A stretch of DNA of 64,000 nucleotides from Podarcis pityusensis (Eukaryota), in the NCBI GenBank assembly GCA_964106645.2, contig OZ067039.1. One strand, given 5' to 3'. Below, in pieces: positions 1-64,000 of this stretch (within the stretch, counting starts at the first letter, position 1; every line of letters starts with the position of its first letter). A program made the position numbers and the translations under genes. The notes under the pieces were generated by a model. That model did not search any database and was not told the DNA's origin. It worked only from the letters and a program-made list of their open reading frames with translations.

Positions 1-77
1 CTTCCCTCCCTGGCCTTTTGCCCATCTTGTGCCTAGTCGCACTGCCAGGCAGGCATGGATGACCAGAAAGAGGGGAA

Positions 78-323
78 CAAGAAGAAGAAGAGGAGTTTGG
101 ATTTGATATCCCGCTTTATCACTACCCTAAGGAGTCTCAAAGCGGCTAACAATCTCCTTTCCCTTCCTCCCCCACAACAAACACTCTGTGAGGTGAGTGG
201 GGCTGAGAGACTTCAGAGAAGTGGGACTAGCCCAAGGTCACCCAGCAGCTGCATGTGGAGGAGCAGGGAATCGAACCCAGTTCACCAGATTACGAGTCCA
301 CCGCTCTTAACCACTACACCACA
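78..323 (-). mobile_element. Squamate tRNA-derived SINE (Squam-type) in ARL16 intron 1
   Basis: Minus strand has an A box (TGGTGTAGTGGTTAAG), a B box (GGTTCGATTCC), a body GCTGGGTGACCTTGGGC...CTCACCTCACAG and a (TTC)n tail. Confidence 0.75.
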
Positions 324-453
324 CAGGCCAGAGAGATACAGCTCACCCACCACCCCTTTTCACCCCAGGCAGCCTCCCCGCTTCCTCCTCCGCCTTCTCT
401 GCCCGGCACCCGCAACCCCGGCCCTGGCCCTCCTCCCAGCCGCGAGGGGATAT

Positions 454-553
454 TCTGCAGCCGCTTCACCATCAGGGTCTTGCCCGCGCCCGAACCCCCC
501 AGAAGCAAGTAAGTGGAGCCGCCGCCGCCGCCGCCGCCGCCGGCCATCACCAT
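454..553 (-). CDS. ARL16: ADP-ribosylation factor-like 16, first coding exon (the gene continues beyond the window start)
   Basis: Minus strand reads MVMAGGGGGGGGSTYLLLGGSGAGKTLMVKRLQ. This has a P-loop (GxxxxGKT) and matches the ARL16 N-terminus (human MCLLLGATGVGKTLLVKRLQ). It lies head-to-head with HGS, as in human. The start ATG is at 553 or 547. Similarity ends at CTGCAGA|ATATCC (454/453). Confidence 0.85.
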
Positions 554-775
554 AGCAACCAGAGGCGACCGCTTCCTCCCGGCCACGAATCCATCCGTTC
601 CTGGACCGACAAGCCGCTCCGGTCGCCACGTCCGCCAATCGCCAAATGGCTGCCGCCGGAAGTCCCGCCTCGGCGCTCCGCGGAAGCCGGAAGCGGGGCC
701 TAGGCTGCGGAAGCGGGTTTCCGAGGCGAACCAGATCCAGCGGTCGGTGCTACCTGCTCTTGGACGGGGATCGCC
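548..775. promoter_or_regulatory. Bidirectional ARL16/HGS CpG-island promoter
   Basis: About 220 bp separate the divergent ATGs. It has ETS/GABPA-type sites (CCGGAAGT 656-663, plus CGGAAG at about 680, 688 and 708), a YY1-like CAAATGGCTG (643-652) and an RFX X-box-like GTTGCTATGGTGAT on the minus strand (546-559). Confidence 0.8.
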
Positions 776-3700
776 ATGGGGCGAGGCGGCGGCACCTTCG
801 AGCGGCTTCTAGGTACTGGGCGCGGGGGGGAGTCCCGGCAGCGACCTGCCCCCTTGACCTGTGACCCCAAATACCTGGGTGGGGTATTCTGTTCTGACCC
901 TTCCCCTTCGCTCCCCTCGCACCTTCGCCCAGTGCTGCGCTTCTTCGGGCAGAGCTCCTGTGGGGAACGTCGAAGCCCGGAGCTCCTGCGCGGAGGACCT
1001 CCCTTTTCCATCAGCTCCCATCACGCTGGAAGCCAGATAGGGTTTTTTATCTGAAAGCTGCTTCTCTGTTCGCTGCCCATCCCCCCCTCCCGCCCCTATT
1101 CATTTCCCCATGGTTATTCACTATGGTCGCCTCACATACGCCCAGATTGAAGCTCCCAACGTAAAAACAAAACCGTGTTTGGGCCTAGCAGCTGTAACCG
1201 ACTTCCTCTGCCAGACACAGACAGGATGACAACATTCCTTTTGCTGCCCTTTGATCTCGAAAATGGGCGTTTGGGGTTTTAACCAGTGTTCATAAAGCTC
1301 AGTGGATATACTCTGAACAGAAATAGCATGGGATACAACCCTTAGAAAAATAAACAAGTCACACACACACACACACACAAACAAACATATATTCAGTGAC
1401 GAATGAAGGGGTTATCATTGGATCAGAGCTGTGGTGTTTGTTTAACTGACTAATCTGGCTCTTTTTGAATTCTGGGGGAAACTTAACAGTCTTTTGAGAA
1501 ATGAAAAGCTTTATGCTTTTACAGTACAACACTGCTGATCTCACCACTATTACTAAAATCAGGCTCTGCAAGGTGACTAACAATCCAGGAAGTGACAGGG
1601 CAAGAACAGAACTCTCAGCTGACTGAGTCAAGAGAGCACACAGTGGTGCATTTAGGGCAGATGTCACATGGGGAAGGAGTTTGAAATGTGTCAGCTGCTG
1701 TGGGGGTGGCAATAACATTGCTTACCAGAAAACAAGAAAAGGGGGATGGGGGATGGGCACACAATTGTCATTAGATTATGAGCTCCTTTGCCAATTTTTA
1801 TATAGTGCTGTCCATGAACAATGAACTTTAGAGTAACATTAGCAAAAGAAAGAGAAAAAAGTTAAAGAAGCTTACAGTAATTTTTTTTTACAATTAAGTG
1901 AGAGGATGAAAATGCACAGAAGCAGTTGCAAATAATTAGGCTTTGTGGATGGCAGAGTTGGAGTAGCAAACATGGGTAGGGTCACTAGACAGCAAGTATG
2001 CTCTGCAAGTATTGACTGTGCTATTGGGGGTTAGAAATGCTCTTTGTAAGGGGCCACCACTTAGCAGCAACATAACTGTGGTGTTGTTGTTTCCATTTAC
2101 AGATTGCAAACTACTGTATATGAAAATCTCAACAGTTTACAATAGATAAAAATAAATTTAGAAACACAATAATTAAAATAAAAACCATATAAAATGATTT
2201 ATATATAAACAAAACAAATTCATATATACCATACACCATAAACATAATATCAGTTATGAAGTCAGAGAATGTTACAAGGCAATACAATACAACATAAAAT
2301 TTCAACCAAAATAATGCACATCATTCATACAACCACTCACCCAATCCCACTCACCATCCATTCCATGCAACTGAAATTACTCAATAAAATTATAATCCAC
2401 ATACAAAGGGCTGATGCCAAGCATAGATATGTAAGATATTTTGCAAGATACTTTTAGGTGAACAGTCGGTCACAAAACAAAATGCTCAAGGTTCTCAAAT
2501 TTCTGGTGTACTCTACCAACAAATACCAAGTATGGCTTATTTGTCCAACAGACTCCTAAAGCAAATAACTATATTAGCATTTGACCTGAATGGTTAATGG
2601 TTATTTCAATGTATTTCAGATAAAGCTACCAGTCAGCTTCTGCTGGAGACAGACTGGGAGTCCATCCTCCAGATTTGTGATATGATTCGTCAGGGTGACA
2701 CCCAGTAAGTGCTGATGCCTGCACCAAACTTTCTTTGCTCCATTCACATCAAGGTTTATTGATCATATGTTTAGAACTGTCCCACATTTTAACCTCGCAA
2801 CTGCCTTTTGCGGTAGAGTAAGTTGAGTATTTGTGGTTGCCCAGGGTCATCCTTTGAGCCTCAAGGGTGAGCAGAAATTTGAACCTGGGGGTTTCCACAT
2901 CCAAAGCCAACATTGTTGCTACTATGGCATGCTCTCTGCCTATGAAACTAATACAGAGGTAGATAACATGTGGGCCATGTGTGGACACCCCCTCCCAAGT
3001 GATTTCTGGTGGCCCCCAGCAATTTGGCTGCTGTCATTGTTTACTGAGAAGGACTTGGTGCTGCTGAGCACTGCTGTCGTGTTGTACTGGTGTGAGCAGA
3101 GAGGTTTCAGCTCCACAACCCAGACCAGTGCAATGATGGGGATCTCCCCTTATGTATCAGAATCTCCCCTTATGCATCAGATTGATCTGATGAGCAGGGG
3201 GAGTGATGTTGTCGAGCCCCATCACTCCCTGAAGATCAAGGAACAGCATTTGCTCTTTCATCCCCATTGCTGATCTGCAGCTGCAATAGGGGGTGGAAAA
3301 TGGCCTTGGCATCCAGCCCTTGGAGTGGTACTTTATGGTTAATATAGCCCTTGAACCAAAAAAGGTTAGCTAGGTAAGAGGTTAACCAAATGAGCAGTTG
3401 ATGAGTGTAGACTAAATTTTCTGTGGGAATTGGTTCAGCTTAGTGTCTGGAGGGTATATCTTCTGTGTAGCTGTAAATTTTCTTCAGAAAAATGGATTTT
3501 CAGGACAGTCAAATAAGTCATCTATTAATGTCAGTCTTTTGGGGTCTTAAAATTCCATCTCATCCCAGTGTATTTATTAGTGTATTTATTAACAGAACTG
3601 TTAAAACTACATATGAGTCCTGCTCTTCTAGATATACAGCCTCTGCTGAAGGAGATGAGAAAATTGTTTTGTGGGTTTCTTGTCCTGTGAAACTAGAGAC

Positions 3701-6700
3701 ATGCTGTCAACTAGGAAGCTGCAGCCCTTGTGCAAAAGGAAAATGATAATAATAATGTGACAATTATGTTTGCTTATATTGGCTTGGTTCTGTGTGTTCA
3801 GCTTTAATAACGAAATTGTCTGAAAATATTTGACAAGGAAGGTATCTGTAGAAAAGAATAGGAAGAGAAGGCACTGCATGTATTTCCAAGTGTTTTCTAC
3901 AACTACTGATACTTATTCTTTCATCATACAGCAGTTTCCACATTACGTAATAAACTCACAGATGTGCAAGATATTCACTGCCTCACATGTCAGTGATTTT
4001 GATTGGTAAATGGAACAGTTATCATAGATTAGTCAAATAATTTAGCTTTGAATATTGACACATATTGACACCTTTTCCTCTTCCATTATAAGTGCTGCTA
4101 TTATATTTCATGAGAGCAGGGATTTTGGGGTGGCTTCAGAATGACAATGGGTCCTTGTATGCTGCCGTTAGACTGAGTTGTTATTCTTCGCATTTTGTTG
4201 TCCAGGGCTAAATATGCTGTTGGTGCAATAAAGAAGAAAGTCAACGACAAGAATCCACACGTGGCTCTCTACGCACTAGAGGTAAGCTAAAGTGAACACA
4301 ACTTCCTCAGGGTGTAGTCACTCTCCCAGGTCAATGAGAGAAGCTTTCTTTCCCTAACCTTGCGAGAGAGATGTGCAGCCAGCCCACTTTTTGTTCAAAG
4401 GAGGACCAGAACTTCTGCTGCTAATTACTTGTAACTAGGGCAACATTAAAAGGGGATTAGACAGATTCCTGGAGGATAAAGCTATCAGTACCTCCAATAC
4501 CAGAGGCGGTATGCCTCTCAGTATCAGTCCTCTGGGGGAAAACTGGGGGAAAGGGCTGTTGCATTTGTGTTTGTTGCTGGTGGTATTTCCAAGGACATCT
4601 GGTTGGCTACTGGGGTGAAACAGGATACTTGACTATATAGGCCTTTGGCCTGATTCAGCAGGGCACCTCTTTGAATATTTGGTCAGGGACAATGCATGCT
4701 CATGAATATATTTTCCTTGTAGGTCTTGGAATCTGTGGTAAAGAACTGTGGTCAAACAGTTCACGATGAAGTGGCTAACAAACAGACCATGGAGGAGTTG
4801 AAGGAATTGCTGAAGGTAGGAGCTTTTTGGCTGTTTCTCCTCCCCGTAAGCAGCTGTTTAAAGAAAAAGAAATCCAAATTTATAAACAGTGAAGCACCCT
4901 TATAGGCCAAACATAGAGTTCCTTTCCAGCAGGAGGAAATTTACAAGGAAAACCACTCTTTCTGTCCTTCCCACCCCTAGTAGAAGACGAATATACAGGT
5001 AGCGAGCAAAGAGAATAACTGAGGTTGGGTTTCTGATACTAGATGGCAAGGGGCATTGCTCCGAGCGTCATTTCCCAGTTAAATTGCGCTTACGCTGTTC
5101 CCTTGGAAGATTGTGGGTTCGTTTCCATTGGGCATATTGCCTGATCCTGGCTCTGCACATTTCTACAGAGACAAGTTGAAGCCAATGTTCGCAACAAGAT
5201 CCTGTACTTGATCCAGGCATGGGCTCATGCCTTCCGCAATGAACCCAAGTACAAGGTGGTGCAGGACACTTACCAGATCATGAAGGTTGAAGGTAAGGAT
5301 GAGTGACCTGTGCTGTGAAGAAGGGGGCGGGCAGGTGGGAAGACGGAGTATGTTCAGTTGGGGATCTGGAGAAAGCACACTGGTGCATTTGATTTAAGAA
5401 ACAGCAATGACCGGCTTCCATGTAGCATGTCAGTGTCTTAGGTATAAGCCCTAACGGAACACAGTAGCTTCCAGAGCCGAGAAGAATTCCTGTGATCTTT
5501 GTCACTTGTGATATTACGGTATGTTGGACTATGGGTCAGGCGGTTGGTTGGACTTCATTCTGGAAGGCCAATCTATGCCAATCGCTCTAGCCTCATCCCT
5601 TCAGTACCTTTGTGGGGATGTCATGTTTTCTTTGGCTGGGAAAGGGAACGTGGTGAGCAGGTGAATGGCTTGTGTGCATTTGTACACAGCTTCTCAGGTC
5701 TTTCACTTGGTGCCCCCATCCCAAGTACCAGCAGGTGCCAGTGGTTGAAGAGCCCAGCAGAGTGACATTGTTGATCTTCCTGCAGGTCACATTTTCCCAG
5801 AATTCAAGGAGAGTGATGCCATGTTTGCAGCAGAAAGGGTGAGTGTCCCAGTTGGGAAAGGGGCACGCCTCACATATGGAAATGATTTGGACTTTTTTGT
5901 GGTAATTATAACCTGTCTTGATACTTCTGTTGCTGAGTTTGGGCTGAATCAGTCTCCAGTGAAAATCCAGCTGCCTGGGGGTGGGTGATAGCAAAAATAG
6001 AACGTATCCCATTCGATTTGTACATTGTGGGCTGTGGGAAGTAAGAGAAGCTAATTGTGTTACTTACTTGCTTATCTCGTTTTTATAATGTTCTTCACAA
6101 CAGCATCCCAGGGTGGTTCACAAAAGGTAAAAAAATGTGCAGAACTAAAGCCAACATTAAAAGCAACAGCAGAAAGTAAATACTTCTAATAGATTGTTAC
6201 GGAATCAGATTGCTCATAACCCAGGGGTGCCCAAACTTATTTTTCAAAGAGGGCCAGATTTGATGAAGTGAACATGCACGAGGGCCGACCAGAATTGTTG
6301 AGCTTTTTTTAGAATTGAAGTTGCTGAGCTTTTTTTTAGGATTTTGCCCCGGGACATATACTGCCATGGTGCATTTTGAGCAACCAATGTAACTGAAGTA
6401 GGAAGGACACCTGGTAGATCTCCAGAGGCAGCGGAATTCCACATGGAGGGTGCCACAACTGAGAAGGCCCTCAAACGGGTCTCTCACACAACCACACCCT
6501 ACATACCAAGCACTACTCAGGGGTGGAACCACAAGAAGGGCCCCTTCCACAGATATTAGCTTGCAAGTGGCACACAATGAGTGAAGAACTCAAACATATA
6601 CTTGGGTCCCAAGTCATTTAGTGTAATATAAGCCAATATTAATACCTTGAAGTAGACTTGGAATCAAATAGCTAGCTGGTGCAGATCACAGAAAATTGAT

Positions 6701-9700
6701 GTAATGCGACTGTCTTTGCATCTCATTCAGTAAACAAGCAGCGGCATTCTACACTATCTGCAGCCTCCTAACCATCTTCTAGGGCAGCTCCACATAGAAT
6801 GCATTGCAGTAGTCTTAACTGTGAGGCTATCAGAGCATGGATCACTGACAAGAGTATCCCAAGAATGGCCAGCATTCCAGTTCGGGAAGAGAACCATCTA
6901 TTTAGTTTTTACTGCCTCTTTATGTTACACATGCATTTTCTCTATCTGGGATCCCTCCCCAAATACTGCTGCTCTTGGGGGTGCTTTTTTCGGGTTCTTA
7001 GGATCACTTCAAGGCTTTGTGACGGCCTTTTTGTTACCCAATACTTGCTTTGTTTCTGTGCGGCAGGCCCCAGACTGGGTGGACGCCGAGGAGTGTCACC
7101 GGTGCAGAGTCCAGTTTGGGGTGGTGACTCGTAAGGTGAGTGGTGCAGCTCCCTGTCCCGACCTGGAGCTCCTTTCCTGTGGCAGCTGACATGACACAGA
7201 GCCATGTTATAATGGCAGCAAGAGGAGGTGTGGCCGGGAGATTTAAATTCTAGTGGGCTTCTATTCTTGACCTCTCCCTGTGTTCGCAGCACCACTGCCG
7301 GGCTTGTGGGCAGATTTTCTGCGGGAAGTGCTCCTCCAAGTATTCCACCATTCCCAAGTTCGGCATAGAGAAGGAGGTGCGAGTGTGTGAGCCCTGCTAC
7401 GAGCATCTCAACAAGTAAGTATCGGAGCTCAGCTAATGAAGAGGGTCATTGGCACAGAAAGGTTGGGGAAGAATGAGGGGGTTTTTTGGCAGCCTTTCTT
7501 TCTACATGTGCATACTCTGGAGGGAGAGAGTTCTTATTCCTCGAACAGTAAACTGAATACAGTCGTACCTTGGTTCTTGAATGCCTTGGTACTCGTACGT
7601 TTTGGCTCCCGAATGCCGAAAACTCGGAAGTAAGTATTCTGGTTTTTGAATGTTTTTCAGAAGCCGAACGTCCAACACAGCTTCCGCTTGAGTGCAGGAA
7701 GCACCTGCAGCCAATAGGAAGCTGTGCCTTGGTTTTCAAACTGTTTCAGGAGTCGAACGGATTAAGTTCGAGAACCAAGGTTCCACTGTAGTCTGGCAAG
7801 TTGCAGCTTAAAGAGAAAGAGCTAATTGGCTTATTGCAGACCAACAGATGCTACAATAGAGCAGGTGTTGAGTGGTCCTCTCTTCCCCCCAAACCCCTGG
7901 CCGACCACCAGATTGCAGTTCAGCTGTGGTCATGATCCTGGCTTCTCTGTATACACAGGAAAGCAGAGGGGAAAGGAACTGCAACCACGGAGCTTCCTCC
8001 TGAGTACCTGACCAGCCCTCTTTCCCAGCAGTCCCAGGTGAGCACTTGGCTGTGATGGCAAGGGATGGGGCTCCACCTTCACCCGTCACCTCTTCACCCA
8101 GGTTACAGTGACTGCTGTTTCTTCTGCCCTCAGCTGCCTCCCAAGCGTGATGAAACTGCCCTGCAGGAGGAGGAGGAGCTGCAGCTGGCCATTGCACTCT
8201 CCCAGTCAGAGGCAGAGGAGAAGGAAAGGATGGTTTGTGTCTTGAGAATTAGGGGGGGATTCCTGTGACATTAATACTCGGAGGTACCCCGCAGGGTTGA
8301 CTGCCTTGTAGCGCCCAAAGAGCTTAGGTAGCTCAGTGTTCTGCATAAACTCCTTTCCCTGCAACAGCCTAGTCCTCAAATATGGGAAACTTGTGCTGAT
8401 GTCGTCTCCCCCCTGCCAAAATGAGGCATTTTAATTGTTGGGTACTTTGCCAATCGGGTGTTTGTAACTACCAGAAGCGATTCCGGAAAACATACACGTT
8501 ATGTCGTGTTCAGTTAATTAAAATGCTGCACTAACTTTCCCATTTTGTTGTCTAATTAAGAGCAGATAAAGACCATGCTGATTCTGGGTGAATCTAATTT
8601 CATCACTAACAGCACACTTATTTGTGCCATTCTGAGATGCCCAGACGTGGCTGGTAACTGTCAGGAGGCATGCTTCATGCTTCATTCCCAATCAGCTTCT
8701 GGCTTGCTGGCTGACTGCAAAAGTGGTTCCTGGCTTGCTGTGCAAGTTCAGGAATCGGTGAAGCATCCCTATATCGTTCTCCCTCTTGCTTTTCCTCTGC
8801 AGAGACAGAAAAGCACGTATTCCACATACCCCAAGGCTGAGCCGACACCAGTCACCTCATCGGCTCCACCAGTCAACACCCTCTATTCCTCACCTGTGGT
8901 AAGTGCCCACCCACCTGGAGAGATTTCCCCTTTTGCCATTTAGACACTTCTCCCGTGTCATGAACATTCTGTGGTTCTTTGGTAAGTCCAACAGTGTCCA
9001 TGGGAGAGGAAGAGAATGGGTGTTGGCTTTTCCTGTCACCTTGCTTCAGCAGCTCCTTCTGCTCACGAGTCCCCTCATGCCTTGAAGCTTGAAACAGGCA
9101 TCGTTTCAAGCTTGATCTCCTAAGGGAAGGGGAGGCAGTGGGGGTACTCATCTTTGCATGTGTCTTGTAATATGTGTCTTATTTCAGAACTCCTCTGCAC
9201 CTCTGGCCGAGGACATTGACCCTGAGGTAAGACCCCCCCATCCCCATATGCCATTTTGTAGTTTGCTGGTATCAGTGGCACCCTGGCTAGTGACAACCAG
9301 CTTGCTTCCTGTTTCCCAACATCTCCTTGCAGTTGGCTCGGTACCTGAACCGCAACTACTGGGAGAAGAAGCAGGAGGAGGTGCGCAAGAGCCCCACCCC
9401 TTCCGCCCCGCTATCCATGGGGGAGCCAGCAACCCAGAACACCGAGGTCCAGCCTGCCCCGCTCAGTGTGGTGGAGGTAAGAGCAGCCTTCCCTTTCTGT
9501 GTGCTCTTAGGATGCTCCACAGTAAGGCAGAATTAGGCTCAGCTGCTGGGTTTGTTTGGTTTTTTCCTGAAATGGTTGCCAGCTGGTGAGCAACTGCTGT
9601 TTCTTTCTCCAATGTGAGCAGTGGGATTAAAGGAGGCCGGGCACGGAGTGCAGCAAGCTTTCTGTGCTGCATTTGAACAGTCTGGAGGTTTAAGGTTTTT

Positions 9701-12700
9701 ACAGGAGATGCATCGCCTTGCAGGGAAACAGGACAGGGGTAACCCAAGGCAGCTGAAGCCACATTGAAAAATGAACTCGGTTGAGCTTTAACTTAGTTGG
9801 AATTGCGGCTTCCAGTTAATGGTCTCCCCATCTCTCTCTGATGGTCTCCCCAGCAGCAATACCAAAACGGCGAGACAGACGAGAGCCACGACCAGTTCCT
9901 GAAGGCTCTGCAGAACGCCGTCACCACCTTCGTCAACCGCATGAAGAGCAACCACCTGCGGGGCCGGAGCATCACCAATGACTCCGCCGTGCTCTCGCTC
10001 TTCCAGTCCATCAACAGCATGCACCCTCAGCTCCTGGAGCTGCTGAACCAGTTGGATGAGCGCCGCCGTAAGTTCCCAGGGCCCCGGCCCTTAATGTGGG
10101 CAGAGACCTGCGGGAGGAGCTTGTAGCACGGTTGGGATCACCTCTCTCCCCATTAAATCATAGGCGGTTAATTGACTTCCTTGCGTTGAACCAAAATGGG
10201 CATTGGGGCTTCCTTTCCACTTTTTAGCATTGGGGTGGGAAGGAAGGGAAGATGGTGTGATGCCTTTGGCCCACGCTGAGGAGTCTGCCCTGCTTTCCTT
10301 GAGGTGAGAGCTATAATATAATATTTTTATTATTTATACCCAGCCCATCTGGCTGGGTTTTCCCAGCCACTCTGGGTGGCTTCCAACAGAACACTAAAAT
10401 AAAATAACTATTAAACATTAAAAGCTTCCCTAAACAGGGCTGCCTTCAGATGTCTTCTAAAAGTCTGGTAGTTGTTTTTTCTCTTTGACATCTGGTGGGA
10501 GGGCCTTCCACAGGGAGGGCACCACTACTGAGAAGGCCCTCTGCCTGGTTCCCTGTAACTTGGCTTCTCACAGCGAGGAACCGCCAGAAGGCCCTCGGCG
10601 CTGGACCTCAGTGCTATACCTCCTGTGGATCTCATGGAGGTGGGGCTTCTGACTACGCCTTTTTTCACCCCTTCCCCCTGCCCAGTGTACTATGAAGGAC
10701 TTCAAGATAAACTTGCCCAGATCCGGGATGCGCGGGGAGCCCTGAATGCTCTGCGGGAGGAACACAGGGAGAAGCTGCGCCGCGCTGCCGAGGAGGCCGA
10801 GCGCCAGCGCCAGATCCAGCTAGCCCAGAAGCTTGAGATTATGCGGCAGAAGAAACAGGTGAGGTGGCCGCTGCCAAGTGTGTCCGGTACAAAAGGTACA
10901 CCTGCCCTCCGCAAAATGGTTTGCAAGCGGTGCAGCCTAGTAAAGCATGAAGCCCCATGGCTCCCGTGTTGTAACACATCCCATGTGCTTCTCCAACTTG
11001 TAGGAATACCTGGAGATGCAACGGCAGTTGGCGATCCAGCGCCTTCAGGAGCAAGAGAAGGAGCGCCAGCTGCGGCTGGAGCAGCAGAAGCAAACGATCC
11101 AAATGCGGGCCCAGATGCCTGCTTTCTCCTTGCCGTATGCTCAGGTATGACGGGTGGAGAGGCCGAGAATCCCTCCTCCTCTTCCCTTCCATGGCTGTTC
11201 TCTTTGCAAATACATCAGCCAAGTCACCGTCCCTCTCTTAACCTGCTTCCTGTCTCTCTAGCTGCAGGCCATGCCTCCTGCTGGCGGGGTGATCTACCAG
11301 CCATCAGGCCCCACAAGCTTCCCAGGCACCTTCAGCCCAGCAGGCTCTGTGGAGGGCTCACCTATGCACACAGTGTACATGAGCCAGCCTGCCCAGGGCA
11401 GCACTGGACCATACACTGCAATGCCTGTGGCAGGAACAGGTAAGAGCAATAGGATGGAGGGGGAATGTGTTAGCTGAAAGCACCTGAAACGGGATACCGG
11501 GTCTCGGAAGGCTGTCCTTTTCTCATATTTCATCTGTATTTCAGATCCCAACATGGTGAGCACCTACATATACTCAGCAAGCACTAATAATGCCCAGGCA
11601 GCTCCGCAAGGGCAGGCTGTGCCCACCACGAATCCTGCCTATTCTTCCTACCAACCTACACCTACCCAAGGCTACCAGGCAAGTTTGACCCACAGCCCAA
11701 ATTTCCTCTGCCCCAAATCAGGGGATTAAATCCCAGCAGATTATATGTGCTGTTGTGAAAGTGGAGGGGGGAGAGTTCAAGCCAGTGTGGTGATGTCATT
11801 AGTGTTTGACTAGGACAGAGAAAATCCAAGTTTGAATCATTCTAGCGGTGATGCTTCTGTTATTATGAAGTTGAAGCACCTGTTTTAAACCATTTTCAGA
11901 AGGGTAGCCAAGTTAAGTCTGTTGCAGCAAAAATAACGGAGCCTTGTGGCCACATAAAAGACAAAAAAATAATAATCATTTCATCAGCTTCAACGGACTA
12001 CAGTCCAGTTCATCTCATTATGCGTGTTGTGGTTCAAGCATTTGGATTTGGACCTGGGAATTCCAGGTTCAAGTCTTCCCATAGCCATCAAGCACAGTGC
12101 AAGTAGCAAGCTCTCCGTCTTACCTATAGCACCTATGTGAATACAGTGGAGAGGACTGTACATGCCGCCTTGATCTGCTTGGAGGAAGAGTGGAATATAA
12201 ATAGTCTTTGCCAGCTTGCAAGTAGCAAAAGTTTCTCCCTGTGTTCTTGCCTGTGTGTTGAAGTTTGTCAGGACTTCTCACCCATTCCTGCCTCCTTTAC
12301 CTTGCAGAACGCAGCTGCCCCTTCCCAGACCCAGGCGATCCCAGCCATGACACAAGCGCCGCAGGGTTACATGGGCAATCAGTCGGTCTCCATGGGCTAC
12401 CAGCCCTACAATATGCAGGTGAGAGACTCCTTGAAACTGTTGCGCTGTGCGCCTTCTCCAGTGTCCGGTGTGAGGGCAGCCAGCAGACAGGACTGAAGGG
12501 GAATTCTTGTATGTGCATAGAGGCAGCAAAGCCACCCCTAAGCTTCAGGCTGCCTCCTGTTATGAATGGAGCCATGTGGATTGGCGGAAAGTCTTATGCC
12601 CTCTTCTTTTCCTGTTAGAACCTCATGTCAACCCTCCCTGGACAGGAACAGGGTTTGAGTAACCTGCCACCCCAGCAGCCTTACCTGTCAGGACAGCAGC

Positions 12701-13051
12701 CTATGTATCAGCAGGTGAGTCTTCGACCAGCCACTTTGGGGGCAACTGTTTTGGCGACTTCTTCATGTCATGTTAGGCTGATGCCCTGAATTCCTTCAGC
12801 CCAACATTGTTTGGCTTTTTAGCCTCTGTGCCAATCCATGGGTTGGAGGACCATTACTACAGTAGCTTTAAATGGGGGAGGAGGATGCCTTTTTAAACAA
12901 GACCTCCTTACTCGCTTCCCTGTTTGCCTCCTTACAGATGGCGCCTCCTGGAGGACCTCAGCAGCAGCAGCAGCAGCCTCAGCAGGCTCCAGTCCAGGTG
13001 CAACAGGCACAAGGCGGCAGCGGAGAGGCTCAGCTGATCTCCTTTGACTAA
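776..13051 (+). CDS. HGS: Hepatocyte growth factor-regulated tyrosine kinase substrate (Hrs, ESCRT-0), 21 coding exons, 759 aa
   Basis: join(776..812,2620..2704,4206..4281,4723..4815,5169..5292,5786..5838,7067..7135,7290..7414,7959..8037,8134..8232,8803..8898,9188..9226,9333..9476,9854..10067,10686..10858,11004..11144,11262..11439,11545..11678,12308..12418,12619..12714,12938..13051) = 2280 nt with all phases consistent. Contains VHS (MGRGGGTFERLLDKATSQLLLETDW), FYVE (APDWVDAEECHRC...RKHHCRACG), UIM (LQEEEELQLAIALSQSEAEE), PSAP, the coiled coil and a C-terminal clathrin box (LISFD). All introns are GT-AG except one GC-AG. Confidence 0.98.
7560..7788. mobile_element. Tc1/mariner (Tigger-like) MITE in HGS intron 8
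   Basis: TA-CAGTCGTACCTTGGTTCT...AGAACCAAGGTTCCACTG-TA: terminal inverted repeats (TIRs) and a TA target duplication. Confidence 0.8.
10322..10617 (-). mobile_element. LINE 3' fragment (L2/CR1 clade). A near-identical copy is at 37372-37673; older relatives are at about 6060-6870 and 51930-52420.
   Basis: The block TTTATACCC..CCCATCTGGCTGGG..CTTCAGATGTCTTCTAAAAGTC..GAGAAGGCCCTCTG..CCTGTAAC is shared by 10322-10617 and 37372-37673, with a (TTA)-rich tail. Confidence 0.65.
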
Positions 13052-13780
13052 TCTCTTGGCTTATGAGGAAAGGGAGGGGTGGGTTTCTAAGACATTGTAA
13101 CACTACCATCTGTTGGTCACTGCTGTACTCGCTACACCATTGCTATTACCTTGCGCCATCCCCACCCTGGGGAACGGAGAGCTGAGCCCCCGCTGTCCTA
13201 GGTAGTTTCCTGTTGGCTACCTGTACCTCCCCCCTCCATCCCTCACTAAGTGAGCCTTTTGGGAGGAGTGAGAGACACCTGTGCTCAAATAACCTTATAC
13301 ACTGTTCCTTGGCTGTGGAGAGAGAGAGTAGCCCACTGCCTGATCCTCCTAGCTTTGTGTTGGCTGGGTAGCAGAGCAGAATTCTCAAGGAGTGCCTCCT
13401 ATGTGCGCCGTTACAGGTGGGAGAGCTGCTCTTCTCATTGGAAACTGCATTTAAGCATGCTCCAAAGCCAGAGTAAATGGGCCCAGCCCACAGCATGATC
13501 TGGGCCTACATCCTTCTCCCCCCCTCCCCTTTAGTACATTCTATGGTTGCATCTTGCCAATCAAGTGGCCTTCACCTCCAACACCACTGCCCCCTCCCCC
13601 TCCATGATCTCACAGCCCTCCATGTCTCTTCTCAGTCCCTTTGGAGAACCCACGACATTGAACACAGCCTGCTCCAGGCCTGCGTTTCTTCTCTCCTCCC
13701 TCTGCCCTACTTATGCTCGCTGCTTTTGAAGACTCATCTCTTGTGTTTAGTGCTGGTGTAGGCAGAATGGAACCAGTGAC

Positions 13781-13786
13781 AATAAA
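13781..13786 (+). terminator. HGS polyadenylation signal
   Basis: AATAAA about 730 nt after the HGS stop, followed by a T-rich/GT-rich downstream element. Confidence 0.7.
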
Positions 13787-14088
13787 GTATTTAAAACTTT
13801 TTTCAGTCTGTGCTTCCTCGTAGGCCTTGGGTTAAAAGTTTCTGTCTCTGCAGAACTAGTTGGTGGGTTGTGACCACCGGTGTATGCAAGGTCTTAGAAG
13901 GGGGTACAGGAGGCATTCGTCATCCTGGGGCAGCGCAGAGAATAGAATTTCTTAAAGCCATTCTGAAAACGTTATTGCCCCCTCCCCCAAAGAAGCTGCA
14001 GAAGCATCCATTTCTTTTTCTTAATTTAATTTCCACACCCATCCATATAAATAGGGCAGTCTTCCTTTGACTTTTCCGTAGCCAGAGA

Positions 14089-17000
14089 TCATAACTCCCT
14101 CCGCCGAAAGATCAAACATTTGGTGTATTCAGGCATCTCCAGCTGAGGAAGAAAAATAGGCACTGAGTATTGCATCAGGGAGGATGAGCAAAATGGAAGC
14201 CTATGGGAGAAACTGCAGAGCTGGTGGGATCCCCATTCCCAGGAAACAAAAGAGCAAGAGTGGGAAGTGGTGGTTGTGGTTTCTGCAGTTCTATTTCATT
14301 GCCCCCTACAACGTTGTAGGCTGACCTCAGCCTCTTACCATGCGCTCGAGCCGGAGTGCATTAGTGTTTGCCAGTTGACGAAGCTCCTCCACATCTCTCA
14401 GTCCCCACTCAGGATTTCTGCCATTTTAAGAGCATAATGTGTTAAAAGTAGAACATGGCCTCGTCACAACGAAATCCTTAGACCCTTTCCCAAAGAAGGA
14501 GAAACAGTAGGCTAAAGGCTAAACACGGTCTCTGCCTGTAGCTCGTCTTCATCATGTAACACAAAATCTTGCCCTGTTGTCCATCTTCCATGCTACTACA
14601 CAACATGTAAATAGTGAGGAAATAAATCAAGGGGAAATTTCCAAGTAGCCTTTCCCCATCCTGCCTTGACCTCACTAGGCCTTTGGTGGTCACCACAAGG
14701 GAGATGAGATGGAATCCTGTCCTTCAGCTCTAACATACCTGGCCTGGAGCATGTTATCCAGTTGCACATTGCACTCTGGGAGGATGATCCCATTAACGGC
14801 GAACGGCTGTGGAGTGGAAGCAGAGGGAATTAACACCGGGCCAGCATTCTATGGGGCTCTTAGGGCAAAGGTCTAGAACGAAGGCAACAAACCTAACATC
14901 AGTGACCCTTGAGCAAGCCCCATTGAATTCAGTAGGATTTGCTTCTGAGGAGGCGTTGTGCTGTAAGACTCATGAGCACGTTTGCGGAAGAGCAAGAAGT
15001 CTTGTGGCAGAACTGGATCAAAATATGAGCTGCTTTCCAACCTTGAGGTTCTCCTTTTCCATCAAGTTGGTGGTGGTGGATACTGCTTAGAGCTGGGCTT
15101 GGGTGCACAAAACTCTTACGCATCCGAGCAAAGCAATAAGCAGAAGCACTCGGCCTTCCTATTGGCTGATGTGGAGGGAGAGTGATCAATTCAAAGGCTC
15201 CCAACAACAAGCTGGTGGTCAGGCACTTTGAGAGCTGCACAAATCAAGACTTCTAGCAAGCCCCACCCATACCTAGATGTAATGAAATATGACCTTGCAG
15301 GTCAGATGGGGAATCCTGGCAAAGCGGACTTTGCCTGTGATTGCCTTCCCACTGAGCTTAAGCTGTAATGGATGGTTTTCCTATACTCACCCCGTAGGCC
15401 AAGCAAATGCCTCCAGGTTTCAGCAGTTGTCCTATGCCTTTAAACATTCCCTGTAACGCAAAAGGTTATCTGTTGAATAAGATCCTTTGCAGAGGTCAGT
15501 TTCCATAATATTGACCTAAGTGCTTTGTCATACCTCCAGGCCTTGATCAGTCATGTGCAGCAGGTTAATAATAATGATGAAGTCACAACAGCCTTGACTC
15601 AAGCCAGCCCACTGGTCCCATGGCTGTGTTACATCTATGGCAAGGGGTTCTCGGACATTGGTCACCTTGGTGGCTTGGATGTAAGCAGAGATGCTGTGGG
15701 AAAAGATGGAAGATTCTTATTTTTGTGTGTAAAGCCATAATAAAAAAAGGGGAGAGTTACTTTCTCCAGTTTCCTTCATCCTGGCCCCACAAAAAAAGCA
15801 GCACTGGCTTTGAAATACAGTCAGGTAATATAGTAGGATGCTAGTGGGAAATGTATGTAACTTCTTTCTCTGAACCAGAGAAAGGCTAGACAAGGGTATG
15901 ATATATGCATCCAACATTGATTCTCCAAGTTAAAGGGGTGGACACATTTTTATGATTTTTCCAAGTGACAGTGCTAAGATTTCAGATGTGACTGCTCTGT
16001 GAATTATGGTCAGTGTAAATGACACAGGCACTCAATTACATGTGTATGTGACGCTAGCGACAAGCAATACAGCACACTGGCACAATCTCCCATGCCATTT
16101 TATGCCCTTCAGTTTCTGTCCTCATCCCTCCCAACACCTCTTGGTGAGCAATGACTATTAGAAATGTTATTGCTATTTGAAAAGGAATACCCCACACAAC
16201 ACCCTCTTTACTCCATCTGTTGACTTAAGCTGTTTGCGCCAGATGATTTTTGCACAGGCCAAGATGCCACCTACGAAATGCTGTTACAATTTTATCCTCA
16301 CCCTTGTGCATGTTTTGCAAATTGTAAATTTCAGGAATAGCTAACAATAAAATAAAATGTAATGAAGGAACGTCTGGAAAACCCCTTGGACGCTTGCCAA
16401 CCATTTGTTCATGTTTGTCATACCACATCTCAAAAAAGAAATTCCTCATTTCTCATACTGTAATATTAACTGTAGTATTAACCATGATAATTTTAATCTA
16501 CCAACAACCCACAGACCCAGGCTAAGTAGTCAAAGCAACACCAGGTATTAAAGCCAAGTTTTTAAAAAATGCATCTACCTTGGCATATACTGTTTTATTG
16601 CCAGATTATTCTATAGTCTAAGACAGATTGCCACCAAGAAGTTCTCACTATTCCGCTGAAATATACACATGCCGTTACTGCTTCAGCAGCAAGTCTTTCT
16701 TACCAAGAATATATGCACAGCTAGGATCTGTCCAATGCAGAACAGTCTAGCTATTTCTTGGAAAGGCATTTCCAGGCTACTGAACACAAGCTGCCATATG
16801 GTTTTTGACAGTCCCTTTTGGTTGACTATAAACAAGGACTAAGAGCCAGTTCTTTTTAGTGCAGATTTTGTGCCAACATTCTGCTGGGGCCAAGGGAAAG
16901 CATGGTCCACACACTACTACAACACCCATCCCTTGCTGTCACCACAGGCCCCAGTATACCTCTGTTGAGAAGCTGGGCTGATCTCTGAGGGTTGCCAGAT

Positions 17001-17153
17001 GACCGTGGGCAAGGCCTGGGCAAAGTGCACCACATGCTGTCCTGTGCCAGATCCCAGTTCAAGCCCAAAAGCTGATCTTGTGTCATCCACATAGTCAGCC
17101 AGCACCTCAAGGATGGTTTCCTTGTTTCTCTCAGCCATCGGCGAAACTAGCAT
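14089..17153 (-). CDS. METTL26-like: METTL26-like (DUF938/UPF0585) SAM-dependent methyltransferase paralogue, 6 coding exons, 204 aa
   Basis: complement join(16960..17153,15534..15693,15391..15450,14739..14806,14339..14417,14089..14142) = 615 nt, all GT-AG, phases 2,0,0,2,0, no stops. Protein: MLVSPMAERNKETILEVLADYVDDTRSAFGLELGSGTGQHVVHFAQALPTVIWQPSEISPASQQSISAYIQATKVTNVREPLAIDVTQPWDQWAGLSQGCCDFIIIINLLHMTDQGLEGMFKGIGQLLKPGGICLAYGPFAVNGIILPECNVQLDNMLQARNPEWGLRDVEELRQLANTNALRLERMLEMPEYTKCLIFRRREL*. The motifs AERNK, LELGSGTGQH (SAM motif I), WQPS, INxxH, YGP and NPEWGLRD are characteristic of METTL26. Confidence 0.93.
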
Positions 17154-18429
17154 CTTTTCTGGAGATAGGCTCTGTTCTCTTCTCCCGGGATTTCTGTTTG
17201 CTTTCTGATATCTCCAGCCCTACAATGATGCCCTAAGCTAGATTTATTAAGGCAAAGGAGATTACACTAAGATGCACTTGGCTACAGCAGGAAAAGCACG
17301 TGTTGCCCTTGCACCTGCAGCTCAGACAATCCTGCTGAAAGATTCAACACAATGTTTTCACGGGGATATTTTGTACAGACCTCTGAGCTGCATGTCTGCT
17401 TCATACACCTGATGATCTATTCTACAAAGTAGGCTGATCAAATACTCATCATGCTGCAATAAGATGGTTGCCTTTTAAGGGGTCACAGAGTCCTGTTGTT
17501 TTTATTCAGAAACATGTTGTCTTTGGGATCTTGTTTCTGTTGGATTTTTTGTTAGATTTTATTTATATGCAAATGCAATACAGTAATACATAACTTTAAC
17601 AGCATTACTATATAAGATCACTTTTGTCTAGGAGTTTGTTTCATGAGCTATTAAGATCAGTGCCAGCTATCGGTACTAGGCTGGCTGCAATATTCCTGAA
17701 TCAGGAATGTGTTCTAAATCAACAGTGCTGAGACTTGCGGCCATCACTCACTGTATAAGAGGTCAAGAAATGGAACTGCTGAAACTAAAAAGTACAACTT
17801 CATTTTATTGTGAAGGATCAAATTAATACATGCTTGTCTAAAGAAAAAGGTTTTAGCAGGCATTGAAAAACAATACAAATCAGTATGAGCTCTGCTGTGG
17901 GGCTTCTGGTGTGCAGCAGCTTTCCCCACTGAGTTCTTCATTTGTGGTGTCTGATGGGCAAGTCTGTTTCTAAAAACTTTCAGTTCTTATCAGCATTGGC
18001 TAAAATCAAACTAATGCAAATCCTTGTCTCTGCATCTCTCCCACACAAAAAGCCCTTTGTTTCAAGAAGGCAGACTGGATGAAACACAAAGCTAATTCTG
18101 GATCCAAGCCAAGTTAGACTGTACATCTTTGTGTTCTGTAAATATCCAGCACGCTGGTATATATCAAATTACAAAAAAGTAGTCAGGACCAATTCTGTAC
18201 ATCACCAAAATCTTTTTGGGAATTATTGTTTACTCAGAAGTAGGTCCCACTGAATCCAACAGGGCTTGCTCCCAAGTGTTTCAAGGCTGCAGCCTTAGCT
18301 TAATTATCAGCTTTGTAAACAAACCCTGTGATTTGCTAGGCCGAATTTTAATTGTCAGCAGCCCCAGCGCCGTGCTGTTAATATGTGCACTTGGCAATAT
18401 CAAATTATGCCTTCCCAGCTTTTGAATCC

Positions 18430-18914
18430 CACCGGTCTCCTTGCTAAACGAATCAAACAACCACCTCTGTAGAGCTCAGTGGCACGTTCCGGGAACACCA
18501 TTTTGCACACATTTTACAATTTACACCGCCTCCATTCCACAGGCTCCAAACGCTCCTTCCTCTTCCCGCGCAAAGAAAACACGCTCCCAAAGCCCGCGCG
18601 ACGTCCGCCGTTGCTAACAAACGCGTCTGCCGCCGCCGCCGCGCGCAGCAACGCCTGCCATAGAGTCTTCATCCCTAGCGCGGCATTGTGTAAGGGTGGG
18701 AAGCGGCCCGAACGTCACCTCCGTCAACCACGGAGATGCACAGCGGGCCGCCTAGAGCGCCATCGATCAAACTCGGCCGCGATAGGTGCACCCCGCTGGA
18801 TCAGAGAGAAGGAGCGGGCAGAGCGTTCCCTCGGCGTCCTCTGCCGCTCGCACGCCGGAGACAGAGGAGAGCGCCGGTGTGTCTCCGTCCTGCCCGCCTC
18901 CTGGAGCTGCCGCC
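18430..18914. promoter_or_regulatory. CpG-island promoter of MRPL12, probably shared divergently with the METTL26-like gene
   Basis: CpG-rich from about 18480 to 19220. The METTL26-like ATG is preceded by an acceptor (TGTAG| at 17220/17219, minus strand), implying an upstream exon toward this island. An X-box-like GTTGCTAACAAAC lies at 18610-18622. Confidence 0.6.
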
Positions 18915-21900
18915 ATGGCCATGTTGCCCGCGGGCCGGCTCGGGACCGCTATCCGCCTGCTGCTGCGGTATGCAAGAGGCGGGAGGTGGGCTGGGCGGTT
19001 CCGAGGGGCCCGAAAGAGGTCGAGGTTAGGCGAGTTCACGTGCCAGAATCCCATCGGAATCCCGCCTTTCCCGCGTGAGGGATGAGGCGCCCACGCGCGC
19101 TTTTTCCGCCGTGAAATGTTCAAAGCTGTTTCGGGTGCTTCCCGTTTGGTGGTGCCCGCAACAGCTCTGAAAGGTGGGCCGCCCTCGCTAACCCCAAATC
19201 ACCATCGAGGGCGCGAAGCTGGTGGTGGCAAGTTTGCCAAAGGCCGACCTGCTGGTTTTTATGGCTGAGGCGAGACTTAAAACCAAAACTTCCTGCTTCC
19301 TGGCTCCTGCTTTTAGTCAATAGGCAAGGAGTGGGTAGGAGCTTAAAACTGATGGAAGGGGTTCCCAATGGTCATCTAGTCCAACTCCCTGCAACACCAA
19401 GAGAAGGTCAGCCACTGGCCAGTTTCTGCTGGACAGCCTAGGGCTATCTCTGCAGATGTCCCCCTCCCCTTTGTTCTCAATATCCAGTTTCTAGTCACAA
19501 ACAGCAAGTTTGAGAAATAGTCCGGGTAGAAACGGAAGATAGAAGCTGTGAACTGTCTGGACTGTTTTTGACAAAAAATGGTAGATTAGTTGGCTCTTGA
19601 TTTGTTCCAAGGTAATTTTTATGTTTATAAGTAAGAAGGCACATTTGAAGTTACTTAAGCCCTACTAGGATATGAATATACATTCTTGCTTTGTGGAGCA
19701 GAGGACTTCCTTTTTGAAAATTAGAGTAGACCGTGCAAGATTGAAGTCAGTCCACCCTGCTCATCACCTGCTCTGGTGACAACTATCTGCTCTGAGTTAT
19801 CCCACTGTGGAGCTCACAGTGCAAAAACAAATTTATCTACACCTCACATTGGAAAACACTTCAAGCTTTTAAAAATGCCTTTTAGTAATATGGACATTCT
19901 GAAGGAAATCAGCCCTGAGTGCTCACTGGAAGGACAGATCATGAAGCTGAGGCTCCAATACTTTGGCCACCTTATGAGAAGAGAGGACTCCCTGGAAAAG
20001 ACCCTGATGTTGGGAAAGATTGAGGGCACAAGGAGAAGGGGACGACAGAGGACGAGATGGTTGGATAGTGTTCTCAAAACTACGAACATGAGTTTGACCA
20101 AACTGCGGGAGGCAGTGGAAGACAGGAGTGCCTGGCGTGCTTTGGTCCATGGGGTCACGAAGAGTCGGACACGACTAAACAACAACAATATGGACATCTC
20201 CTTAATTATTATTTTTTTAAATTACAGTTTTGTTGGTGCTGAGAGGTGTTGCTTCTCCCCCTTTTCCACAGCACCTACACCAATCCATGTTTATATCACC
20301 CTTTCTTCTCACTTGGGTGGCCTTGCTGTTTCTCCTGAAGCACATCTGTTCTCATTCTTTCATTCATTTGCTGCTTGCACAGGTCTTTATGTTGTGAACC
20401 ATGATGTGCTGACAAACTCTTTGTTGATTTTTCTACAGGCAGCATCAGCCACGAGCATGTGCTATTAGGATGCTGAAGACTACCAGCTCACAGCGAAGTG
20501 AAGTCTTGGCAACTCCGCCTCTTGATAATGTTCCCAAGGAGTACTCACCCAAGATTCAGCAGCTAGTTCAAGACATTGCCAGCCTCACCCTACTGGAGAT
20601 TTCTGACCTCAATGAACTACTGAAGGTGCCAGTGTTTGCATGGGAAGCAGGGTGATTGCTGTACTAGGGAAAGATGGAGCAGCAGACAGCTCATTGTTGG
20701 TCATGTATTTCTCTGGGATGGGGTGCTTTGGAATTCCTTCCCCAGTTTTTGTGATGCATACAATATAGAAGGAGGATTAATATTTCTCTTAACACTGCTT
20801 ACTCTGTCTTTTTCTTCAGAAAACCCTCAAGATCCAAGATATGGGACTCATGCCAATGGCTGGGATGATGCCACCAGCACAAGCAGCAGCTCCAGTAAGG
20901 GATCGATTGTTTAACTTGTTGTTTATTTGGGCTGAGTAGCAGCTGTAGCTGGGCAAATGTCTGAATGGAAAACTTCAGCAGCCCTACAAATGAGCATTCT
21001 GTTGAGAGCATTGTGTGTGAAGGCACCAAAATATTACATAACAGGCATGTTGATTGCTTGAGGCTGCTGGACTAAGCATGCAGCCAGCCTGTTGTTGCCC
21101 TGCATTTAACAGTGGCTTTTGAAGCAGAAAGAGAAGCAGTTCTGCTGCACTGTCATGGAAAAGGTTGTTTCAGTGTTGCTAACTCGTCAGATGACATTTT
21201 CCTGGATATTACTGGTGTATAACAAACTCAGCAACTGGAGATGGGAATGCAGGGGTGAGAAAAGTTCTCTGCTAATAGGGGCTTACTTTGTGGTTGTGCT
21301 TGGTATCGCAGTCGTCTTGCCACATTTATTTATTTACATACCCTGTCTTATGAACTCTTAAGAAATAAGATGTTCAGAACCAAAATACCATTTACTGTAT
21401 ATAAAAGCCACACAAAGCCGTTAAGCTATCTAAAGAGTAAATAGCACTAACACCAGTGCAGTGGTCCTGCCACTTATGTGAGGTTTAGTTCCAGGGGTCC
21501 ATGTGTAAAGGCAAAATCATGAGTAGTCTGTCCCTGAAAAAGAGGGTGCCATTGCATCACATATTTTCAGGCCACTGCAACAATTTAAATCTAGCACATG
21601 ATGTGTTGGGCCTGCAATAACCAAGGATAACCCTGTCATTATTGTGGACATCACAAAGACCTGAGCTGCAGGTGATAGGGAAGCCTGGACATGGATGTTA
21701 AACCCTTTACCTAAGATTGGGCAGATAGTTGTAATAACTCTCACTGCAGTTGACATCTCAGGGCTGATACTGCATCAAGAATCAAGTTGGGAGCTGTTGG
21801 ATCAAAACAGGTCGGCTCGAATTATGCACTGAGTTCTTAGTTCTATATTCCTGGTCAGTAGCGTTCACTAGAATTAAATACTCAGTGGTAGATGTTTTGT

Positions 21901-24407
21901 TGACAGTTGATTTGGCATTAATGCGTTGCCCCTTGGCCCCTCACACACGCACAAACAAATCCCGCTGCAGCCAACCAAAGACAGTCAACCACATCCTAGG
22001 CCACCCCAGCCTCTCACACCACCAAGGAAACATAACAAGCGAATAGAAAGAGATCCTGTCCAAGTGACGCTGAAACAACCCCCCTCCCCCGCGCACACGC
22101 TATCTCAAAGAACATGCACTTTACCATCCCACCCCCCCCTCTCCCATCCCCTCCCTCTTTTCTTCCCAATATAAGTTGCCCCTTGGGGCCACACCTTTCT
22201 GTGACCCATTCCCCTTATTAAGATTTTCTAAGTACCATGTCAAGACAGTCTTTATAGTAGCTCTGTTTTGAGATCATCTTCCCATCCCAAAAAATGCAGG
22301 GATTTACGTAAACTGCATGCAAACACTTCCAAAGATGCAGGCAAGTGCTCCTTAAATGTGAAGATTTCCACATCAAAGTCTCCTTTCTCAAAGGAGGTTA
22401 CTTATACAACATTATGATACTTCTCCCTTGTAGCCTTAGATCAGCGTTTGCCAACCTGGTGCCCTCCAGATGTCTTCGACTACAACTGCCATCTGGAGCT
22501 GTAGTCCAAAACATCTGGACAGCAGCAGGTTAGTGAAAATTGCCTGCTTGTATTACACTGGTTAAGATCTTGAGCATTTGTGGAGCAGATGAAATGTCCA
22601 TTTGGCCCGCCACCTATTTCCCATTGTGGACAATCAGAAGTTTCTGCTCCATATGCTGGGCCTTTCAAGTCAATAACAATTCGCCTGCTATTACTTCCAG
22701 TAACTGATTAGATATGCTCATTGGGCCACTTCCAGTAATAAAAAGCTGGTGTTCAGTTAAGGCAAGGCTTTTGGGCTGACCTACTGTCTCTATTCCTTCA
22801 TCATTAAAGGAGAACTAGCATAGATGGTGAGGTGTTTTAATCTTCTTTCTAGTTTACTGTTGATTTTGATCAACTCTTAAATGTTTTAACTACTTGCTTC
22901 TAACTTTTCATTGATGGTTTTCATTTCTTGTAAACCGCATAACGGTTTTGTTGCAGTCAAGTGCTATATACATTATGGTTAAATAAAAATAAAGATTCAG
23001 CAATGGTCTTGCAGCCCAACACAAGAATTTAGGGGAAATAATGAAGGAGTAGCTGGTGCAAGTTTTGTTAGATCTTCCCTCTGTATTTGGTACTTTGGTA
23101 CTACCATTGGCTAATGAAACTTCAGGGATGTGAGGGTCAGGCTCCTGTTGCCAATTGTGAGTGGGTTTTTATCTTTTTTGCTAGGAAGCTGAAGAGGATT
23201 TTGTCCCCAAGAAGCCGGAGAAGATAAATTTTACAGTCAAGTTGACTGAATTGAATGCTGCAGATAAGGTGAAACTTATCAAGGAGGTGAAGAATTGTAT
23301 GCAAGGCTTAAACCTTGTCCAGGTAAGCAGATGGTGCTCAAGGCTGACTTAACAGGTGAATGTGCTAAAGGCTTGAGGGAGGCAAGTTTCCTTTTACTTG
23401 TGCCATACAGAACTTAATTATCAAGTAGCCCCATCTACTTGGGCTACTGTTGTGCATTTAATGGTGGTGTAAGTACCTCCTTGCTCTCTGCCTCTTGTCT
23501 GATATATCCACAAGAGGTCTGCAGTCAGTACTTAGGGCAAATGCACATTTTGCTTGACCTGTACTTTGATTGTATTGTGTACCAATTTATTCCCCTGGGT
23601 CCGGGAGCTTTTCTTTTTCTGTGGCTGTGCCTTCCGAAAATCTGATCCTACCTGCTGAATTAAAGCTCCATTAAGCAAAATCTCTCTTTGGATTTTCTGC
23701 ACATCCATCAAAAAAGATCTGATTCAGTGGGAAAGATCAAATTTTCACAAGGCACAGTTGCAGAACAATGAGGAAAGCCCTGGGACCTTTAATCAGTACA
23801 CGGTAATCAGGGGAAATGAATCAGTACACAATACAGGTCAGGTGAAGAGTGGATGAGCCCTTGGTCATACCACCTGGGGGCAGCAAATTACAAAGAGATG
23901 AGCTGCCAAAGGAACGTTCACATGAGGAAAGTGAGGAGGTAATGCGGAGTTAGTGGAAGCGAATTTGCATCCTTTGAGATAGTACCAGCTAGTGTGGCAA
24001 GTCCCTTACAAATCATGATGCTCCAAAGAGGATTCTTCTAAGCATTTGGACTCTGGTCAGAAATGGCTTACTGTTTCTTGCCAGGAACTTGGCCAGCTGA
24101 AAAGTAATACTGCCGCTTCAGCCTAGGAAATGCTTCTGCTTGGCTCATCTTCTAGGCTGTGTAATCTGCCAAGTGGGGAGATAGGGGCGAAGTCACAGAG
24201 GGTCCCATACTAGTGGGAGCAGGCAGCAGCAGCTTCTTGGGTTCAGCGTTATCCCTTTCCGTGGCTAACTGGCTCTCTTATCTCTTGCAGGCGAAAAAGT
24301 TGGTAGAGTCTCTTCCTCAAGAGATCAAGGCACACGTCTCTAAAGAGGAAGCGGAGAAAATCAAAGCTGCTCTGGAGGCAGCAGGAGGGACTGTCGTTCT
24401 GGAGTAA
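18915..24407 (+). CDS. MRPL12: Mitochondrial ribosomal protein L12 (bL12m), 5 coding exons, about 189 aa
   Basis: join(18915..18967,20439..20625,20820..20894,23185..23322,24291..24407). An Arg-rich presequence is followed by [36 protein letters not shown] ... [60 protein letters not shown]. The exon 1 donor at 18967 has a same-phase alternative at 19024. Confidence 0.96.
19898..20186 (+). mobile_element. BovB (RTE clade) LINE, 5'-truncated, in MRPL12 intron 1
   Basis: Encodes [58 protein letters not shown], the BovB ORF C-terminus. It has a (CAA)n tail and an 11-bp TSD AATATGGACAT (19887-19897 and 20187-20197). Confidence 0.92.
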
Positions 24408-24879
24408 CGGTTGGCATCGGCAGCCAAAGGACTAAAGCAGAGCAGGGGAAAGTCCTGCGCTCTGTCACCCACCTGAAGCTTTTATTTGCCTGCTGACTGG
24501 TGGTGGTGGGATGCTGTGCAGTTCCATGAAGCTGTGCCCCGCCTTGTTTTCTCTGCAATGTGGTTGTCCACTGAGATGGCCCAGTGTGGGATGAATGTCT
24601 TCGGCACAATGGGGGTCTGTTGTTTGTACCAACACTGCAAGGAACTGAATCTATAAAGAGTATACACGGGGGCAAATGCCTTTAGAACAAGTGTTGTGTG
24701 AGCAGACTTTCTTGCATACCAGTGTCCCTCCTCACCTGGAAGGGCTCCCTGGTTTGTGCGTTTTTGCACCAGATCCTGCTAGCAGCTCATCTTAGGCTCT
24801 CTTGGTGGTATTCAGGGCCACTCTCTTAGCTGCAGTTTCTACCATGACCCACAAGGACAGCCTTCCCAGTTGACTGGGA

Positions 24880-25025
24880 GGCTGTGGACTCTCCTTCCTT
24901 GGAGGTTTTTAAGCAGAGGTTGGATGGCCATCTGTCACGGATGCTTTAGTTGAGATTCCTGCATTGCAGGGGGTTAGGCTAGATGTCCCTCTGAGTCCCT
25001 TCAGACTCTTCAGTTCTTTGATACT
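24880..25025 (+). mobile_element. CR1 LINE 3' fragment
   Basis: CTGTGGACTCTCCTTCCTTGGAGGTTTTTAAGCAGAGGTTGGATGGCCATCTG...CCTGCATTGCAGGGGGTT matches the CR1 ORF2 end and 3' UTR. Confidence 0.75.
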
Positions 25026-25206
25026 GTGATGGGAATTGTAGCCCGGGTTGGGGAGAAGCATGGTGATGACTAGCCACTCAACATAGAAGTGTAGTGGTCC
25101 AGGGACCTGCCTTGCATTGCAGGCAGCTTTCCCCATCATGAGCTGTTCCTCCCCATGAAATAGATTGAATGTGAAAAAGCCTGATCTCTTTTCTCCTCAG
25201 GATATT

Positions 25207-26555
25207 AACTTAAATGACAGGTTTTTCTGCACCAGGTAATCCTGGGCAGGGACGATGTGTTGTGTAGGTCCACACCATGCATAGATACCCTGAGTAATAC
25301 TAGTTGCCCTGTTTCTTTCCACCTGTTTTCTGCACCAAGAACCTGAGCTCGTGGGAAAATCTCTCTGGCCATCTTCCAGAACTCCTGGCTGTTCTCTGTT
25401 ACAAGTGGGTCAGTTTTACACTCCTTCCCTCAACCCCATCGGATGTGATTTATAGGCAACTCGGCTTTTCTTACTGCCGGGCCCTCGCTGGCTTGTAGCT
25501 TCACCAAATGAAAATTGGGCAGCTAAATCTATCCAAACAGGAGCTCCTGTTTCAAGGGATGAGGGGAGTCAGTGCTTGGAAGAGACCGTTCTTGGAAGGA
25601 GTGGAGCACAAAGGGAAGGGCCTCTGGGACACAGTGAACCTCTTTCAGCCTGTTCCATGTTCTCTTCATAAATGACAGTGTGTTCCTTTTCGCTACACCG
25701 TTTTGAAGTGGCCAGAATTGATCTTCTCAGTTGGTTTTAAATAAGACACCCAGTGAAACAAGCTGGGTTATTAGTCCAAAGGCCATATTGTCACACCTTT
25801 CACCTTGACTTGTTCCTGAGTTCTATTTGGCAGGTGGGGGGGTATGGAAAGTAATGCCGTATTTGACCACTTTTGCTTTCTTGCCTTCCTCAGCCTCATA
25901 AAAGCTAGTTAGTTCCAAGCAGTCTATCCTGGAAGTGGCCAATTGCATAGGCTTTTTGCTAAGAAGCATGGAGTTTGGTTTCTCTTTCTTTCTTGAATGT
26001 CTCTTATTAGGCATTTTCCATTAAATCAGTTCACTACAAAATGCCAAATATTCCCAGTGAAGGAACTAGTTTAGGATATTTTTGTCCGATGCATCCCAGC
26101 GGTTGTGCACAGAACCTATGCTATGATGTAGTCCTCTGTGGATACAGCCATGCCCTCTTGCAAGAAATTCCACATACTAGGAAGCCCTGATTACTTTCTG
26201 CGGTCACATACATCACTTATAGGAGGCCGTGAGTGTGGAGGGAGGCAGCTGCATCCTCCAAAGATGGCAGGTGTATTAATAGTGGGGAGAAAATATTAAA
26301 ATGGCTAAAGCACTCCAAATTCCTCTCTCGTAACCATACTGTGTGTCTAAATGCCATTTTGTTTTAAACATAAATATGTGGTTTCCTGCTTCCTGTGTCC
26401 AGTGCAGTAAAGAACTCTATTTCATCGCCCTTGTTAGTACATCCATCAAGGTGTGTGCTCTTAAAGCAGTTTGCGGGGAGTGGAGTGGGAAGGGATGCTT
26501 TTGAAGAGAAGGTTGAACAATAAACAGTGTCCCTGGCCAGCTCAGAGAAGAGCAT
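25207..26555 (-). mobile_element. Highly decayed Gypsy/Ty3-type pol fossil (RNase H-like plus integrase)
   Basis: Reading through stops gives ...SRIDCLEL...RCDNMAF...SLGV...WPLQNGVAKRN...EALPFVLHSF...STDSP...ELLFG*...ETGQLVLLR, colinear with integrase core motifs. The upstream LDGCTNKG...KPHIYV*NKM...ERNLECF...LHTH resembles retrotransposon RNase H. Recognised by eye only. Confidence 0.55.
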
Positions 26556-28487
26556 GATGCTAACATTCGACTTTCAATCAGCTTTGATTTCTGGGTTTTT
26601 TGTTTTTTGTTTTTTAAATGCAACAAATAATACAAAATGAAGGAAATGTTTAGAAACATTTATTTGACCCTGCCCATGTATTTCCATGCTTTTGCACACT
26701 GGGGGCTAGAAACACACAAAATTAAATTTCCACAGTTTTCTACATCGCCTTCAGCTTCAGACATCTCTGAGATGCTGCATGGTGCAATTGTAGTGAGGCA
26801 CATATTTAGGCTCTCCTTTCTACTAAAGGTGCTGTAGTGCCACTGTGGCAGTGGCTGCTATGGCAAGACTACTGTTTACAATCCTAAATACAAGAAGAGT
26901 TACAGAAACAAGATCCAGTAGCCTGTGGGTGTTTCACTTGCATCTCTGCCAACTGACACTAGCCGTGCATGGTGGGCACATCAACCTGCAGCAATGGTAC
27001 AAATGTCACAGAACACCCCACTCCTGCCCCTCCCACATACAGGTCCTAGCTTCAATCTCTGGGATATCAGAAATACTGGAGAGCCACGGCCAGTCCAAAC
27101 AAGACCGTACTGAACTGGATGGACTAATGTTCTGACTTCATGTAAGGGGGTTTCATATGTTCTCTCTACATGCAACAGACAAAACTATGAGGTAGCCAGC
27201 ACTTCCACTGGAAGAGGTCAAGGCCCATCAACAACAAGTACTCCAACGTACAAGCGCTCCCAAGGTTTTTCCTCCAAAGGAACTCAAATCCCCTGCCAGC
27301 CCAAACAGCCAGTATTAACAGCATGAAGGAACATAGCAGCATTCAGGCTACCATTTAGACAAGGAAAGTGGGAGTGCCATTCTGGTTGCCAGAGCCATCT
27401 GGATCTATGGCCCAGTACATAGCAAAAGGTCCATATATGGAATGTTAAGCCACAGGCTCCCTAAGAGAAGAGTTTGGCTAGGGTAGAGCAGCTGATAACA
27501 TTCAGATCACAATACAGAATATGTTTGTGTTGGTTTCAAGGTGCAGTGGGAGAAGAGAAGTTTATTGCGAGAGGTGAGGGTAAGTGGATGGGGACAGAGA
27601 GTGTGGGCAAATAAACACTGCCAGGAAGCTTTCAAGAGGCAGGTCAACAAACTAGTAGCTCAGGGAAAGTGTAAAGCAATGAGAAAAATGTTGACCCTCA
27701 TCTCAGGCAAAGCCAGTAAATTTGATCCTCATCTCAGGCAAAGCCAGTGACCACAGGGCTGGAAGAAAAGTGGCAGGATCTGATCCAAAGAGCTCTATAA
27801 CTGGACCCTTGTCTCCCAGAGGCCTGGCCCACTGCATGCCTTTTTCCTACTCATCTCAACATGAACCCAGAAATCTAGGACAGGGGTGCTCAAAGTTGGA
27901 CCACAACAACCATCATCCTTGGCCATGAGAGCACTACATTAGCCACTCCTGTTCTAGGTAAAGCCATTGCTCACTGTGCCAGCACAGGATTAGCACATGA
28001 ACGGGCCTGGATCCCAGCTATCACACTCCTAGCTGAGAAGATGAGAAACCAGCAGACTCTTAGGACAATACAGTGTGGTGCCCTATCAGATCACACGTAA
28101 TACAAGGGCTAATGGTCTCACTCTGACAACTCTGGGCCCCCACAAAGCCCACAAGTCTGCTTGGTTTCGCTAGACTGTTGTATCTTCAGTCTCTGTCAGT
28201 GCAAGGGAAATTAGGAACCATCTTATCGCTGGCCAGAAAGCACGTAGCTCAGGGATAGGAGGATCATACTGTTTGCGCTTTGATGTGTTAAGAAAGTGAA
28301 CACTGATAGAGAGCAGACTTCGAGCTAGAGCTGGCGCTGGTACAACAATGCTTTGATAATTCAGGTGTTGGCTCAAGGTAAGTAATATTTTGTCAGAGCA
28401 AACTTTGGTGCTAGTTAAGAATTATATGTTATATAAATTATTAATCAATCAACTCCCACCCTTCACCCTAAGGTCCAAATTATAAGG

Positions 28488-28847
28488 TCATAGAATCATA
28501 GAGTTGGAAGAGACCACAAGGGCCATTGAGTCCAACCCCCTGCCAAGCAGGAAACACCATCAGAGCACTCCTGACATATGGTTGTCAAACCTCTGCTTAA
28601 AGACCTCCAAAGAAGGAGACTCCACCACACTCCTTGGCAGCAAATTCCACTGTCGAACAGCTCTTACTGTCAGGAAGTTCTTCCTAATGTTTAGGTGGAA
28701 TCTTCTTTCTTGTAGTTTGGGTCCATTGCTCCGTGTCCGCTTCTCTGGAGCAGCAGAAAAAAACCTTTCTCCCTCCTCTATATGACATCCTTTTATATAT
28801 TTGAACATGGCTATCATATCACCCCTTAACCTCCTCTTCTCCAGGTC
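28488..28847 (-). mobile_element. CR1 LINE 3' end
   Basis: ORF 28560-28853 (LEKRRLRGDMIAMFKYIKGCH...RTRSNGPKLQERRFHLNIRKNFLTVRAVRQWNLLPRSVVESPSLEVFKQR) is the CR1 ORF2 C-terminus, with an ATTCTATG-type tail. Confidence 0.92.
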
Positions 28848-29729
28848 CACCATTTCCTGTTTAGGGCAGTGTGACTCACCAAGAATGGCAGTTCAGCCTA
28901 ACAGTGATCTCTTTGCTATCCTGGAGTTAGAGACAATATGCCAATCTCTAGGATCTTATTGCTTTTTGAGGACCAGTTTTTGCACACATGCAAGCCACTT
29001 GATAGCTTGCAGCCAAGAGTGGGAATAGACATTATGCTTGTGGGCTGAATGATGCTGGCCTGTGCCTTCAACAGTTCTTATCTAGTGCCATCATATTAGT
29101 GAATATTTCTGCTCCATATGATGAGGATACCCAGTGTGATGGTTGCCCTTCACTGTGTATAGAATTTGCCAAGGGGATGCCATCTTCTGTGGCATTCAGC
29201 TCCCTGCAATCCTAAACGTCAATAAACACAGTAGGACTTGCATCTGAGTAAATATCCATAGACCTGGCCTATGAATACAAGGACTGTTGCCAATGAAAGA
29301 TAGTGTGATTGAGGCGATATGACACAGCTTTGAGATGCGGGGTTAATATTGTAAACAGGTTTTTCAGATATTGCAAACAGTCACTGCCAACAGTTTTTTC
29401 TTAACAAACATTCCCTGGAAAGGGTAAGTTCTTAAATGAGGGGGCAGGAGACATAAGGGCTGGTATTTTGATGCCAATCATGTCTGTTACAAGGCTGCAA
29501 AAATATCCACCTGCGCTAGGAACACACACTTTCACAATAAACATTTCTCTCAGCACTCCGAAAGTCATATGTAGAACAAGAAACTACAATGGCGTTATGT
29601 ACAATAAGTGTTTGGCTGATGTAACGCAAGAACAAATCCAGGTTTGCCGCCAAATATACACTTGACAGGGAGTTGTTGTTGCCAGCTAGTGCACTCTTCT
29701 CCTTTTGCAATTGTGTTTGACCTATCTAT

Positions 29730-30458
29730 TTGTTGTTGTTTAGTCATGTCCGACACTTCATGACCCCATGAACCAGAGCACGCCAGGCACTCCTGTCTTC
29801 CACTGCCTCCTGCAGTTTGGTCAGATTCATGTTAGTAGCTTCGAGAACACTGTCCAGCCATCTCGTCCTCTGTCGTCCCCTTCTCCTTGTGCCCTCAATC
29901 TTTCCCAACATCAGGGTCTTTTCCAGGGAGTCTTCTCTTCTCCTGAGGCGGCCAAAGTCTTGGAGCCTCAGCTTCAGGATCTGCCCTTCCAGTGACCACT
30001 CAGGGCTGATTTCCTTCAGAATGGAGAGGTTTGATCTTCTTGCAGTCCATGGGACTCTCAAGAGTTTCCTCCAGCATCATAATTCAAAAGCATCAATTAT
30101 TTGGCAATTAGCCTTCTTTATGGTCCATCTCTCACTTCCATACTCCACTACTGGGAAAACCATAGCTTTAACTATAGGGACCTTTGTCGGCAAGGTGATC
30201 TCTGCCTTTTAAGATGCTGTCTAGGTTTGTCATTGCTTTTCTCCCAAGAAGCAGGCATCTTTTAATTTTGTGACTGCTGTCACCATCTGCAGTGACCATG
30301 GAACCCATGAAAGTAAAATCTCTCACTGCCTCCATTTCTTCCCCTTATTTGCCAGGAGGCGATGGGACCAGTGTTGTTTTTTTTTTGATGTTGAGCTTCA
30401 GACCATATTTCGCGCTCTCCTCTTTCACCCTCTTTAAAATGTTCTTTAATTCCTCCTC
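29730..30458 (-). mobile_element. BovB (RTE) LINE, 5'-truncated, immediately upstream of the SLC25A10 promoter
   Basis: ORF 29744-30061 reads [33 protein letters not shown]...WRALVHGV. It has a (CAA)n tail and a 9-bp TSD CCTATCTAT (29721-29729 and 30459-30467). Confidence 0.92.
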
Positions 30459-30589
30459 CCTATCTATACTGTACCACAAAACCCAAAAAAGGAGGGGGGG
30501 CGAGGAACTGTGTGTGAATTTACAACGAAGGAGTCAGCAGCAGCTTGGCTGCTCGATTTAAACAGAGCCAGGATTTCCTTCCAGATTAG

Positions 30590-30945
30590 CCATGATCTTG
30601 GCGGGCAGCGGAGATCAGCGGCGCCCGACGCTGCAGAATCCGTCGTCGAAAGGTGATTGTCCAGAAGCCGGAATGCGCGGGGGCGGACAAAGACGGGGGC
30701 TCCGCCTGAGCGGAGGAAGGCTGCGTACCCTCTCCCGGTTACTCTCCCTCCCCGGTACACCCAGCCGGGCCTCCGCGTTGCTCTTTTAAGGCGTCCCTCC
30801 CATGGCGGGCGTTGCCCCTTTAAGGCCTCGTCGGTTCAGTGCAGGGAGCGGCGGCGGTGAGCAGGAGGAGGCGGCGGCCGGGCTTCCCGGGTCCGGGCAG
30901 CGGGGAGGTGAGGAGCAGCAGCAGCCACGCAGAGCCGGCGGCGCG
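30590..30945 (+). promoter_or_regulatory. SLC25A10 CpG-island promoter
   Basis: CpG-rich region with GC boxes (GGGGCGG at about 30680), CCGGAA and TATA-like TTTAAG motifs (about 30786 and 30819) upstream of the start codon. Confidence 0.7.
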
Positions 30946-33900
30946 ATGGTGGAGAAACGCGTGTCCCGCTGGTACTTCGGAGGCCTGGCCTCGTGCGGGG
31001 CAGCCTGCTGCACCCACCCGCTAGACCTGCTCAAGGTGCGTCTTTGCGTTAGAGAAACCCGCCAGGAAAGAAGACAGGGCACCCCTTTCCCCGGCGACGG
31101 ATGGGGGGACCTGGCCCCTAAAATCCCTCTCCGGCCCTCTGCCTCCCGTCTTCCCCCTGGGCTCCCCTGCCCTGATCTCTGCTGGCCCCATCCCTGCTAT
31201 TTGTCTCTCGCCGCCCCCTCCGCTTCAATATTGCCGCGTGTTTCCTTTGCAGCTTGGGAATTCCTTGCGCCGCTTCCTTTCCCCGCTTGGCTGCAGGCAA
31301 AGGTGGCTCAACAGCAAAGTGCTCTAAGGAGAGGTTCTTCACCTCTAACCTACCATTTACGTCTAAGGCAGCGCGAGCGACGGCAAGGCGAGGAGACACT
31401 TCCTTAGCCCACCCCCACTCTGGGTTGGAGACTATAGGGGGTTGACAGTGGCGTGGCATTTCCCTTTTCTCCTCTCCCCCCCCCCCCTTACAATGATTTC
31501 TATCTGCCATTTTGGCTCCGTTGATAACTAGGAAGTTGGAACTGCCTGGGCACCACCACCGTGGTGCACAGATGTACCCCGTTTCCCAGGCAAGAGACGT
31601 GGCCTGTGGTTGGTATTCTGGCCCTGGCTGGCACCCCTTGGTGTCTCGTTTCCTGGGCACAGCAGACTGGCATCTGCTGCCGCTGTGTGCCCTGTAGTGG
31701 CTCCCTCTGGCCAGACGGCGTTGGCTGCCTTCCAGGAAGCAGTGCCTAAGGAGCTAACTGAAGGCAACAGTCTTGAGTCTGTTCAGATTGATTGATTGAT
31801 TGATTAAATTTGTATTCAGCTGAAGATCACAGGGCAAGTTCGAAACATAAAAATACAAAAACGAGAACAGACACCTCCCCCTCATTTCCAGTTCATTCTA
31901 TGTAAGGTAAAGGTAAAGGACCCCTGGACAGTTAACTCCATTATGTGTAGTATAATTTGACCAGCTAGCATTCTCCACTACGAATTAGAGAGCACAGATC
32001 AAGGCATAATTATCATCACAGTAGTTTGGCCCCTGCTCTGTTAAATATTACTGTACTGTACTTGTAAAACAGGTATAGCCTGTCTAGTTTCTAGCTTCTA
32101 CTGTGTGTCAAGTGATATAGAATTTGCTCAGCATTTTCTTGGTTTGAGAGACTGAGGCCTAATTGTGTTGGTTTGGAAGTGAGGACTTCCAAGATAACAG
32201 CTTGAATTCAGTGGCAGTATCTCCTGGTATGAATGGAGGCCTGCAAAAAACAAAGAGGCCCCATTCAGCCACGATTCTGCACTTCTGGCATTGTGCAGAC
32301 CCCTCACAAGTGGCCAGATACCGTAGTTTCTGCCCTGAAAGGCAAGCGCACAGAGGGAATGTGGCATGTCCAAGGTCAGTGGGGCCATTAAGAGTTTCTC
32401 TTAATGATCTCTGGCATGCAGCCCTGATCAGCAGATGCAGTGTTTTCCCGTACTCTGTTGAATGGGTACAGATAAATTATTTTCTTTTGCCTTGTAATCT
32501 TTATTGCTGTTATTTCTCAGTTAGTCGTCATAGTGGGCGTTCTTAAGTTTTTTTGTTTTCTGTTTTAAAAACAGAATCCAAGGTTCCTCAAATGTACGCG
32601 AAACACATTCGTCCTTGACATGGGGCAAGCCAATCAGAAAGGAAGAAAGAGGGAGGCCAAAACATGGGGAAGAATTCAAACAAACATTCTGGCAAGGCAA
32701 GCATTTCTGTTTGCTCAAGGGAACAGTCCTCCCTTTCCTCACCCATGTGGTGTTCTAAGGGTTCTCCTGATTCCTCCCTACAAGCCAATTTGGGGAACGT
32801 GGGGTGAGGAGAGGGGAGAAAGCCCCATTGCACTAGTAGCAGTCCTCGTGTGGGCTTCTTCGAGCTGTGCCAGTTAGTCACATCTGTCCTATAATCCAGG
32901 AAGACACCAGTGTCAACAGGCCTCTCCTGGCTGCTCTCTAGATCTCCACACAGAAGCCTGCTTGGGATTTTAATGATAACTTTTCTAAGCCCTTTTATTA
33001 CCCAACTGTCCCGCCTTTCTTTTGTGTGTACCTAGACGAGATCGGCCAACTGCCTTTCTCTGTCTACTCTAGGGCCTATTTCTCAGGGGTAATCTGTCAG
33101 TGGCCACAACATTGGTGATAAGTGAGGCTACATCCTGTTTCCACCTTCCTTTCTGCCTGGCCCGGCCCTTGCCCCTTTCCCCATCTCTTTGTCACCTGCA
33201 TGAACTTAGGCCAAAAGTTGCATGCAGTCTAAAAGTGGTCTCTGAGGCGTTGCTCATCATGGCAGCAAGGTGTCCCCAGCTTTGGTCCTTGCTCTTCAAA
33301 GTCAAATGTCAAAGACTGCATACACAACATACATCTGAAACACACTCACACACCTTAGAGAATCCTGGGAACCCTAGTTTACTCCGTCACAGACCTACAG
33401 TTCTCAGCACCCTTATCAAACTGCAATTCCCAGGATTCTGTGGGGGTGGGAATGTATGGTGTGTACATGGCCCAAGTCTGCCCCACAGGCTGCTTTAAAG
33501 CTGACAGAAAGGGGATGGACTTGTCAAACTCAATAAACTTGAAAGATAGCTTTCTTAGGAGGGGAGTTTGTGGGGCTACGAAGTTTTTCTGCCCAGCCAC
33601 TGACAAGTTACCAGGCAAGGCCTGTTCTGAGATTCTCACCCACTTCACCCGCCTCCCCCTGAGCATTCTGCATACTTAGCCCTGGTCCCTAATGGGGTGG
33701 GAACATTCTTTTCCCTTGTTATGGTCTGGCAGGGGCACACTAATGCCAGCATGAAGCTGCTAACCCTGGAGATTCCTGCAGATTTGAGCCTCCATCGTTT
33801 GCTTTCCCTGTGTCACTGCTGGGCCTGCCAGCTGCTTGATGAGCACATTCCAGCTTCATCCTTCACAATGGGATCTTTGAGCTGCCACTGGCTGCCTGGG

Positions 33901-34102
33901 AACACTGCCCATCTGAACTGCTGTCCACCGCTTCACTGCCCTCTCCTGGCTACTGGTACTTCTGCAGCCTCAGCTGATGTGTGTTTCCACCGGGGGCTGC
34001 TTCAATCCACTTGCTTCTTAAAAGGGTGGGTCTTACCAAAAATGGCGAAGCTGTGGGTCTTGTTGTTGTTGAACTCTAACCCCTGCTCCTAGAAGGCTCT
34101 TG

Positions 34103-34135
<33 letters not shown>

Positions 34136-37100
34136 CTTTTATTTATTTAAATTAAATTTATTTAAATTTATATATTTATATAAAATATATTTTATTTTAT
34201 TTATTGCTTTTCTCCCAAAAACTCAAGTACATGGTTTCCCTGCTCATTTAATCCCCAGGGCAACCCTATGAGGTAGTGCCTGGCTCTGCGGCCAAGTGAG
34301 GATTTGAACCCTGGTCTCCCAGCTGCTAATCCGACACGCTAACCAATATAGAATCACTGTAGAGTTGGAAGGGACCACAAGAGTCACTTCGTCCAATCCC
34401 TTGCAATGCAGGGATATTTCGCCCAATGTGGGGCTAGAACCCACAACCCGGAGATTTAAGAGTCTCATGCTCTACCAACTAAGCTATCCCCAGCTGCCTA
34501 TAAAACATTGGTACATTTGCATTCAAGAACCTCCAGTCAGATAATTGCTTGGACTCCTTGTTCCTTACAGTAATATCATGCAGGATGGGAGAAGGCCAGT
34601 GTCGAGAAGTGCAAGTGTTTTGTACTATTTCATTTCTGGGTCCAGTTCAGAACTTGTGTAGGCGACATTCTCTTGTTGCTTGAATTGACCTCTCCCCTTC
34701 TTCAGGATAAGGGCTGGTTGGCCAATGGCCCTGCCAAGGTTTTTTTGATTTTTATCAACGTGGCAGCCTTTCACCTAAATTCTCTCCAAGTTGGCTGTAC
34801 AGTACTATAAACACGAGCTGCTCCACTGCGAGGTCAGGGTGCTTGCAGGTGGGATGGTAATCTGGGAAACCAATGTTGACCTGCATTTCTAAACTACAGA
34901 AGCAGATGGGTCAGCAATCGTCTGTGGATGCAGGCACCAGACTGTCCAGGGAAGCCCCTTGCCATGGCTGGAACAAGTGCCTTGCGGCTGTGATTGCAAA
35001 ACCCTCCAAAATTAATAGCACCCATTAGGTTATGGGGTGAAGAATGCAGGAATCTTCTTACAGCTCACTGGGGGGAATAATATCTGGGAGAAATTGGGGG
35101 AGGTAGCTGGGAGGTAAGACTTGTATTTCTGGAAGGAGTAGGTTTTGTTGGGCAAGCCACATGTCCCGATGGAGGGGAAAGGGTTTTGTAAAAGCAAGGA
35201 AACCAGAAGTTAGGAATCCTTTTCCACATTTTATGGGGGAGAGTGGAGCAGGATAGCAAAATATAAATTCTTATGCAAAGGGATTGTCTCTAGGGGGGAA
35301 AAATCAGTCATAGCTTTAAAAATAGAAAGAATCTCTCCTTAAGCTCTGGTGGGCAGTATTCTTGGAGTAAAAGATTCAAAGTGAATGTTTACAATGAATT
35401 CCTGAGATCTTGTTGACGTGGAGTTGCAGTTTCATTTGTTTGCTCTATCAGAGGTGCATGGGCCGTGGCTGCTTAATCTTTTCCTTCCCCTGGCCCCCCT
35501 GGAATATCCCTCGGAGAACGAAGAGCCTGGCAAATCCAGCCTGACCTGTTTGCTACCTGCTTTTCTTGCCTCTAGGTCCACCTGCAAACCCAGCAGGAAG
35601 TGAAGATGCGCATGACGGGCATGGCCTTGCGTGTGATTCGCAACGATGGCTTTCTGGCCCTCTACAGTGGGCTTAGTGCCTCCCTCTGCCGGCAGGTGAG
35701 TTGTTGGGCCGCTGCAACAATTGCTTTACCCTGGTCTGTTCAGCCCTGCTCCTTTTGTCTGGCTCCCCATGCCAGCCTTCTGGTTCCATCACGCTACCCG
35801 TGAGAGTTCTGCAGCTTCTTCCAGCACCCTTCAAAGCGTATTCCACAGATTTAACACTGAGACTGTGTTTGACTTCACAGACAGAGCTTTGTAAATTAGG
35901 TCGACTTGCAGTCTCTGAAACTGAGAGGCCATTTGGTCACAGTTAACGGCAAAAATCCCGCAGAATATTGTCAATAGAATATAAGGATCCAATAGCCCCT
36001 GCCATCTGAGAAGGTCAAGCAGGTTTTTAGACTAGGAATTTCTGAAAAGAGGCATGTGCTTCTAAGCTATGTCCTCCCCAAGACTTTGATGAGTCAGGCA
36101 TCTTGTGCAGATGAGGAGAAGCTGAGAGAAGCGACAGCTTCTTGAGTTGTATCCTTCTTCCCTTTTAATAGCTTGTTTATTTAGCAGTGCACTGACAGTC
36201 ACAATGGCTCCCTCCACTCCTGGCACACTGGCACACGACTCTGCAAGGGAATTCTCAATCCTTGCAAGTGGCTCTGTAATAACGTCACATTGATTTCTGC
36301 AGTCACCATAAGCCCTGCTTGAATATCATTCTGCTTGCAGAATCTATGATTCCTGAATAGTTGGGTGTTAGGGTTGGCCTCTGCTACGGCAAGCAGGGTT
36401 TGGGGAAGAAGAGAGCTTCATTTGGGGTCGCACCTCTTGCATATATACCGGGTGGTGCCTGTTGATTGGCGAAAAGGACACTGCTGCCATGGCTCTTAAG
36501 GGCACAAGCGCCATAATGCAAAGGCTGTGGTCATGCCCCAGCGCAGGGGCTGCGCCATTGCCAAGCTGATGCCATGGCTGAACGGTGATTCTGATGAGCG
36601 ATTGCCCTGTGCTGGGCAGGACCAGGGCCTGAGAGCTGCTGCCAACCTGCTCTGACTCTTTCTGCTTCTCCAGATGACGTACTCCCTCACCCGCTTTGCC
36701 ATCTATGAGACTGTACGGGACCACTTGAGCCAGGGTGCCCAGGGGCCAATGCCCTTCTACCAGAAGGTGCTGCTAGGTGCAGTAGGAGGTGAGCTGGGGC
36801 TTGGCAAGCGCAGGATGTCGGGCCACGCCAGTGCAGGCTGCACAGCCCCCTTTCACCTGCTGTTCTCTGGTTGCAGGTTTCACCGGTGGGTTCGTGGGGA
36901 CCCCAGCGGACATGGTGAATGTCAGGTCAGTGGTCTCCTTCCCCTTTCCCTATGGCTGTGCTTCAACCTTGCCCAGTTCAGCTCCCCGTGACCTGTTCAC
37001 TTGACTCTTTACACCCCTACTGAACTCGGGGACATTCCATGGGGCTGGATAAGCCCACACAAGGACTTTCGCCAGTTCAGTGGTGTTTTCCCTCTTCGTG

Positions 37101-40100
37101 CCCCCTTAAATTGGCTCGGGTGGGCAGGGGGGTTTGGAGAGTCCCTGCAGCAGCATGCGGGGGGAGGAGAGGGCTGATCATTTCACCATCAGAAATGCTT
37201 CTGCTGACAGAGAAATCTGCTTAGTGCTAGCTGGATAGCTCAGTGGGTTAGAGCATGGTGCTGAAAATGCCAAGGCTGCAGGTTTGATCCCAGCTGCATA
37301 TTCCTGTATTGCAGGGGGCTGCATTAGATTATCCATGGGGTTCCTTCCAACTCGATAATGATGATGATGTACTATTTATACCCCTCCCATCTGGCTGGGT
37401 TCACCAAGCAACTCTGGGTGGCTCCCAACAGAATATTAAAAACACCAAACATTAAAATCTTCCCTTCAGATGTCTTCTAAAAGTCAGATAGTTGGTTATT
37501 TCCTTGACATCTGATGGGAGGGTTTTCCACAGGGTGGGCGCCACTACCGAGAAGGCCCTCTGTCTGGTTCCCTGTAACCTCACTTCTCGCAGGGAGGGAA
37601 CCGCCAAAAGGCCCTCGGCGCTGGATCTCAGTGTCTGGGCTGAACGATGGGGTGGAGATGCTCCTTCAGGTATATGATCACAAAATTCTGAACAGCTACA
37701 CAGAATTTAGCCCATTGTCTCTGTGGTTCGCCTTGCTCTGGGGCAAACTCAGCATCCTATGGTGGCGGGGGTGGGTGGGTGTGATTTGGGAAAGGCTTTT
37801 GTCTCCCTTCCCTCATGAAAGTGTCCTTAACGCTGTGATGCTCTTCCCTCCACAGGATGCAGAATGACATGAAGCAGCCGGTGCATCTGCGGCGGAAGTG
37901 AGTGTCCAGATTGCAGAGGGGGGTTGTACAGGAGATGCACAAGTGCGGGAGAGGCAAATAATAGCATTAAGGAGGCGGACCCTGTGAAAGCCTTTATCCC
38001 TCCGTAAAGGGTTGTATTGAAGCTGCATGGCCACAGAGGGGCAGCATGGATCCTCAAATTCCAATTGTTTGAAGCTCAAAGACACCTTTCTGAATCAGGA
38101 CAGCACCCCCTGGCAACCAAAGCCCAGGGTTCTATAAGTCCCTACTAGATCTGGAAGAGTCTATAGTTGCAGCCTTCTGTCTGGTGTGGCCAGCAGAAGT
38201 AGCAGCTGCAGCAAGATGGGTTTAGGTGTCTAATATGGTCTCTCTTTGCTTTCTAGCTACTCACATGCTCTGGATGGGTTGTATCGGGTGCTTCGTGAAG
38301 GTAAGGATTTGGTCAGCGCGCAGTGTGGCTAGTTTGAGCTTCTGAGAGGCCACAGGGAGCTCACCCTGAATGAAAGAAATTGGCCTTGGGGAGAATCTGC
38401 TGCAGCCTCAGTCCCCTTTTCTATATGGAAGTGGGAGCTGTTAGGTTACAGGCCAGTCCCGGTGCCAGGAAGCTGGCAAAACCAGTGCCAGGAGGAGGGG
38501 CAACACCATCCAAGGCAAACTACCTGGAAGTAAAGCTGGTGGCAGGATGAGAGCCTGCGAAAGTTGCAGGTACAGCCTTTGTTTAGTGGCTCTTTGGGAT
38601 CAGTGATGGGAGCCACTTGCAAGCTCCTCTTGAGTCTGGCAGCCGCTGAACGTTTGGAAGGGAGAGGGGTGAGTAAGCTGATGGGAAGTGCAGGGGAATA
38701 TGGTGACCTGGAGTTCACACGGGTAGAATTCAGAGTTGACCACATACTTGGCTTCTAGAGCGTCACAGAGAACAAGCATATGGGGCCCAGGGAAAAGGGA
38801 GAGAGGAGACTAAAAGGGTTGTCCCTTTGTGTGTGTTAGAGGGGGGCAATGGGGGGAGAGGGAGATTGGCAAGTGGAGAAAATAAGACCCACCCCTCCTG
38901 CCTTTAAAGTCCAGTGGAAGGATGAGGAATGGTAGCTTCCTGCTCCATGTTGCTCTGGAAATTGAGGAGAAAAGGCAAGGAGCAGAGTCTACAAGTCATG
39001 CAGCCTTCACTGGTTCAGATCCACTGTGGCTTGCCCCTAGGCAAGTGCGCATAGATTGGCAGCTGGACTGGGTTTCAAAAAGTGAAACTGTGCAAGAGCA
39101 GAGAGACCCAGTCTGAGCGACTGCCCCTGTCCTCTGTCCCTGATTAGTTTCAGCAGTGTTCTCTCTTCCACAGGCATCTAATAGGAGATCTTATCTTCTC
39201 TGATGCTTTGATTTCTAACCACAGATTTATATTTTAATCTTCCAACCACAGATATTTTATTGTGATGGGGCATCAGTATCTCTGCCCTATCAAGGCTTCT
39301 GATCGTCTGGCTTTGGCTAAATGAGGAGCTATTTCATAGCCTTTTAAAACCAGCCTGTGCTAGAATACAGTGAAGTCTTTTATGGATTGGCTCTGCTTTC
39401 TAAGCACCTAGTAGATTATAACCTCATTCCTGTATCTTTGGGAGCAATAGAGGATATCCATTCCTGGGCAGTGTCTTAGGGGCTGGGAGGCTGTGGTTTC
39501 TGAAGAGTTGACGAGCAGAAAAGCACTGCTGTTTGTAGACTGTGCAACCTGGTGAGCTCTACCCTGTATACCCCATGCCTTGAATCCCTTTTGTCTTTGC
39601 AGAGGGTGTGAAGAAATTGTTCTCGGGAGCTTCAATGGCAGCAAGTCGAGGGGCCCTGGTTACCGTTGGACAGGTAGTGATACAAAAAAGAGCCATAGTT
39701 GCTGGTGGATGTGCACCTAAATCCAGCCTACATGTGTGCATATTTAGCTAGGCATATACCCACCACAATGCACATCAAGGCCATATCTATATGCCCACTT
39801 TTCATCCCAGGCATGAAATCGATTGACATGTTCTCTAGCCACCTGGGGAGGGAAAATAGGATTTAGTACAAATCCTGTCCTGTTACAGTCAGATGTAATG
39901 GAAGAGACACCCTCTCTGCATGCAGGGTAAGATTTCTAGTCCAGGCATGACTTCCCCACAAGAGCCAGTCTTCCCATAGGGAGGCTATAGGCAGCTGCGT
40001 TCAGACAGCAGGATGCAGAAGGCAGCATGTGTTTGCAAAACCTGCAGACAGCACTAATAGCTTTTGACTCAAAACGTTAAAATGTTTGAAGGCTTCTCTT

Positions 40101-42685
40101 AGTCTCTGGGCCCAAGGGTAACAGGTTAGTTTGTAGGTTCCTTCGTACTGTCTCTCCTGTCTCTGGGGCTGCAAGGGGGTGGGGGTGAGAGGAGAGGTCA
40201 GGCTCTGTAGCAATTGTTTTCTCAAGGTGAGAGATTTGTGCAAAAGGGTGTAAAAGCACAAGTGACCCGGTGTAGGCTGGAGAATGAGATCCTATATTTC
40301 CCAGTCCACCTGTGTCCTCAGCATATTGGCTTAGGGCTTTTAAAGATGGGTTAGGCCAGGGGTGGGGAACCTGCAGCCCTCCAGATGCTATTGGACTCTC
40401 ATCACCCCCAGCCAGCAAAGATAATAACAAGGGTTGGTAGTCTAGAGAGCCCCAAGTTCCCCCGGATTAGGCCAACAACTTCCTTGTCTTCCTGGCAGTA
40501 CTGATGAGACAGGAGATTTGTCCAAGAGGGCTGAGGATTAGTCACACTTTTGCCACTTGTCCTCCTGATACACTGCAGGGGCTGGTGCCGCTGTCTTGCC
40601 TGATCCCTTGTGGTTCAACAGAGAATGGACACTCCGTTTCAGGGCCAGTCTCTCTGCTTGCTCATGAGTGCTGGGAGATTTGGGGCCAGTCTCACATCTT
40701 TCTGCTTCTCTGCAGCTCTCCTGCTACGACCAGGCTAAGCAGTTGGTTCTTGGGACCGGTTTCCTCTCCGACAATATTCTCACCCATTTCTTGGCCAGCT
40801 TTATTGCTGTAAGTGGATACCTGGGTGTGGGTGCAAAGTCAAGGATTTTATTTTGTTTGTGTGTGTGTATTCATTGGGGCTATGGCGTCTTCGCTCCATA
40901 GGACCCACACACATTTCCCCTTCATTTTTGAAGGGGAAAAAGTGTGTCCTATAGAGCGAAAAATACGGTATCTACCATACTTGACTGGGGCTTGTTTTGG
41001 GCTTGGTGGGGACCATACATTGTTTAAGCCTGTACTAGGCTCATGACTGCTTTGTAGCTCCTTTGTAAAGCTGTTACATTACTGAGCATCTGCTTGGACC
41101 CAGTAGTTAGTCTACTGGGTGCTGTTTGGAATGAATAAGACCATGAGCCTCTGGATTAAGGACTAATGGAGAGAGCAAGGTTTGACAAAGGGGAAAAAGT
41201 AAAAGGGAAGGTAGGGCTAATAGCAGGCACTGCAGTGTAGAAGAGGTTTTGCCCAAGAAGTTGGTTTTATAGAAGGCTTTGAAAGGTTGGTGAGAAAGAG
41301 AATTAGCTGGATAGAGGGATGGGGTTCTTTAAGGTCTGGGGCACTATGAAGGAGGTGCTTCAGGGAACTATATATTCCAGTGCAGATCATGCAAGATGAT
41401 TTTGTGGCCTCTACCCATTTATTCTGCTCCATGGCTTAAAAACACAGCACATGCCACACACTAATTTTAGGTAACTGTTTGGTAAACCAGTGGTCTGCAA
41501 CTAGAGAGAAATGCCTTGCCACTCCCCTGCTTCATCACTGGATTTCTACTCTTAACACAGCGGTGGGGTGAGATATCGCCCTTTCCTCCAACTACCACGT
41601 AGCAGTATGTCAGTTGATAACTAGCTTATCAAGTGGGCGTGCTTCTAGTGACATTCACGCCATGCCCTGTAACACAGGATTTCAAAAAGGCTCTGCTGCC
41701 ATCACACACACACCCCTTTTCATTGCAGGGAGGATGTGCCACATTCCTGTGTCAGCCCTTGGATGTGCTGAAGACACGCCTTATGAACTCCCAGGGGGAG
41801 TATCGGGTGAGTGATCTGATCCCTGTCAATGGCTGTCCTGATTTCCAGTCTCTTGATTCATTGGTTGCTTGAACTAAGCATCATCCTATAGATATCACTG
41901 GCCTTCTGGCCAGCTTTCTGTTTTTTCTTTTGCTGCTGCTTGGTGCCATGCCCCTGAGCATCATTCTGGCTGCTGCAGCGCTTCATCAGTTTGTGACTGG
42001 CAGAGATTGAGCCTTGTAAGGAGAGGAATGGGATCTGTACAGGGGGCTGCCTGGGCATGGGCTGACTTCTTTCTCATTCTCTCTCAGGGTGTCGTGCACT
42101 GTGCAATGGAGACAGCCAAGCTTGGGCCACTGGCATTTTATAAGGTAATGCAGATGCAGCAGAAGCATCGATGGGTGATTGCACCAAGTAGACCAGGCAC
42201 GCAATCCAGACAGCACAACTCCTAGCCCTTCCTAGTCCTGCATTCCTGCCCTTTTGGTCCCCAGCCACTGTGCTTCTCCAGTTTGCCTCCCTATTCCCAA
42301 GATGGCTCCACTGCCTCCCTTGCATCCCTTCCCCTGCTCAAGTGCTACAGCTGCATGCCAGGCTACCTGGCCTTTAGGTGATGCCAAGTGAGTGAAAAAG
42401 CCTCATATGACTCCAGATACTGGAGTAGATGCATGGGATCAAAATCTGGGCTTCTCTCCACTGGGACCCTTTGCCAGCTGCCTCTTTTTCAAGCCCCACC
42501 TTCCCTCCTTGGTCTAGCTGTGCAGCTTGCGGCCACGATTCCAGGATTGACAGAAGCTGACCATAACCAATTTCCTCTTCTAGGGCCTTGTTCCTGCTGG
42601 CGTCCGCTTGGTCCCTCATACGGTGCTCACCTTTGTTTTCCTGGAGCAGCTGCGCAAAAACTTTGGGATCAAAGTGTTGGCCTGA
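30946..42685 (+). CDS. SLC25A10: Mitochondrial dicarboxylate carrier, 11 coding exons, 286 aa
   Basis: join(30946..31035,35576..35695,36674..36788,36877..36925,37856..37897,38257..38300,39603..39673,40716..40808,41729..41806,42088..42144,42584..42685) = 861 nt, all GT-AG. Starts MVEKRVSRWYFGGLASCGAACCTHPLDLLKVHLQTQQE, has three carrier signatures (HPLDLLK, TPADMVNVR, QPLDVLKTR) and ends LEQLRKNFGIKVLA*. Confidence 0.98.
34103..34135. repeat. (GATT)n microsatellite. Others: (CA)n 1360-1378, (GATT)n 31786-31805, (TTCA)n/(GCTT)n 57285-57330.
   Basis: Directly visible tandem repeats. Confidence 0.9.
34349..34490 (-). mobile_element. tRNA-Lys(CTT)-headed SINE with a CR1-derived tail (second copy 61620-61760, + strand)
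   Basis: Head GGGATAGCTTAGTTGGTAGAGCATGAGACTCTTAAATCTCCGGGTTGTGGGTTCTAGCCCCACATTGGGCG followed by the CR1 3' UTR CCTGCATTGCA..GGTCCCTTCCAACTCTAC..GATTCTA. Confidence 0.8.
37231..37355 (+). mobile_element. tRNA-Ile-headed SINE with a CR1-derived tail (second copy at about 59945-60099)
   Basis: GGATAGCTCAGTGGGTTAGAGCATGGTGCTGAAAATGCCAAGGCTGCAGGTTTGATCCC resembles tRNA-Ile and is followed by ATTCCTGTATTGCAGGGGG..CCTTCCAACTC. Confidence 0.7.
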
Positions 42686-44539
42686 GGGAGAAGAGGGCCT
42701 GCCTTAGTCAGAGGCATAAACCTGGAGGACCGGGGGCGGGGAGGGCTTGGACACTACGACCCCCACAGTGCCCGGGTATCACACAATATTCCTTTGCCAA
42801 GGTGAGGCATTATTAACAGTGCCCTTTTTAGCGCTGCGGCACCAGCTGAACTCTCGCAGAATGCCCCCTTTCAGTGCCTGACAGTTTCTCACAGCTGCTA
42901 GCCAACCCTTTGGCATTGCTTGGTGCCTGATGGTATGACAGACAGCCAATCAGAACTCTCTCCTTTAGTGCCCAGTAGCAGTGAGCGGCCAACCTCTTCC
43001 CACAATGCCTTTCTCCTATGCCCAGCAGTTCACTGGAGCCTCCATTCATTGCCGTTAGCAGCAGCACCACAATACTGTCTGCCGTGCAGTAGTAACCCTG
43101 CTGACCCCACAGCATCTCCTCTTAACGCCCAACAGCCCCACGAATGCCCTTGTCTTGCCCGTTGGCATTGCAACATTTGCTACCACTCGCTACAGGAGCC
43201 CTGCAAGACTGAAGTTGCTCCTGCGCTGTGCCATGGGCAGTAACTTGCCTCTTCTGCAATACCACCATATTTCTCTGTCCTCTCAGTCTCCTTCGTTGTT
43301 TCTTTGGGGGGGGGGGGAGTTGGGTGCCACGGCCTCCCATCTCCCATTCACCTTGCCATGCTGAGCACTGCTTTCTCCCCTGCTCTTCTGGAGCAGACGT
43401 GCATCTCCATGTGGGGAGGTAGAAACTTAATAATAATAATAATGTTCTCTGTCCATTTTTAAATGTTTACGAGTGAACTGGAGAGGGGTTCTATTAGTTA
43501 ATGGTGGGGCTGTCGATAGCAATACACCTGGCGGGCACCTTTTCCTTCTTACCCTTCAGCGTCCCAGATTTTTAAATGTTTCTACGAACACAAGGTTTCC
43601 CTCACTGCGTCCGGCCTCCTCCCTTTATCCTACCTCAGTCTCTTCTTAACCCTCAGGTCTGCTGTATGTGGCACGGATGGCCCCTTGTATTTAACTGTGA
43701 CTGGTAGTAGTGGTAGCATAGGGCAAGCAACACCGCAGTCTACGGCCGGCCTAGCAAGCCTTGCCTCCTTCATTTTGCTTCTCGCTTTAACCTTGTTCAG
43801 CCAAAGCCTCCTGAAACCAAAGGGCCTCCTGGGGGAGGGGCACTAATGAGAGCAGAGAATAGGTTTCTGAGGTATTCCTCTAACTAGCAAGAGCCAAGTT
43901 AGCTCAGCCAGGGGGAGAGAACATTTGAATCCCTTGTGACACCTCCTTCGCTTCTCATGTACCCCAAGTGAGCAGGCCTCTTGGCATATGATGGTGGGGG
44001 GGGGCTGTCGTAAGTTGGCAAGGCCTTCACGGAGGATCTGGGACGGGGAGAACATGGTCCATATGACCCATGGCATGGGCTAAGGTTGCAGGGCAGGGGG
44101 AGGCCCTCTGTTTACTAGGTTTACTCTAGAGTAGGTGTCACAGATAGACATTGTGTGCCTCTTAAGCTGCCAAACTTTCCCTACTCCCTGCCCGATTTAT
44201 CCTCTGGCAGTTCCTCTGAGCCTCTTGGCAGCTTTGGAGGGAGCCTAGACGGCTGTGAAATCTTTCCACGTTGCCTTGCTTTTTCTGTGATGTTGTCAAG
44301 GCCCCATTCTGTAGCACTGAATTTTTTTTTAAAAAATGCCTCTGGATCCGGCCCACGCCTAATGAAGTGATTGTCGTATCGGCCATTTGTCCCTTGTTTC
44401 TGCTGGCCTTTGTTTTGCCGGCATGTGGTGCCCCCCTCACCGGTCAGCCCCCCCGGGTGTGAAGCGTCATTCCAGAGGGTAATGATTCTGCGGGGTCGAA
44501 GAGCCAGAGCAACTAAATCAGCACTTTTGTAATCATGAC

Positions 44540-44545
44540 AATAAA
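44540..44545 (+). terminator. SLC25A10 polyadenylation signal (about 1.9 kb 3' UTR)
   Basis: First AATAAA I found after the stop codon, followed by GT-rich GTGTTGCTTGTT. Confidence 0.6.
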
Positions 44546-45393
44546 GTAATTGTGAAAAGCAGGTGTTGCTTGTTCCTGAAGCGCCAGTCCCTTTCAATGT
44601 GTGTCATATGACTTCGGATTTACATCCTCCAAGTTCGCTCTGTTGGGAAAATGAGAAGGCTAAACGGTTTTGTACAGTGCTGTTATTTAAAATGTCCCTC
44701 AAATGTGGCGTATTGAACCATTTTTAGTTAACAGTTTCCAGAGAGAGAGAGAGAGACGTATTCTCATTTTCAACAGGTGCCAACCTAGCATGGTTGAGTG
44801 AGCAGGGCTAGTCCATGTCGCAGCAAATTGCTTCTGTTGCCAGACTTTAAGGAATTTGATGTCCAAATTGTGTAGATCCACTTTCTCCTATGCAGTATCT
44901 TGCTGTGGTACAAAGTGCAGTGGGAAGCTACAGGACTTAAGATTGAGTCCCTTTATTGTATGAGGCAAATGGTATAAACCCATGTAGGGGGGTGGACCAG
45001 TGTTAGAGCCTCCGCCTTACATACAGAAGGTCCCAGGTTCAGTCCCTGGAATCGGCAGCCCTGTTCTGTCTCAAACAGAGCATGAGGAAGCGGTGTCTCA
45101 AACACAGGTGTTGTCCCTAGTTATGGCTGCCAACATTTATCTACCCCATACTGTGTGGCTTGCATGAGAGGTGCGTCTGGACAAGGCGCTAATTGGGCTG
45201 TAGAAGAAGGCCAAGGGAATGCAAATTTGTCATCTTAACAAAGCTTAATTAGGTCTGGCAATAACAGCGCTTTGTTCCCAAGCCTGCTCTTTGAGCCGCA
45301 TTCCAGTATCCCCAGGTAAGAGCAACCTATGGACCTCTTAAGTGGCTGAGGCACATAGCGACAAAAAGACTGGAAGTTGTAGTGCTGTGGTAG

Positions 45394-45706
45394 GCAACGG
45401 GTGGCACTGTGGTCTAAGCCACTGAGCCTCTTGAACTTGCCAACCTAGCAGTTCGAAAGCACGCCAGCGCAAGTAGATAAATAGGTACTGCTGTGGTGGG
45501 AAGGTAAACAGCGTTTCTGTGTGCTCTGGCTTCTGTCACGGTGCTCAGTTGCGCCAGAAGTGGTTTAGTCATGCTGGCCACATGACCCAGAAAGCTTTCT
45601 GTGGACAAATGCTGGCTCCCTTGTCCTGAAGCGAGATGAGCGCCACAGCCCATAGTCTCCTTTGACTGGACTTAACCATCCAGAGGTCCTTTACCTTTAC
45701 CTTTTT
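45394..45706 (+). mobile_element. Sauria SINE
   Basis: GGGTGGCACTGTGGTCTAAGCCACTGAGCC..CCAACCTAGCAGTTCGAAAGCA..GTCATGCTGGCCACATGACC.. ending in an (ACCTTT)n tail. Confidence 0.85.
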
Positions 45707-47581
45707 ACTGCAACTCTCCCATCATCCTTGACCATTTGTCATGCAGGCTCTGGGAGTTGGGAGTCTAACAACATCTACAGAGCCACAGGTTCTTCACCCC
45801 TGGGGATCTGACTTGCACCCCTTTTATGACACATTAGATCCCTATGTCTTAGTGTGATTCTGGGGGCCAGCAGCTGTTGGTTGGCACTTATCCTCTGTTC
45901 CTTTCCCCAGTTTATTTAGCCTCTCCAAGTAGGATGCAGATTGGATACTGAAAGCTGTACTGTTCTGCACAGTACAGAGAGCTTACTGCCCGCAGAGGCA
46001 AGTGTGCCGCTCTTCCATTCTCCCCAGCTTGATGCATTCAGTGCTAGGTTGCTGCATGATGCATAAAGCACTGGAGCTGTGGAGATGGCTCCAGGCACTG
46101 TCGGCACTCAGCAGATGGAGCTTGGGTGCAGACTGTGCTCTCCGTAGCCCCAATTAGTGATGGAGAGGAGATAAGCATATGTGACTCCTGTCTCCTCTCT
46201 CACCCCTTCCAGCGTGTTGCCAGGATAACCTGGGTCTGGCTGACCTGTGCTGCAGCAGGACAGAGGGAGGTATCACACATTGCATTTTTTTAGAGGCATG
46301 TCCTGACGGTGCTTTCAATGCATGCCAAAAAAATGTAGCTCTAGCAAATGCCTGTTTGGCTATGCTTGTCAGGGAGCTAGGATTGAACATAATACAACTG
46401 CCTTGTTGGTCGCCAGCCAGACAATTTTGGGATGTCTACAGGTGGTGCATGAGCACAATACCCCTCTCTTGCTGCTGTTCTCCAGCTGCTGGTTTTTAGA
46501 AGCGTGCTGCCTCTTGTCCTGGAAATAGTATTCGTCCACCATGGCAGGTAGTTGTTTGATTTGCTGCTGCTGTGTGTAAAATTGACTACAGAACACTAAA
46601 GAAGATGTGGTCAGTCAGTCTTTTTTATGAATATATGCAACATCGTTCAGAGATGCCAAGAACCTAAGCTACATGGTGTGGTCCAGCAGCTGCACCCCTG
46701 TCAATTCACAAAATACATGCCAGGGTAGTTGGATGTTTCCTACGAAGGAAGCTTGTTTTTCCTAGGATGGAGCAAGGACTGCACAATATCCTGGCTTAGC
46801 AGGTGGGGTCAGGCCAGGAGGAAGCTGGCAAATACCTCTAACTTCTTGCCATTCCAAACAACTGCCAAATGAGTGTGGAGAGTGCTACAAAACACTGAAC
46901 AGAACTACACAATCCCTGATTTGAGTAGTGTCTTGGCTTTACACATTATTTATCCTATTTGTGCATCGCTCTGGCAAACCTAGGCACTGGGATCAGGTAT
47001 TCAGCTTCTAGTATTTGTTAGGCTTGACTTAATGGTCATAGTGGTGTAACTTTGCTTAGCCATGGAAGAAATGGCACAAATGACAAATGTCAACTGGGGC
47101 GGTGGCAAGGTGTGTGTGTAATTTAGTTCAACCAACATGCGTTTCAAACTCAGCCCCTCTTCTGAGTTGGTGCTTACTCCACAACTAAAAGGGTAGTCTG
47201 ACTTGCTTTCACGACTGCTACTGCTTCCAGTTGACTAGCGTAGTTTGGTTTAGGTAGCATAAGGTGCCCTGAGTAGTATAAGCAAGGGGATACCAGGCAG
47301 GGGTGCCAACTTGAATAAAATATTGGAGGGGGTGCCCAGGTAAGCCCTGCCCCACATGATGTGGCACACACCATTTGAAAGGCAATGCCCACCAACTTTT
47401 GGGGAGGCTAGCCCCTTCAAATATTTTATGGGGGGGCGAAGGGACCTCAGCCCCTACAAATTGGCTCCTATTCATACCTGGGACAGAAGCTGTTCAGCAC
47501 TGGTGCTTATGAATGCTCAGGGTTAGTTTATGCATTGACGCAGGATCAAGCTGTGAAGTTTTCCCTGCAGAGGCTGTAGCA

Positions 47582-47717
47582 CAGGCTTCCTCAACCTCAG
47601 CCCTCCAGATGTTTTTGGCCTGCAGCTCCCATGATCCCTAGCTAGCAGGACCAGTGGTCAGGGATGATGGGAATTGTAGTCTCAAAACATCTGGAGGGCC
47701 GAGTTTGAGGAAGCCTG
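47582..47717. mobile_element. hAT-type MITE. Related degenerate copies lie at about 58706-58835, 22441-22510, 40357-40460, 52950-53090 and 55540-55625.
   Basis: TIRs CAGGCTTCCTCAA...TTGAGGAAGCCTG with a perfect 8-bp TSD CTGTAGCA. Confidence 0.85.
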
Positions 47718-50700
47718 CTGTAGCACTTCATGCTGCATATAATTACAGTGCTCCCTCCTGAAACATTTCCCTTCATTGCACTCTCCTCGTTCACATGACA
47801 AATGTGTATGCAAAATGATATTTTTAAGGATGCAGCATGTTTCAATGTATAACACACATTCCGGTATGATGCCTGCTGCTATGTGGTTAGAATGTCAGCC
47901 TGGGACTGGGGAGACCAGTTCGAAACTCCATCAGCCATGCTCCTCACTAGGTGACCTTTAGCCAGTCATCCTCTTTTGATCTATCCTAACCCACAGGGTT
48001 GCTGGAAGGATAAAATGGGGGGGGACTGTGTGCTCCATCTGGAAAGTCTTGGAAGAAAGGTGAAATATTAACCTCATTTGATGTTGTTTTTTTACAATCA
48101 AGCAGTATATAAAGTTGATCAAATAAATAAATAAAATACAATAGACAAAACCTCAGACTACATACCACAAAACGAGCCTCCGGGTAATGTAATAAAATTG
48201 TAACTGACACTTTGTAAATGTTTTCTTTCGTCTGGGATAATGAAACAAGTGTTCAAAGTGATAGATGAAAACACAGATGTTGTTGTTGTCCTTCTGCTGC
48301 TATATTTCTTACATTTTTTTTGCCAGGTTTCCTCCCCATAGTGGCTCCCGCAACAGATATAAGTATTCTGGAAGCCTTCCTGAGAGCACCAAGCCAGGCA
48401 GCGTGATGCTCTTTCTGGATTCTCATTGGCTCTTAGCCGGCCCCCTAACACAGTGGGGAGGAGAGAATGGGAGCGATGTCACTGGCCAGCTACTGTTAAT
48501 TGCATGGTAGGAGCCAGCCATGTTCCTTTGAGTGCAGAACGAGCCGTCTGCTTGAACAATAATGGTTGGGAACTTCAGCATCTCACACTTGTTCAGGATG
48601 TTGAAATAGTTGCCAGGAGCTTTTGTTTGTTTGTAGAGATTTGTAGAACTACAAAAAGCGTAGAGAAAGAGAATAGAAATGTGTCTGTCTCAGATGGTGC
48701 AGTGGGTAAGACGGTGAATTTCTGCACCCTTCCACTGATCCAGCCACCTGCCCGTCACCGTTTAGCACTAAGAGTACCATCACCACTTTGCGGCTGCAAC
48801 AAAAGGGTCCATGGCACTCCTACAGGGATGTCCTCAGGGCCCTTCCACAGAGCAAGGCATATGGGGAGAGGGGGCCACAGAGAATGCCTACACCTCCACA
48901 TTGCTCTGGCAAATACAGCTTATCGAGCAGGAAACTGTTAAAACTTTAAATAGAGTTTCTTCTATTTGTCACAACTGTGACAAAGAAGCAGTGGGAGCAG
49001 GCACTTTTTAAGATCACCACAACTACAATGCCTTGCTGTGGAACAACTCTGTGGTCCCAGTTTGTTTTATTGTAATTGGATTCAGCAGCTTTACAGTTGC
49101 AACTTGCTATTTGATGTATTGCAAACTGCTTTGTGAGAAGATTGTTCTAAAAAGTGGCATTTTTAAAAAGCTTGGTCTTCTCTAGGTGAGCCTGTTCATC
49201 AGTTAAGATAGTGTTTGGACACATTTCTCTGGAGGTCTTCCAAAGCCTTTGGATAATGATGGCTGTCAGACAAGGGGCCTTTTCTGTGGTGGCAGCAGAA
49301 GAATGGATTTCCCTTCCTAGATGTGTTCACCTGGTACCCATGTTCCTATATTTTGGCTCCATGCAAAGACTGTCTTATTCTCTTGTTTGATGGTTACCAG
49401 ACGTCCCTGTTTTCCGGGGACAGTCCCTGGATTTACAAATCAGTCCCCATACAAAATTCATTGAAGTTGAAAAGTGTCCCCGGATTCATTGAAAAAAATC
49501 TGGTTACTATTGGTTAACTGCCTTGAGGCAAATGCAAAAGGCAAAGACATAAAACCATAAAATAAAACAAGAGGCAAATAACGTAATTCTGTTTCCCAGA
49601 CTGCTAAGACCCACTGTTGTCTGGTGAGAAAAGTGTAACTTTCAGGACAATAAAAAAGTGCCTCCTAAATAATTGATGGTGTTAATTTCCAACAGGTTGT
49701 TTTGATGGCCACTAGCTCAGACAGCTTGGGGGGGGGGGGAGAATAAGATAAATTACTGGAAAGCAGATTGAGAATTAGACAAATTAAGAATTAACAAAAT
49801 TACTGGAAGTTATGTTGGCAGCTGAGGCAGAAAAGTCCCACAGGTACCTTTCTCCCTCGTCAGCAACAACAGCAGCAAAATCAAATAAATTACAATTTGC
49901 TGCCCTTTCATGACACTCAAAATCAGTTTCCTGAGATGGCCCACCTCACTGTGCTTAATGGTAAGGTCTACATGAATAATTGCTAAAACTGAACTTGCAT
50001 GTTCAAAGGTTGTGAGCAAACAATAGTAAATGGCTGTCTCCAACCTGCCCTGCTTCTGAGCTGACCACCGTTGGAAACAGAGAGCTTCGGATATCAATAC
50101 GTAATAAACTTAGCCAAGCCTGGCCTACCTACTTAACTAACCCACTCAGCGAAGGAGGGTCTTGATTTCCCCCTTCAGTACAACTCTCAGGCTCTTGGGA
50201 GATGCTGTTGCATAATTCCCAGAGGCAGAAGACAAAAAAAAAAAAAAAAGCCCCTTCGAATGCTGCTACGCTAAGAGTAGCAGCAGCATGAAATTTACAG
50301 GCTAGAAGAGCATACAGCTGCAGGGCCAAGAGAATGTCTGGCATTTGTGTCCATCTGTATCCCAGGAAAAGAGGCATCCAGCGGTCCGATTAATGAGCAC
50401 ACAGCAGGGTTCCTTGGCCCGACACTGCCATTGTGAAAGGAAAGCTACCACTTAATATGTGTGTGTGTTGGGCGAGGCGGCGAGAAGAGGAGGGGGCCTG
50501 GGACACAATGGAGCAGAAGCTCACATTGCCAGAAGGGACAGTATCTAGTCCCAGTGGAAGCGAATTGAGAATCATTGAACCTTGGGCCAGCCCCTCAGTA
50601 AACAGGCCTGTGTTTGGCAGCACAGATGAGCGTGAGGAAGCAGGCCGAGCTTCTGTGGGGCCTAGCGGTGGGGTGGCCCTCAAAGATAAGAAGCAAACAC

Positions 50701-51398
50701 AGCAGCAGCACGGAACGGCAATATTTGAAAGCATCAGACTGTATCCAGCTAATTTTTGCTCACTTTGTAGACCCACTAAAATGAGTGGACTTAAGTTAGT
50801 CATGCCCATTGGTTTCAACAGGCCTACTCTGAGCACGAGTAACACTGGATGCAACCCATGGCGTATTAAGCGGCTACAGTGTGTGTTAGAGATCAACATC
50901 ATTTCCCCTTTTCTCCAAATTAATCAGTAGAGCTGTCAGAAAGCAATGATTTTAGGTCGTGGGGCTCTTGTAGGGCTTACCATCATGAAGCCCAGAGAGA
51001 TGTCTTGGCTATTTGCTGGCTGCACCAGATTTGACGAGAAATAAATTACAACATGACGTTTTCGTCGAGTTTGTATCCAGCAGCAGCCTTCCAGGAGAAA
51101 TGATTATGGCTTTCCTTCTGAAGCAAGAACAATTAGAAACTAAAGCAGACGGCCCTTAGCTGAGATGAATGGGCATAAACTAACCAAGGCTGAAAAAAAT
51201 ACTTGCTGTCCCGTTGATTTTGACACGAGAGTTACAGTGCAATGCTATGCCTGTCTATTCAGAGTTAAGTTCTGCTTGCTCAATGGGGACTATTCCCTAA
51301 CAGAGGATGAAAAACTTGTGGCCCTCTGTATGTTGTTGGGCCACTTCTCCTATCAGCAGAGGGACTGATTTACTTAATAGTTATTCAGATATTGCATA

Positions 51399-51632
51399 CA
51401 GTGGTACCTCTGGTTACATACTTAATTCGTTCCGGAGGTCCGTTCTTAACCTGAAACTGTTCTTAACCTGAAGCACCACTTTAGCTAATGGGACCTCCCG
51501 CTGCTGCTGCTCCGCCGCCCACGATTTCCGTTCTCATCCTGAAGCAAAGTTCTTAACCTGAGGTAATATTTCTGGGTTAGCGGAGTCTGAAGCGTATGTA
51601 ACCTGAAGCGTATGTAACCCGAGGTACCACTG
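51399..51632. mobile_element. Tc1/mariner (Tigger-like) MITE
   Basis: TA-CAGTGGTACCTC...GAGGTACCACTG-TA, with a near-identical copy at 62858-63083. Confidence 0.88.
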
Positions 51633-54600
51633 TATACCAATGTTTTCAGCAACAAACCATGAGCAGTTTACAAAAATTATAGAGTGGAATTCAGCATTGC
51701 ACTAATACAATTGTTCCTTCAGTGCAAGCATTTTTGCTTGCCAGATGGAACAATCTCTCCTCTCCTTCCCCTGCATGCTGTTCTAGGGGGTCTCCCAGCC
51801 CCACAGAGTATATCTGGGAGAGAAGCAGGGGGAAGCCCCATTGTGCAAGCATAAGTCCCTTTGCTGGCTTCCCCTGACATGCTGCGTTAGTGGAAGCCAG
51901 CTAAAAAAACCAAACCAAAATGCAATAACTATAATAGATGTCAAATAAATATCAGAATGCAATAAATACATTTTTAAAACCACCATTTAAAACAGCAAGT
52001 TGGAACTGAGTGCAATAGCATTCTCAAACAGACCTGTGTAACCAGCTGATATCTTGGGAAGCCTTTGAAGCATCCAGCAGACGGAGCTTCTCAGATCTTT
52101 TTTGGGCGAGTGTTCCAGACGGTTGGTGCTATAACTGAAAAGGCCCATTTCTGCAAGGTTTCCAGATGGTACGGCCAGCAGAGTCTCCTCTGATGAGCAT
52201 AAAGTTTGATTTGGCCGATAGCAGGGAAGGCAGTCTGCTCGGTACCATAATCCCAAGTTGGTTGGGTCTTTATATGTCCATAATAAAACTTGGAACTTAA
52301 CTCAGTCGCAAATAGATGGCAGCTGCAGATCCTTAAGAACCAGTGTCATACATGGCCCAGCTAGATGTACCAGTCAGTAGTCACAGCATTCTGCACTAGC
52401 TGCAGCTTCCAAACCAACCAATAGAGTTTAATATTTAATGTGCCTAATATGGTGGGGTAGGAATGTTAAGGTGGGACTTTACTTCTCAGCAATGACAGGT
52501 GGCTTTTGCTTATCAATTGCAAGTGGTCCTTAGAATAATTTTTTTTAAGTATTCTGTTGAGGTCTTGTAGCATGCTAGTCAAGTATTTGCATTTCAACGA
52601 TTGCTTAGTAGATTGGATAAAAAGCCAGAACATTAATCAGCTAACGATCTTTAATCAGTTGGCAGTCCAGCTTCTACTCCACTTGCACGTGAACAGGTCA
52701 ATAGGTCATCCCGCGCAATGTTTGCTGTCACTGGAATTGAGCACATCAGCGCTGCCCTGCTGCCAACTGGCGAGCAATGGAATTGGGCAGCTATGAGGGA
52801 TGTGGTCGTGCTGCTTAGCTCATTGGACTGTCCTACAACCAAAGCTCCTGCTCACCATGGGGAATGCAACGACTTGGCCATCTGAGTAGGAAAAGTATAA
52901 CTGAGGCAAATCACTGCTACTATAGTTTTAGAGTCTTAAAACTGCTTAGAATAGCAGCAGGGAGGTATTTTAATGGCCCTCCAGATGCTGCTAGACTCCC
53001 TACTCTCATCAGTCCGAGCCAGCATGGTCAATAGTCCTAGATGATGTAGTCGAGTGACATCTAGGGAACCAAAGCTTAGCCACCCCTGCCTTAGACTGTC
53101 CTAGCAAGGTGCGCTTGAAGTTGGGGAACAAGCAATAGTGGAGGGCATAGCGGGTCTTTGCTAGAGCAAATTCAGTGTCCTCCAGTAGGTGAAAGGAGCA
53201 TAGAAGGAAATGCTTGCTAGCCAGGTTCTCTCCTGACGTCACTTGGGAACCATGGGAGCTGCCTTACACCAAGGCAGATGATTGTTTTTGCACAGGCAGC
53301 ATCCTAAGGGTTTAAGACTGGAGGTGTTCCCAGTCCTACCTGGGAAAGCTGGGGGTGGAACCTGAGACTAAAGCAGATGCTGTACCAATGAGCTACAGCC
53401 CTTTCCCAAGCAAGAACCAACAACCATTGGCAAACATGGGCAGGTGAGCAAAGCAGATGAACTCAAAACCTAGGAGAGTTGGGGTAGCTTTCAGCCCTGT
53501 TCCACAGCATGCTGTTTGTTTGCTGGAGAATGTGAGATGCTCCCAGAGGCCTCCGACCCCATTCCCTGACCAAGTTTACTTCACCCAGTTTGGCCTCTGT
53601 GAGTCTCAGTTCTGCTCCTGCTATGTGCCCCTCTTCCCTCCCTCTCTGCCGCAGTCACTTCCGATGTCCCGAGACACCCCAGCTGCGGGAACCATTCTTA
53701 GCCTTTCCGTTCACCCAGAGGAGCAGCTGAGCCCTTTGTTGGGGCCGGGGGTGGCTTTAATTTCTCTTCCACTCTTTTGAGCAAACAAAAGTGCCAGAGG
53801 AACATCTCCTTGGAAGCTGGAGCCCTGTTTAATTTGCAATGATCATGGGCTTGGAGTGGCCCAAACTTAGTTCCAGGGCAAGCAAAACAAAAGATTTCCT
53901 TTCTATCACAGCTTTATGCTACAGAACAGAATCTCTGAGATTTTTTTTTAAAGCAATTTGGCATTCTTAGGCATGTTAACTGTTGTATTATTGATTAATT
54001 GATGGAGTTTATATATCACCTTTCTTCCAAAAATATTGATATAAAAAACAACAGGGTTTGGTTTTTGCTGCCCAACTCCACATGGGACTCTGAGTCCCCT
54101 AAGTCCATGATCAGTCAGAGAAGAATGGATGGAGGCAGGATTCAGTGGAAAGCAAAACATAATTTTCTTGGCCCCGCATCACCATCACACTTTGCATAAG
54201 CAACTGCAATATAATTACCATCTGATTAAAAGGATTAAGACAAAACAGGTGACGTTGAGCAGCACCGGGGTCTGGTTAGCCATGAGGTCAGAGTGCTGTC
54301 CGAAAGCAGCCTTTGAAGCATAGGGTTTGATGGCATCCACTGTGCTTTCTGCCTCAGTCCAATTTGGAGAGAGGTCAGAAGCAGCAGGAGCTAGTGTGTT
54401 GTTGTTTTCTAAAGTGCTATCTCTTTCTGCTTAGAAAATTCTTGTGTGCAGAACTTAGCCTCCCCCCCCCCACTCCCCATACACACTCTCTCACTAATGA
54501 GCCCCAGCTATTCATTGCTATGATGCACCAAGCATGTGTTCTCTCCCCCAGCTCCCAGTATGATGGCTCAGCTGGTCTCCAGGGGAAGCTAAGTAACTCA

Positions 54601-55953
54601 GAGGCTGTCCTCACACGAAAACATTACCACTCTCTGGACACTGAGCAGACACCTCTGCCCTTTGCTGCCATCCTCTAGGAAGCCGAACTGTCTTCCTAGA
54701 CCTTTCCCCTGCATGTCTTCCTGAGCAGCGAGGCAGGTGTCCCCGAATCCCAACTCAGTGCTCATTTGCTACCAAGATGTAGCACAGTATCTAACAGGCT
54801 ATCGGCTGACTTAGCACAGCACTAAATGCATTTCCCTTTCCCCCAGAGGCTGGTGGAAAAGGGCAGCATATTGAGAGATCCTTCTTAAAAGGAATTAACA
54901 GGCACCCTTTCACTGGGCAGGGGGTGATGCGAGGAGGGCACAGCTCAGATCTAGGACCACATTTCCAAAGCTGTTGTCAACACTCTCATTACCTAACTCC
55001 CCAGCCATACAAGGGATTTGTGGTCTCTATTACTGCAGCTAATGTGATAAGCTCCCTTTCTTTTGACAGGCTCATCAGCAATAACCAGTTCAGAGCATGA
55101 TTGTAATGGCCCCATCCAATTACCGAGGGTCAGTCACTAAAAAATGGCACTGGGGGACTAAGTGGTATTTCTTTAAAGTGTTGTTAAAGGCGAGCATTCG
55201 GAAAAAGCTTGCACAGACAATTTTTTTTAAAAAACTGGTGCTTGATTACTTGCTCTGTAGTATCTCTTAGAAGGGCCTACTTGCAGCAGGTGGGGAGGGT
55301 TCAGAGGGAGAGGGAGAGACAGAACAAATGAGAATGTGGACTACAGCCTTTATCCAAGATCCCATGTAGGATGCTCTGTGGCTCAGTGGGATTTTCTTCT
55401 GTGGATATCCTGGTGTTACCTGCATTTTTCATGCCTTAAAAGTGCCCACTGAACAGAGGGCTCTGGAATTGAGACACAGGTAACACCTCCACACATACCC
55501 TTCTTCTTCTGTCTCTTGTTGCATTAAAAATGCACTCCAGTTCCCATCCGTGCCAGCCAGAAGGGCCAGGAATTATGAGTTGTAGTCCAACAATATCTGG
55601 AAAACCACAAGTTAGTTCCCCATCCCTGGAATTTCTGTTGTTCATGCTGCAATATATATATAGAAAGAACAGAGATCTGTCCTTATTTTTCTGCACACAT
55701 TCTGCAAAGTTACCCCCCAAAATATTTCAGGAATCTGCACACATTTCTTCTAAGGGTGTCCCCCCTCCACCCCGCCCACCCATTTCAATTTATTCTTTGG
55801 AAGCCAAGCTGCCCTGTTTTGATTAACCATCTCATCTATTTCTAATGGGGTTGTTATCCTCCCACCTATGAAGGATAGCTTGTGTTGCCTCCAGGAAGGC
55901 CCTGTCTGAGGCAGAGCTCATGTGTCTAGAATTGCATGTGAGTAATGACAAGT

Positions 55954-56315
55954 GACGCTGGTGGTGCTGTGGTCTAAACCACTGAGCCTAGGGCTTGCTG
56001 ATCGGAAGGTCGGCGGTTCAAATCCCCACGACGGGGTGAGCTCCCGTTGCTTGGTCCCTGCTCCTGCCAACCTAGCAGTTTGAAAGCATGTCAAAGTACA
56101 AGTAGATAACTAGGTACCACTCTGGTGGGAAGGTAAATGGTGTTTCTGTGTGCTGCTCTGGTTTTGCCAGAAGCGGCTTAGTCATGCTGGCCACATGACC
56201 TGGAAAAAAACTGTCTGCGGACAAACATCAGCTCCCTCAACCAGTAAAGCGAGATGAGCGCCGCAATCCAAGTCATTCCCAACTGGACTTAACTGTCAGG
56301 GGTCCTTTACCTTTA
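55954..56315 (+). mobile_element. Sauria SINE (near full length)
   Basis: Same family as 45394-45706, retaining the B box GGTTCAAATCCC and a CCTTTACCTTT tail. Confidence 0.85.
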
Positions 56316-57357
56316 TTTAATAACCACAGCATATGACTAAGGGCCTGAGGCCTGACATCACCACCAGTGGCTAGGGTTGTTTGTCCTGCTTATACGGGAA
56401 GTGGATTTTTTATATATATAAAAAACTGGATCACACAAGAGTATACATACCTACGGCAAGGCAGTATCAGTAGCTTTTGGGCTGTTGTGAACTGGGTTGC
56501 TTTTATAATGCCTTTTGAGTCTTTGTTCCACAGTTCCCTTCAATTATTGCAGTGGCTTCTTTGAGGCATATGTGCCTGAGAAATACAGCAGCTTTGAATG
56601 GGACGGAGGAAAAGCCACCAGAGAGTGTGCTCGCCCTGTGGCACACAGGGGAAGGAGAAGGCAAGGAATGAGAGAAATGAAACCCACAAAGTAGGTCCGC
56701 ACATCCCTGGAATTCAGGAATGACCATGTGAGGAAACTGCCTAGCAACTCCAGAATTAATGGTCTGGAACTTAAGAGTGTGCCATCATGACCTTGCTCAG
56801 AGTCACCAGATAGATTTAATTCCATAGCCTAGATCTCCCAGTAGCAATGCACAATCTCTCAAATCTCATCAGCTGTCAAAAATGGCACTGGTAACCAGAG
56901 GAGATAAGAATTCCCCCTGTAGAATCAGCATCCTGCTTCCAACAGCGACCAACTTCTCCAACAATTCTATAGCGCCGCCACTCTACACACAAGGAAATAA
57001 AAGCAACTTCCACTCATAATAATTGTTGAGCACAAAACTAACAATGTGAATTGTTTTCAATGTACATCTGAACTTTCCCCAACATTGTAGGATTCAAGGG
57101 ATGGAGTAGGGACAGCATCCAATCTCCCACCCAAATTAAAATAACAACTTCCCAAAAGTAGATATACATATATATATTTAAAAAGATCTGTGTAGCTATT
57201 TTGTGCGCAGAGACAAACCTATAGAGTGTATGAACACAAGTGGAAGATTTTTGTTTATTTGAAGAACAGTTTTATTTCTTTTTATTTCATTCATTCATTC
57301 ATTCATTCATGCTTGCTTGCTTGCTTGCTTTCTATAAAACACACACCTAGCAATGAT

Positions 57358-57479
57358 TCTAGTTACAGGTAGGTAGCCGTATTGGTCTGCCGTAGTCAAA
57401 ACAAAATTTAAAAATTCCTTCCAGTAGCACCTTAGAGACTCTAAGGTGCTACTGGGAGGAATTTTTAAATTTTGTTTCG
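57358..57479. mobile_element. Penelope-like element terminal fragment forming a fold-back hairpin
   Basis: GTAGCCGTATTGGTCTG...CCAGTAGCACCTTAGAGAC resembles reptile Penelope pLTR sequence and is followed by its own inverted copy. A 13-bp direct repeat ACCTAGCAATGAT lies at 57345-57357 and 57480-57492. Confidence 0.65.
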
Positions 57480-58919
57480 ACCTAGCAATGATGTCAATCA
57501 AGAAACGAAACATACCTTCTCATTACTATCATTTGTATTCAGAGACACACTGCCTCCAACAGTGAAGGTCGAACATAGCCATCATGGCTGGTAGCGTTGT
57601 TCTCCACAAATTTATCCAATTCCCAGAGCGGTTCAACAATCCCTCTTCCCAGAAAACCCTGGGATTGTAGCTCTGTGAAGGGAATAGAATTAACAAACTA
57701 CAGTTCCCAGGATTCTTTGGGAGAAGCCATGACTGCTTAAAGTGGTATGATACTCTTTTAAATGTATAGTGCAGACAGGGCCCAAGTATATGTTGTCTAC
57801 TATCCACATCTATATGCTTGTCGACACTCTCAAATGATTCCAAAAGATCAGTAAAACAGAACTTCCCTTTGCAGAAGCCAGTCTAATTCTTCTGTGCCAA
57901 CACTTGCTCTTCTTTATGTTTACTAAGTCTATTTTTAATAACGCCTTCCAGCAATTTATCAAGGCCAAACATTAGGCTAACTGGCCTGTGATTTCCTGGC
58001 TCGCTGCCCTCACCCCTTTATAAAAATTGGTGCTGCGCTGGCTTACTTCCAGTCATCTGGTAAAGATGCTTATTTTAGTTACAAATCTGTTTCTGCAAGA
58101 TGCATTTCCAGAGGGAGGTATCCATGTATTACCATCACAAATGGGTGGCGTCAATGCTAAATGGAAAGGAAGAAAGGAGGAAGAGACCACAAAATTTGAG
58201 CTTGAAATTAACATGCATTAATTGTCACAACTGATATGCTATGGAGGAGGCAGGTGGGCTCTCCCCCCACACCCACTGCAACAGAAATATTGCCAGAAGA
58301 AAAAAGATATCCACATATTTAATGTTTCAGACACCTTCCCTCAGGTGTGAACATCTTTTTTCCAACCAGATGTCCTGCATAACACCTGGATAAGGCAGGT
58401 GCAATCATGGGCACAGCCAGGATTTTTGTTAGGGGGCAGGCCTTTTGTGGGGGGAGGGCAGAACCTCAGTTAGCTATGCTTTTTATTTATTTAGGGGATG
58501 GAGCTGCCCCTCCCTGCCCATGGGTGCAACTAATGCACTAAAAATTGAGTCTGGAAAAAGCCCTAAAGCAGAGTTGGTGTCTTACACAGATGTTCTCTTT
58601 TCCTTAACAATTCAGACCACAAGGCTGATCTGCTTAACTTTCTTCAAGGCCTATTAGGTATGGAAGCAGACTTCCAGACCTCACCATAAGCCCATCTGAT
58701 TCATCCAGGGGTTTCCCAAACTTGAGTCTCCAACTGTTTCTGGACTACAATTCCCACCATCCCTAACCCCGGTCCTGCTAGCTAGGGATGATGGAAGTTG
58801 TAGTCCAAAAACAGCTGGAGACCCAAGTTTGGGATACAACGGCATTCATTAGTGAGAGGAAGGCCTTGAGCTTGATGACCGCCTGACCCTTTGCCCCCTT
58901 TTCCCGATGCCACTCAAAG

Positions 58920-59474
58920 AGTACACGCGTCCCAGGAACAGGATGGCGCCCCCTGACGCGAGGCCCTGGGAAGCATGAGGCGGCCTGAGCCTCGGCTGCC
59001 GACCTCCCCCGAAGTTGGGGGGAGGGAGAGGAAGGAGGAGGTGGTCTGCGCAGCCCTCCCTGACACCTCCAAGTCTCGCTTTCCTTTTGCGCGTCAGCAG
59101 CAGCAACGGCGGGTGAAAACTTGCGACTCCGGCCGGAGAGAAGGTCCCTTTCTGGAGAGCTGCTTCCCTGGCGCGAGGAGAACGCGGCGCCCCTCCGGCT
59201 GCCCGCCCGCACCTGCTGCTCCGCGAAGAGGCTCGGCCGCTGTCTCCTCCTCCCCTCCCTCCCTCCGGGCGCCCACCCCCCAGCTCGCCGGGCCCTCCCC
59301 CCGAAGCCGGTCTCTGAGGCTGCATTGAGCCGCGGCTCTGGCAAAAGTTTTGAGCGGAGCGCCAGCGCTCAGGAGCCGGCGCAGAGCGACCCCTTGGCGG
59401 GGAACTTCCTCGACCCTTTGCCCGGCTGCGATGCGCCCGACGGGGAACGCCGAGAACTGAAGCCACACAGGCAG
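58920..59474 (+). other. GCGR: CpG-island promoter and non-coding first exon of the next gene, probably glucagon receptor (coding exons not seen in the window)
   Basis: CpG island at about 58920-59920 with a strong donor CAG|GTAGGT at 59474/59475. The identity is inferred only from the conserved order HGS-MRPL12-SLC25A10-GCGR and from GCGR having an untranslated exon 1. No GCGR coding sequence was recognised. Confidence 0.5.
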
Positions 59475-59684
59475 GTAGGTCTGGGCCGGCGGCTGAGGGA
59501 AGAAGGAGGGCTGCCGTCTTCGCGGGTTTTTCCTTTTCCTTTGGTCACGTCGAGGGGCGCGAGCGCGTGGCGGGGAGATCCCTCAGCCGGTTCCAGGGGC
59601 ACCGAAGGCGCTTTCTCTGGGCTCGCTGAGGGCGGCGGTGTGGAAGGGGGCTCTCCCCCCCTTCTTCTCCCCGTCAGCCTCGGG

Positions 59685-59774
59685 CATAGCTGTCAACGTT
59701 TCCCTTTTCTTGCGAGGAATCCTATTCGGAATAAGGGAATTTCCCTTAAAAAGGGGAAAACGTTGACAGCTATG
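59685..59774. mobile_element. 90-bp hAT-type MITE inside the CpG island
   Basis: TIRs CATAGCTGTCAACGTTT / AAACGTTGACAGCTATG with an 8-bp TSD GCCTCGGG (59677-59684 and 59775-59782). Confidence 0.9.
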
Positions 59775-60789
59775 GCCTCGGGTTCCCCGCGGTGAACGGG
59801 ATGGAGCTGAGCACATGCAACAGCCAGCCTCGTCCCTGCCTTGCGCCCCGGGGAGGCGAGGCGACAACGGCCTCGGTCCGGGGCGTCCACACGGCAGCCG
59901 AATATAGCGGGACAGCTTTGTCGAGGGTTAAAGGAAGGGACTTCTGGAGAGCTCCGTTGGTTAGAACGTGGTGCTGGTAACAGCAAGGTCTCAGGTTCAG
60001 TCCCCATATGGGACAGCCATACATTCCTGCACTACAGGGTGGGGAATTGGGCTAGTTGATCCTTGGTGTCCCTTCCAACTCTACAGTTCTATGATTCTGC
60101 AACTGTTAAAAGGGGAGCAGCGTCCTCTCCCGAGAGGTCAGGGACCCGCATTGAAGCCAAGTATATAGTCAACTTTGGCACAATTTCTAGCAAGCCTGTT
60201 AGAATATGCCACACGCCACCCAGTTTGCCTTGCTGGCTTGCTCGTCTGTGGTAAGGTTGCCATATTTCATAAAGTAAAAAAACAGGACACCCCGAAAGAC
60301 ATCAATTCTGCCTTTGTAATGTCCTGGGAAATCCGGACATATAGCAGCCCTTGTCTGTGGACACACAGGGTAATCCTTGACCAGATAACCACACACACAC
60401 ACACACGTCAGTCAGGGACCCCTTTAGCTACTTCTTAAGAGCAATACAATTTTTCTCCCTTCCCAAGAGCAAACAGTATCAGGTATGACTTCCAACTCCC
60501 CTTTGATCAACAACGGCTGCAGCAAAACGAGATGACCCCAAATTACTCTGCCAAATAAAGAATGCTTGAAGGTAACCAGGAGTGGTTTCCAGGTGGAAGG
60601 GCTGTGAGCTCAGTTCATTCTGGTACTCCAAATTAATTCCCTGGATCTGAATTATTTAATGCTACACTGACTCCACTTGGTGGATCTTGTGGGTTCCCGT
60701 TAAACCACCACCACCACCAAGCACATCCTGCAAGCCTGAGGTCTGACCAGCCCTGAAATAGATAGTGCCTTGTTCTCTAGTCCACAGTT

Positions 60790-60900
60790 CATGGGCATAG
60801 CCAAGGGGGTTCAGGGGGGCAGCTGTCCCCCATGATCAATAAAAATATTTAACTAACTAAGGTTCTGCCCCCCCTAACAAAAATCCTGGCTACGCCCATG
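60790..60900. mobile_element. hAT-type MITE (inverted relative at 58406-58522)
   Basis: TIRs CATGGGCATAGCCA / TGGCTACGCCCATG with an 8-bp TSD CCACAGTT. The copy at 58406-58522 has TSD GGTGCAAT/GGTGCAAC. Confidence 0.85.
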
Positions 60901-61159
60901 CCACAGTTTTTTGATGCCCTTTGCTTTGAAAACCCAAACAGGAGAATTGCATCAGTTGCACAGGGAACCTCTGGATTTTGGGAAGAGAAAGTGTGGGGCA
61001 GTAGTAGTTGGAGAACACTGCATGGATGAGGGGGAATGAAAGGAGGCACAAAGGGGTTCACAAGTCACATTAAGCCAAGGCATGGAAGGGGCCACTGAGA
61101 AAGGGGGCACGTATACCCACCATGGAGTTGTGCCTATGGCTAGGCGTGTGTGTGTGTAC

Positions 61160-61244
61160 CATAGCTGCCAACTTTTTTCTTGCAAGGAATCCTATTCAGA
61201 ATAAGGGAATTTCCCTTTAAAAAATGGAAAAGTTGACAGCTATG
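61160..61244. mobile_element. 85-bp hAT-type MITE, same family as 59685-59774
   Basis: CATAGCTGCCAAC...GTTGACAGCTATG, same core GGAATCCTATTC.GAATAAGGGAATTTCCC, with an 8-bp TSD GTGTGTAC. Confidence 0.9.
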
Positions 61245-62857
61245 GTGTGTACACACACACACACACATATATATACATAGACACAGTACATACAGTTCCT
61301 CTTCTGCCCTGCTTCTCCGCCTCCTCCATGCTGCCCTCTAGTATCACATCACAGGGCTATGTTCTTGTCTCCTGCCCACAGCCTCCTGCAGACACCCAGC
61401 CACACAATCAGTCACGTAACACCTAGCAGAACCTGAACCTAATTAATACTAATGGCAATCTGCTATGTGTGCAGGAGAAAAGGTGGCAGAGGGGAGAGTG
61501 TGTGTGCCTGTAGAATGGACAAACACATGCCCCGTGTGAACTGTAACCCAAAGGTGAAAAAAACAACTCCGGAGACGACAGCCAATTGGTTTAAAAAATT
61601 CTTTTATTTTATGCATGACTGGGATAGCTCAGTTGGTTAGAGCAGGAGACTCTTATGCTCTGGGTGGTGGGTTCGAGCCCCATGTTGGGCAAAAAGATAC
61701 CTGCATTGCAGGGGGTTGGACTAGATGACGCTTGTGGTCCCTTCAAACTCTATGATTCTAAGGAAGAAACGGAATTGGAATGGCCACTTTTACAATATAC
61801 AACCCGAGGCACAGGATTGTTTGTTTTAATGTGTTACGCACTGTATTGCAAAATCACAAAACGTCCATATGAAAATCTCTGGTTAATGTGACACACTGCT
61901 AAACAACAAACAGATCTGGAAGCCCAGCAGGTTCAATGAATACTGAACTTAAGCTTGGTTATACCCATCTCTGCAAAAGTGGGGTGAACATTGGCGCACA
62001 AAGCATAAGGGAGATTAATAATGTATACTGGTCCAGTTACCCATTCAGGCAAATCTGTCCTAAACGCTTGGCATGTGCGGTATAATCCTACATTGGCAAC
62101 TTGGGGAAGTTAGGAAGGATAAGTAGAAGGAGTTTCCCCTACAGATGTTGTTGTTGTTCAAATAGGAGGTGTTAAAAATGGTATCCAGTGTATAAATGAA
62201 CTTCTAAAGATTTATATTTAGGAATGGATTGGTTCAGAGTCCACCCTACCCTGCTTGGGATTACTGTTAACGTTATTGCTGTAAACACACGATCTCATGC
62301 AAAACTCACTAAATTGCCTATACCAAGAGTAGTGTGTGGCACTCACCAAGGTAGGATAATTGCAGGACACCAGATATAACAATCCCAAGCAAGCCTGACT
62401 TTTGCCTTTCTCTTGCTACGATGGACAGCGTTGGGTTAACTGCCTTGCTTTGGGTACATTGCTGGTGAGGACAGAATTGCAGCCTGTGGGGATCTGGCTC
62501 CTCCAGTGTCACTAGTGAGGCAGGATAGGAACCAAAAGAGACTTGTAGCAGCAGTCATGGCAGCCTCTTCGTCTGTGCACGAGGAGTAGAAATCGCTTCC
62601 TATTGGCTTTCAGGGTTAGTTCTGACCTCTGATCAAACCCAGAACAGCAGTGGGGTTTAGGTAACAGCCCCGCTTCTCGCTAGATTCAGTTTCCCTTGTT
62701 TGAGTGTGACGACATGTACAGCAAATTCTTGGAAAAGCTGCATGGGAGCAGACAGTCTCCCTTTAATTAACCTCTTGGTTCTATGTCATGGAATGGAGCA
62801 TTGAGATGACCTTTCTTAAAATGCCTTGCAGGAATCACTCCTCCTTGCTGCATGATA

Positions 62858-63083
62858 CAGTGGTACCTTGGATTAAGAACTTAATTTATTCTGGAGGTCC
62901 GCTCTTAACCTGAAACTGTTCTTAACCTGAAGCACCACTTTAGCTAATGGGGCCTCCTGCTGCCGCTGCGCTGCCGCTGCACGATTTCTGTTCTCATCCT
63001 GAAGCAAAGTTCTTAACCCAAGGTACTATTTCTGGATTAGCGGAGTCTGTAACCTGAAGCGGCTGTAACCCGAGGTACTACTG
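62858..63083. mobile_element. Tc1/mariner (Tigger-like) MITE, second copy
   Basis: TA-CAGTGGTACCT...AGGTACTACTG-TA, with internal sequence shared with 51399-51632. Confidence 0.88.
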
Positions 63084-63228
63084 TATAGTCCTCAGCTCCG
63101 ACCCCATCCCAGTATGGTCCCATCAGGTGGAACTGACAGCACATTTTGTGACTATTTCTGCTTCTATCCACAGAGATGGATTTGAGGGAGTGTGACTGGT
63201 TCAGTTGCACTGGGCACAGAGCCTTGGG

Positions 63229-63248
63229 GACACCGCAGGGGGCGCTGC
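63229..63248 (+). promoter_or_regulatory. Candidate CTCF binding site
   Basis: GACACCGCAGGGGGCGCTGC closely matches the CTCF core consensus. Confidence 0.5.
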
Positions 63249-64000
63249 AACTATGATGTAGAATAGAATGCGAGAGGAGGGGGTGCCACTGAAATTTGAG
63301 ACCCCAAAGTCTGCCACTTCTATCCACCTACACCCTTCCAAAATGCAATAGCAGAAGCAAATCACCAGAAGCAAATTCTTGTAATGTGATCTTGATTTAT
63401 GCACTTAAAAGCAATTCAGTTCTTAATGAGAAACCTATAATTCTCCAAAGATCACTTGTGTAAATTATGCGGAGATGCAAATATTTCAACATGATGTGAA
63501 ACCACAAATATGTTAGTTAAAAAAAAAAGTGATACCGTGTGACAGTTTTTAGGGAATTTTAAATATTTGGTGGCAGAAACACATGACACAGAGAACAGTG
63601 TGTACAAAGGTCTTGAAGGGCATTTATGGGATGGGACAGGAGATATACAGAGCACAGACTTCCTTGCCTCTGGCTGCCGAAAACCCCACTTACGTTTTCA
63701 CAACGTTTTCACAAAGTACTGTCTGCACATTTTCAACCCCCCCCCCCAATAATGCTGATGACTAGAAACTTCGGTGTTGCTTTTTTAAAGTAAAACTGAC
63801 ATTATTGGAAAAAGAAAGATGTCTTGACACCCCAGATTCCATTGCAATTGCAGTTATGAAGATTTTCAAATGCACATGCCCTTCCCAGACTCATTCACCT
63901 AATACTGCCTTTCACTCAGTGTGTTAAGACATCCCCATTATCTATCCCCTCCCAACAGTCCTGACCTATTGGATTGTTGAGACCCGATGTGACAATCTCC

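What the first reader, a model, noticed from the sequence alone, without database searches (positions are those of the whole stretch)
14089..17219. Hidden intact METTL26 paralogue between HGS and MRPL12, probably a whole-genome-duplication copy lost from the human locus
Seen in sequence: six minus-strand exons, of which only the first appears in the ORF track, splice with perfect GT-AG phases into a stop-free 204-aa DUF938/METTL26 protein. Established: human HGS and MRPL12 are adjacent with no gene between them. Human METTL26 is on 16p13.3 beside RAB40C and MCRIP2, whose paralogues RAB40B and MCRIP1 are on 17q25.3, and MCRIP1 follows GCGR. Inference: this gene is the 2R sister copy of METTL26, kept in reptiles and lost from this locus in human. 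It would be an essentially uncharacterised enzyme.
Basis: partly seen in the sequence, partly recalled or inferred. Interest (0 to 1): 0.8.

Follow-up and report, generated by a model that had tools for sequence, protein, structure and literature searches.

The report
Annotated METTL26B gene, not hidden
The six exons are real and encode an intact methyltransferase, but it is the already-annotated vertebrate gene METTL26B (an ancient sister of METTL26 that mammals lack), so the finding is correct and ordinary.

Summary
Six minus-strand exons (17153-16960, 15693-15534, 15450-15391, 14806-14739, 14417-14339, 14142-14089), all GT-AG, give a stop-free 204-aa DUF938 protein.

It is not hidden. The protein is 100% identical to RefSeq XP_028571584.1, "methyltransferase-like 26 B isoform X1" of Podarcis muralis. 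NCBI gives that name to the gene in turtles, lizards, lungfish and ray-finned fishes. The same clade also holds coelacanth and chimaera proteins (UniRef: zgc:103625).

The evolutionary reading is supported:
- Podarcis also has METTL26 proper, on another chromosome beside a WFIKKN-type gene.
- In a 63-protein tree the 26B clade (100/99) and the METTL26 clade (95/81) each hold cartilaginous and bony vertebrates.
- Turtle, bowfin and milkfish keep the order SLC25A10-MRPL12-26B-HGS.
- No 26B protein from mammals, birds, crocodilians, amphibians, snakes or tuatara appeared among annotated hits. This was not tested on DNA.

The gene is under strong purifying selection (dN/dS 0.06-0.10) and keeps all 33 family-conserved residues. 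RNA contigs and reads confirm junctions 2-3, 3-4, 4-5 and 5-6.

Two corrections. In the four runs laid, transcripts skipped the ATG exon. The substrate is unknown, and no paper names the gene.

The parts
18465..18672 (-). Upstream 5' exon of the gene (the mapped part; the true start lies further upstream, close to the MRPL12 start). It has two donors, after 18518 and after 18465. In this window the ORF from ATG 18672 is closed by TAA before the 18465 donor.
   Evidence: The N-terminus of P. muralis isoform X2 (P0167) maps to 18672-18520, and that of the P. lilfordi 293-aa model to 18672-18465. The sequence was read. Loose ends of X23 raw reads joined to exon 15693 match 18467-18490. In P. muralis the MRPL12 and 26B gene ranges start 243 nt apart, head to head.
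16960..17219 (-). Acceptor AG at 17221-17220, ATG at 17153, donor GT at 16959-16958. It encodes residues 1-64 and two bases of codon 65, including SAM-binding motif I (LELGSGTGQH).
   Evidence: DUF938, E=2e-17; the P. lilfordi model splices in at 17219. dN/dS is 0.03 and 0.07 against two other squamates. Its junction to 15693 was not seen in 4 runs.
15534..15693 (-).
   Evidence: The junction 15533/15449 was seen in contigs of X1 and X4 and in one X23 read.
15391..15450 (-). It is skipped in the 184-aa isoforms of Varanus and Sceloporus.
   Evidence: junction 15391/14806 in X1, X4 and 2 X22 reads; 20-residue gap in P0162 and P0163.
14739..14806 (-).
   Evidence: junction 14739/14417 in X1 and X4 contigs.
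14339..14417 (-).
   Evidence: junction 14339/14142 in X1 and X4 contigs and 2 X23 reads.
14042..14142 (-). Last exon: 17 codons, TGA at 14091-14089, and a short 3' UTR to about 14042-14054.
   Evidence: The spliced contigs end at 14042 (X1) and 14054 (X4). A turtle ORF matches 100% over 18 aa.
5138..12728 (+). Neighbour: HGS exons. The gene converges tail to tail on the 26B gene.
   Evidence: Pfam Hrs_helical at 10625-11440. Exon matches are collinear with the HGS genes of Emys and Amia.
20437..24404 (+). Neighbour: MRPL12 exons 2 onward. Its first exon lies near 18.9 kb, head to head with the 26B 5' exon; that position was read by eye and not tested.
   Evidence: Collinear matches to the Ribosomal_L12 genes of Emys and Amia.
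30916..31041 (+). Neighbour: first matched exon of the mitochondrial carrier gene (SLC25A10 position).
   Evidence: Pfam Mito_carr. It matches the Mito_carr genes of Emys and Amia.

Best explanation
This is the wall-lizard orthologue of METTL26B (zebrafish zgc:103625). It is a single-domain, about 200-residue class I (Rossmann-fold) S-adenosylmethionine-dependent methyltransferase of the DUF938 family.

It is the ancient sister of METTL26. The two arose by a duplication before jawed vertebrates diverged, most likely as part of the early vertebrate genome duplications. METTL26 stayed beside WFIKKN1/MCRIP2. METTL26B stayed between HGS and MRPL12.

METTL26B survives in chimaera, ray-finned fishes, coelacanth, lungfish, turtles and lizards. 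It appears to have been lost in mammals and several other tetrapod groups.

Shown here: gene structure, identity to the RefSeq protein, clade membership, synteny, purifying selection, retention of all family-conserved residues, the predicted fold, and splicing of exons 2 to 6.

Inferred: it binds SAM through motif I (E32, G36, G38, H40) and transfers a methyl group to an unknown acceptor. It has no targeting peptide and no extra domain. Its nearest solved folds are small-molecule O-, N- and C-methyltransferases. My best guess is therefore a cytosolic enzyme acting on a small molecule or a peptide end. Its acceptor preference may be shifted from METTL26 by two clade-fixed changes at otherwise invariant positions (F154L, A192E).

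Transcription starts at a promoter shared head to head with MRPL12. Inclusion of the ATG exon decides whether the catalytic protein is made.
For: - Structure and family.
- Identity to XP_028571584.1 / CAI5765866.1.
- Naming across vertebrates.
- Trees: 26B clade 100/100; vertebrates 95/83, 26B 100/99, METTL26 95/81, each clade with cartilaginous fishes.
- Synteny SLC25A10-MRPL12-26B-HGS in Emys, Amia, Chanos and P. muralis. Collinear with the window.
- METTL26 proper lies beside FAM195 and a WFIKKN-type gene in a python, and beside a WFIKKN-type gene in P. raffonei. P. muralis METTL26 is XP_028561617.1.
- All six exons are intact with AG/GT in two other squamate contigs. dN/dS is 0.062 and 0.098.
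- All 33 columns conserved at 90% or more are kept, and only two positions are diagnostic.
- AlphaFold2 model of the 90%-identical gecko orthologue: pLDDT 95.5, pTM 0.91. Foldseek best hits are SAM methyltransferases, TM 0.7-0.79, E about 1e-12.
- Four exon junctions were seen in contigs of two organisms and in raw RNA-seq reads. All 8 raw reads had the first mate on +, which fits a minus-strand RNA if the libraries are stranded.
Against: - The ATG-exon to exon-2 junction (16960/15693) was not seen in any of the four runs.
- Depth over the ATG exon (1.3-3.6) is no higher than over the introns, while exons 2-6 stand at 27-30 (X1) and 7.2 (X4).
- The reads that cross the 5' edge of exon 2 continue into the upstream 5' exon or another alternative exon. 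In those samples most mRNAs therefore would not encode the SAM-binding part.
- No enzymatic activity or substrate is known for any DUF938 protein. METTL26 was still called functionally unknown in 2021 and 2026 (PMC8662637, PMC13707005).
- There is no solved DUF938 structure.
- '2R' rests partly on my own knowledge of the 16p13.3/17q25 paralogy. No cyclostome or amphioxus sequence was in the tree.
- The chimaera sits beside ray-finned fishes rather than at the base of its clade, on a long branch of 0.58.
Confidence: 0.9

Rival explanations
1. The duplication is ancient but was a small-scale (segmental or tandem-then-moved) event before jawed vertebrates, not a product of the 2R genome duplications.
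For: The trees date the split only to before the cartilaginous-bony fish divergence and after the sampled invertebrates. On the 26B side I did not verify any paralogous neighbour pair. The FAM195 exons of the python locus gave no match in the window at E<=0.01.
Against: METTL26 lies beside FAM195 (the MCRIP2 position) and a WFIKKN-type gene. From established knowledge, human 16p13.3 and 17q25 share many paralogue pairs (MCRIP2/MCRIP1, RAB40C/RAB40B, ARHGDIG/ARHGDIA, PDIA2/P4HB, METRN/METRNL). This is my own knowledge and was not tested here. Both loci keep stable microsynteny from ray-finned fishes to reptiles.
Confidence: 0.2
2. In Podarcis the locus is mainly a source of non-catalytic or non-coding transcripts. 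RNAs start at the MRPL12 bidirectional promoter and skip the ATG/SAM-motif exon, so the 204-aa enzyme is rarely made.
For:: there is no 16960/15693 junction, and ATG-exon depth is at intron level in two organisms. Three X23 reads and four contigs leave exon 2 for other upstream sequence. That sequence maps to the 5' exon donor at 18465 and resembles the P. muralis isoform X3 exon. RefSeq lists isoforms X2 (191 aa) and X3 (174 aa), which lack residues 1-65.
Against: The ATG exon is intact. Its dN/dS is 0.03-0.07 against other squamates. It is 100% identical in protein among three Podarcis annotations and differs at 2 residues over the whole protein from Zootoca. Only four runs of unknown tissue were laid, and contigs drop rare variants. 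RefSeq and the P. lilfordi annotation both model the inclusion form.
Confidence: 0.15
3. It is the only METTL26 of this genome, simply moved to a new place.
For: None found.
Against: P. muralis, P. raffonei, P. lilfordi, Zootoca and Lacerta each have a separate 207-aa METTL26 on a chromosome of about 52-56 Mb, while 26B sits on one of about 123-127 Mb. The METTL26 locus lies beside a WFIKKN-type gene. The window protein is about 50% identical to METTL26 and sits in the other clade at 100/99.
Confidence: 0.01
4. It is a reptile-specific duplicate or retrocopy of METTL26.
For: None found.
Against: It has five coding-region introns, with the same exon lengths in other squamates. Orthologues sit at the same HGS-MRPL12 position in bowfin and milkfish. 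The clade includes chimaera, coelacanth and lungfish.
Confidence: 0.01

Closest known systems
METTL26B / 'methyltransferase-like 26 B' (RefSeq XP_028571584.1 Podarcis muralis; zebrafish zgc:103625; formerly 'UPF0585 protein C16orf13 homolog B')
   Same: The protein is identical over 204 of 204 residues. It has the same exon structure, the same position between HGS and MRPL12 and the same clade.
   Different: Nothing at the protein level. The window DNA is about 96% identical to the P. muralis locus, so it comes from a congener. That species lacks an intact copy of the isoform X3 alternative exon.
METTL26 (human C16orf13, 16p13.3), DUF938 family
   Same: Same Pfam family and length, same predicted class I fold, and all 33 family-conserved residues shared. 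Function is unknown for both (PMC8662637, PMC13707005).
   Different: About 50% identity. It forms a separate clade that split before jawed vertebrates diverged, and it lies in a different locus (WFIKKN-type and FAM195 neighbours). Two otherwise invariant positions differ: F154 to L, and A192 to E in the MPANN motif, which reads MPEYT here. METTL26 is present in mammals and birds; 26B was not found there.
Bacterial and invertebrate DUF938 proteins (e.g. Cupriavidus metallidurans DUF938 protein)
   Same: About 40% identity over the full length, with the same single-domain architecture.
   Different: They carry F154 and A192 like METTL26. No function has been shown for them either.
Small-molecule SAM-dependent methyltransferases with solved structures (e.g. 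3mcz, MfnG 7ux6, DnrK 1tw2, CysG 9fd3, CurJ C-MT 5thy)
   Same: Rossmann-like methyltransferase core. TM-score 0.7-0.79 normalised to the query, Foldseek E about 1e-12. Weak profile matches, E 1e-4 to 1e-2.
   Different: Only 12-21% identity. Most have extra dimerisation or cap domains that this 204-aa protein lacks. They are fold relatives, not family members, so they do not identify the substrate.

Membership tests
DUF938 (PF06080) / METTL26 family | Full-length match to the Pfam PF06080 profile | tested here: met
   Exons 1-5 hit profile positions 3-188 of 202 in order. The identical protein P0269 carries PF06080 in the precomputed table.
DUF938 (PF06080) / METTL26 family | Family-conserved residues, including SAM-binding motif I (E-x-G-S-G-x-G-Q-H) | tested here: met
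   All 33 columns conserved at 90% or more across 52 family members are kept in the model: E32, G36, G38, H40, F44, W53-Q-P-S56, D85, N108, Y137-G-P, N151, G166, D169, M190-P191 and others.
Class I SAM-dependent methyltransferases | Seven-stranded Rossmann-like fold | tested here: met
   Tested by proxy. The AlphaFold2 model of the 90%-identical gecko orthologue P0153 has pLDDT 95.5 and alternating strands and helices. The top 500 Foldseek hits were all at E<=0.001, and those listed are SAM methyltransferases.
Class I SAM-dependent methyltransferases | SAM binding and methyl transfer | not testable with these tools
No DUF938 member has a published activity (PMC8662637, PMC13707005).
METTL26B orthologue group | Falls in the 26B clade, not the METTL26 clade | tested here: met
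   Clade support is 100/100 and 100/99. It is sister to Zootoca 26B.
METTL26B orthologue group | Lies between HGS and MRPL12, head to head with MRPL12 | tested here: met
   Window. Emys, Amia, Chanos and P. muralis.
METTL26B orthologue group | Clade-diagnostic residues L154 and E192 | tested here: met
   L154 is in 19 of 19 and E192 in 18 of 19 26B proteins, and both are in the model. METTL26 has F (14 of 14) and A (12 of 14). Outgroups have F (19 of 19) and A (17 of 19).
2R ohnologue pair (METTL26 / METTL26B) | Duplication after the invertebrate split and before the jawed-vertebrate radiation | tested here: met
   Both clades hold cartilaginous and bony vertebrates. The vertebrate sequences form one group at 95/83 against six outgroups. 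The outgroup branches are long.
2R ohnologue pair (METTL26 / METTL26B) | Both genes lie in paralogous blocks that share other ohnologue pairs | tested here: inconclusive
   On the METTL26 side, FAM195 and WFIKKN-type neighbours were seen. On the 26B side, MCRIP1 and RAB40B were not verified in the window, and one attempt found nothing. The rest rests on recalled human map positions.
2R ohnologue pair (METTL26 / METTL26B) | Single copy in amphioxus and tunicates; cyclostome copies that fit 1R/2R | not tested
   No such sequences were identified among the named hits.

The most novel reading that the evidence does not exclude
METTL26B is not just a spare METTL26. Two clade-fixed replacements at positions that are invariant from bacteria to mammals (F154L; A192E in the MPANN hairpin) may have given it a different methyl acceptor. 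Its output may be gated by optional inclusion of the SAM-motif exon from a promoter shared with MRPL12. Repeated loss (mammals, archosaurs, amphibians, snakes, tuatara) would then mark a dispensable, lineage-dependent metabolic or modification step that has never been studied.
Probability: 0.15. Interest if true: 0.35.

Novelty: already known. Interest (0 to 1): 0.15.

Why it matters
Little is new here. The gene, its exact protein and its 'B' paralogue name are already in RefSeq and UniProt-derived records for dozens of species.

What remains useful is a short list of facts that no paper states; a full-text search for mettl26b, 'zgc 103625' and 'methyltransferase-like 26 B' found none:
- The A/B split predates jawed vertebrates.
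- The B copy keeps a fixed place between HGS and MRPL12 from ray-finned fishes to reptiles.
- It seems to have been lost several times in tetrapods, including in mammals.
- It differs from METTL26 at two otherwise invariant residues.

For anyone trying to find what DUF938/METTL26 enzymes do, zebrafish or lizard METTL26B offers a natural second family member for comparison. It also warns that knocking out one gene in fish may be buffered by the other.

Tried and rejected
- **Joined model.** I never typed or sent the joined 204-aa protein to a database tool. It was assembled only inside run_python from window.fa, for local BLAST and tree 1. It was replaced by the identical stored protein P0269 once that was found.
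- **Solved structures.** PDB by sequence with exon 1 found nothing. PDB with a 52-sequence profile found only weak generic methyltransferase matches.
- **Loose ends.** A fuzzy-regex search for the loose-end letters timed out and was redone with BLAST and ungapped scans. The X1 and X4 loose-end consensus strings (agreement 0.62) match nothing in the window. They match only 19-20 of 30 letters at the P. muralis isoform X3 exon, so that assignment is tentative.
- **Exact look-ups.** The look-up of encoding contigs had no record for P0167, P0166 or P0011. The 10-kb flanks around Heteronotia METTL26 reached no informative neighbour.
- **MCRIP1.** I tried to confirm MCRIP1 (FAM195) in the window using the python FAM195 exons. 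There was no hit at E<=0.01.
- **Rejected readings.** Translocated single-copy METTL26, reptile-specific duplicate or retrocopy, and pseudogene.
- **Not possible here.** TBLASTN of the HGS-MRPL12 interval in mammals and birds, because there is no vertebrate genome collection. I used no human sequence.
Full report
**What is in the sequence**

- The six minus-strand exons are 17153-16960, 15693-15534, 15450-15391, 14806-14739, 14417-14339 and 14142-14089.
- Each intron starts with GT and ends with AG.
- The phases are compatible. The total is 615 nt: 204 codons, a TGA, and no internal stop.
- The window has no N.

Exons 1-5 each hit Pfam PF06080 (DUF938) in order along the profile, at positions 3-60, 65-113, 120-139, 140-161 and 163-188 of 202. 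Exon 1 scored E=2e-17. Exon 6 (17 aa) is below the tool's minimum, but a turtle ORF matches it 100% over 18 aa.

I did not send the joined protein to any database tool. It was put together only inside scripts from window.fa, for local comparison.

**It is an annotated gene**

A search of protein representatives with exon 1 found a full-length turtle protein, P0006. It is 81% identical to the model over all 204 residues, without gaps.

A word search with that protein returned a long series named 'methyltransferase-like 26 B':
- turtles;
- lizards (geckos, a tegu, anguid, agamid, anole, varanid and lacertid);
- lungfish, bichir, sturgeon, bowfin and many teleosts.

The gar entry carries both that NCBI name and the UniRef name zgc:103625. 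The coelacanth entry is named only zgc:103625 (UniRef). The chimaera carries both names, under separate entries. These fall in the same clade.

Cluster look-ups and a residue-by-residue comparison show three things:
- The model is identical to P0269. That protein is XP_028571584.1, 'methyltransferase-like 26 B isoform X1 [Podarcis muralis]', and the same sequence is filed as CAI5765866.1 of P. lilfordi.
- It differs at two residues from the P. raffonei protein, and at two from the Zootoca protein.
- The window DNA is about 96% identical to the P. muralis locus, so the window comes from a close relative of that species.

'Hidden' is therefore true only of an ORF track.

**Is it a paralogue of METTL26?**

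- **A second gene exists.** A search with a gecko METTL26 lists METTL26 proper in mammals, birds, snakes, turtles, tuatara, amphibians, coelacanth, ray-finned fishes, sharks and rays. It also lists it in Podarcis raffonei. The same cluster holds P. muralis XP_028561617.1, P. lilfordi, Zootoca and Lacerta.
- **The two genes sit in different places.** METTL26 lies on a chromosome of about 52-56 Mb and 26B on one of about 123-127 Mb. In P. raffonei METTL26 is next to a WAP/Ig/Kunitz/NTR gene, the WFIKKN type. In a python it lies between a FAM195 gene (the MCRIP2 position) and the same WFIKKN-type gene.
- **The tree separates them.** In a 63-protein maximum-likelihood tree the vertebrate sequences form one group (95/83). 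That group splits into a 26B clade (100/99) and a METTL26 clade (95/81). The 26B clade holds chimaera, ray-finned fishes, coelacanth, lungfish, turtle and lizards, with the window protein beside Zootoca. The METTL26 clade holds five sharks and rays, ray-finned fishes, coelacanth, amphibians, mammals, birds, turtles, tuatara, lizards and snakes. A first tree with 50 rows agreed.

The duplication therefore predates the split of cartilaginous and bony vertebrates.

**Position**

The window reads HGS (+, exons 5138-12728), then 26B (-), then MRPL12 (+, exons from 20437), then a mitochondrial carrier gene (+, from 30916). The same order, SLC25A10-type carrier, MRPL12, 26B, HGS, is found in the turtle Emys, the bowfin Amia, the teleost Chanos and P. 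muralis. The location is thus ancestral at least for bony vertebrates, and it is not a reptile novelty.

Whether the duplication was part of 2R is likely but not shown. I sampled no cyclostome or amphioxus. I did not confirm MCRIP1 or RAB40B near this locus, and one attempt failed. The wider 16p13.3/17q25 paralogy is from my own knowledge.

**Who lacks it**

Among the best 120 hits of the turtle 26B query there is no protein from mammals, birds, crocodilians, amphibians, snakes or tuatara. All of these except crocodilians show METTL26. A 26B orthologue from any of them should rank above the fish ones that are listed.

This points to several independent losses. It rests on annotation only, because I could not search vertebrate genome DNA.

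**Is it a working gene?**

- Two genomic contigs from other squamates (L006, L007) carry all six exons at the same lengths, with AG and GT at every boundary. The introns have diverged beyond alignment.
- Nei-Gojobori dN/dS against the window is 0.062 and 0.098 overall. For the ATG exon alone it is 0.029 and 0.068.
- In an alignment of 52 DUF938 proteins from bacteria to mammals, the model keeps all 33 columns conserved at 90% or more. These include motif I, E32-x-x-S35-G36-x-G38-Q39-H40.
- Only two positions separate the clades at otherwise fixed sites. F154 (in all METTL26 and outgroup rows) is L in all 26B. A192 of the MPANN motif is E in 26B.

**Fold**

An AlphaFold2 model of the 90%-identical gecko orthologue is confident (pLDDT 95.5, pTM 0.91). 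Foldseek places it among class I SAM-dependent methyltransferases that act on small molecules (3mcz, MfnG, DnrK, CysG, CurJ C-MT; TM 0.7-0.79, 12-21% identity).

No DUF938 structure is solved. METTL26 itself was still described as of unknown substrate in 2021 and October 2026 (PMC8662637, PMC13707005). No paper in the library names METTL26B or zgc:103625.

**RNA**

I laid two contig sets (organisms A and B) and two raw RNA-seq runs (organism B) on 13900-17400.

Four junctions were found exactly as predicted, in contigs of both organisms:
- 14142/14339
- 14417/14739
- 14806/15391
- 15449/15533

Three of these were also seen in raw reads: 14142/14339 (2 reads in X23), 14806/15391 (2 reads in X22) and 15449/15533 (1 read in X23).

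All eight raw reads had the first mate on the + strand. That fits a minus-strand RNA if the libraries are stranded.

The junction 16960/15693 was not seen.
- Depth over the ATG exon (1.3-3.6) equals intron depth. Exons 2-6 stand at 27-30 (X1) and 7.2 (X4).
- The contigs stop at the 5' edge of exon 2, as expected at a branch point in the assembly graph.
- The loose ends there lead elsewhere. The X23 reads continue into sequence that maps to 18467-18490, at a donor after 18465. The X1 and X4 contigs continue into sequence that resembles, weakly (19-20 of 30 letters), the alternative exon of P. muralis isoform X3.

**True gene structure**

The N-termini of other annotated Podarcis products explain this pattern.
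- There is a 5' exon beside the MRPL12 start. It carries an ATG at 18672 and has donors after 18518 and after 18465.
- The P. lilfordi 293-aa model splices the 18465 donor to an acceptor at 17221-17220.
- In this window the upstream ORF ends in TAA before 18465. That exon is then untranslated, and the ATG at 17153 starts the 204-aa protein.
- P. muralis isoform X2 (191 aa) joins the 18518 donor directly to exon 2. Isoform X3 (174 aa) uses another exon whose 3' end is missing from this window.
- Both isoforms lack residues 1-65 and hence motif I.

In P. muralis the MRPL12 and 26B gene ranges start 243 nt apart, head to head.

In the samples I saw, the skipping forms dominate. Given the strong constraint on the ATG exon, I read this as tissue-dependent or unproductive splicing rather than decay of the gene. 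This remains open.

**Verdict**

The finding is accurate and its evolutionary reading is sound. It rediscovers an annotated gene whose paralogue status is already reflected in its database name.

Best explanation (confidence about 0.9): it is the Podarcis orthologue of METTL26B, an intact, constrained, single-domain SAM-dependent methyltransferase of unknown substrate. It is an early-vertebrate sister of METTL26, retained at the HGS-MRPL12 locus and absent from mammals. A 2R origin specifically has a confidence of about 0.7.

Novelty: already known. Interest: low.

Noticed in passing
window 15693-18672 (-): In all four RNA runs laid, transcripts enter exon 2 from upstream exons other than the ATG exon. 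The ATG exon (17219-16960) has only intron-level depth, so the SAM-motif exon is mostly skipped in those samples.
   Followed up: partly
window 17880-17924; L008 6732-6842: The alternative exon of P. muralis isoform X3 is only partly present in the window. A roughly 40-nt indel at about 17880 removes its 3' end and donor, so this isoform is probably species-specific.
   Followed up: partly
window 17227-17265; L001 9871-9909: A 39-nt stretch just upstream of the acceptor of the ATG exon is 85% identical between the lizard window and the turtle Emys, although the surrounding non-coding DNA does not align. It may be a conserved splicing or promoter element.
   Followed up: no
cluster of P0151 (turtle 26B proteins): Several turtle 26B products are filed under wrong names: 'ADP-ribosylation factor-like protein 16 isoform X1-X6' in Mauremys reevesii and M. 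mutica, and 'transferrin receptor protein 1' in Platysternon. ARL16 is a neighbour of HGS in human (from my own knowledge), so these may be merged gene models.
   Followed up: no
hit lists: No 26B-clade protein from snakes, tuatara, birds, crocodilians, amphibians or mammals appears. All of these except crocodilians show METTL26. This suggests several independent losses within tetrapods, including one inside squamates.
   Followed up: partly
model residues 154 and 192 (window exons 14806-14739 and 14142-14089): F154 and A192 are fixed from bacteria to mammals in DUF938. They are L and E throughout the 26B clade. Residue 154 lies in the helix after invariant N151. Residue 192 lies in the hairpin between the last two strands.
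   Followed up: partly
P0162, P0163 (Varanus, Sceloporus 184-aa isoforms): These annotated isoforms lack exactly 20 residues, which corresponds to the 60-nt exon 15450-15391. Skipping that in-frame exon seems to recur in lizards.
   Followed up: no
Chanos chanos record of 23,837,493 nt (P0173, P0208): The METTL26 and METTL26B proteins of the milkfish are both reported from a record of the same length, so they may be on the same chromosome.
   Followed up: no
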